Assembly: GCA_016210375.1 (NCBI GenBank)
Contig: JACQUH010000067.1
Location: forward strand, 911 to 24,910
Source: Chloroflexota bacterium
Lineage (GTDB): Bacteria; Chloroflexota; Dehalococcoidia; Lucifugimonadales; JACPCL1
Reading direction: 5' to 3'
DNA: 24,000 nt
In this document: positions 1 through 24,000 of the stretch, piece by piece
Layout: each line of letters opens with the position of its first letter
Position numbering within the stretch: the stretch's first letter is position 1
The notes under the pieces: generated by a model
What the model saw: only the letters and a program-made list of their open reading frames with translations
Database searches by the model: none
What the model was told of the DNA's origin: nothing
Position numbers and translations under genes: made by a program

Positions 1-2390
1 GCGGCGGCAGCGAAAACAAGGTCCGCCCTTTCCCACTGGCCCAGAATAGCATAGGCGCATGCGCCATAGTGCGCGTGATAAGAGCCCACTCTTGAGCCGG
101 TAGACTGAGCTGCTTCAAAGCTCCGCAATTCGTTTACTGCTCCATTTGGATGCCCTGTCAGAGCCCAGCGCAATGCAAATGTCCCTGGGTCGATCAACTG
201 GAATCGTTGAAGACCTGTGCGCTGGCCAAGATCCCTGTTCCGGTCCAGCCAGAGAGCGAGCCACGGCTGGTCGTGTATCCAGGGCCACACACTGCTGGGG
301 TAGAGCACCGCTCGGCTGGCAATGTATAAGTCTCTCCCCGCCTGAGCGGTTTCGAAAGCGCGTTGTGCATACAGTCTCGCCTGATCCAACTCGCCAATGA
401 AGGCGTTGGCTGTCCCAAGTTCTGTACATGCGAACGCCATCTGGTCACTGTCACCAAGCCGCTCGGCCATCTCTAGGGCCTGGTGCGCAGATTGGGTAGC
501 TTGGCCCACCTCAAGAACGCGCCACAGACCATGAGCGAGGCTGGACAGTGTCAGCGCCTTCTCGGGAGAGTCAGGCTCCCCTTCCAAGAGTTGGTTCGCC
601 GCTACGCGGTAGTGGTTGCTCTCGATCAGATTGAACCGGCCGGATGCGCCCGACGCTAGCGCGCCAGCGATCATCCGGTGCATGCGGGCTGCCTTCCGCT
701 TGTCGCCCAGTTGCAGAAGTACTTCCAACGTCTGCTGGTGACGGGCCAGGTCCGTACGCCCCAGCGCCATCTCAACATCCGCCAGCCGCTCCAGCACCTG
801 TGCCTTGCGGGGAAGGTCCTCCAGGCCGCTCTCCAGCACCTCCAGTGCCTGCTCATAGTTGACCCTGGCTCGTTCCCAGCTATGGAGGGCAAAGGCCCGC
901 TCCCCCGCCTGGATGCTGTAGTCGGTGGCCTTTGCCAGGTCGTTCCCCTCCAGGAAGTGGTGCGCCAGCGCCTCGGCGTGCTCCTCCAGGCGCGGGGCGT
1001 GCAGCCGCTCCATGGCCTGGCCCACCAGGAGGTGGTAGCGACGGCGACGGGCCGTGCCAACTCCGTCGTACACCGCCTGGCGCACGTGGCTGTGGGCAAA
1101 GGCGTACGCCTCTCGCCCGCCCCCAGCGCGCGGGGCGATGAGGGATGCGGAGGCCGCCCTGTCCACGGCATCCGCCAGGGCATCGGCGTAGTCCGCCAGG
1201 CGCGGGGCGTGCAGCCGCTCCATGGCCTGGCCCACCAGCAGGTGGGTGCGACGGCGTCGCGCCGCGCCGATGCCGTCGTACACCGCCTGGCGCACGTGGC
1301 TGTGGGCAAAAGCGTAGGCCTCCCGCCCACCGGCGAGCGGGGCGATGAGAAATGCGGCTGCCGACCCATCCACGGCCTCGGCCAGGGCGTCGTCGGAGAG
1401 GCCGGTGACCTCCCGCACCAAGGCGAGGGAGAACTCCTCGCCGATCACCGATGCCACCGCCAGCGCCCGCCGCGCCTCCTCGGAGAGCCGCCCCAGGCGC
1501 TCCTCCACCACCGCCCGGATGGAGCGGGGCAGCTCCAGGGCGGTCCCTTCCTTCAGGGCCAGGGCGCCGTTGGACTGTACCAGGGCGTCCCGCTCATCCA
1601 GGTAGCGGGCCATCTCCTCCAGGAAGAAGGGGTTGCCGCCGGTGAGGGCGTGCAGCGATTCCACAAGGAGCAGCGCGGGCGGCTGGCCCAGGGTGGCCTC
1701 CAGCATCGCGGCGGCCTCCCTGGGGACCAGGCCCCGCAGGGGGAGTGCCTGGAAGAGGCGCTCCCGGTTCATGGCGAGCACCGCTTGGGAGAGGGCAGGC
1801 GTCTCGTGCAAGTCGGGGTCGCGGTAGGCCCCCAGGAGCAAGAGGGGCGCGCTGCCTGCCCGCCGCGCCAGGGCGTGCAGCAACTCCATGGAGGGGGCCC
1901 AGTGGAGGTCGTCCAGGAAGAAGGCCATGGGCTGCCTGCGGGCGATGCCCAGGAAGAGGTGGCAGATGGCATCTATGGTGCGCTGGCGGGCCGCCTGGGG
2001 GTCCTGAAGGGCGGGCTGCTGGGCGGGAAGCCCGTCGCCCAGGACGGCGGCCAGGTTGGGGAAGATACGGGCCAACTCCGGGGCGTAGGGGCCAGCAAGC
2101 TCCAACAGGCGCTCCGCCCTGCCGGAGTCCAAGAGTTGGCGCACTGCCTCCACGTAGGGCTGCATGGCTATGCTGCCGTCCTTATCGTAGCGGCCGGCCA
2201 GCCAGCACAATCCCCGGTCCTGGGCTAGGCGCTGGGCCTCCCGGGCCAGGCGGGTCTTGCCGATGCCCGCCTCGCCGGTGATGAAGATGAGGCCGCCCTG
2301 GCCAGCGATAGCGGCGTCTAGGCGCTGGCGCAAGAACCCCAACTCTCGTTCCCTGCCGACAAAGGTCCCACTCCTTGAGTCGCTTTCCAT
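1..2390 (-). CDS. STAND-type P-loop ATPase (AAA_16-like NTPase N-terminus, helical/TPR-like C-terminal region); 3' end runs off the left window edge
   Basis: Absent from the ORF track because there is no stop inside the window. Hand translation from ATG 2390-2388 gives MESDSRSGTFVGRERELGFLRQRLDAAIAGQGGLIFITGEAGIGKTRLAREAQRLA. The Walker A motif GEAGIGKT is encoded at 2253-2276. I read every codon of this frame from 2390 down to 3 and found no TAA/TAG/TGA. The distal part reads like helical repeats (AHQALEMAERLGDSDQ, ELDQARLYAQRAFETAQ). No HTH or effector domain is visible within the window. Confidence 0.8.
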   Translation of the reverse strand, partial: MESDSRSGTFVGRERELGFLRQRLDAAIAGQGGLIFITGEAGIGKTRLAREAQRLAQDRGLCWLAGRYDKDGSIAMQPYVEAVRQLLDSGRAERLLELAGPYAPELARIFPNLAAVLGDGLPAQQPALQDPQAARQRTIDAICHLFLGIARRQPMAFFLDDLHWAPSMELLHALARRAGSAPLLLLGAYRDPDLHETPALSQAVLAMNRERLFQALPLRGLVPREAAAMLEATLGQPPALLLVESLHALTGGNPFFLEEMARYLDERDALVQSNGALALKEGTALELPRSIRAVVEERLGRLSEEARRALAVASVIGEEFSLALVREVTGLSDDALAEAVDGSAAAFLIAPLAGGREAYAFAHSHVRQAVYDGIGAARRRRTHLLVGQAMERLHAPRLADYADALADAVDRAASASLIAPRAGGGREAYAFAHSHVRQAVYDGVGTARRRRYHLLVGQAMERLHAPRLEEHAEALAHHFLEGNDLAKATDYSIQAGERAFALHSWERARVNYEQALEVLESGLEDLPRKAQVLERLADVEMALGRTDLARHQQTLEVLLQLGDKRKAARMHRMIAGALASGASGRFNLIESNHYRVAANQLLEGEPDSPEKALTLSSLAHGLWRVLEVGQATQSAHQALEMAERLGDSDQMAFACTELGTANAFIGELDQARLYAQRAFETAQAGRDLYIASRAVLYPSSVWPWIHDQPWLALWLDRNRDLGQRTGLQRFQLIDPGTFALRWALTGHPNGAVNELRSFEAAQSTGSRVGSYHAHYGACAYAILGQWERADLVFAAA
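981..1400. repeat. In-frame tandem duplication (2 units of ~207-210 bp, ~70 aa each) inside the STAND ATPase gene
   Basis: With a 210-nt offset, 991-1020 equals 1201-1230 (30/30) and 1071-1100 equals 1281-1310 (30/30). Flanking decamers match 8-9/10, with one 3-nt indel near 1121-1133. The protein units are ...REAYAFAHSHVRQAVYDGIGAARRRRTHLLVGQAMERLHAPRLADYADALA and ...REAYAFAHSHVRQAVYDGVGTARRRRYHLLVGQAMERLHAPRLEEHAEALA. Confidence 0.85.
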
Positions 2391-2736
2391 GTTGGCGTGT
2401 ATCCTCCCCACAAGGAGTATCAGCCGGAAACCGTTGACTCCGATGACACAAAGGTTTGGTGCAGCGCCCTGGACGAGGCGCAGCGGAGCGGGGAACGCCA
2501 GTCCGCAGACCTTTTGGGCCGCCCCTTTTATAACACTATTGCGAACTGCCTTCAAGGGGTGTGCTTGGTGATTGGTTTTTCGCCGCTACTGTGCTATCCT
2601 CCCACCGAAAGAAACGCAGCTATCCGACGCGGGACCCTCATCCACAAGAACAACGACTGATGCACAGGCCTCAACGGAACCAGGCTATAAGCCCTGAACA
2701 GACGCACTATTATCCCCTTGCACGAGGTAGGGCGCA

Positions 2737-4407
2737 ATGGCATTCGTAAACAAGTGGCAACACCTCTCCTCCCGCGCGGCCAGCATTGCCAATACTAACC
2801 CCGTTGCCTTCTTCTACCTTTTCCGCTGGCTAACCTGGCTCCTGGCAGTAGCCATCGTCTTCACCCGTTCTGCCCCTTACGTAAACCTTAGATACGAGCC
2901 TGGGCTGCTGATGTACACTGCCTTCCAGCTAGCACTTGGACTTCTGTACGCAACTTCCCTCCGCTCACGGCTGAACCCAACGCCCGATGGGATTGGCCAG
3001 GAGCGTCCCTCCATAGACCCCCTGGTAGTTGGCGTAGCCGATATGATAGGCAGCCTCGTAATCCTCTTCTTCAGCGGCGGTCTGGGCACACCCTTCTTTC
3101 ACCTTGTTGTGACAAGCCTCCTCGTGCCCTGCTTCCTGTTGCCCACCCGGCGAGGCCTGGCCGTGGCTTTCCTATTTGGCGCGTGCTATGTGGTGGCAGT
3201 GTTCATGGCGGGGGAACTCTTGGGCGGGGCCGTTGGCCTCGGCCACGCCAGCTTCATTACCCAGGTGACCCGCGACGTCGCCTCAGTGCTGTTCATTGGG
3301 GGCGCCGTCGTGTATCTCGGCCATCTGTTCCGTACCCTTCAGGCTGAAAGGCGACGCACGAAGCAAGCCCTGGACGAGACCGAAATGCTATTCACCCTGA
3401 CCCAAGACCTGGTCCGCGGAGGCACAGAGATGGAGCCTCTGCTGATGCGCCTTGCCCAGGTAATGCGACGCACAGGGATCTTTGACCGGTGGGCGCTGTT
3501 CTTGGCGGCCTCTGACGGCAAGCTGGAGCTGGCTGCATCTACGGTTGGCATTGAAGAGGTCAACATGGTAGTGGTAGAGGAGACGATGAGGAAGGGCCGC
3601 ACGGCTACTGGCCCGGGGGCTACGGCAGGTCAGTGGCAGACAACAGTGCCTTTGAAAGTGGGCGAGGAAACGCTGGGAGTCATGGTGGCTGGCAACAGCG
3701 CCAGCAAGGCCACCAACGAGCTATCCCCACTGGCCGAGGCTGTGGCCGGTCAAATTGCGATTGGCCTCCAGAACGCAATCCTTGCCATTCAGAAGGCGGA
3801 CCTGGCAGCCCAAGAGGAGCGTAGTCGCATCGCCAGGGAGATTCATGACGGCGTCGCCCAGTCCATCTACATGCTGAGCCTTCACCTGGAGACATGTGCA
3901 GAACTGGCCTCCCAGGGCCGAAGCGATTTGCCTCAGCGGTTGGGCGGTCTGGTGAACCTCTCCAAGCAAGCGTTGCTGGAGGTGCGTCACTACATCTTTG
4001 ACTTGAAGCCTTACCTGGAGGGCGAACAGAGCGTGGCATCCATGCTAGCGAGCCAGGTTGGTGAGTTCACCAAGGTGTCGGGCGTGCCCGCGTCATTTGA
4101 GGTGAAAGGCGAGCCCCGTCCGCTGTCCATTCCCGCGGCTACCTGTTTGTACCGCGTGACTCAGGAGGCCTTGGCCAACGTCTTCCGCCATGCAAGGGCA
4201 TCGCAGGTGCGGGTGACGTTGGATTTCCTGCAAAGCGAAGCTCGTCTGACAGTGGCCGACAATGGCATCGGGCTTGACCTCACGAAAGCTGCGATGGGAA
4301 ACGGGCTAGGAAACATGCGACACCGAACCCAGGTATTGGGTGGGGATTTCCAGATTAGTGCCACCCCTGGGCAGGGAACAGGAATTAGTATTCATCTGCC
4401 CTGCTGA
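2737..4407 (+). CDS. Membrane sensor histidine kinase (N-terminal TM helices, GAF-like domain, HisKA_3 dimerisation/phosphoacceptor, HATPase_c)
   Basis: 556-aa ORF starting at ATG. H-box EERSRIAREIHDGVAQSIYMLSLHLE. ATPase motifs DNGIGL and GNGLGNMRHRTQVLGGDFQISATPGQGTGISIHLP. Hydrophobic N-terminal third. The middle region is GAF-like (VPLKVGEETLGVMVAGN). Confidence 0.9.
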   Translation: MAFVNKWQHLSSRAASIANTNPVAFFYLFRWLTWLLAVAIVFTRSAPYVNLRYEPGLLMYTAFQLALGLLYATSLRSRLNPTPDGIGQERPSIDPLVVGVADMIGSLVILFFSGGLGTPFFHLVVTSLLVPCFLLPTRRGLAVAFLFGACYVVAVFMAGELLGGAVGLGHASFITQVTRDVASVLFIGGAVVYLGHLFRTLQAERRRTKQALDETEMLFTLTQDLVRGGTEMEPLLMRLAQVMRRTGIFDRWALFLAASDGKLELAASTVGIEEVNMVVVEETMRKGRTATGPGATAGQWQTTVPLKVGEETLGVMVAGNSASKATNELSPLAEAVAGQIAIGLQNAILAIQKADLAAQEERSRIAREIHDGVAQSIYMLSLHLETCAELASQGRSDLPQRLGGLVNLSKQALLEVRHYIFDLKPYLEGEQSVASMLASQVGEFTKVSGVPASFEVKGEPRPLSIPAATCLYRVTQEALANVFRHARASQVRVTLDFLQSEARLTVADNGIGLDLTKAAMGNGLGNMRHRTQVLGGDFQISATPGQGTGISIHLPC

Positions 4408-4443
4408 GCCCAGTCTCGCGGCACAAGGCAATGGGAGGTTGAC

Positions 4444-5103
4444 ATGGCACGAACCAGAGTAATGGTCGTTGACGACCACGAGGTGGTACGGACGGGACTT
4501 GAGGCAATCCTGGGGGCTGAGGAGGACCTTGAGGTGATGGCTGAAGCCGGGACGGTCAACGAGGCCGTGCAGAAGGCCTCGCTCTTCGCCCCAGAGGTTA
4601 TCCTGATGGACGTGCGCCTGGGCGAGGGCAGCGGTATTGAAGCCTGTCGCGCTATTAAGAGCGAACGGCCAGCAACCCAAGTGCTCATGCTTACCTCTTT
4701 TGGCGACGAAGAGGCGGTGATGTCATCCATAATGGCGGGGGCGTCTGGGTATCTGCTCAAGAACGTTGGTAGGGCAGATCTGATACGCGCCATCAGAGCC
4801 GTAGCCAGGGGCCAGAACCTCCTGGACCCAGCCGTCACCAAACGGGTGATGGAACGCCTGACGCGCCTGGCAAACAAGGAAGAGGCGCAGGCACTGCAAG
4901 CCGTCTCCGCAAGGGAGAAGGACGTGCTGGTGCTGGTGGCCCAGGGGCTCACCAACAAGGAGATTGCTGCCAGATTGGTCATCAGCGAGAACACGGCCCG
5001 CAACCACGTGAGCCAATTGCTGGAAAAGCTGGGCCTCGCTAGACGCAGCGAAGCCGCCGCCTTCGCCGCTGAGCACGGCTTGCTGAGAAAAGAGCGACCT
5101 TAG
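4444..5103 (+). CDS. NarL/LuxR-family DNA-binding response regulator
   Basis: 219 aa. Receiver domain RVMVVDDHEVVRTGL ... ILMDVRLGEGSG. C-terminal LuxR HTH LSAREKDVLVLVAQGLTNKEIAARLVISENTARNHVSQLLEKLG. SD-like GGGAGG lies 5 nt upstream of the ATG, which is 36 nt after the kinase stop. Confidence 0.93.
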   Translation: MARTRVMVVDDHEVVRTGLEAILGAEEDLEVMAEAGTVNEAVQKASLFAPEVILMDVRLGEGSGIEACRAIKSERPATQVLMLTSFGDEEAVMSSIMAGASGYLLKNVGRADLIRAIRAVARGQNLLDPAVTKRVMERLTRLANKEEAQALQAVSAREKDVLVLVAQGLTNKEIAARLVISENTARNHVSQLLEKLGLARRSEAAAFAAEHGLLRKERP

Positions 5104-5265
5104 TCTACGTGTGGCGGCGGGGGTCTACCTCTCCCTAACGTTTTCGCCGCGCATCTGTACTACCAGAAATGGTACCGACCAACCAGCCGTATAGGGTACA
5201 TTCGTTCCTGGGGAGGGCCTCTCCCCTACTTTATCATGGCCTCACTGAACACACAGGAGGGGGCC

Positions 5266-5814
5266 GTGGAACAAGCGATAGCGGTACGGCGGCCTTCTTA
5301 CAGTAACATCAGCATGATTGCCACGGCTGCCGCGGCGGCGTTGGCCGTAGGAGCCGACCCATTCCTCTTTCGGCGGTTCGCCGACATTGACCCAGCGGTA
5401 GTCTCCACTCTGGGCAATCCATCGGTGTTCCTGGTCAACGTAATCGGCAGCTTGACACTGTTTCTGCCGATGCCCGGCCTGGCGGTGGTCTTCGCCGGCG
5501 GCAGCGCGCTGAATCCATTTGTAGTGGCGATTGTGGCAGCGCCAGGCATGGCCCTGGGCATGGTGGCGTGCTACCTATTGGGGGTATCTGGGTCGCCCCT
5601 GATCCAGAACCTGACGGCAAGCCAAGGTAACGTGGCGTCAAAGGTGGTAAGCAAGGTGCACACGTGGTTCCAGAGGTACGGCGTGTGGGCAGGGGCAATA
5701 CGGATGCCCCTATGGAAGTTCGCGGTGGGAACATTCCCGGGCAAAGTGGCGCAAACATCTGTGGTGGCCCTGGCGGGCACATATCTGGCGCTCGCTGTCC
5801 GGCTCGTGGCGTAA
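5266..5814 (+). CDS. TVP38/TMEM64 (DedA-superfamily, VTT-domain-like) integral membrane protein
   Basis: The motif region LFLPMPGLAVVFAGGSALNPFVVAIVAAPGMALGMVACYLLG resembles the VTT re-entrant segment, and the protein is hydrophobic throughout. The ORF is open from ATG 5236. However, GTG 5266 has AGGAGG (5255-5260) at 5-nt spacing while ATG 5236 has no SD, so the start is uncertain. The second half looks shorter than typical family members. Confidence 0.6.
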   Translation: MEQAIAVRRPSYSNISMIATAAAAALAVGADPFLFRRFADIDPAVVSTLGNPSVFLVNVIGSLTLFLPMPGLAVVFAGGSALNPFVVAIVAAPGMALGMVACYLLGVSGSPLIQNLTASQGNVASKVVSKVHTWFQRYGVWAGAIRMPLWKFAVGTFPGKVAQTSVVALAGTYLALAVRLVA

Positions 5815-5876
5815 CAGTAGTTTGTCCCCCAGCGCCATCTCTGGCATAGTGCTGTCGGTTTTGGGAGAGCAGAAGC

Positions 5877-8800
5877 ATGGCAGGCAAAGGAATAACGTTG
5901 CTGCGACTGGCTCTGATGGACTTTTCACGCAACAATTGCCCCTATGTGGCTGCTGGCATCGCCTTCTGGGCCTTGTTCTCCCTGTTTCCACTGGCCCTAG
6001 CGGCCATCTCTATCATGGCCTACCTGAACCCTGGGCCAGAAAAACAAGGCTGGATCCTGCAAGGCATCGTACAGGTGATACCTGTGTCTAGAGAATACCT
6101 GGCCCAGATCATTGAGGACGTTTCCCAGGCGAGGGGGACCCTGGGAGTGATAGCAGCCCTGGGCCTCATCTGGTCGGGCACCGCCGTCTTCTCCTCTGTG
6201 CGCAAGGGCGTCAACCACGCATGGCACATCGGCAAGCCGCCCTATTTTCTGCTGGAACGCGCCACAGATATGGTCATGCTCCTTGGGGTAGCAGTCCTGG
6301 CATTCAACATGGTTGCCTTCACCACCAACCTGCTGGGCCTCTCCACGATGGCCCAGGCCCCTAACTGGATAGGAGGTGGGCTCACAGGCAAAGTGTTCCT
6401 GGAGCTTGGTGCGGTGGCGATGACTTTTGGAGTGTTCTTGCTGCTCTACCGGTTCTTGCCCAACACCCATGTTGTATGGAAAGACGTTTGGCTTGGGGCA
6501 GCGGTGGGCGCAGTGCTTTCTCAAAGTATCAGGATCGGCTTCACGTGGTTTGTTGTGCATTTCGGCAGCTTCAACCTTGTGTATGGCGTCCTGGGTTCTC
6601 TAATGGCAGCGATGGTATGGGCCTATCTGACCTCCATTGCCATCATGTGGGGTGCGCAGGTGTGTTTTATCTACAGCCGGCTCTACGGTAGCCAGCAAGA
6701 CCTGGGCATTCCACCAGACCTCCAAGAGGCAACTATCGTCATTGTTCCTGACAGGAACGTAGGCGGCTTGCCAGGCGTGTTATTCACCTTGGGAAGCTGG
6801 CTCTTTCCAGCAAAGAAGAGACGGGGGATGCCGTCAAAAGCTGATGGGAGGCAAGCAATGGCAGACACGTTGGTGCAGTTCCTGCAAGAGGCCTCGGACA
6901 AGTTCGGCTCAAGGCCAGCCCTCTTCTTCAAACCTGCCTTTCGCTACAGGCAATGGAGCTACCGGCAACTGTGGGAGGAGTCCGGCAAGGTGGCAGCCCT
7001 CCTCCAGCAGCGGGGACTTCAGAAGGGAGACCGCGCCATCCTGTGGGCCTACAACTGCCCTCAGTGGGTGCTGGCCTTCTTCGGCTGCTTGCGGGCCGGC
7101 GTCATTGCCGTACCCATTGACCTGCGCAGCGCCCCAGAGTTCGTGACCAAGGTTGTTGCCAAGACACGCCCCAAACTGGCCTTCGTCTCCCGTTTGACGC
7201 CGCCAATGGAGCAGCGCATGGAGATGGAGTGCATCAGCGTTGAGGAGCTAGAAGGGCTGTGCGAGCATCTTCCGGCTCTCCAGGATGTGCCAGTGGCCAA
7301 GGACGACCTGGCAGAAATCATGTTCACATCGGGCACAACCGGTGACCCCAAGGGCGTGATGATCAGCCACTGGAACCTGCTCTCCAACCTGGAAGCCGCC
7401 AGCCAGTACATTCCCTGCAAGCCCTCCTACCGCCTCCTGTCGGTCTTGCCCCTGAGCCATATGTTTGAACAGATGGGTTGTCTTCTCATGGCCCTGAGCA
7501 ATGGCGCCAGCGTCACCTATCCGGCCAGCCGGCAGCCCTCTGTGCTATTCCGCACCATGCGCGAGCGCCGAATCACTACCATGCTCTTGGTGCCCCTGGC
7601 CCTGGACTTGTTCATGAAGGGTATAGAGCGGGAGGTGGAGCGACAGGGCAAGGAGCGACTGTGGAACGCCCTGCTAACGATGGCAAAGCGCACGCCCTTC
7701 CATCTGCGAAGAGTGCTCTTTCGGCGCATCCACAAGCAGTTCGGTGGCAAGCTGGAATTGGTTATATCAGGTGGCGCGGCCCTTGACCCGGAGCTTGGGG
7801 CCAAGTGGCAGCTACTAGGTGTCAAGGTCATCCAGGGCTACGGCGCAACCGAGGCGTCTCCCGTCATAAGCTGCCACAAGATGAGCGACCCCAGGTTTGA
7901 CTCCGTGGGGCTGCCGCTGCCTGGCGTAGACGTGAAGATTCAGGATGATGGCGAGATACTGGTGCGCGGCCCCAATGTCACCCGGGGCTACTGGGAAGCA
8001 CCCGAACAGTCCGCTGCTGCCTTCAAAGACGGCTGGTACAAGACTGGCGACCTGGGTTACTTTGACAAGGAAGGCTACCTGCACATCCAAGGCCGCAAGA
8101 AGGACATGATTGTCCTTGCGGACGGCCAGAACGTGTTCCCTGAGGACGTAGAGGCTGTGCTGTTGAAGCACACGGCAGTAACCGACGCCATCGTGGTGGG
8201 TCTCTCCAAGGGCAGTGACACCGAGGTTCACGCTGTCTTCATCCTCAAGGAGCCTTCCGAGGCGCCAGCGATCGTTACCTGGGCCAACAGCCGACTAGAG
8301 GAGCGTCAGCGCATACGGGGATGGTCACGGTGGCCAGGGGAGGACTTCCCGCGTACCCACACGCTGAAGGTCAAGAAGGGCGTGGTGCTGGACACCCTGC
8401 GAGGGGTTGCCCCTAGCAGCCCGGCGGCAATCTCTGGTACCCCCTCCACTAGCAGCACTCCCCGCGCCCTCACTCGGATTGTTGCTGACGTGGCCGGTGT
8501 AGCCCTGGGACAGGTAGCCGCCGAGAGGACCCTGGGCGGTGACCTGAACCTGGACTCCCTGAAGCGGGTGGAGCTATTGTCGGTGGTGGAAGAGGAGCTG
8601 GGGGCCTTTGTGGACGAAACCACCGTTGGACCAGATACAACCGTCGGGCAGCTCCAGGCGATGATAGGGGAGCAGGCAAACGCCCACACGGTGCAGAGCT
8701 TCCCTGGCTGGGGCATGAGCTGGTGGTGCCAGCCCTTGCGTGGGACAATCCAACGCGCCTTCATCTTCCCCATGGGCTTATGGCTGTACCGGTTGCGTGT

Positions 8801-9332
8801 TAGTGGACAGGAGCATCTGGATGGCGTCAAAGGCCCAGTGCTCTTTGCCGCGAACCACCACCTGGCGCTGGACAACGGCCTCATCATCAAGGCGATGCCC
8901 AACCCTTGGCGGCGCAGGCTGGCCATTGCCGCCGCCGCCGACCTTTGGGGCAACCCTGTTAACGCAGTGATGAATCCCCTTCTGGGCAATGGCTTCCCCT
9001 TCGCCAAGGATGGCCCCGTGCGCGCTAGCCTGGATAACCTGGGACGGATACTGGACAAGGGCTGGTCCGTGCTTCTTTACCCAGAGGGGGAACTGACCGT
9101 CGGTGGGCCTATGAAGCCCTTCAAGAGCGGTACTGGCCTCATTGGCGTGGAAGGAGGCATTCCTGTGGTGCCGCTGCACCTTCTCATCCATAGCCCCGGC
9201 AAGCCGGAGCCATTTCCCTTCCTACGGAGAGGGCACGTAGAGATACGCTTCGGCAAGCCCATTTTCTTCCAACCCGGGGCATCGTACCTGGAAGCTACCG
9301 CCGCTATTGAGGGGGCAGTGCACACTCTGTAG
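5877..9332 (+). CDS. Four-domain fusion protein: YihY/BrkB-type membrane domain + AMP-dependent acyl ligase + phosphopantetheine carrier domain + PlsC/LPLAT-type acyltransferase
   Basis: 1151-aa ORF.
- aa 1-~270: YihY/BrkB-like polytopic domain (CPYVAAGIAFWALFSLFPLALAAISI).
- aa ~328-800: adenylate-forming ligase motifs [12 protein letters not shown] (7323-7358), GYGATE, YKTGDLG, GRKKDMIV, PRTHTLKVKK.
- aa ~860-935: carrier domain GGDLNLDSLKRVELLSVVEEELG, with the Ser codon at 8556-8558.
- aa ~960-1151: acyltransferase with HX4D motif NHHLALD (8853-8873) and YPEGE.
SD-like GGAGAG lies 7 nt upstream of the ATG. Confidence 0.9.
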   Translation: MAGKGITLLRLALMDFSRNNCPYVAAGIAFWALFSLFPLALAAISIMAYLNPGPEKQGWILQGIVQVIPVSREYLAQIIEDVSQARGTLGVIAALGLIWSGTAVFSSVRKGVNHAWHIGKPPYFLLERATDMVMLLGVAVLAFNMVAFTTNLLGLSTMAQAPNWIGGGLTGKVFLELGAVAMTFGVFLLLYRFLPNTHVVWKDVWLGAAVGAVLSQSIRIGFTWFVVHFGSFNLVYGVLGSLMAAMVWAYLTSIAIMWGAQVCFIYSRLYGSQQDLGIPPDLQEATIVIVPDRNVGGLPGVLFTLGSWLFPAKKRRGMPSKADGRQAMADTLVQFLQEASDKFGSRPALFFKPAFRYRQWSYRQLWEESGKVAALLQQRGLQKGDRAILWAYNCPQWVLAFFGCLRAGVIAVPIDLRSAPEFVTKVVAKTRPKLAFVSRLTPPMEQRMEMECISVEELEGLCEHLPALQDVPVAKDDLAEIMFTSGTTGDPKGVMISHWNLLSNLEAASQYIPCKPSYRLLSVLPLSHMFEQMGCLLMALSNGASVTYPASRQPSVLFRTMRERRITTMLLVPLALDLFMKGIEREVERQGKERLWNALLTMAKRTPFHLRRVLFRRIHKQFGGKLELVISGGAALDPELGAKWQLLGVKVIQGYGATEASPVISCHKMSDPRFDSVGLPLPGVDVKIQDDGEILVRGPNVTRGYWEAPEQSAAAFKDGWYKTGDLGYFDKEGYLHIQGRKKDMIVLADGQNVFPEDVEAVLLKHTAVTDAIVVGLSKGSDTEVHAVFILKEPSEAPAIVTWANSRLEERQRIRGWSRWPGEDFPRTHTLKVKKGVVLDTLRGVAPSSPAAISGTPSTSSTPRALTRIVADVAGVALGQVAAERTLGGDLNLDSLKRVELLSVVEEELGAFVDETTVGPDTTVGQLQAMIGEQANAHTVQSFPGWGMSWWCQPLRGTIQRAFIFPMGLWLYRLRVSGQEHLDGVKGPVLFAANHHLALDNGLIIKAMPNPWRRRLAIAAAADLWGNPVNAVMNPLLGNGFPFAKDGPVRASLDNLGRILDKGWSVLLYPEGELTVGGPMKPFKSGTGLIGVEGGIPVVPLHLLIHSPGKPEPFPFLRRGHVEIRFGKPIFFQPGASYLEATAAIEGAVHTL

Positions 9333-9364
9333 ATATCGTAGAAATCTCAAGCAGGAGGTCATCC

Positions 9365-10513
9365 ATGCGTCTCTGGAAGCGCATCCTCATCGCTGTTCTA
9401 GCGGTTGTTGTGCTGGCCGCGGCTGGCGGCATTGCCGGCGGTGGCTGGTATCTCTCCGACATCCTCAAGAAAGACGCCCTGATGCCGAACCACAAGCCCT
9501 CCGACCTGGACATGCGGGTGATTGCAGTGGGAAACGGTCAAATCACTCTTGGGGTAACGCCCTCCACCAGCAACACCGCGCCTTGGAAGTACGACGGCGT
9601 GTGGGGTGTACGGTGGGACAGCGGCTATGGCCAGGCGGGGGCCATCAGCCAGCTTACTGAGCAGCAGGTGGTACGGCCCTTCACGGCCTTCAACGGCGAG
9701 TTGCACCCAGACGACATGGTGCGCCTGGAAGGGACAGCTTTCCCCAGCGACCCATATCAGGTTTTCGCCATACCCTTCCAGGAGGTGCGGTACACATCGC
9801 CCCTGGGGGAGTTCAAAGCGTGGTATGTGGAGGGCAAGGGCAGCACCTGGGTCATTACCGTGCATGGCCGCAACGCGCCTCTCAGGGAGGGGCTGCGCAT
9901 TCTGCCTACCATTGTGGGAATGGGGTATCCCGTCCTCATGATAGAGTACCGCAACGACGATGGCGCGCCGCCGAACCCGGACGGCCTTCTACGCTACGGC
10001 CAAGCGGAGTGGCAGGACATGGAAGGGGCCGTCGGCTATGCCCTCCAGCAAGGCGCTCACGATGTGGTGCTGGTTGGCTTCAGAATGGGCGGCGCAATCG
10101 TTGCCAACTTCCTCTACCAGTCCGCCCAAGCGGACAAAGTGCGAGGGGTCATCCTGGATGCGCCCATGATCAACTTCAACAAGACCATTGACCTGGGCGT
10201 GCAGCAACGGGGCTACCCTACGCTAGTCGCGGGCGTTGCCAAGGGGTTCTCTCAGCTCCGCTTTGGTGTGCCGTGGCGCAAGCTGGACTACCTGAAGCAC
10301 ACCGACCGCTTGAAGGCCCCCATCCTGCTCTTTCACGGTGACGCCGACCCAACTGTGCCCATTGCCACTAGCGACGCCCTGGCCAAGGCCCGTCCGGACA
10401 TCGTGCGGTACGTGCGCATGGAAGGAGCGCTGCACGTTGGCTCGTGGAACCGAGACCCGACAGCATACGAAGCCGCCGTGCAAACGTTCCTCCAGGACAT
10501 TGGCAAGGGCTAG
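9365..10513 (+). CDS. Membrane-anchored alpha/beta-fold hydrolase-like protein with nucleophile Ser replaced by Arg
   Basis: 382 aa. AGGAGG lies 7 nt upstream of the ATG. N-terminal TM helix ILIAVLAVVVLAAAGGIAGGGWYL. Fold motifs VITVHGRN, nucleophile elbow VLVGFRMGGA (expected G-x-S-x-G; codon AGA at 10082-10084), LLFHGDADPTVP and GALHVG. Confidence 0.8.
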   Translation: MRLWKRILIAVLAVVVLAAAGGIAGGGWYLSDILKKDALMPNHKPSDLDMRVIAVGNGQITLGVTPSTSNTAPWKYDGVWGVRWDSGYGQAGAISQLTEQQVVRPFTAFNGELHPDDMVRLEGTAFPSDPYQVFAIPFQEVRYTSPLGEFKAWYVEGKGSTWVITVHGRNAPLREGLRILPTIVGMGYPVLMIEYRNDDGAPPNPDGLLRYGQAEWQDMEGAVGYALQQGAHDVVLVGFRMGGAIVANFLYQSAQADKVRGVILDAPMINFNKTIDLGVQQRGYPTLVAGVAKGFSQLRFGVPWRKLDYLKHTDRLKAPILLFHGDADPTVPIATSDALAKARPDIVRYVRMEGALHVGSWNRDPTAYEAAVQTFLQDIGKG

Positions 10514-10866
10514 GGCCGCACCAGCGCCACAACCACCGCCACAACGTAGTTACCGTGGTGGCTGATGCTCAGATCAATGCTCAAGATATGGGATGCGTCG
10601 TACTCCGAAGCAAAGGCCAGGTAGGGCTTGCCTTCAGGCGTATGGCGCACCTCTACCACGTGCCAATTGCCCTTAGGTAGAGCCAGGGCCTTGAATACCG
10701 CTTCTTTGGCGGCACAGACGGCGGCAAGGCGCTCCGAGCTTGCCCCCTGCGCCTCTGAGGGATGAAACAGCCGCCGTCGGAATGCATCGCCTCCCGCCGT
10801 TAGGGAGCGTTGAAACTCCTCCAAGCTCACCAGGTCAATCCCTGTACGCACCTCTAGGTTTTCCAC
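10510..10866 (-). CDS. acpS: Holo-[acyl-carrier-protein] synthase (AcpS-type 4'-phosphopantetheinyl transferase)
   Basis: 118 aa from GTG 10866, with GGAGAGG 7 nt upstream. The motifs TGIDLVSLEEF ... RRLFHPSE ... LAAVCAAKEAVFKAL ... W..VEV ... GKPYL ... LSISHHGNYVVAVVV match the short AcpS pattern. Its stop overlaps the stop of the convergent hydrolase gene within CTAG at 10510-10513. Confidence 0.85.
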   Translation of the reverse strand: MENLEVRTGIDLVSLEEFQRSLTAGGDAFRRRLFHPSEAQGASSERLAAVCAAKEAVFKALALPKGNWHVVEVRHTPEGKPYLAFASEYDASHILSIDLSISHHGNYVVAVVVALVRP

Positions 10867-11074
10867 ATGGACACCTCTCCCCCGGCCCGCCGTAGCAAGG
10901 CATGTCTACGACAGGCGAAGCATGACAGCGCAATAGTACACCTACCACGAAAGGTTAGTAGGGATGTACCTCTTCCCTCGGTCCGTCACGGCCTAGCATG
11001 GAGGCATGGGACAAGCCCCGTTTATCCATAAGAGCTGGCGCACGGCATTTAAATGCCAAGTGGGGAGGCATTCC

Positions 11075-12000
11075 ATGAACACGCTTGTGGACCTGCTGAC
11101 AGACGCTCATAGCCGTTTTGGAGGCCGGACGGCCCTGGCGATGCGCCAGGGCTATCACACTCAGCGGTGGAGCTACCGTCGCCTGAAGGAGACATCGGGC
11201 CAAGCAACGGCGCGTCTTCAAGGACAGGCAGTGCGGACGGGCGACCGCATCATGATTTGGGCGCAAAACTCGCCCCAAGTGGTAGCCGTTTTCTTCGGAT
11301 GCCTCCGGGCGGGGCCATTGTTGTACCTCTGGACGTGCGTAGCACACGCGAGTTTGCAGCAAAGGTGGTAGACAGCACCAAACCCAAGCTAGCCTTCGTG
11401 TCGTCAGCCACGGCGGCGGAAACCAGGGGCTTGGGCTTGCCCCAAGTGGCGCTGGAAGAACTGCAAGCCTTCCTGGTTGATGCTGCACCCTTGGTTCAGG
11501 AAGTGAGTCTATTTTCTAGCGACATCGCTGAAATCATCTTCACCTCTGGCACAACCGGCGACCTGGGAGCAACAGACCAGGACGGCTTCCTCTACTCCCG
11601 GGGGAGGAAGAAGGACCTGATTGTGCTGGCCAGCGGTATGAACGTGTACCCGGAGGACATTGAAGCGCGCCTACGACGTCATCCGGCAGTGGCCGTCGCG
11701 GTGGTAGTTGGCCTGCCCAAGAGCGAGCAGGACGTGGAGGTGCGCCGCCTTGCTCTTGAATAACAAGGGGGCAATAGCCAAAACGGTCGTGGAGGAGGTC
11801 AACAGGGCGCTGGCCGACCACCAGCGGGTGCAAGGCTTGACGGTACGGCCGGACGAAGACTTCCCACGCACCAATACGCTGAAGGTCAAGAAGCAGGAGG
11901 TCATCCAACGCCTTATGCAGCTTCGTGCAGGGCAAGGTACTTCAGTGCCACCCGTTGATGCAATGCCTGAAGCCACGCCACTGTATCGCCTAGCGGCGCA
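11075..12000 (+). pseudogene. Decayed paralog of the acyl-ligase module of the 5877..9332 gene (two frameshifts, large internal deletion, carrier and acyltransferase parts missing)
   Basis: Three ORF-track fragments in three frames align colinearly with the intact ligase.
- [25 protein letters not shown]...VFFGCLRAG aligns with MADTLVQFLQEASDKFGSRPALFFKP...AFFGCLRAG.
- After a frameshift at G-run 11311-11314, [30 protein letters not shown] follows.
- FTSGTTGD is joined directly to [21 protein letters not shown] at about 11553-11567.
- A second frameshift lies near 11740-11745, with a stop at 11761-11763.
- Then comes ...DHQRVQGLTVRPDEDFPRTNTLKVKKQEVIQRL.
- Homology fades at about 12000.
GGGGAGG lies 6 nt upstream of ATG 11075. 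Confidence 0.8.
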
Positions 12001-12460
12001 GGTGGCCCCACGCCGCCGAAGGGGGCGTGATGCGCCGACAGCTTCCCGAAGGTCAAAGCACCTTAACCGCCTGGCTGTGGCGTTCCGTCAGGTGCCAGGA
12101 GTGCTGCGAGACGAGGTACGTCTATGCCGACTTGTGTTTCGTGCTAAGGTGGCGAAGTCCGTCGGGAAAGTGGATTTTTCGCTCTAAGCGCATCAAAAAG
12201 TCCGATAAAGTCCTTCCAAGAAGCTACCGTATCTTAAACGTCAAACCCGAAATCCGATGTACCTGTCCAGGCCGGAGCAGGCCGTCCAGGGCATGGCTCT
12301 TCTCTCGTCGTCCCTCCGAAGGGCTGTCGGCTCCGCCGCCTTGAAAATCCAGCCAGTAGCACCAAAGAGTGGATGCAAAAGACGGGCCTTCGGGGGGCGA
12401 CACGGGGGGATCGCTCTGCGATAATGGTAGGGTATTCATCGGAAAGAGGAAGGAGAAACG

Positions 12461-12817
12461 ATGGCAACCGAAGCGCCCCTGCGGGGGTTCTGTGCGATGG
12501 TCCATGAGGCGCTGCCGCCCCGAAACAGTGTTAAGTCGCAGGTGATCGCGACAGTCTGGAATCTTTCGGGCACGGATGGTGCGGTGAGCGCCGCCCAGGT
12601 GCATCGCTATCTACCACACCTGACCAGAGGTCAGGTGTCGGGCTGCCTCTCCCGTTGCCAGGCCGACGGGTGCCTTAACTCAAAGCGTGTCAAGATTCCA
12701 CCGGGCAACTTCGGGTTCGTATTCCGGCTGTCGGGGTATGGCCGTTCGTGGCTCACCTGGGCCATAGCGACGGGCTTGCTCACCCAGCAGGCCCCAGGGG
12801 AGGGAGAATCGCAATGA
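12461..12817 (+). CDS. Hypothetical small protein, possibly winged-helix DNA-binding
   Basis: 118-aa ORF with a strong SD (AGGAAGGAG) about 6 nt upstream of the ATG. Promoter-like GCGACA-17 nt-GATAAT lies upstream. The segment VSAAQVHRYLPHLTRGQVSGCLSRCQADGCL is reminiscent of a wHTH recognition region. I recognise no family with certainty. Confidence 0.45.
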   Translation: MATEAPLRGFCAMVHEALPPRNSVKSQVIATVWNLSGTDGAVSAAQVHRYLPHLTRGQVSGCLSRCQADGCLNSKRVKIPPGNFGFVFRLSGYGRSWLTWAIATGLLTQQAPGEGESQ

Positions 12818-13375
12818 CGCGCTTAGTGAAGCAAACCTGTAGCTGGCCCAAGTCGTCCATGACCCGAATAGACGGCTCGCCTATGCCCCCGCCGCGCATC
12901 TACCGTAGACCCAGGCCCAGCGTTCCCGCGCCTCCACCCGTGCCCCTGGCCCGTGCCCAGGCCCCTGAGCTAGGCCCCCGGCCGTGCAGCCTAGGGCGCG
13001 GGTAATTCGGCGGCAACGGCTTGCAGAACCGTCCCCGAACGTGCAGGAGGTCGTAGAGCAGGCTGACGTGGAAGAGCAGCTTATGACCGTTCAGGAGCCG
13101 CCCCAGGAGGCCGATGCGTCCCTGGCCGTATCTGCACTTGACGATAATGACGCCTCGCACAGCCCGCCTGACAAGGCGGCCCAGGCTGGGGGCCTCCCGC
13201 CTGGCCGGGAGCTTGCCCGTAGCTGGGGCATAGGAGGATGTTTGCTAACGGTTTGCTAACCAACTCAGCACGATTTCTTGGCACAGGACGGCACCACAGA
13301 TACAAAATGGGGGGTGTGGCCCTGGACGGTTATAGAACAGAACGTATCTGGCAGCATAGAACAACACATACGGCT

Positions 13376-13422
13376 AAGGTTTCCTAAACCGTTGGTCGGC
13401 GGTTCAAATCCGCCCAGGGGTA
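13376..13422 (+). other. tRNA-Arg(CCU)-like 3' fragment (anticodon arm to acceptor 3' strand); not an intact tRNA gene
   Basis: Canonical geometry is present:
- Anticodon arm AAGGT-TTCCTAA-ACCGT (13376-13392; one A/G mismatch; U33, anticodon CCT, A37).
- 5-nt variable loop TGGTC.
- T-arm GGCGG-TTCAAAT-CCGCC (13398-13414).
- Acceptor 3' strand CAGGGGT plus discriminator A.
The upstream 34 nt do not supply a pairing acceptor 5' strand (4/7) or a D-loop with GG. Confidence 0.5.
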
Positions 13423-13458
13423 CTCCCCAACCAGTTCCTTTGCAGGCGATAACCCCCG

Positions 13459-14340
13459 TCAGCTTCCGCCGGGAAGGCCAAGCCCCCCCAGAAAGGCGAG
13501 GACGGCCTCTCGGAAGGCCTGCGGCGCATCGGAGGGGACGGCGTGCCCCGCGCCGGGGATCTCGGACAACCTGCCATCGGGGATGGCCGCCACTACTCGT
13601 TGGGCTGTCGCCAGGCTTACCAGGGGGCTGTTTCCCCCGTGAACAAACAGAACCGGGCACCGCAGGGAGGGGAGCATGTCCCACAGCCCTTCCATCTGCT
13701 GGCGGAAAGCCTCTGACCCGCCAATCACCCACCACAGCTCCGGGTCCAGGCGAAAGACCCACATGCCCGCCCAGTTCTGCCTCATGCCGTGCTGGAAACG
13801 CCACTCTGTGCGCCTTTCGTTGTCGTCGGGGTAGACCGTGCGCAGATACGCCTTGGCCTCCTCGGGCGTGGCGAAGCCCAGAGGCCGGGTGAATACAGGG
13901 AGCGCTGTCTGGCGGACCGGCTCCACCAGGGTTCCCGGCCCGCCGTCCACCAGCACCAGGCGAGCTATCATGCCTGGGTACCGGGCCGCCAGGTACATAG
14001 CGATCATGGCCCCGAGGGAGTGGCCCACCAGGTGGAAGGAGCGCAGGTTGAGGTGGCGCGCCAGGGCCGTTACGTCGTCGGCGAAGAGGTCCAGAGTGTA
14101 GCCGTCCGGGGCATGACCGCTCTCGCCGTGCCCGCGCAGGTCCAAAGCTATCACCCGGAATCGGGGGGAGGCCTCCCTGGCGAAGTCGTCCCACGCATGG
14201 GCGTTGCTGGTGAGGCCGTGGAGGAGGACAAGGTGCTCCCGCGGGCCTTCGCCCCAGTCCAGGTAGTGCAGGCGCAGGCCGTCCCGCTCAAAATGGAGGG
14301 ACATTGGCCTGCCTTGGTAGGCGGTGACAGATTCAGTCAC
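13459..14340 (-). CDS. Alpha/beta hydrolase (intact catalytic motifs)
   Basis: 293 aa from GTG 14340, with GAGGAG 8 nt upstream. An alternative ATG is at 14304. Motifs LVLLHGLTSNAHAWDDF, nucleophile elbow VGHSLGAMIA and GAGHAVPSD. Confidence 0.88.
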   Translation of the reverse strand: MTESVTAYQGRPMSLHFERDGLRLHYLDWGEGPREHLVLLHGLTSNAHAWDDFAREASPRFRVIALDLRGHGESGHAPDGYTLDLFADDVTALARHLNLRSFHLVGHSLGAMIAMYLAARYPGMIARLVLVDGGPGTLVEPVRQTALPVFTRPLGFATPEEAKAYLRTVYPDDNERRTEWRFQHGMRQNWAGMWVFRLDPELWWVIGGSEAFRQQMEGLWDMLPSLRCPVLFVHGGNSPLVSLATAQRVVAAIPDGRLSEIPGAGHAVPSDAPQAFREAVLAFLGGLGLPGGS

Positions 14341-14424
14341 GTTGTCTTCTCCTCTGGCGTTGTCGGCTATTATGCCACAGCCAACACCGCCAAACTTACC
14401 ACTGCGAGGATGCAGAGGTGTAAA

Positions 14425-14529
14425 GAATCAGTGTGATTCGGCTTTGCCGAATCACACTGATTCAAGCGTATCTGCTCCCCCTTCCCCCATGGGGAAGGGG
14501 GAGCCAGAGGGGGTTAGGTTATTTGGTCC
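14425..14529 (-). repeat. Composite hairpin repeat, family A, copy 1 (inverted orientation)
   Basis: - Hairpin 2: 14425-14463, GAATCAGTGTGATTCGGC-TTT-GCCGAATCACACTGATTC (18-bp perfect stem).
- Hairpin 1: 14475-14503, CTCCCCCTTCCCC-CAT-GGGGAAGGGGGAG.
- Conserved flank CCAGAGGGGGTTAGGT, the reverse complement of ACCTAACCCCCTCTGG. Confidence 0.85.
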
Positions 14530-14610
14530 AGGATCATAAGGGTGCGGCATGTGGGGACATTGGGATGCCACAGCCTTTAGGTCTTTGACTCATTAGAAAG
14601 ACATCCCTAT

Positions 14611-14768
14611 GTCATGCTGAGGGAGTACCGACTGGTCGGGACGACCGAAGCATCTAAGGCGTTCCGCCGATTATCTGCGAACTTCCGCTTGGGAACCAGA
14701 CGCTCACCAATGGTGCGCCTTAGATTCTTCGCTGCGTCCCGATTGCATCGGGACTTGCTCAGAATGAC
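14611..14768. repeat. Inverted-repeat element, family B (~158 bp, ~51-bp imperfect arms; MITE/REP-like)
   Basis: - Left arm: GTCATGCTGAGGGAGTACCGACTGGTCGGGACGACCGAAGCATCTAAGGCG (14611-14661).
- Reverse complement of the right arm (14716-14768): GTCATTCTGAGCAAGTCCCGATGCAATCGGGACGCAGCGAAGAATCTAAGGCG.
- Each arm contains its own small hairpin. Confidence 0.75.
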
Positions 14769-14968
14769 CTGTTGAAAGTCGCTGTATTTAGTCAATGACC
14801 ATGAGGCCGTGGTGATTGATACTGCTTCCACAGGCGCTTGGAAAAACGGAAGACCCCGCCTTGGCATACCCCCCGTTGACCGCCGTGAGGCCAGGATGCT
14901 ACAATTCTTTCAACCAAGGTTCGCAATCTGAGTTCTACGTTCCTGCCTACGCACGAAAGGAGTGTGCT

Positions 14969-15361
14969 GTGATAACCGTATCTGAGTTGGCCAGCGAGAA
15001 GCTGAGGGGCATTATGGACGAGGAGGGCCAGCCCGAGTCTGCGCTACGAATCATCGTCGTCCCCAGCCCTCACGGTGGAGCGCCGTACATGCTCTCCCTG
15101 GAGAGGGAAACCAAACAGGACGATTCGGTGATTGACGCCTACGGCGTGAGGATCCTGGTGGACTCGGACAGCCTGCCTCTCCTGGAAGGGTCGGAGATTG
15201 ACTACGTGGAAGGGCTGATGCGGAGCGGGTTTGTCATTTCCAACCCCAACTTCATGGCGGAGGGTGGAGGATGCGCCTGTGGTGGGCAGTGCGGCTGCGG
15301 CGGCCATGGGGCGACGGACGAGGCGGAGCACGGTGAGGGATGCGCGTGCGGCGGGCATTAA
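14969..15361 (+). CDS. HesB/IscA-like (A-type Fe-S carrier fold) protein with atypical ligand set and Cys/Gly/His-rich tail
   Basis: GTG 14969 is preceded by AAAGGAG at 5-nt spacing; the ORF-track start at 14816 lies inside repeat-rich sequence. ITVSELASEKLRGIM...LRIIVVPSPHGGAPYMLSL...GFVISNPNF aligns with the IscA/HesB pattern. The C-terminus is GGGCACGGQCGCGGHGATDEAEHGEGCACGGH. Confidence 0.75.
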   Translation: MITVSELASEKLRGIMDEEGQPESALRIIVVPSPHGGAPYMLSLERETKQDDSVIDAYGVRILVDSDSLPLLEGSEIDYVEGLMRSGFVISNPNFMAEGGGCACGGQCGCGGHGATDEAEHGEGCACGGH

Positions 15362-15399
15362 CGGGCGAGCAGCAGGGTAGCTTTCTCAGGACCCATGGT

Positions 15400-15435
15400 G
15401 AAACCGCCCCCTGAAAGGGGGCGGTTTCGTTTTCC
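15400..15435 (+). terminator. Rho-independent terminator downstream of the HesB-like gene
   Basis: GAAACCGCCCCC-TGAAA-GGGGGCGGTTTC (12-bp perfect stem, 15400-15428) followed by GTTTTCC. It sits 39 nt after the stop. Confidence 0.75.
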
Positions 15436-15520
15436 AGCGATATGGTCATCAGTTGGTTGACTATTTCAGAACTCCCTTTGGGGCTGCCCCCTGGTGACCA
15501 TTTCCAAAATAGTCTGCCAA

Positions 15521-15662
15521 TTGGGTTTCTACCTAACCCCCTCTGGCTCCCCCTTCCCCCAGGGGAAGGGGGAGAAGATTGGCTTGAAACGGTGTGATGC
15601 GGCAAAGCCGCATCACACCGTTTCCTCAAATCAACGTCCCCTTCTCCGCTTCGGTGAGGGAG
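15521..15662 (+). repeat. Composite hairpin repeat, family A, copy 2
   Basis: - Flank: TTGGGTTTCTACCTAACCCCCTCTGG.
- Hairpin 1: 15547-15574.
- Hairpin 2: 15586-15624, GAAACGGTGTGATGCGGC-AAA-GCCGCATCACACCGTTTC.
- Extra module CTCCGCTTCGGTGAGGGAG, resembling the first module of copy 4. Confidence 0.85.
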
Positions 15663-15743
15663 ATGCTTTTACAAAAGCTATTTGATCCAAGACCATCAGG
15701 ATGGGATAGAAAGCCACCTTAAGGTTGTTTCTGAGGAGACTTA

Positions 15744-15784
15744 ACACAGCAAGCGGAAGGCAAGTAGCGTTCCGCTTGCTGTGT
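15744..15784 (-). terminator. Strong hairpin 25 nt downstream of the PHP gene stop (possible terminator; no U-tract)
   Basis: ACACAGCAAGCGGAA-11 nt-TTCCGCTTGCTGTGT, a 15-bp perfect stem. Neither strand has a T-run after it, so the terminator function is uncertain. Confidence 0.4.
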
Positions 15785-15808
15785 CATATACCGGCAAAGA
15801 GGCGCGGG

Positions 15809-16669
15809 CTACACGCGCTGGGGGCGGCGGGCGCGTGCGTTGGCATCAGCCAACTCCTTGAGACGGCGGGCTACCTCCATCGGTGGCCCCAACTCGCCGG
15901 GAAGGTGCTCTCCGGGCGTCCCGAAGGCGTGGTAGTCGCTGCCCCCGCAGGGCAGCAGGCCGTGGCGGTGGGCGGCTTCGGCCAGACGGGCGCGGGTAGG
16001 CTCGTCATACTCGGCGTAGTGGACCTCCATCCCCTGAAGGCCCGCCTCCCATAGCTCTCTAAGGATTCTCTCCAGTCCGTCCAGCATGGCAGGGTGGGCC
16101 AGCACCGCTACACCACCCGTCCCCACGATGAGGCGGACGGCCTCGGGCGGGGTCAGCTTCTCCCGCTCGGCGTAGGCCAGGCCGTTGCGGCCCAGGTGCC
16201 TCTCAAAGGCCTGCTGCGGGTACTGGAAGTACCCCTTCTCCACCAGGGCCTGGGCGATATGAGGCCGGCCGATGGCCCCGCTGCCGGCGATCTCCTTCAC
16301 GCGCTTCCAGTCCACGGGCATGCCGAGCTGGGCCAGCTTGCGCACCATCTCCTGGGCACGGTCCACGCGGCCCTCCCGGAAACGCTGGAGGGTGGCCTGG
16401 AATCCCGCATCCTCGTAGTCCAGGTAGTAGCCCAGCATGTGGACCTCGTTGCCGGGGATGTCGGTGCTGAGCTCCACGCCGGGGATGATGGTGAGCTGGG
16501 GGTAGGCCCGGGCGGCCTGGTACGCCTCGGCCAGGCCGTCGGTGATGTCGTGGTCGGTAATGGCGACTACCCTCAGTCCCTTCTGAGCCACCAGACGGAC
16601 GAGCTCTGTGGGCGTCAGGCGGCCATCGGACTGGGTGGTGTGGAGGTGCAGGTCAACTTCTACGGGCAT
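15809..16669 (-). CDS. PHP-domain metal-dependent phosphoesterase (TrpH/YciV-like)
   Basis: MPVEVDLHLHTTQSDGRLTPTELV...VVAITDHDITDG...AHP...GGSDYH is the typical PHP His/Asp motif set. ATG 16669 follows the ymdB stop (16673-16671) after a single nucleotide. The ORF track starts at TTG 16678. Confidence 0.88.
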   Translation of the reverse strand: MPVEVDLHLHTTQSDGRLTPTELVRLVAQKGLRVVAITDHDITDGLAEAYQAARAYPQLTIIPGVELSTDIPGNEVHMLGYYLDYEDAGFQATLQRFREGRVDRAQEMVRKLAQLGMPVDWKRVKEIAGSGAIGRPHIAQALVEKGYFQYPQQAFERHLGRNGLAYAEREKLTPPEAVRLIVGTGGVAVLAHPAMLDGLERILRELWEAGLQGMEVHYAEYDEPTRARLAEAAHRHGLLPCGGSDYHAFGTPGEHLPGELGPPMEVARRLKELADANARARRPQRV

Positions 16670-16670
16670 G

Positions 16671-17438
16671 TTACTCAATCACCCGGTCAATGCGCTGGAT
16701 GTCCCTGGCGCGGCCGTTGGCCTCGTCCACTTCAATCAGCACAGAGTTGAGGCGCATGGGGCCTCGGGCCACATTCAGGGGCCGGGGCATCTGGGTCAGG
16801 AAACGGTACAGGACGTCCTGCGGATCGTCGCCGATGACGGAGTTGTAGGCGCCGGCCATGCCCAGGTCGGTCACGAAGGCGGCGCCCCTGGGCAGGAGGC
16901 GCGGGTCGGCGGTGGCGACGTGGGTGTGGGTGCCCACGATGGCGCTGACGCGCCCGTCCAGGTACCAGCCCATGGCCTGCTTTTCCGAGGACGCCTCGGC
17001 GTGGAAGTCCACGACGGTGACCGGCGCGGGCGGCAGCTCTCGGAGGAGCGCGTCCATGGCGCGGAAGGGGCAATCCAGGTGCGCATTCATGAAGACGCGG
17101 CCCATGAGGTTGACCACCCGGACGTTGCCCCAGGTGTAGTGGCCGTTCCCGGGCGCGCCCGGCGGGAAGTTGAGGGGACGGAGACAGCGAGGCTCCTGGT
17201 CCAGGTAGGGGAGAGCCTCCTTCTTGTCCCAGACGTGGTCGCCGGTGGTGATGATGTCCACCCCGGCGGCGAAGATGTCATCGGCGGTCTCCCGGGTGAT
17301 GCCGAAGCCGCCCGCGGCGTTTTCGCCGTTGGCAATGACCAGGTCCACGGAGTGCTCGGAGCGCAGTCCGGGTACCAGGGACTGGACGGCCCTGCGGCCC
17401 GGCTTGCCCACGATGTCGCCGATCATGAGGATTCGCAT
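16671..17438 (-). CDS. ymdB: YmdB-family metallophosphoesterase (2',3'-cyclic-nucleotide phosphodiesterase family, TIGR00282-like)
   Basis: MRILMIGDIVGKPGRRAV...DLVIANGENAAGGFGIT...GVDIITTGDHVWDKKE...RPLNFP...VDFHAEASSEKQAMGWYLDGRVSAIVGTHTHV. The start at ATG 17438 is chosen by homology to the usual MRILFIGD N-terminus. The ORF is open to GTG 17483. Confidence 0.9.
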   Translation of the reverse strand: MRILMIGDIVGKPGRRAVQSLVPGLRSEHSVDLVIANGENAAGGFGITRETADDIFAAGVDIITTGDHVWDKKEALPYLDQEPRCLRPLNFPPGAPGNGHYTWGNVRVVNLMGRVFMNAHLDCPFRAMDALLRELPPAPVTVVDFHAEASSEKQAMGWYLDGRVSAIVGTHTHVATADPRLLPRGAAFVTDLGMAGAYNSVIGDDPQDVLYRFLTQMPRPLNVARGPMRLNSVLIEVDEANGRARDIQRIDRVIE

Positions 17439-17557
17439 AGAAACGCCCATCTCCTTCTCACGATGTGCTCTCCGCTGAACCACTCACCTTGGGAACTCCC
17501 TCAGAATGGTTCTTACCCTCCCAGCCTAATGGTTATTGACAAAATGGACTGCCTATA

Positions 17558-17720
17558 GGGTTCCGACCTAGCCCTCTCTGGCTCCCCCTTCCCCAAGGGG
17601 AAGGGGGAGCAGGTAGGTTTGAATCGGTGTGATGCGGCCTTGCCGCATCACACCGATTCTTCAGAATATCGTCCCGCTCTCCTGGAAGGAGAGGGGGACC
17701 ACAGGGGGAGAGGTCGGGTC
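17558..17720 (+). repeat. Composite hairpin repeat, family A, copy 3 (with additional hairpin modules)
   Basis: - Flank: GGGTTCCGACCTAGCCCTCTCTGG.
- Hairpin 1: 17582-17609, CTCCCCCTTCCCC-AA-GGGGAAGGGGGAG.
- Hairpin 2: 17621-17659, GAATCGGTGTGATGCGGC-CTT-GCCGCATCACACCGATTC.
- Extra hairpin: CTCTCCT-GGA-AGGAGAG (17677-17693). Confidence 0.85.
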
Positions 17721-17800
17721 TCAGTGGCATCATAATTGTTCAATGGCCATGAGGGGGCCATGCTAAAGAGCTTCGTGAGACAGGTACTCCATCGCCTGGC

Positions 17801-17837
17801 ACACATCGGGGCGGGCATCAAGCCCGCCCCGATGTGT
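17801..17837 (-). other. GC-rich hairpin 13 nt downstream of the rny stop (possible partial terminator or RNA-stability element)
   Basis: ACACATCGGGGCGGGC-ATCAA-GCCCGCCCCGATGTGT, a 16-bp perfect stem. No U-tract follows on the minus strand. Confidence 0.4.
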
Positions 17838-17850
17838 GTACTCGCTTCAC

Positions 17851-19377
17851 CTACTTGGCGTACTCAACGTTGCGGGTCTCGCGAATAACGATCACTTTGA
17901 TCTGGCCGGGGAAAACGAGGGTCTCCTCTATCTTCTTGACCACGTTGCGGGCCAGGTTGGCAGCGGCCACATCATCCACCTCCTCCGGCTTGACCATGAT
18001 GCGCACCTCGCGGCCGGCCTGGATGGCGAAGCTCTTTTCAATGCCAGGGAAAGCGTTGGCCACGGCCTCCAGGGCCTCCAGGCGTTTGACGTAGTGCTCC
18101 AGGGTGTCCCTGCGGGCGCCGGGCCTGGCCGCGCTGATGGCGTCGGCGGCGGCAACCAGGAAGGCCTCCACGGAACCCATTTCCTCGTCGTGGTGCTCCA
18201 TAATGGCGCGCCGGATAGGCTCCGGGATGCCATATTTGCGGGCCACCTCGGCGCCGATCTCGGCGTGGGTGCCTTCCACCTCGTGGGTGAGGGCCTTACC
18301 GATGTCGTGCAGCAGGCCGCCGGCCTTGGCCACGTCTACATTGGCGCCGACCTCAGCGGCCAACATGCCAGAGAGAAGGGAGACCTCTATGCTGTGCTGG
18401 AGGATGTTCTCGCCGTAGCTGTAGCGGTACTTGAGGCGGCCCATGAGCTTGACGATCTCCGGGTTCATGCCCCGTACGCCGGACTCAAATATTGCCCGTT
18501 CACCCTCCTTCCAGATAGTATCCTCCACCTCTTTCTGGGCCTTGGTCACCATGTCCTCAATACGGGCAGGGTGGATTCTGCCGTCCTGGACCAGGTAGGT
18601 GAGGGCCAGCTTGGCGACCTCTCTGCGAATGGGGTCAAAACAGGAAACCGTCACGGCCTCTGGCGTATCGTCAACGATGAGGTCTACCCCTGTGGCGGCT
18701 TCAATTGCTCGGATATTCCGTCCTTCGCGGCCAATGAGACGGCCTTTCATCTCATCATTGGGAAGGGGTACAACAGCGGTGGTGTTCTCGGAAACAACGT
18801 CTGAAGCGAGGCGATGGATAGCGAGCGTGATGACCTTGCGAGCCTTCTGGTCTGCCTCCTCTTTTGCCCTTTCCTCCAGGTCCCTATATCGGCGGGCCAG
18901 CTCGTACTGGATTTCCTCCTCCGCCCGCCGGACCAGCAGCTCCTTGGCGTCGTTCATGGAAAGGCCAGAAAGGGCCTCAAGCTGGGCCTGCTGCTTGGCT
19001 TTGAAGTCATCCAGCTCCGCCTCTTTAACCTCCAGGTCCCGCTCTTTTTGGGTAACAGACCGCTCGCGCTTCTCCATGGCCTCGCTGCGCCGGATAAGCT
19101 GCTCATCGCGGCCGGTCAGCCGCCGCTCCTGCCGTTGCAGCTCGGTGCGGCGGTCTCGTAGCTCCTGCTCCGCAGCGGTGCGGAGCTTCAGCGCCTCCTC
19201 CTTCCCCTCCAGGACCAGCCTCTGCTTCTCCTTCTCCGCCTCCTCAACGATGACTGAAGCCCTACCACGGGCTGCGGCTTCGCCCCGCTGGGCGAATACG
19301 GTGCGGACGAAGTAACCACCTGCTGTCCCCAGTCCCAAAGCCACGAGGACGGCCACTACGGACGCTATAATGTCCAT
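17851..19377 (-). CDS. rny: Ribonuclease Y
   Basis: 508 aa with an N-terminal TM helix ([24 protein letters not shown]) and a long charged coiled-coil. KH domain ([23 protein letters not shown]). HD domain ([21 protein letters not shown]). Confidence 0.95.
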
Positions 19378-19539
19378 GGCCTGGGCCGTCCTTTCGCTCT
19401 ATTCGCCTGCGGGCCACCAAGATTACCCGCGGCTGGACTGTTGATGATTTAGAGTAACGCCCTGGGTAGAGGGTGTCAAGTTTGTGTATTGGGCGTGGCT
19501 GATTGCTTCCAGGCATGGCCTGATGCTAAAGCGCCAGGA

Positions 19540-19648
19540 TTGGGCTTGACCTATCCCCCTGTGGTCTCCCTATCTACCTCGGTGAGGGGGGACAATAATC
19601 TGATGAATCGGAATGTTGCGGCTTTGCCGCAACATTCCGATTCATCAG
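19540..19648 (+). repeat. Composite hairpin repeat, family A, copy 4 (divergent first module)
   Basis: - Flank: TTGGGCTTGACCTATCCCCCTGTGG.
- Divergent module: GTCTCCC...GGGGGAC.
- Hairpin 2: 19600-19648, CTGATGAATCGGAATGTTGCGGC-TTT-GCCGCAACATTCCGATTCATCAG (23-bp perfect stem).
- Hairpin 2 ends 7 nt from the stop of the PQQ-dehydrogenase gene. Confidence 0.8.
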
Positions 19649-19654
19649 ACATCA

Positions 19655-20878
19655 TCAGGGCGCCAGGCGGTAAACCCCCTGGTCCTGGGAGAGCAGGTAC
19701 AGCTCGCCGCGAGCGTCCTGGGCAAAGGAGGTGACGCCCAGGTCTGCCGTGGCCAGCAGCAGGTGCTCGGCGACGCGGCCATCGCGGTAGCGAAGGCCCC
19801 AGACCGCCCCAGAGCAATAATCGGCGTAGACGTATGCGCCGTAGAGGGAGGGAAGCCTCTCGCCCCGGTAGACATAGCCGCCGGTGACCGAGCAGCCCTC
19901 GGCGTGGCTGTACTCCGCTACGGGCGGCTCCAGTCCCCCCGTTTGGCATCCCTGCCGAGGGCTGTAGCAATGGTTGCCCTCCATCACCTTCCAGCCGTAG
20001 TTGCCTCCTTTCGTGATAATGTCCACCTCTTCCCAGGCGTTCTGGCCCACGTCCGCCAGCCAGAGGAGGCCCGTGGCAGCGTCAAAGGCGAAGCGCCAGG
20101 GGTTGCGGAGGCCGTAGGCCCATACCTCCTCTCGGGCGCCGGGCACGCCGACGAAGGGGTTGTCCGGCGGGACCAGGTAGGGATGCCCCTGAGTGGCGCC
20201 GCGCACGTCTATCCGCAGGAGCTTGCCCAGGAGGGTCCCTCTGTTCTGGCTGTTGCCGTAGGGGTCGCCGCTGCCGCCGCCATCGCCGACGCCGATGTAC
20301 AGGTAGCCGTCGGGGCCAAAGGCAAGCTGGCCTCCGTTGTGGTTGCCGAAGGGCTTGCCGATCTCCAGGAGGACGAGCTGGCTGGCAGGGTTAATGATTG
20401 GAGAGCCATCGCCGGAGAGGGTAAACCGGGCCAGAACGTTGCGCCTGGGGCCTGCGGCAGAGTAGTAGAGGTAGAGGTAGCCGTTGGACCCGTACAGCGG
20501 GTCAAAGGCCAACCCCAGCAGGCCTTCCTCGTTGTGGGCCTGGAGGACCTGGCTGCTGATGTCCAGGACCAGGGTGGCGCTGGAGGCCTGCGGGTCGTCT
20601 TCAAAGGCCCATAGGCGGCCACTTTGCTCTGCGGCGAAGATATAGAGACCGCCTGGCGGCTGCGCCATGTCGGTAAGGCGCTGGAAAGACAGGCCGGGGA
20701 AGGCGCGCTCCACGCGCACGGGCTGAAGAGGCAGCGCCGGTACTGTCGCGGCGGGCCCAGCCGTCGCTGCCGAGGACGGTGTACCGGTGCCCGCCGGCCC
20801 CTGGCAGGATGTGGCGGCCAGGCTCACAGCGCAGAGCAGCACGACAGGGATCATCGGCAGGCGTTGCACCCTTCGCAT
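19655..20878 (-). CDS. PQQ-dependent sugar dehydrogenase (soluble aldose/sorbosone dehydrogenase, YliI/GSDH family), probable lipoprotein
   Basis: Motifs EGLLGLAFDP, HNGGQLAFGPDGYLYIGVGDGG, GKLLRIDV, GLRNPWRFAFD and DVGQNAWEEVD. From ATG 20878 the N-terminus MRRVQRLPMIPVVLLCAVSLAATSC looks like a lipoprotein signal. The ORF is open to GTG 20917, which has GGAGG 9 nt upstream, so the start is uncertain. Confidence 0.88.
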   Translation of the reverse strand: MRRVQRLPMIPVVLLCAVSLAATSCQGPAGTGTPSSAATAGPAATVPALPLQPVRVERAFPGLSFQRLTDMAQPPGGLYIFAAEQSGRLWAFEDDPQASSATLVLDISSQVLQAHNEEGLLGLAFDPLYGSNGYLYLYYSAAGPRRNVLARFTLSGDGSPIINPASQLVLLEIGKPFGNHNGGQLAFGPDGYLYIGVGDGGGSGDPYGNSQNRGTLLGKLLRIDVRGATQGHPYLVPPDNPFVGVPGAREEVWAYGLRNPWRFAFDAATGLLWLADVGQNAWEEVDIITKGGNYGWKVMEGNHCYSPRQGCQTGGLEPPVAEYSHAEGCSVTGGYVYRGERLPSLYGAYVYADYCSGAVWGLRYRDGRVAEHLLLATADLGVTSFAQDARGELYLLSQDQGVYRLAP

Positions 20879-20933
20879 ACGGGTACGCTGCTCACGGCTC
20901 TCTTGCGCAGCGACCACTCTCCCTATCCTCCAG

Positions 20934-20990
20934 GGGTCCGCTTCTCTGAAACCGGCCTGCTGCGCAGGCCGATTTCAGAGAAGCGGACCC
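20934..20990. repeat. 57-nt near-perfect palindrome
   Basis: GGGTCCGCTTCTCTGAAACCGGCCTGC-TGC-GCAGGCCGATTTCAGAGAAGCGGACCC has one mismatch in a ~27-bp stem. It lies just upstream of the PQQ-dehydrogenase start region. Confidence 0.8.
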
Positions 20991-21084
20991 AAAATGGTTT
21001 TCTCTCCCGCAGAAGGTTGTGAAGAAATAGGCTAGCAAGCGATGGGCCGATGCCTCGGCCCTTGCGGAATACGGTGGGTATGAG

Positions 21085-21237
21085 GGATTCTTCGCGAAGC
21101 GGACAGCACTGGGTAGCAAGAGTAGTCCGACCACTTCCCCATTCGCTGCGCTCAGGGCTTCGGCTAGAATGACAAGTTGCTCCCCCAACCTTTTCTGGCA
21201 TAACGCAGGCCACTTCCTCACAGGCTCTCAGAATGAC
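21085..21237. repeat. Degenerate partial copies of family B terminal motifs
   Basis: GGATTCTTCGCGAAGC (compare AGATTCTTCGCTGCG in 14716-14768). CTAGAATGAC at 21164-21173. An exact CTCAGAATGAC at 21227-21237, identical to 14758-14768. Confidence 0.55.
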
Positions 21238-21339
21238 AGGGATGCTGGCGCAGCTCTCACACTTCCGACTCAAAGGGATGATCCCCAAAGGGTTTGTAAG
21301 GACAGCCGCTCAAGGCTTGAACGCCTGACTGTCCCCGTT

Positions 21340-21381
21340 ACAAAACAGCGCAGGCCAGGACATTAGTGTCCTGGCCTGCGC
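21340..21381 (-). terminator. Rho-independent terminator of the small secreted-protein gene
   Basis: GCGCAGGCCAGGACA-TTAG-TGTCCTGGCCTGCGC (15-bp perfect stem, 21348-21381). On the minus strand it is followed by TGTTTTGT. It sits 45 nt after the stop. Confidence 0.75.
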
Positions 21382-21426
21382 CCATCCGGCCGCCTGTCTT
21401 GTGACTGTTCCCTGGGAACTACGTCA

Positions 21427-21666
21427 CTACGGACAGCCTGGGTCACTCAGGTCGGTAGCCGGGTTGCTCGCTGTAACGGTGCACACTGCGATGTGGGTCC
21501 CATCCACGGTGCCTGCTGGATTGCCTATCACCTGGGTCACCGCGGTAAACAGCCCATAGTCCGCGACTGGAGCGGGAGGGCCAGCGGCAATCGCCGTCGC
21601 CGAGGTGGCGAGGGTCAGCGCACCCACCACCGCCAGCATCGCTAGCAGCTTTCGGGTTCGTCTCAT
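21427..21666 (-). CDS. Small secreted protein (79 aa precursor, ~50 aa mature, two Cys)
   Basis: ATG preceded by AAGGAGG at 6-nt spacing. Sec-type signal MRRTRKLLAMLAVVGALTLATSATAIA with AxA sites. The mature part is AGPPAPVADYGLFTAVTQVIGNPAGTVDGTHIAVCTVTASNPATDLSDPGCP. It is flanked by promoter-like and terminator signals. I recognise no family. Confidence 0.65.
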   Translation of the reverse strand: MRRTRKLLAMLAVVGALTLATSATAIAAGPPAPVADYGLFTAVTQVIGNPAGTVDGTHIAVCTVTASNPATDLSDPGCP

Positions 21667-21703
21667 GGTCGCACCTCCTTTCTCTTGGTATATGCCCCAA
21701 CTT

Positions 21704-21732
21704 ATTATCTGGAAACCGTACTCCGCCTACAA
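21704..21732 (-). promoter_or_regulatory. Candidate sigma70-type promoter for the small secreted-protein gene
   Basis: On the minus strand: TTGTAG (21732-21727), a 17-nt spacer, then GATAAT (21709-21704). The -10 element ends ~37 nt upstream of the ATG. The inverted repeat AGTACC-N16-GGTACT (21741-21768) lies just upstream. Confidence 0.35.
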
Positions 21733-21831
21733 TGTACAAAAGTACCACCCGACGAATGTCAGGGTACTGGTCCGACGGAATCCGTGATCCAAGGAAGGCG
21801 AAGGCGAGGAAATTGCCGTCATGAACGGCTC

Positions 21832-24000
21832 TCAGGCGTCCTTGGCGATGGGCCTCGCAGGCACCTCAACGGGCGCCGAGGGGTCATGGAAGGGGACAAA
21901 CTGGTACTCAAAGGACCACTGGGCCTGAGGGTCTGGGGTGGGAGCGTGGTGGGGGAACTCGCCCCAGAGCTGTACCCCACCTTCCGCCCGGTTGTTGATG
22001 GTCACGTTGCCGCCCAGGGCTCCGAGCCGCTCCTCCAGCCCCAACAACCCTATGTGGCCTTCCTGCCGGCGACGCGTGGTGCGCTCAGCGTCAACGCCCC
22101 GCCCGTTGTCCACCACCTCCATGGTCACTTCGTCAGGGCCGTACACGACCGTGGCCTGCACCTCGGTCGCCTCGGCATGGGCCAGGGTATTGCGGAGGCC
22201 CTCCTGGACAAAGCGGTAGATCACCAGTCCCACGGTCAGCGGGGGATTCCACAAATGAGGAACGCCGTCCACTGTCATCTTCAAGTGTACGGGCGTCCTG
22301 GCCAGCGTGCTGCCCCCCAGGTCCTGGCAGAGGGCCTCCAGGGCAGCCAGCAGGCCAAGGTCCTGAAGCAGGGAGGGGAAGACCCCCCGCATGATGCTCC
22401 GCAGGCTCTGCTCTGCCCTCCCGACGGTCCGAGCGACGTTCTGGAGCTGCTGATGGACGAGGTCGGGGCGAGTGATGGCGGCGTCCAGAATCAAGTTTAG
22501 CCTGACCAGGGAGGCCACCAGCATCTGGATCGGCTCGTCGTGGATGTCCTTTGCCAGGGAGCGTCGCTCCTCCTCCCGCGCCTCCACCATGTACCGCTGC
22601 ACCTCCCGCAGCCGCTCCATGCGCTCCCGCTGGGAGCGGTCTGCCTCGGTGAGGCGAAGCGACTCCAGCAGCAGCGCTGCCTGTTGCCCCAGCGCCGCAA
22701 GGAGCGCCATCTCTTGCCAGGAGTAAATGGCGTGCCCCGCCTTGTTCCCCAGCACCAGGATCCCTTCCAGGGAACCCCGGGCCACCATCGGAACGTAGAC
22801 CTCAGCGTCCAGGGATGCGATAGGCTCCAGTGTAAAGGGCGCCAGGCTCCCATACCAGGGCTCCGCGATGAGGTCCTGGTGGAAGGCCGGCCCCCTCTGG
22901 CCCCGGAGCCAGAAGGCCAACGGGTGACCTGTGGCGAGCTGCGCCTCCAGCCCGGCTGCGTACCCCTGGGACACGATGGGCGTCATGAGCATGTCTTGGA
23001 GCACAAGGAACGCACAGTGGGAAGGATGGATGATTTCCTGAACGAGCTTGAGGACCGTGTCGGCAATCTGGCGATCGGTGATGATCCCATGTCCCGTTTC
23101 CAGCGTGAGGAGCGGCTGGAGCTCGCCCAGCAGGTCCCGCTCCAGGTGGGACCGCAGGAGGCTATCCAGCTTGCGCCACGCGGGTTCGGCGGCCAGCACA
23201 AAGCCCAGCCCAACGGGGACGGCGCTCCACAGCGAGAAGCCGAGCAACCACACGGAGACCGCCCCAAGGCCCGCGGCGAGGAGGATGGCAATGCTCCGGA
23301 CCAGGTAGGCGATCCGCCGCTGCAGGGTGACCTGGATGTCCAGCAGGTGGTACCGGAGGATGGCCACCCCGACCAGGATGAAGAAGAGGGAATTGGTCCA
23401 CGACGTGGCCGGGGGCACATCAATGCCCAGCACGGGCGCCACGTCCAGGAGGCCGCCCAATACAGACATTGACGCCCCAATAACCGTGAGCAACAGACGG
23501 TTCCGCTCGGTGTAGTTGGGGGCCAGGCGGAAACCCTTGTAGAGCGTGGCTAGCGACACCACCATCATGAAATAGATAGGAACAGTCCACTGGATGAGGG
23601 CAGTTCCCCAAATAGCAGTGTTCCCGTAGCTGGCGACCTCTACGCCGTAGACGATGAAGGAGGTTGGGATGGACGCCAGGCTGAGGAGGAAGTGGGCAGA
23701 GGTGAAGATGATCATCCACCGGGGTACTGGGGCCTGCACCACCGCCCGGGAGAAGCGGTAGAAGGAGACCGCGGTAAGGCTCACCGCAGCCGGAGTGAGA
23801 CGTTCCCACCGCAAGGCCCACGCCAGGTCACTGCTGCCGCGCAGCCCGTAGACGGCGAGGCCCCAAAGCATCTGGCCCACGATGAAAAGGGCGAACCAGC
23901 GGGTGGACGAGCGAGACAGGCCTCCCTGTATGACCACGAGGGCAAGGACCCCCAAGGCCAGGGAAGCCTGAAGGAGGGGCGCAGCTTGGAAGAGCGTCAT
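21832..24000 (-). CDS. Membrane sensor histidine kinase (multi-TM N-terminal domain, GAF, HisKA_3, HATPase_c, Pro-rich C-terminal tail)
   Basis: 722 aa. About 9 hydrophobic segments in the first ~270 aa. GAF-like VPMVARGSLEGILVLGNKAG. H-box EERRSLAKDIHDEPIQMLVA. ATPase motifs DNGRGVD and GHIGLLGLEERLGALGGNVTINNRAEGGVQLWGEFP. The ATG falls exactly on the last three bases of the window, so an upstream extension cannot be excluded. Confidence 0.9.
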   Translation of the reverse strand: MTLFQAAPLLQASLALGVLALVVIQGGLSRSSTRWFALFIVGQMLWGLAVYGLRGSSDLAWALRWERLTPAAVSLTAVSFYRFSRAVVQAPVPRWMIIFTSAHFLLSLASIPTSFIVYGVEVASYGNTAIWGTALIQWTVPIYFMMVVSLATLYKGFRLAPNYTERNRLLLTVIGASMSVLGGLLDVAPVLGIDVPPATSWTNSLFFILVGVAILRYHLLDIQVTLQRRIAYLVRSIAILLAAGLGAVSVWLLGFSLWSAVPVGLGFVLAAEPAWRKLDSLLRSHLERDLLGELQPLLTLETGHGIITDRQIADTVLKLVQEIIHPSHCAFLVLQDMLMTPIVSQGYAAGLEAQLATGHPLAFWLRGQRGPAFHQDLIAEPWYGSLAPFTLEPIASLDAEVYVPMVARGSLEGILVLGNKAGHAIYSWQEMALLAALGQQAALLLESLRLTEADRSQRERMERLREVQRYMVEAREEERRSLAKDIHDEPIQMLVASLVRLNLILDAAITRPDLVHQQLQNVARTVGRAEQSLRSIMRGVFPSLLQDLGLLAALEALCQDLGGSTLARTPVHLKMTVDGVPHLWNPPLTVGLVIYRFVQEGLRNTLAHAEATEVQATVVYGPDEVTMEVVDNGRGVDAERTTRRRQEGHIGLLGLEERLGALGGNVTINNRAEGGVQLWGEFPHHAPTPDPQAQWSFEYQFVPFHDPSAPVEVPARPIAKDA

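Follow-up and report, generated by a model that had tools for sequence, protein, structure and literature searches.

A YihY-fused ligase-carrier-PlsC enzyme in a Chloroflexota contig, part of a possible degenerate copy of a lipid acylation cassette

The window (the whole 24,000-nucleotide stretch of Chloroflexota DNA analyzed) encodes a fusion protein of 1151 aa with the order YihY–ligase–carrier–PlsC. The proposal that a membrane-lipid acylation cassette of Chloroflexota survives in the window as a derived and in part degenerate copy is, in our judgment, evenly balanced, and comparative evidence from synteny amongst diverged Chloroflexota supports the existence of a real module. In its unfused, conserved form, this cassette provides a testable clue to the function of YihY proteins. 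The open reading frames of the first-pass annotation were borne out in position and strand (Table 1; the fusion spans 5877-9332, + strand), as were the inter-gene gaps of 36, 132, 62 and 32 nt and the overlap of the hydrolase and AcpS stops, both within the palindrome CTAG (10510-10513). All of its domain calls held in Pfam searches, with the VTT/DedA match falling under the cut-off.

Table 1. Features of the locus, with window positions, strand and basis of assignment.
Feature	Position	Strand	Basis or remark
Sensor histidine kinase	2737..4407	+	~5-6 TM helices, weak GAF, HisKA_3, HATPase_c (Pfam, NCBIfam, hydropathy scan)
NarL/GerE-type response regulator	4444..5103	+	Response_reg 86.8 bits, GerE 59.5 bits (Pfam)
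GTAC-N11-GTAC palindrome (GTACTACCAGAAATGGTAC)	5157..5175	.	Regulator-DedA gap; candidate regulator binding site
GC-rich hairpin, then T-rich tract	5210..5226	+	Just 5' of the DedA-like start; consensus scan
DedA/VTT-like membrane protein	5236..5814	+	VTT_dom 28.7 bits, cut-off 33.9
YihY/BrkB domain, fusion ORF aa 1-317	5877..6827	+	PF03631, TIGR00765
Junction, 10-codon linker MPSKADGRQA	6828..6857	+	Former intergenic sequence
Ligase-carrier-PlsC part, fusion aa 328-1151	6858..9332	+	ANL adenylation, carrier and PlsC domains (Pfam)
Membrane-anchored α/β-fold hydrolase	9365..10513	+	Abhydrolase_1 44.0 bits (Pfam); AF2 model
AcpS-type 4'-phosphopantetheinyl transferase, 118 aa	10510..10866	-	PF01648, TIGR00556; convergent with hydrolase
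Second ligase-carrier-PlsC paralogue, decayed remnant	11075..12043	+	tblastn fragments, weak AMP-binding match

Within the ligase-carrier-PlsC part, Pfam searches identified AMP-binding (276.5 bits, aa 337-706), PP-binding (24.0 bits, gathering cut-off 20.8, aa 864-926) and Acyltransferase (45.1 bits, gathering cut-off 23, aa 972-1100) domains. The carrier serine is Ser894 (codon TCC, 8556-8558) and the PlsC motif is H994-x4-D999 (H994 at 8856-8858, D999 at 8871-8873); these and all other catalytic motifs were unchanged across 37 diverse members of the family. Homologues of 781-860 aa number more than 1000, and the 150 best-scoring clusters at 50% identity have this architecture in common. The kinship to Aas claimed at first pass was confirmed for the PlsC and ligase domains by BLASTP with E. 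coli Aas (1e-33 and 8e-08). The best NCBIfam match of the PlsC part was PRK08633, the MFS(LplT)-Aas fusion family, although this match, like every match to an Aas-type NCBIfam model, was far under its cut-off. The nearest solved ANL structures were a mixture of feruloyl-, malonyl- and oxalyl-CoA ligases and also FadD13, so that a fatty acid is a likely, not an established, substrate. The core enzyme is ElbD-like and Aas-like, and its putative substrate is a lipid.

The YihY part of the fusion matched Virul_fac_BrkB (PF03631; 163.7 bits, gathering cut-off 33.7, aa 18-267) and TIGR00765 (101.3 bits vs cut-off 73.15), and aligned end to end with the stand-alone YihY genes of 316-318 aa in loci L001, L002 and L011. 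At the junction, CAA (6852-6854) occupies the position of the TGA stop of L001, and the fusion originated through loss of both this stop codon and the intervening MBL-hydrolase gene. A Shine-Dalgarno sequence, GGGAGG (6846-6851), is kept 6 nt ahead of the ancestral ligase ATG at 6858, so the ligase part may also be made separately. Neither the 120 closest homologues nor the 150 best representatives of clusters at 50% identity included another YihY fusion; among the homologues compared, it is a singleton limited to this contig and genome. The sole other apparent YihY fusion, P0168, comes from a contig of 2x coverage with a split MBL gene, and was set aside as a probable frameshift artefact. The fusion had previously been read as a functional hint for YihY; confined to one contig and produced by gene and stop loss, it makes a weak Rosetta-stone argument when taken alone.

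Relatives encode YihY separately from the ligase, in most cases with the gene of an MBL-fold hydrolase lying between the two. YihY-MBL-ligase or YihY-ligase adjacency was found in the window and in L001, L002, L011, L017, L018, L019, L053, L032 and L035, across which identity fell to 38% for YihY and 46% for the ligase; in L030 and L044 the neighborhood was rearranged. About half of the ligase loci (L003-5, L008-10, L012, L013, L054, L056) had no YihY gene within 10 kb, and some YihY genes of 50% identity had no ligase nearby (L023-25, L029). The steadiest ligase neighbor was the MBL hydrolase, for which an Aas-type scheme has no place. In L017, two inverted IS copies (1195 nt, 100% identical) enclose exactly DedA-YihY-MBL-ligase-hydrolase-AcpS, a bracketing by which the cassette behaves like a mobile accessory element. 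The synteny looked for in other genomes was found: unfused homologues share their surroundings with genes for YihY, a DedA-like protein, a hydrolase and AcpS.

The AcpS-type protein exceeded the cut-offs of both ACPS (PF01648; 45.6 bits, cut-off 25) and TIGR00556 (47.2 bits, cut-off 45.35), and its gene holds the same convergent position in L001, L002, L011, L017 and L019. Ligases only 32% identical also adjoin AcpS genes: a Woesebacteria (CPR) MAG carries an overlapping abhydrolase-abhydrolase-AcpS-CoA transferase-ligase array, and L056, from a different lineage, carries ligase-AcpS followed by a convergent CdsA gene. Together with the presence of AcpS inside the IS-bracketed unit of L017, these neighborhoods strengthened the earlier suggestion of a dedicated PPTase.

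The claim of a complete, self-contained system could not be upheld for the window copy. The DedA-like gene has lost 19 aa in frame between V150 and W151 (nt 5685/5686), at a site where WAAFLLAAxPNPFFDFAGL is kept in 4/4 aligned homologues. The hydrolase consists of a TM helix (2-39), a β domain (50-155) and a hydrolase fold (160-382), and its AF2 model (pLDDT 95) best matched the Pf2001 esterase in the PDB (5g59, E 5e-17). Its nucleophile position, serine in 119 of 120 family members, is occupied by Arg240 (AGA, 10082-10084), with Asp328 and His357 retained. The hydrolase of intact relatives is probably a membrane-anchored serine esterase facing outward, an orientation read solely from the basic residues of a short N-terminal tail. 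Missing from the window are the MBL-fold hydrolase gene and the methyltransferase gene that precedes the second ligase paralogue in relatives; that paralogue, intact in L002 and L011, has suffered a frameshift, an internal deletion of ~225 aa and loss of its carrier and PlsC parts. Besides the fusion, the same 9 kb has accumulated five lesions: loss of the MBL and methyltransferase genes, the deletion in the DedA-like gene, Ser240Arg in the hydrolase and decay of the second paralogue to a pseudogene. With a hydrolase lacking its nucleophile and an internally deleted DedA-like gene, the full system cannot run as written. No accelerated protein divergence was observed on the window lineage, indicating that selection acted on the core genes until recently.

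The sensor kinase scored 54.1 bits for HisKA_3 (gathering cut-off 24) and 42.6 bits for HATPase_c in Pfam, and a hydropathy scan showed no large loop between its TM helices. The closest NCBIfam relatives of the kinase and regulator were the envelope-stress pairs MadRS, LiaS and MctRS, and the best matches of the regulator were MadR, MctR and NarL, all under cut-off. Only L001, L002 and L011 have kinase orthologues (64-69% identical) at the corresponding position, and the two-component link proposed for the cassette is confined to four closely related MAGs, in which the pair would regulate the cassette. GTAC-N11-GTAC has 2 matches in the window vs 0.11 expected by chance and falls where the intergenic sequence is best conserved in alignment with L011, L001 and L002, making it a candidate binding site for the regulator. 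The adjacent hairpin is a possible terminator or attenuator separating the two-component genes from the enzyme genes; the number of hairpin/T-tract sites in the region was not above chance in the consensus scan.

The ancestral cassette may have had the order [DedA-like]–YihY–MBL-fold hydrolase–(ligase/carrier/PlsC)–[serine esterase]–[AcpS]; in the window clade, a HisKA_3/NarL pair lies ahead of it and a methyltransferase and second ligase paralogue behind. In the proposed mechanism, the ANL domain would adenylate a carboxylic acid (a long-chain fatty acid being the likeliest) and load the acyl group on the enzyme's own phosphopantetheine arm at Ser894, installed by the neighboring AcpS. At the cytoplasmic face, the PlsC domain (H994/D999) would then pass it to a membrane-lipid hydroxyl, such as that of a lysoglycerolipid. 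YihY would be the membrane partner, anchoring the enzyme and delivering or removing its lipid substrate; six TM helices and a cytoplasmic C-terminus, as predicted in E. coli, make a C-terminal fusion topologically possible. In this genome, MBL deletion and YihY stop loss generated the fusion, with the esterase, DedA-like protein, methyltransferase and second paralogue damaged or gone. Lysolipid re-acylation is suggested by analogy, and outward acyl export would fit the same parts. CPR bacteria are reported to lack the capacity to make membrane lipids and to be enriched in lysolipids (PMC7242380), which, with a ligase in a CPR genome, fits a salvage role.

The fusion could instead lack functional meaning, as a neutral lesion or a mistake in assembly or consensus calling within a relic cassette that is being lost. 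YihY and ligase would have become neighbors by deletion, and translation of the ligase would still start from a ribosome-binding site of its own. The singleton status of the fusion, the retained internal SD and ATG, the five further lesions and the artefact-like P0168 all favor this explanation, but the fused 3.4-kb ORF stays open with every catalytic motif intact, the kinase, regulator and AcpS look intact, and the lineage has no excess amino-acid divergence. It also leaves the conserved synteny elsewhere unexplained, and we consider it rather unlikely.

Outward acyl export, by analogy with DltABCD or FadD32-Pks13-MmpL3-Ag85, would use the same parts with flux opposite to repair or salvage. 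At the cytoplasmic face, the ligase-carrier-PlsC enzyme would attach the acyl group to a lipid-linked or polar carrier. Passage of the acylated carrier to the outer face would fall to YihY and/or the DedA-like protein, and transfer there of the acyl group onto an envelope polymer or lipid to the anchored α/β-fold protein; we find this reading as a whole unlikely. One N-terminal TM helix, a β domain and an α/β fold, as in the hydrolase, is a layout typical of ecto-enzymes, amongst them DltD and Ag85. The sub-threshold resemblance of the two-component genes to envelope-stress pairs, the mobility of the cassette and the methyltransferase and second ligase of relatives, suggestive of a more elaborate product, point the same way. 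Against this, the hydrolase orientation derives from the basic tail only, its best structural match is a plain carboxylesterase, the PlsC domain is nearest to Aas-type re-acylating enzymes, and a ligase in CPR bacteria without lipid synthesis better suits import or salvage (PMC7242380). A dedication to specialized lipid biosynthesis (ether lipids by an ElbD-type route, or some other acylated metabolite) in place of phospholipid remodeling appears quite improbable. The domain order matches that of the ACS-ACP-AT segment in ElbD (PMC9131029), Chloroflexota are amongst the possible ether-lipid producers with ElbD and/or Ger homologues (bioRxiv 10.64898/2026.06.23.733905), and the MBL hydrolase, methyltransferase and second paralogue of relatives would be superfluous for simple re-acylation. 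Nevertheless, the protein has no reductase domain, no reductase gene was present in any cassette examined, and the CdsA and AcpS neighbors in distant lineages belong to phospholipid metabolism.

The preferred reading, a membrane-lipid acylation cassette, can be compared with several known systems. The N-terminal 317 aa of the fusion resemble E. coli YihY and YhjD, passing Pfam and TIGR00765 cut-offs. The first-pass statement that YihY/BrkB proteins lack an established function stands for E. coli YihY, of unknown function and co-transcribed with dtd and the malonyl-ACP decarboxylase gene madA (PMC13555641). For its paralogue YhjD, a lipid link has already been published, through LPS binding and a genetic connection to lipid IVA transport (PMC3219608). 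For YihY/BrkB, a CysZ/AAC-like transporter fold has been put forward in a preprint (10.64898/2026.03.31.715626). Unlike the window protein, neither YihY nor YhjD of E. coli is linked to an acyltransferase.

In DltABCD and FadD32-Pks13-MmpL3-Ag85, a ligase feeds a carrier, a membrane step and an anchored extracytoplasmic hydrolase-fold transferase; the carrier is primed by an AcpS-type enzyme, and envelope-stress two-component systems exert control. The window resembles these routes in logic only (ligase, carrier, membrane step, anchored hydrolase fold, AcpS, two-component pair); their membrane proteins, MBOAT in DltABCD and RND in the mycolate route, are non-homologous to YihY and DedA, its transfer enzyme is instead PlsC-type, and an extracellular acceptor would here be purely hypothetical.

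E. coli LplT-Aas and the PRK08633/PRK06814 families share with the window a PlsC-type acyltransferase and an acyl-activating ANL ligase, as well as an adjacent or fused membrane transporter gene (lplT and aas overlap in E. coli) and carrier-dependent acyl transfer, these last two being putative for the window. The window enzyme differs from Aas in its reversed domain order and built-in carrier in place of free ACP, and its membrane partner is YihY (± the DedA-like protein) vs the MFS protein LplT. An MFS gene adjoining one ligase homologue was considered as an LplT counterpart and proved not LplT-like.

By architecture, the closest characterized relative is ElbD, not Aas. M. xanthus ElbD likewise joins an ACS-like ligase, an acyl carrier and an AGPAT/PlsC-like acyltransferase, a likeness by domain order. 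Its ACS and ACP activities were demonstrated in vitro, where acyltransferase activity was undetected, and ElbD-like homologues lacking the FAR1 (reductase) domain were recorded in other phyla, not studied (PMC9131029). The window enzyme differs from ElbD in having neither the N-terminal reductase domain nor elbB, elbC or elbE neighbors; in the window and its relatives, the partners are instead YihY, DedA-like, MBL, esterase and AcpS genes.

The object of interest at this locus is the conserved gene cassette, rather than the protein fusion found within it. The six ORFs described by the first-pass annotation were recovered at their positions, with gaps of 36, 132, 62 and 32 nt, and the stop codons of the hydrolase and AcpS genes do overlap in a common CTAG palindrome. 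Profile searches backed each of its domain calls, the VTT/DedA match being weak. By profile and hydropathy, the kinase is a HisKA_3/HATPase protein with a multi-TM N-terminus, and the REC-GerE regulator adjoins it across the 36-nt gap, the arrangement of a NarL-class pair. In the 1151-aa fusion, Pfam placed YihY/BrkB at residues 18-267, AMP-binding at 337-706 followed by its C-terminal subdomain, PP-binding at 864-926 and PlsC at 972-1100 (these last three parts are called the ligase for short).

Positions of features in the window and in comparison loci from other genomes (L numbers)
Feature	Sequence	Position	Strand	Description
G+C-rich region	window	~430-2700	both	up to 73% G+C; long ORFs, including one of 516 aa with an internal protein repeat
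GTAC-N11-GTAC palindrome	window	5157-5175		most conserved part of the gap between regulator and enzyme genes
GC-rich hairpin	window	5210-5226		just before the DedA-like start
DedA-like gene	window	5236-5814	+	57-nt in-frame deletion at 5685/5686
Fusion	window	5877-9332	+	ancestral ligase ATG at 6858
α/β hydrolase	window	9365-10513	+	Arg240 codon (AGA) at 10082-10084
AcpS	window	10510-10866	-	CTAG shared with hydrolase at 10510-10513
Second-paralogue pseudogene	window	11075-12043	+	frameshift near 11311; residues ~163-388 deleted, none left after ~558
Other α/β hydrolase	window	13459-14340	-	Abhydrolase_1, 116 bits; weak thioesterase match
RNase Y	window	17851-19377		
Second HisKA_3 kinase	window	21832-24000	-	7TM N-terminal region and GAF; runs off the window end
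Band_7/flotillin genes	L002	2222-4362, 16247-17641		flank the cassette
Band_7/flotillin gene region	L018	20672-22505		near the cassette
IS3-type copies	L017	6018-7212, 14204-15398	inverted	1195 nt each, 100% identical
PlsC-like fragment	L052	7386-7829		uncalled; 42% identity over 92 aa
P0168	L053	6335-8025		YihY plus half an MBL domain
Woesebacteria gene cluster	L054/L055	5057-10544		Candidatus Woesebacteria (CPR) MAG; overlapping genes: abhydrolase-abhydrolase-AcpS-family III CoA transferase-ligase; ligase identity ~32-33%
Ligase-AcpS cluster	L056	8001-11926		another lineage; ligase (~32% identity), then AcpS homologue not annotated as such, convergent CdsA

Synteny of the ligase with PPTase, DedA and hydrolase genes, for which a neighbourhood check had been proposed, does exist in other genomes. 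The most conserved partner is a gene for an MBL-fold hydrolase (about 237 aa, HxHxDH), which the first-pass annotation missed because it is absent from the window. It lies between YihY and the ligase in L011, L017, L018, L019, L053, L032 and L035; L003, L008/9, L012 and L013 have MBL-ligase pairs and no YihY, with ligase identity down to 44%, and L037 holds a YihY-MBL pair without the ligase. Among 16 non-redundant ligase-anchored loci, the MBL gene is immediately upstream of the ligase in nine, an AcpS gene is present in eight, and YihY is found within eight, the other half of the ligase loci being without it. The hydrolase family of the window directly follows the ligase in six of the 16, with a convergent AcpS gene next in every case.

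The extent of the unit is delimited in L017, where an inverted pair of identical IS3-type copies encloses precisely DedA-YihY-MBL-ligase-hydrolase-AcpS, a stretch of 6991 nt; the arrangement resembles a composite transposon. The genes flanking the cassette differ in every genome, and a tblastx comparison of the window flanks (1-2736 and 12044-16000) with all loci gave no match. Band_7/flotillin genes were seen beside the cassette in two loci (see the table) and none in the window. At the level of gene neighbourhoods, the comparative evidence supports a real functional module.

AcpS genes also accompany two far more divergent ligases, one of them from a CPR bacterium. The AcpS beside the Woesebacteria ligase would be hard to explain otherwise than as its dedicated activator. 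CPR bacteria are reported to be without lipid synthesis and enriched in lysolipids (PMC7242380). The tri-domain ligase-carrier-PlsC family is large, with at least 150 clusters (50% identity) of the same architecture, and since it reaches these bacteria, which are unable to make their own lipids, it may be a general route to membranes built from scavenged fatty acids. In the window, AcpS (118 aa, on the opposite strand) scored above the cut-offs of PF01648 (45.6 bits vs 25) and TIGR00556 (47.2 vs 45.35) and below those of the equivalog models; its recurrent adjacency to the ligase supports a putative role in modifying the carrier of the neighbouring enzyme.

The covalent fusion of YihY to the ligase had been put forward as a concrete functional hint. 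It turned out to be weak evidence, as the fusion is a singleton of recent origin and the informative signal is the conserved neighbourhood. When 5.8 billion sequences were searched by word index, the YihY N-terminus was seen, among the best 120 of 1020 homologues with E ≤ 1e-10, only in the window's own sequence, which is annotated as a 'YihY family inner membrane protein' from a Chloroflexi MAG; the remaining 119 (781-860 aa) consist of the ligase-carrier-PlsC part alone. HMMER, run exhaustively on 1.84 billion cluster representatives, likewise gave no match to the YihY part among the best 150, all of which align with query residues ~330-1150 at 33-63% identity. Two candidate fusions were rejected. 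The long outlier P0475, at 1157 aa, has AMP-binding domains in tandem and is no YihY fusion. P0168, the one other apparent YihY fusion in the databases, comes from a 2x-coverage long-read contig on which the MBL gene is split; since the remainder of its MBL domain is encoded by the next ORF, a frameshift artefact is the most likely cause.

The origin of the fusion can be read from its closest relatives (L001, L002 and L011; 70-76% identity), in which YihY is a separate gene of 316-318 aa upstream of the ligase. The window protein tracks these separate YihY proteins up to G317 and continues through ten codons of former spacer, with CAA at the position of the L001 TGA stop, until the frame joins the ancestral ligase ATG. 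GGGAGG is still present 6 nt upstream of this ATG, so the ligase may still be translated independently.

Other parts of the window copy are also damaged. The nucleophile elbow of the hydrolase reads G-F-R-M-G, with Arg240 at a position where Ser (AGC/AGT, one base away) is found in five syntenic orthologues and in 119 of 120 family members. Asp328 and His357 are kept, and the protein is without a complete Ser-Asp-His triad with GxSxG; the Ser240Arg change should abolish serine-hydrolase activity. In the DedA-like gene, the deletion lies between two 'WA' microhomologies and took out 19 conserved residues (WAAFLLAAxPNPFFDFAGL), which accounts for the sub-threshold Pfam VTT score (28.7 bits, cut-off 33.9; profile positions 2-73 of 123 only); intact homologues in L001 and L017 carry PF09335. 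Downstream of AcpS, relatives have a Methyltransf_20 gene and then a second ligase-carrier-PlsC paralogue, of 846 aa. The Methyltransf_20 gene, from a Pfam family for which our literature search found no papers, stands before the paralogue in L001, L002 and L011; it is absent from the window, where the paralogue itself survives as a pseudogene. The MBL gene has been lost from the window, L001 and L002, and the YihY stop codon from the window only.

Long-term decay or relaxed selection was considered as the source of these lesions and rejected. The window YihY, ligase, hydrolase and AcpS have diverged from the outgroups L017-L019 no more than their counterparts in the sister genomes, and since the identities are equal, the lesions look recent. 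No stop codon interrupts the 3.4-kb fused ORF.

The hydrolase (382 aa) has a single TM helix at its N-terminus, then a β domain and a fold like that of esterases (AF2 pLDDT 95), with esterase 5g59, P. furiosus Pf2001, as its best fold match (Foldseek E 5e-17). Sequence and fold searches for its specificity returned generic esterases, C-C hydrolases and S9 peptidases and nothing lipase-specific; for the MBL protein, they returned only generic B3-lactamase, glyoxalase II and lactonase-like matches. The hydrolase family is large (655 matches), mostly in unrelated contexts; together with the ligase loci that have no YihY, this weighs against a strict link. Just upstream of one 'stand-alone' homologue, in L052, lies a PlsC-like fragment that may be the remnant of a former ligase neighbour.

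Amongst the loci compared, the two-component pair was confined to the window, L001, L002 and L011, and these four share a conserved block, including the GTAC-N11-GTAC palindrome, in the gap before the enzyme genes. This palindrome may be a binding site for the regulator, and the hairpin that follows may be an attenuator. Scans found no sigma-70-like promoters, terminator-like hairpins only at chance level, no Rfam families, no tRNAs and no tandem repeats upstream.

Outside the conserved block, the G+C-rich region gave no Pfam or NCBIfam match and did not resemble the flanks of related loci, and a further α/β hydrolase lies 2.6 kb beyond AcpS. RNase Y, a glucose/sorbosone dehydrogenase, a PHP-domain protein, an Fe-S assembly protein and a second HisKA_3 kinase are also present, and these outlying genes look like ordinary housekeeping context.

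Among bacterial membrane proteins, YihY/BrkB is one of the large and widely conserved families that have no known function. The window domain scored above curated cut-offs (PF03631, 163.7 bits vs 33.7; TIGR00765, 101.3 vs 73.15), with 5-6 hydropathy segments and long helices in an AF2 model of moderate quality (pLDDT 70). A Foldseek search of the PDB with this model gave no fold match (none with E < 0.03; TM at most 0.23). E. coli YihY is predicted to have six TM helices, both termini in the cytoplasm and a fold like CysZ/AAC (preprint 10.64898/2026.03.31.715626), a topology in which a C-terminal fusion to a cytoplasmic enzyme is feasible. The first-pass statement that the family has no established function agrees with the 2026 literature (PMC13555641; 10.64898/2026.03.31.715626). 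Any claim that it has no lipid connection needs softening: LPS binding, co-purification with LptB and a genetic link to lipid IVA transport have all been described for its paralogue YhjD (PMC3219608).

The core enzyme retains its catalytic residues. Across 37 diverse relatives there is no variation in the carrier serine, Ser894, in the P-loop, in the A10 lysine or in H994-x4-D999, and the PlsC domain (PF01553, 45.1 bits) has its HX4D motif. The reading we prefer, to which we give about an even chance, is an ElbD-like or Aas-like pathway, reduced and partly broken in the window. AcpS would prime the in-cis carrier of the ligase-carrier-PlsC enzyme, the primed enzyme would acylate a membrane lipid, and YihY would act as its membrane partner. 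The lipid re-acylation system proposed by the first-pass annotation is partly supported, through the domain calls and the synteny of the cassette, whereas the fusion is weak evidence for it and the window copy is not the self-contained unit that had been described.

A different account would make the locus a relic and the fusion a neutral lesion or an error. It fits the hydrolase without its nucleophile serine, the internally deleted DedA-like protein and the pseudogene, and overlaps the preferred reading as regards this genome; the open fused ORF and the outgroup identities stand on the other side, and we regard it as rather unlikely. The general caution it carries is that a striking fusion in one metagenome-assembled genome can be a recent lesion within a decaying locus. 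An outward acyl-export route, Dlt-like or mycolate-like, would employ the same parts as acylation of a membrane lipid, and we judge it a little less probable still. Specialised-lipid synthesis is the most doubtful of these alternatives. The ligase substrate is probably a fatty acid, a grade kept below proof because the nearest solved structures include FadD13 and feruloyl-, malonyl- and oxalyl-CoA ligases.

The recurrent and partly mobile cassette ties YihY to an ACP-dependent acyltransferase, AcpS and lipid-type hydrolases, which makes for a concrete, testable hypothesis. We propose, tentatively and at long reach, that YihY/BrkB proteins may translocate lipids, lysolipids or acyl-lipids with carrier-dependent acyltransferases, and that the Chloroflexota DedA–YihY–MBL–(ligase-carrier-PlsC)–ecto-esterase–AcpS unit may be a mobile, self-sufficient transmembrane acyl-chain pathway, for salvage or export, non-homologous to LplT–Aas and functionally parallel to it. 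If true, this would open a very large family without known function to biochemistry for the first time.

Our literature search found no papers on this Chloroflexi enzyme family, and its nearest described counterparts are Aas and ElbD. The PlsC domain is homologous to the N-terminal domain of E. coli Aas (BLASTP E 8e-08) and the ANL ligase to its C-terminal half (26% identity over 497 columns, E 1e-33). The window enzyme, however, is ordered ligase-carrier-PlsC with an in-cis PP-binding domain, whereas Aas is PlsC-then-ligase and uses free ACP. All Aas equivalog cut-offs in NCBIfam were missed by a wide margin: the whole fusion protein scored 189 bits on PRK08633 (cut-off 1221), and the PlsC part alone 47 bits on PRK08633, the MFS(LplT)-Aas fusion family that is its best-scoring family, and 20 bits on PRK08043 (cut-off 886). 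In L004/L005 the ligase is followed by an MFS gene, which was considered as an LplT and gave generic efflux-type MFS matches only. FAAL-like ligases fused to lysophospholipid acyltransferases have been noted in passing (PMC8460268). Compared by architecture, the domain coordinates give the ACS-ACP-AGPAT order of M. xanthus ElbD in one polypeptide (PMC9131029), a paper that also mentions, without study, reductase-less ElbD-like homologues in other phyla. Unlike ElbD, the enzyme has no N-terminal FAR1-like fatty-acyl reductase and gave no reductase or NAD-binding match; where ElbD has its reductase, the window protein carries YihY and the homologues carry nothing.

Follow-up and report, generated by a model that had tools for sequence, protein, structure and literature searches.

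A four-domain YihY-ligase-carrier-acyltransferase reading frame in a Chloroflexota genome: a probable recent stop-loss fusion of two adjacent operon genes

Results

Genes and domains at the locus

The DNA analyzed here (the window, 24,000 nucleotides from a Chloroflexota bacterium) contains one uninterrupted reading frame whose product combines four domains (Table 1). An earlier note, made from the sequence alone, had described this arrangement, and both the open frame and the placement of all four domains are borne out. The N-terminal part belongs to the YihY/BrkB family: Virul_fac_BrkB (Pfam: PF03631) matches residues 18-267 with 163.7 bits (cut-off 33.7) over profile positions 2-256 of 259, that is, over the whole domain, and the YihY family profile TIGR00765 (NCBIfam) scores 101.3 bits (cut-off 73.15). 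The adenylating domain is assigned to the ANL superfamily by AMP-binding (PF00501; residues 337-706, 276.5 bits) and by its core motifs; AMP-binding_C at residues 758-809 stays below its cut-off (19.7 bits). The carrier is recognized by PP-binding (PF00550; residues 864-926, 24.0 bits, cut-off 20.8), by an invariant D-S-L motif and by an adjacent ACPS gene, the modification itself being predicted. The C-terminal domain is of the LPLAT/AGPAT type, with an HX4D dyad, a P-E-G block and a match to Acyltransferase (PF01553; residues 972-1100, 45.1 bits, cut-off 23); a hydrophobic helix precedes it at residues ~951-971. As the note had stated, Pfam reports no reductase or NAD-binding domain in the 1151 residues.

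All motifs quoted in the note, including the carrier serine codon, were recovered at their positions: the first adenylation motif at residue 483, GYGATE at 654, YKTGD at 721, GRKKD at 739 and PRTHTLKVKK at 825, LNLDSL at 890, NHHLALD at 993 and YPEGE at 1068. The set of ANL core motifs, i.e. A3 (P-loop), A5, A7 and A8 together with the A10 lysine K831, is complete and invariant across 48 aligned homologs, and so are the D-S-L serine of the carrier, H994 and D999 of the HX4D motif, and P-E-G (1069-1071). Every catalytic residue that is invariant in these homologs is found here, and the core domains seem intact. Across positions 5050-11100, predicted promoter and terminator sites are no more numerous than in shuffled sequence.

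Table 1. Features of the locus, in window coordinates.
Feature	Position	Strand	Remarks
HisKA_3 histidine kinase (with GAF domain) and NarL/LuxR-type response regulator	2737-5103	+	upstream in all four genus members
DedA/VTT-domain membrane protein	5236-5814	+	conserved upstream neighbor
Fused frame, YihY plus ligase-ACP-acyltransferase	5877-9332	+	1151 aa, ATG start, one open frame
yihY-equivalent part	5877-6827	+	residues 1-317; ends ...FPAKKRRG where relatives stop
G5 homopolymer	6823-6827	+	just before the junction; read from the sequence
Linker MPSKADGRQA	6828-6857	+	ten in-frame codons; no counterpart in relatives; at a former intergenic or MBL-gene position
Out-of-frame TGA	6842-6844	+	likely relic stop of yihY or of a deleted MBL gene
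Shine-Dalgarno GGGAGG	6846-6851	+	6 nt before ATG 6858
Ligase-ACP-acyltransferase gene-equivalent	6858-9332	+	824 aa, starts MADTLVQFL
ANL N-terminal domain	6885-7994	+	A3, A5, start of A6; Pfam, motifs, alignment
A7 YKTGD; A8 GRKKD	8037-8051; 8091-8105	+	between ANL N-terminal domain and C-terminal subdomain
ANL C-terminal subdomain	8148-8303	+	weak Pfam match
A10 lysine K831	8367-8369	+	downstream of the Pfam span 8148-8303
Carrier (PP-binding) domain	8466-8654	+	phosphopantetheine Ser894, TCC codon 8556-8558
LPLAT/AGPAT-type acyltransferase domain	8790-9176	+	H994-x4-D999; YPEGE 1068
Membrane-anchored alpha/beta hydrolase	9365-10513	+	conserved downstream neighbor
ACPS-type phosphopantetheinyl transferase	10510-10866	-	conserved neighbor, also adjacent in relatives
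Pseudogene of a second ligase-ACP-acyltransferase paralog	11075-12043	+	residues ~163-388 and 559-846 missing

Topology and structural models

The note had proposed a prediction of membrane topology. It yields six hydrophobic, predicted transmembrane segments in the YihY part, with a positive-inside pattern, a KKRRG tail, and both termini predicted to be cytoplasmic. The two halves were modeled separately with AlphaFold: the YihY model is all-helical (pLDDT 88), and the model of the ligase-ACP-acyltransferase half is of moderate quality (pLDDT 73, pTM 0.59). A fold search of the YihY model against the PDB gave no meaningful match (best E 0.13, TM at most 0.23). For the ligase, an assignment to the fatty acyl-AMP ligases (FAAL) was considered and rejected, the best PDB matches among the 60 chains listed being acyl-CoA synthetases (FadD13, feruloyl-CoA, malonyl-CoA and MenE types). 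Entry 3kxw ("Saframycin Mx1 synthetase B"), which we take to be a Legionella FAAL and the sole FAAL recognized among these 60 chains, matched weakly and over residues 32-219 only (E 2.7e-27). Furthermore, the spacing from A5 through A6 to A7 is ordinary and appears to leave no room for a FAAL-specific insertion.

Distribution and gene order in relatives

For the N-terminal fusion, residues 1-320 were searched against 5.8 billion protein clusters, with targets limited to 633-2014 aa; the only long-chain protein with a YihY N-terminus that was returned is the window's own. The best 120 full-length matches all measure 781-860 aa, and none carries PF03631. Of 301 genomes sampled from the phylum, 76 (about a quarter) contain the three-domain core, and no other of these positive genomes has an open frame of more than 1100 aa. 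The note's claim of an unusual architecture holds in part: the four-domain form is indeed found only here, in keeping with its remark that the YihY fusion is not recognized from any characterized protein, but the three-domain core is common and already described in the literature. The inner junctions that the note had doubted, ligase/carrier and carrier/acyltransferase, are natural and continuous across the roughly 120 homologs listed.

All relatives examined encode YihY (313-318 aa) and the ligase-ACP-acyltransferase (~825-845 aa) in two separate genes; these genomes include L001, L002, L038 and L096 as well as three of the same genus, G301, G302 and G303. Along its whole length, the YihY part shares 68-76% identity with free-standing YihY proteins of 316-318 aa, the closest (76%) having 316 aa, and the ligase homologs are 60-74% identical to the query. 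In G302, L038 and L096, yihY and the ligase gene are separated by a metallo-beta-lactamase-fold (MBL) gene. An MBL gene also follows yihY in L094, where no ligase gene was seen farther downstream on the contig of 3.5 kb. In G302, L038 and L094, yihY and the MBL gene directly abut, the stop codon of the first overlapping or touching the start codon of the second (ATGA or TAATG). The clade with ligase identities of 63% or more conserves yihY as an operon partner of the enzyme, as does a second family. The idea that YihY accompanies the enzyme universally was rejected: within 8-kb flanks it lies near 2 of 20 loci across the phylum, compared with 12 of 20 for the MBL hydrolase.

The YihY/ligase junction

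The one junction confined to this genome is that of YihY with the ligase. The YihY of relatives stops four to five residues after a PP motif (PPRRDGR*, PPKKKHT*, PPRKRQP*, PPKRSQ*); here the same point reads PAKKRRG, and the frame continues without a stop. The ligase part begins with MADTLVQFL, at the place where relatives have MPETLVQFL, MSETLVQFL or MAETLVQFL. It has also kept a Shine-Dalgarno sequence of its own, whose distance from the ATG roughly matches that of the free-standing genes, in which AGGAGG or AGGAG stands 7 nt (G302, L001) or 8 nt (L002) before the ATG. With one extra G at the G5 run, YihY would run in frame into the TGA of the linker. Given this out-of-frame TGA and the G5 run, a single base separates the fused from the separate state. 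When the exact junction pattern, with 0-4 additional bases permitted in the G run, was sought in the metagenome_contigs and genome_contigs collections, no independent assembly came up.

The earlier note had implied that the four-domain architecture is an evolved design. This is not supported: the two parts are separate genes in every relative examined, including the three of the same genus, and the ligase part retains its own ribosome-binding site and start codon.

Decay of the surrounding locus

The locus is decaying. The MBL and methyltransferase genes have been lost from it, the second paralog is a pseudogene with two frame changes, and the nucleophilic serine of the alpha/beta hydrolase, present in four relatives, is replaced by arginine (AGA, 10082-10084). 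Sequencing indels cannot account for the large deletions in the paralog, the loss of the methyltransferase and MBL genes, or the Ser-to-Arg replacement.

Discussion

Origin of the fused frame

We think it probable, though far from certain, that the four-domain frame is a recent, genome-specific stop-loss fusion of two adjacent operon genes. The ancestral order would have been dedA, yihY, the MBL-fold hydrolase, the ligase-ACP-acyltransferase gene, the alpha/beta hydrolase and, on the opposite strand, acpS; this order is kept in one same-genus genome and in more distant relatives. Deletion of the MBL gene would have placed yihY beside the ligase gene, and the stop of yihY would then have been lost, the simplest route being a single-base change in the G5 run. 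The ten leftover codons, by chance in frame with the ligase ATG, would have completed a single frame of 1151 aa. With a nearest relative that is only ~76% identical, the change may have been an indel or a substitution and may have come before or after the MBL deletion. Since the ligase gene has kept its own Shine-Dalgarno sequence and ATG, the free 824-aa enzyme can probably still be made beside the fusion.

The same single base admits an assembly or consensus artefact, a reading we regard as unlikely. The true sequence would then have G6 at the run, or be a stop-bearing variant, with yihY ending ...RRGDAVKS and the ligase encoded separately from ATG 6858. A true G6 undercalled by one base would yield exactly the present sequence, and the added G restores a textbook layout of stop, Shine-Dalgarno and ATG. 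The source assembly is a MAG fragmented into 345 contigs (84.6% complete, 3.9% contamination), no second protein shares the architecture, and the window's other frame break is likewise located at a G run. Low-coverage contigs are known to carry erroneous fusions of this type of gene pair: a "YihY-MBL fusion" (P0169), on a contig of 2x coverage with fragmented neighbors, is evidently error-made, and such fusions easily arise as artefacts. What speaks against an error at the junction is an indel scan against a same-genus genome, which covered 126 orthologs with 48,125 aligned residues; outside the window, it spanned ~136 kb of orthologous coding sequence. The one clear frameshift was that of the pseudogene inside the window, and no more than two further cases were ambiguous. 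Unbroken alignments contained 408 G/C runs of at least five, implying an error in far less than 1% of such runs. Because the ~136 kb outside the window contain no clear frameshift, a real stop-loss fusion is favored over an assembly error. Moreover, the repair would leave YihY with a tail exceeding that of any relative by five residues, and the deletions and the Ser-to-Arg replacement are independent, genuine lesions at the locus.

Comparison with known systems

Escherichia coli Aas consists of an N-terminal acyltransferase followed by a C-terminal acyl-ACP synthetase and uses free ACP. Given this order, the note was right that ligase, carrier and acyltransferase follow each other in reverse here; Aas further differs in that its ACP acts in trans, as opposed to the built-in carrier of the present protein. 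The systems have in common ATP-dependent fatty-acid activation, an HX4D acyltransferase and a polytopic membrane protein in the operon, and Aas/LplT offers the best functional parallel for a re-acylation of lyso-lipids. The membrane partner in LplT-Aas is an MFS protein, whereas it is YihY or DedA here, and PRK08633 (LplT-Aas) matches the ligase part only, with 189.4 bits against a cut-off of 1221. A link to LplT was also considered through homolog L039 and dropped, the MFS gene beside it not being LplT-like.

The Myxococcus xanthus ether-lipid protein ElbD has an N-terminal FAR1-like reductase followed by ACS, ACP and an AGPAT-like domain (PMC9131029). The resemblance to ElbD that the note had drawn thus stands for the ligase-ACP-AGPAT-like block and its order, a likeness of domain layout; the domain order that it gives for ElbD, with the reductase between ACP and AGPAT, does not. 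Our protein differs from ElbD in having no reductase domain; no elbB/elbE-type neighbors were seen, and its partners are the MBL hydrolase, alpha/beta hydrolase, ACPS, DedA and YihY; conversely, the N-terminal YihY part has no counterpart in ElbD-like proteins. Reductase-less ElbD-like proteins, without lipid data, have been reported from other phyla (PMC9131029), and the three-domain core has been noted before, either as an ElbD-like protein minus its reductase or as a FAAL-like domain fused to LPLAT (PMC9131029, PMC8460268, PMC12820801). Fusions of the latter kind, FAAL-like with lysophospholipid acyltransferase, are described as an uncharacterized "unique domain organisation" (PMC8460268, eLife 2021; PMC12820801, Protein Sci 2026). 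Like the present protein, they join an adenylating domain that feeds a carrier to an LPLAT/AGPAT domain; in contrast, the closest solved structures here are acyl-CoA synthetases. Our literature search found no characterized member of the three-domain clade.

Possible function and significance

Judging by the chemistry of the domain families, the ANL domain would adenylate a free fatty acid and load the acyl group onto the phosphopantetheine of its own, in-cis carrier, presumably primed by the neighboring ACPS. The HX4D acyltransferase, held at the membrane by its preceding helix, would transfer this group to its acceptor, a lyso-lipid or a glycerol-phosphate. Overall, the core most likely performs an Aas-like re-acylation in which the ACP is built in. 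YihY and DedA would be membrane proteins with an accessory role in the operon and might, speculatively, translocate lipids.

With six transmembrane helices and a cytoplasmic C-terminus of YihY, the fusion would be topologically permissible. It could even be an adaptive four-domain enzyme, in which the acyl-activating and -transferring part is tethered to a YihY lipid translocator and a lyso-lipid or fatty acid moved by YihY is handed straight to the acyltransferase. Both halves are intact, yihY is the conserved operon partner noted above, and precedents can be named: natural LplT-Aas single reading frames are reported from some bacteria (PMC11416262), and MprF couples a flippase to a lipid-modifying domain (PMC11980842). 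We nevertheless judge adaptation quite unlikely. The fusion is restricted to one genome, its linker is leftover intergenic sequence, the internal Shine-Dalgarno and ATG persist, and genes and catalytic residues are being lost around it; lipid transport by YihY, a fold without a solved homolog, is itself speculative. In a locus undergoing decay, the stop-loss fusion seems to be neutral or degenerative and not adaptive. Equally improbable to us is a "Rosetta stone" reading, by which YihY proteins would be lipid, lyso-lipid or fatty-acid translocators coupled to a cytoplasmic acyl-activating and -transferring enzyme, and the operon (two-component system, DedA, YihY, MBL, ligase-ACP-LPLAT, exo-facing hydrolase, PPTase) the Chloroflexota counterpart of the LplT/Aas membrane-repair cycle.

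Coming from one fragmented MAG and probably of accidental origin, the four-domain protein by itself matters little. It does point to a conserved, uncharacterized Chloroflexota gene cluster around a self-contained ligase-ACP-acyltransferase, and it is a weak, though testable, indication that YihY/BrkB proteins work in concert with membrane-lipid acylation. Furthermore, it is a worked example of how the deletion of an intervening gene and the loss of a stop may create an "architecture" that domain surveys would count as novel.

YihY-family proteins are widespread and functionally enigmatic. The protein described here matches the family over its full length and has the six transmembrane helices; it differs by a cytoplasmic extension of 834 residues, seen in no other member found. 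NCBIfam also contains PRK04214, a different fusion family in which YihY is joined to an unknown domain.

Domain organization of the fused protein

The frame at window positions 5877-9332 (+) is uninterrupted over 1151 codons. A Pfam search with the predicted protein returned four domains above cut-off and one further, weak match (see table), and the cut-off of TIGR00765 (YihY family) is also passed. The assignment of all four domains to a single ORF in the earlier note is thereby borne out, and the motifs it quoted were all recovered where it had placed them, including the carrier serine (Ser894, codon TCC, 8556-8558). Among 48 aligned homologues of the ligase-ACP-acyltransferase portion (the enzyme part), the P-loop, the A10 lysine K831, D-S-L, H994/D999 and P-E-G are invariant, so that, judged by its residues, the catalytic apparatus looks intact. 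A hydrophobic helix (fusion residues about 951-971) precedes the acyltransferase domain.

Features of the fused ORF, the window and related loci (L-numbers, loci of relatives; C26, contig of the window's own bin; MBL, MBL-fold hydrolase)
Feature	Location	Remark
Virul_fac_BrkB (YihY)	fused-ORF residues 18-267	Pfam, above cut-off
AMP-binding	fused-ORF residues 337-706	Pfam, above cut-off
AMP-binding_C	fused-ORF residues 758-809	Pfam, weak match
PP-binding	fused-ORF residues 864-926	Pfam, above cut-off
Acyltransferase	fused-ORF residues 972-1100	Pfam, above cut-off
Second ligase-ACP-acyltransferase paralogue, pseudogene	window 11075-12043	two frame changes; residues about 163-388 and 559-846 gone
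MBL (Lactamase_B) neighbour of enzyme gene	L011-L025, L029-L030, L040, L044-L049, L075-L081, L085-L086, L092-L093	co-directional upstream or divergent
IS3-type element copies	L038:3047-4137 (-) and 11279-12369 (+)	HTH_Tnp_1 + rve
MBL	C26:857-1576	
Alpha/beta hydrolase paralogue	C26:1676-2806	66% identical, catalytic Ser intact

The core of three domains is common, and only its fusion to YihY is unique. Each of the best 120 database matches to the whole protein is 781-860 aa long and carries AMP-binding and Acyltransferase, most also PP-binding, and PF03631 is absent from all of them; the named sequences among them derive from Chloroflexota MAGs. When residues 1-320 served as query and only proteins of 633-2014 aa were accepted, the window's own protein alone was returned. 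Across 301 sampled genomes of the phylum, 76 contain a strong enzyme match (about 45 full-length), and no other open frame of >1100 aa surrounds such a match.

Two literature names, both for uncharacterised proteins, match the enzyme core: ElbD-like proteins that lack the FAR domain (PMC9131029) and FAAL-like/LPLAT fusions (PMC8460268, PMC12820801). The nearest functional counterpart among worked-out systems is LplT/Aas; its transporter and its enzyme associate in a complex, and certain bacteria encode the two as a fusion (PMC11416262). Membership in Aas was rejected, as was that in LplT-Aas (PRK08633, 189 bits against a cut-off of 1221), in ElbD proper, since the fused protein has no reductase, and in FAAL, since the ligase domain lies closer to acyl-CoA synthetases. 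The fused protein is a gene-fusion variant, found as a singleton, within an enzyme family that is known but uncharacterised.

Separate genes in related genomes

In two of the three other genomes of the same genus, the contigs bearing the enzyme homologue (74% and 70% identity) also bear a separate yihY gene (316-317 aa), whose stop falls 14-88 nt upstream of the enzyme ATG. The third, G302, has an enzyme 76% identical to that of the window, in the order histidine kinase - response regulator - dedA - yihY - MBL - enzyme - alpha/beta hydrolase - acpS(-) - methyltransferase - second enzyme paralogue. The yihY - MBL - enzyme - hydrolase - acpS core recurs in the more remote metagenomic relatives L038 and L096, the latter with an inserted IS element. 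The nearest YihY relative (76% identical) is likewise free-standing, 316 aa long and followed by MBL. The interpretation in the earlier note is partly supported. The domains do share one ORF, as it described, but its implied reading of an evolved four-domain architecture finds no support: the fusion is a singleton and the genes are separate in relatives. At L038, the cluster from dedA to acpS is flanked by two inverted IS3-type copies; this composite-transposon-like arrangement hints at mobility of the cluster.

Anatomy of the junction

YihY proteins of relatives end 4-5 residues past a conserved W-L-(L/F)-P-P motif (PPRRDGR*, PPKKKHT*, PPRKRQP*, PPKRSQ*), and where MBL lies directly downstream, the yihY stop overlaps or abuts its ATG (ATGA or TAATG). 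The window's tail reads …SWLFPAKKRRG with no stop there; it continues with ATG CCG TCA AAA GCT GAT GGG AGG CAA GCA and then ATG GCA GAC ACG, giving the junction peptide …RRGMPSKADGRQAMADTLVQ…. The enzyme start MADTLVQFL… matches MPETLVQFL, MSETLVQFL and MAETLVQFL of relatives, and an SD-like GGGAGG (6846-6851) lies 6 nt upstream of its ATG (7-8 nt in relatives), shortly preceded by an out-of-frame TGA (6842-6844). Ten random GC-rich codons would lack a stop more often than not, so selection would not be required to explain the fusion.

Decay of the locus

Compared with G302, two genes are missing from the window, that for MBL and that for the methyltransferase (PF12147); the latter, which precedes the second enzyme paralogue in relatives, is wholly absent. 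That paralogue is itself a pseudogene in the window. The alpha/beta hydrolase (9365-10513), which has an N-terminal TM anchor, carries Arg (AGA, 10082-10084) at the nucleophile position (GFRMG), where four relatives retain Ser (G-[FYI]-S-M-G); the membrane-anchored hydrolase is likely to be catalytically dead in this genome. Given these gene losses, the pseudogene and the Ser-to-Arg exchange, loss of the yihY stop fits relaxed constraint better than a designed architecture, and a neutral one-off is the reading that we moderately favor.

The second ligase paralogue of one same-genus relative (L001:11139-13416) was called as two overlapping ORFs of 301 and 475 aa, and is therefore also broken, or mis-assembled. 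C26 (2,964 bp) carries an intact MBL directly followed by an alpha/beta hydrolase paralogue, with no ligase gene between. Its GC content is 65%, and that of the contig bearing the window 62.6%. C26 could derive from a co-binned strain or be a second locus.

Real fusion or assembly error

Just upstream of the linker lies a run of five G (6823-6827); a hypothetical sixth G would end YihY at …RRGDAVKS-TGA, followed by the SD and the ATG, so a single base divides two genes from one ORF. An exact-pattern search of metagenome_contigs and genome_contigs, allowing 0-4 extra bases at the G run, found the junction in no other assembly. As a gauge of indel-proneness, long ORFs taken from a 400-kb portion of G302, 210 in all, were compared with the window's whole genome. 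Orthologue-grade matches were obtained for 126 (48,125 aligned residues), among which the ligase pseudogene inside the window is the only clear colinear frame change; two more cases are ambiguous, and the other partial matches are mostly contig ends or over-long G302 ORF calls, with a few unexplained. Because the unbroken alignments outside the window span 136 kb and include 408 G/C runs at least five bases long, an undercall at exactly 6823-6827 is improbable. We consider an artefact unlikely and a real fusion, neutral and adaptive together, quite likely; it is probably real and probably accidental. The fusion is topologically feasible, since both ends of the YihY part (six TM helices) are predicted to be cytoplasmic. 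An adaptive fusion we regard as rather improbable in a singleton within so decayed a locus.

A different case is the 453-aa YihY-MBL protein P0169 (L095:6335-7696), encoded on a metagenome contig of 2x coverage beside a 90-aa MBL fragment, a 742-aa ligase without acyltransferase domain and a 113-aa fragment. It looks like the product of indel errors, a caution for domain-architecture surveys.

Proposed function of the enzyme and its neighbors

The ANL domain, closer to acyl-CoA synthetases than to FAALs, would adenylate a fatty acid and thioesterify it to the protein's own phosphopantetheine arm; the HX4D domain would next acylate a membrane acceptor, amounting to an Aas-like salvage or re-acylation with a built-in ACP. 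A PPTase gene is a conserved neighbor. Across the phylum, an MBL-fold hydrolase accompanies the enzyme gene most faithfully, in 12 of 20 loci with 8-kb flanks and in either co-directional or divergent orientation. This association suggests that the two genes form a functional module; for the hydrolase, we would guess at a role as thioesterase or lipid hydrolase.

Linkage of YihY to the enzyme is confined to the clade of the window, where ligase identity is at least 63%, and to one other family. The YihY part (5877-6827) yielded a confident AlphaFold model (pLDDT 88, pTM 0.84), to which no PDB structure is meaningfully similar (best TM 0.23); going by this model, the fold of the family seems not to be represented among solved structures. 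Lipid flippase activity is documented for DedA proteins (PMC10127716, PMC10193950), so that a putative part for the membrane partners YihY and DedA in lipid translocation is plausible by analogy. The HisKA_3/NarL-type two-component pair upstream suggests envelope-stress control.
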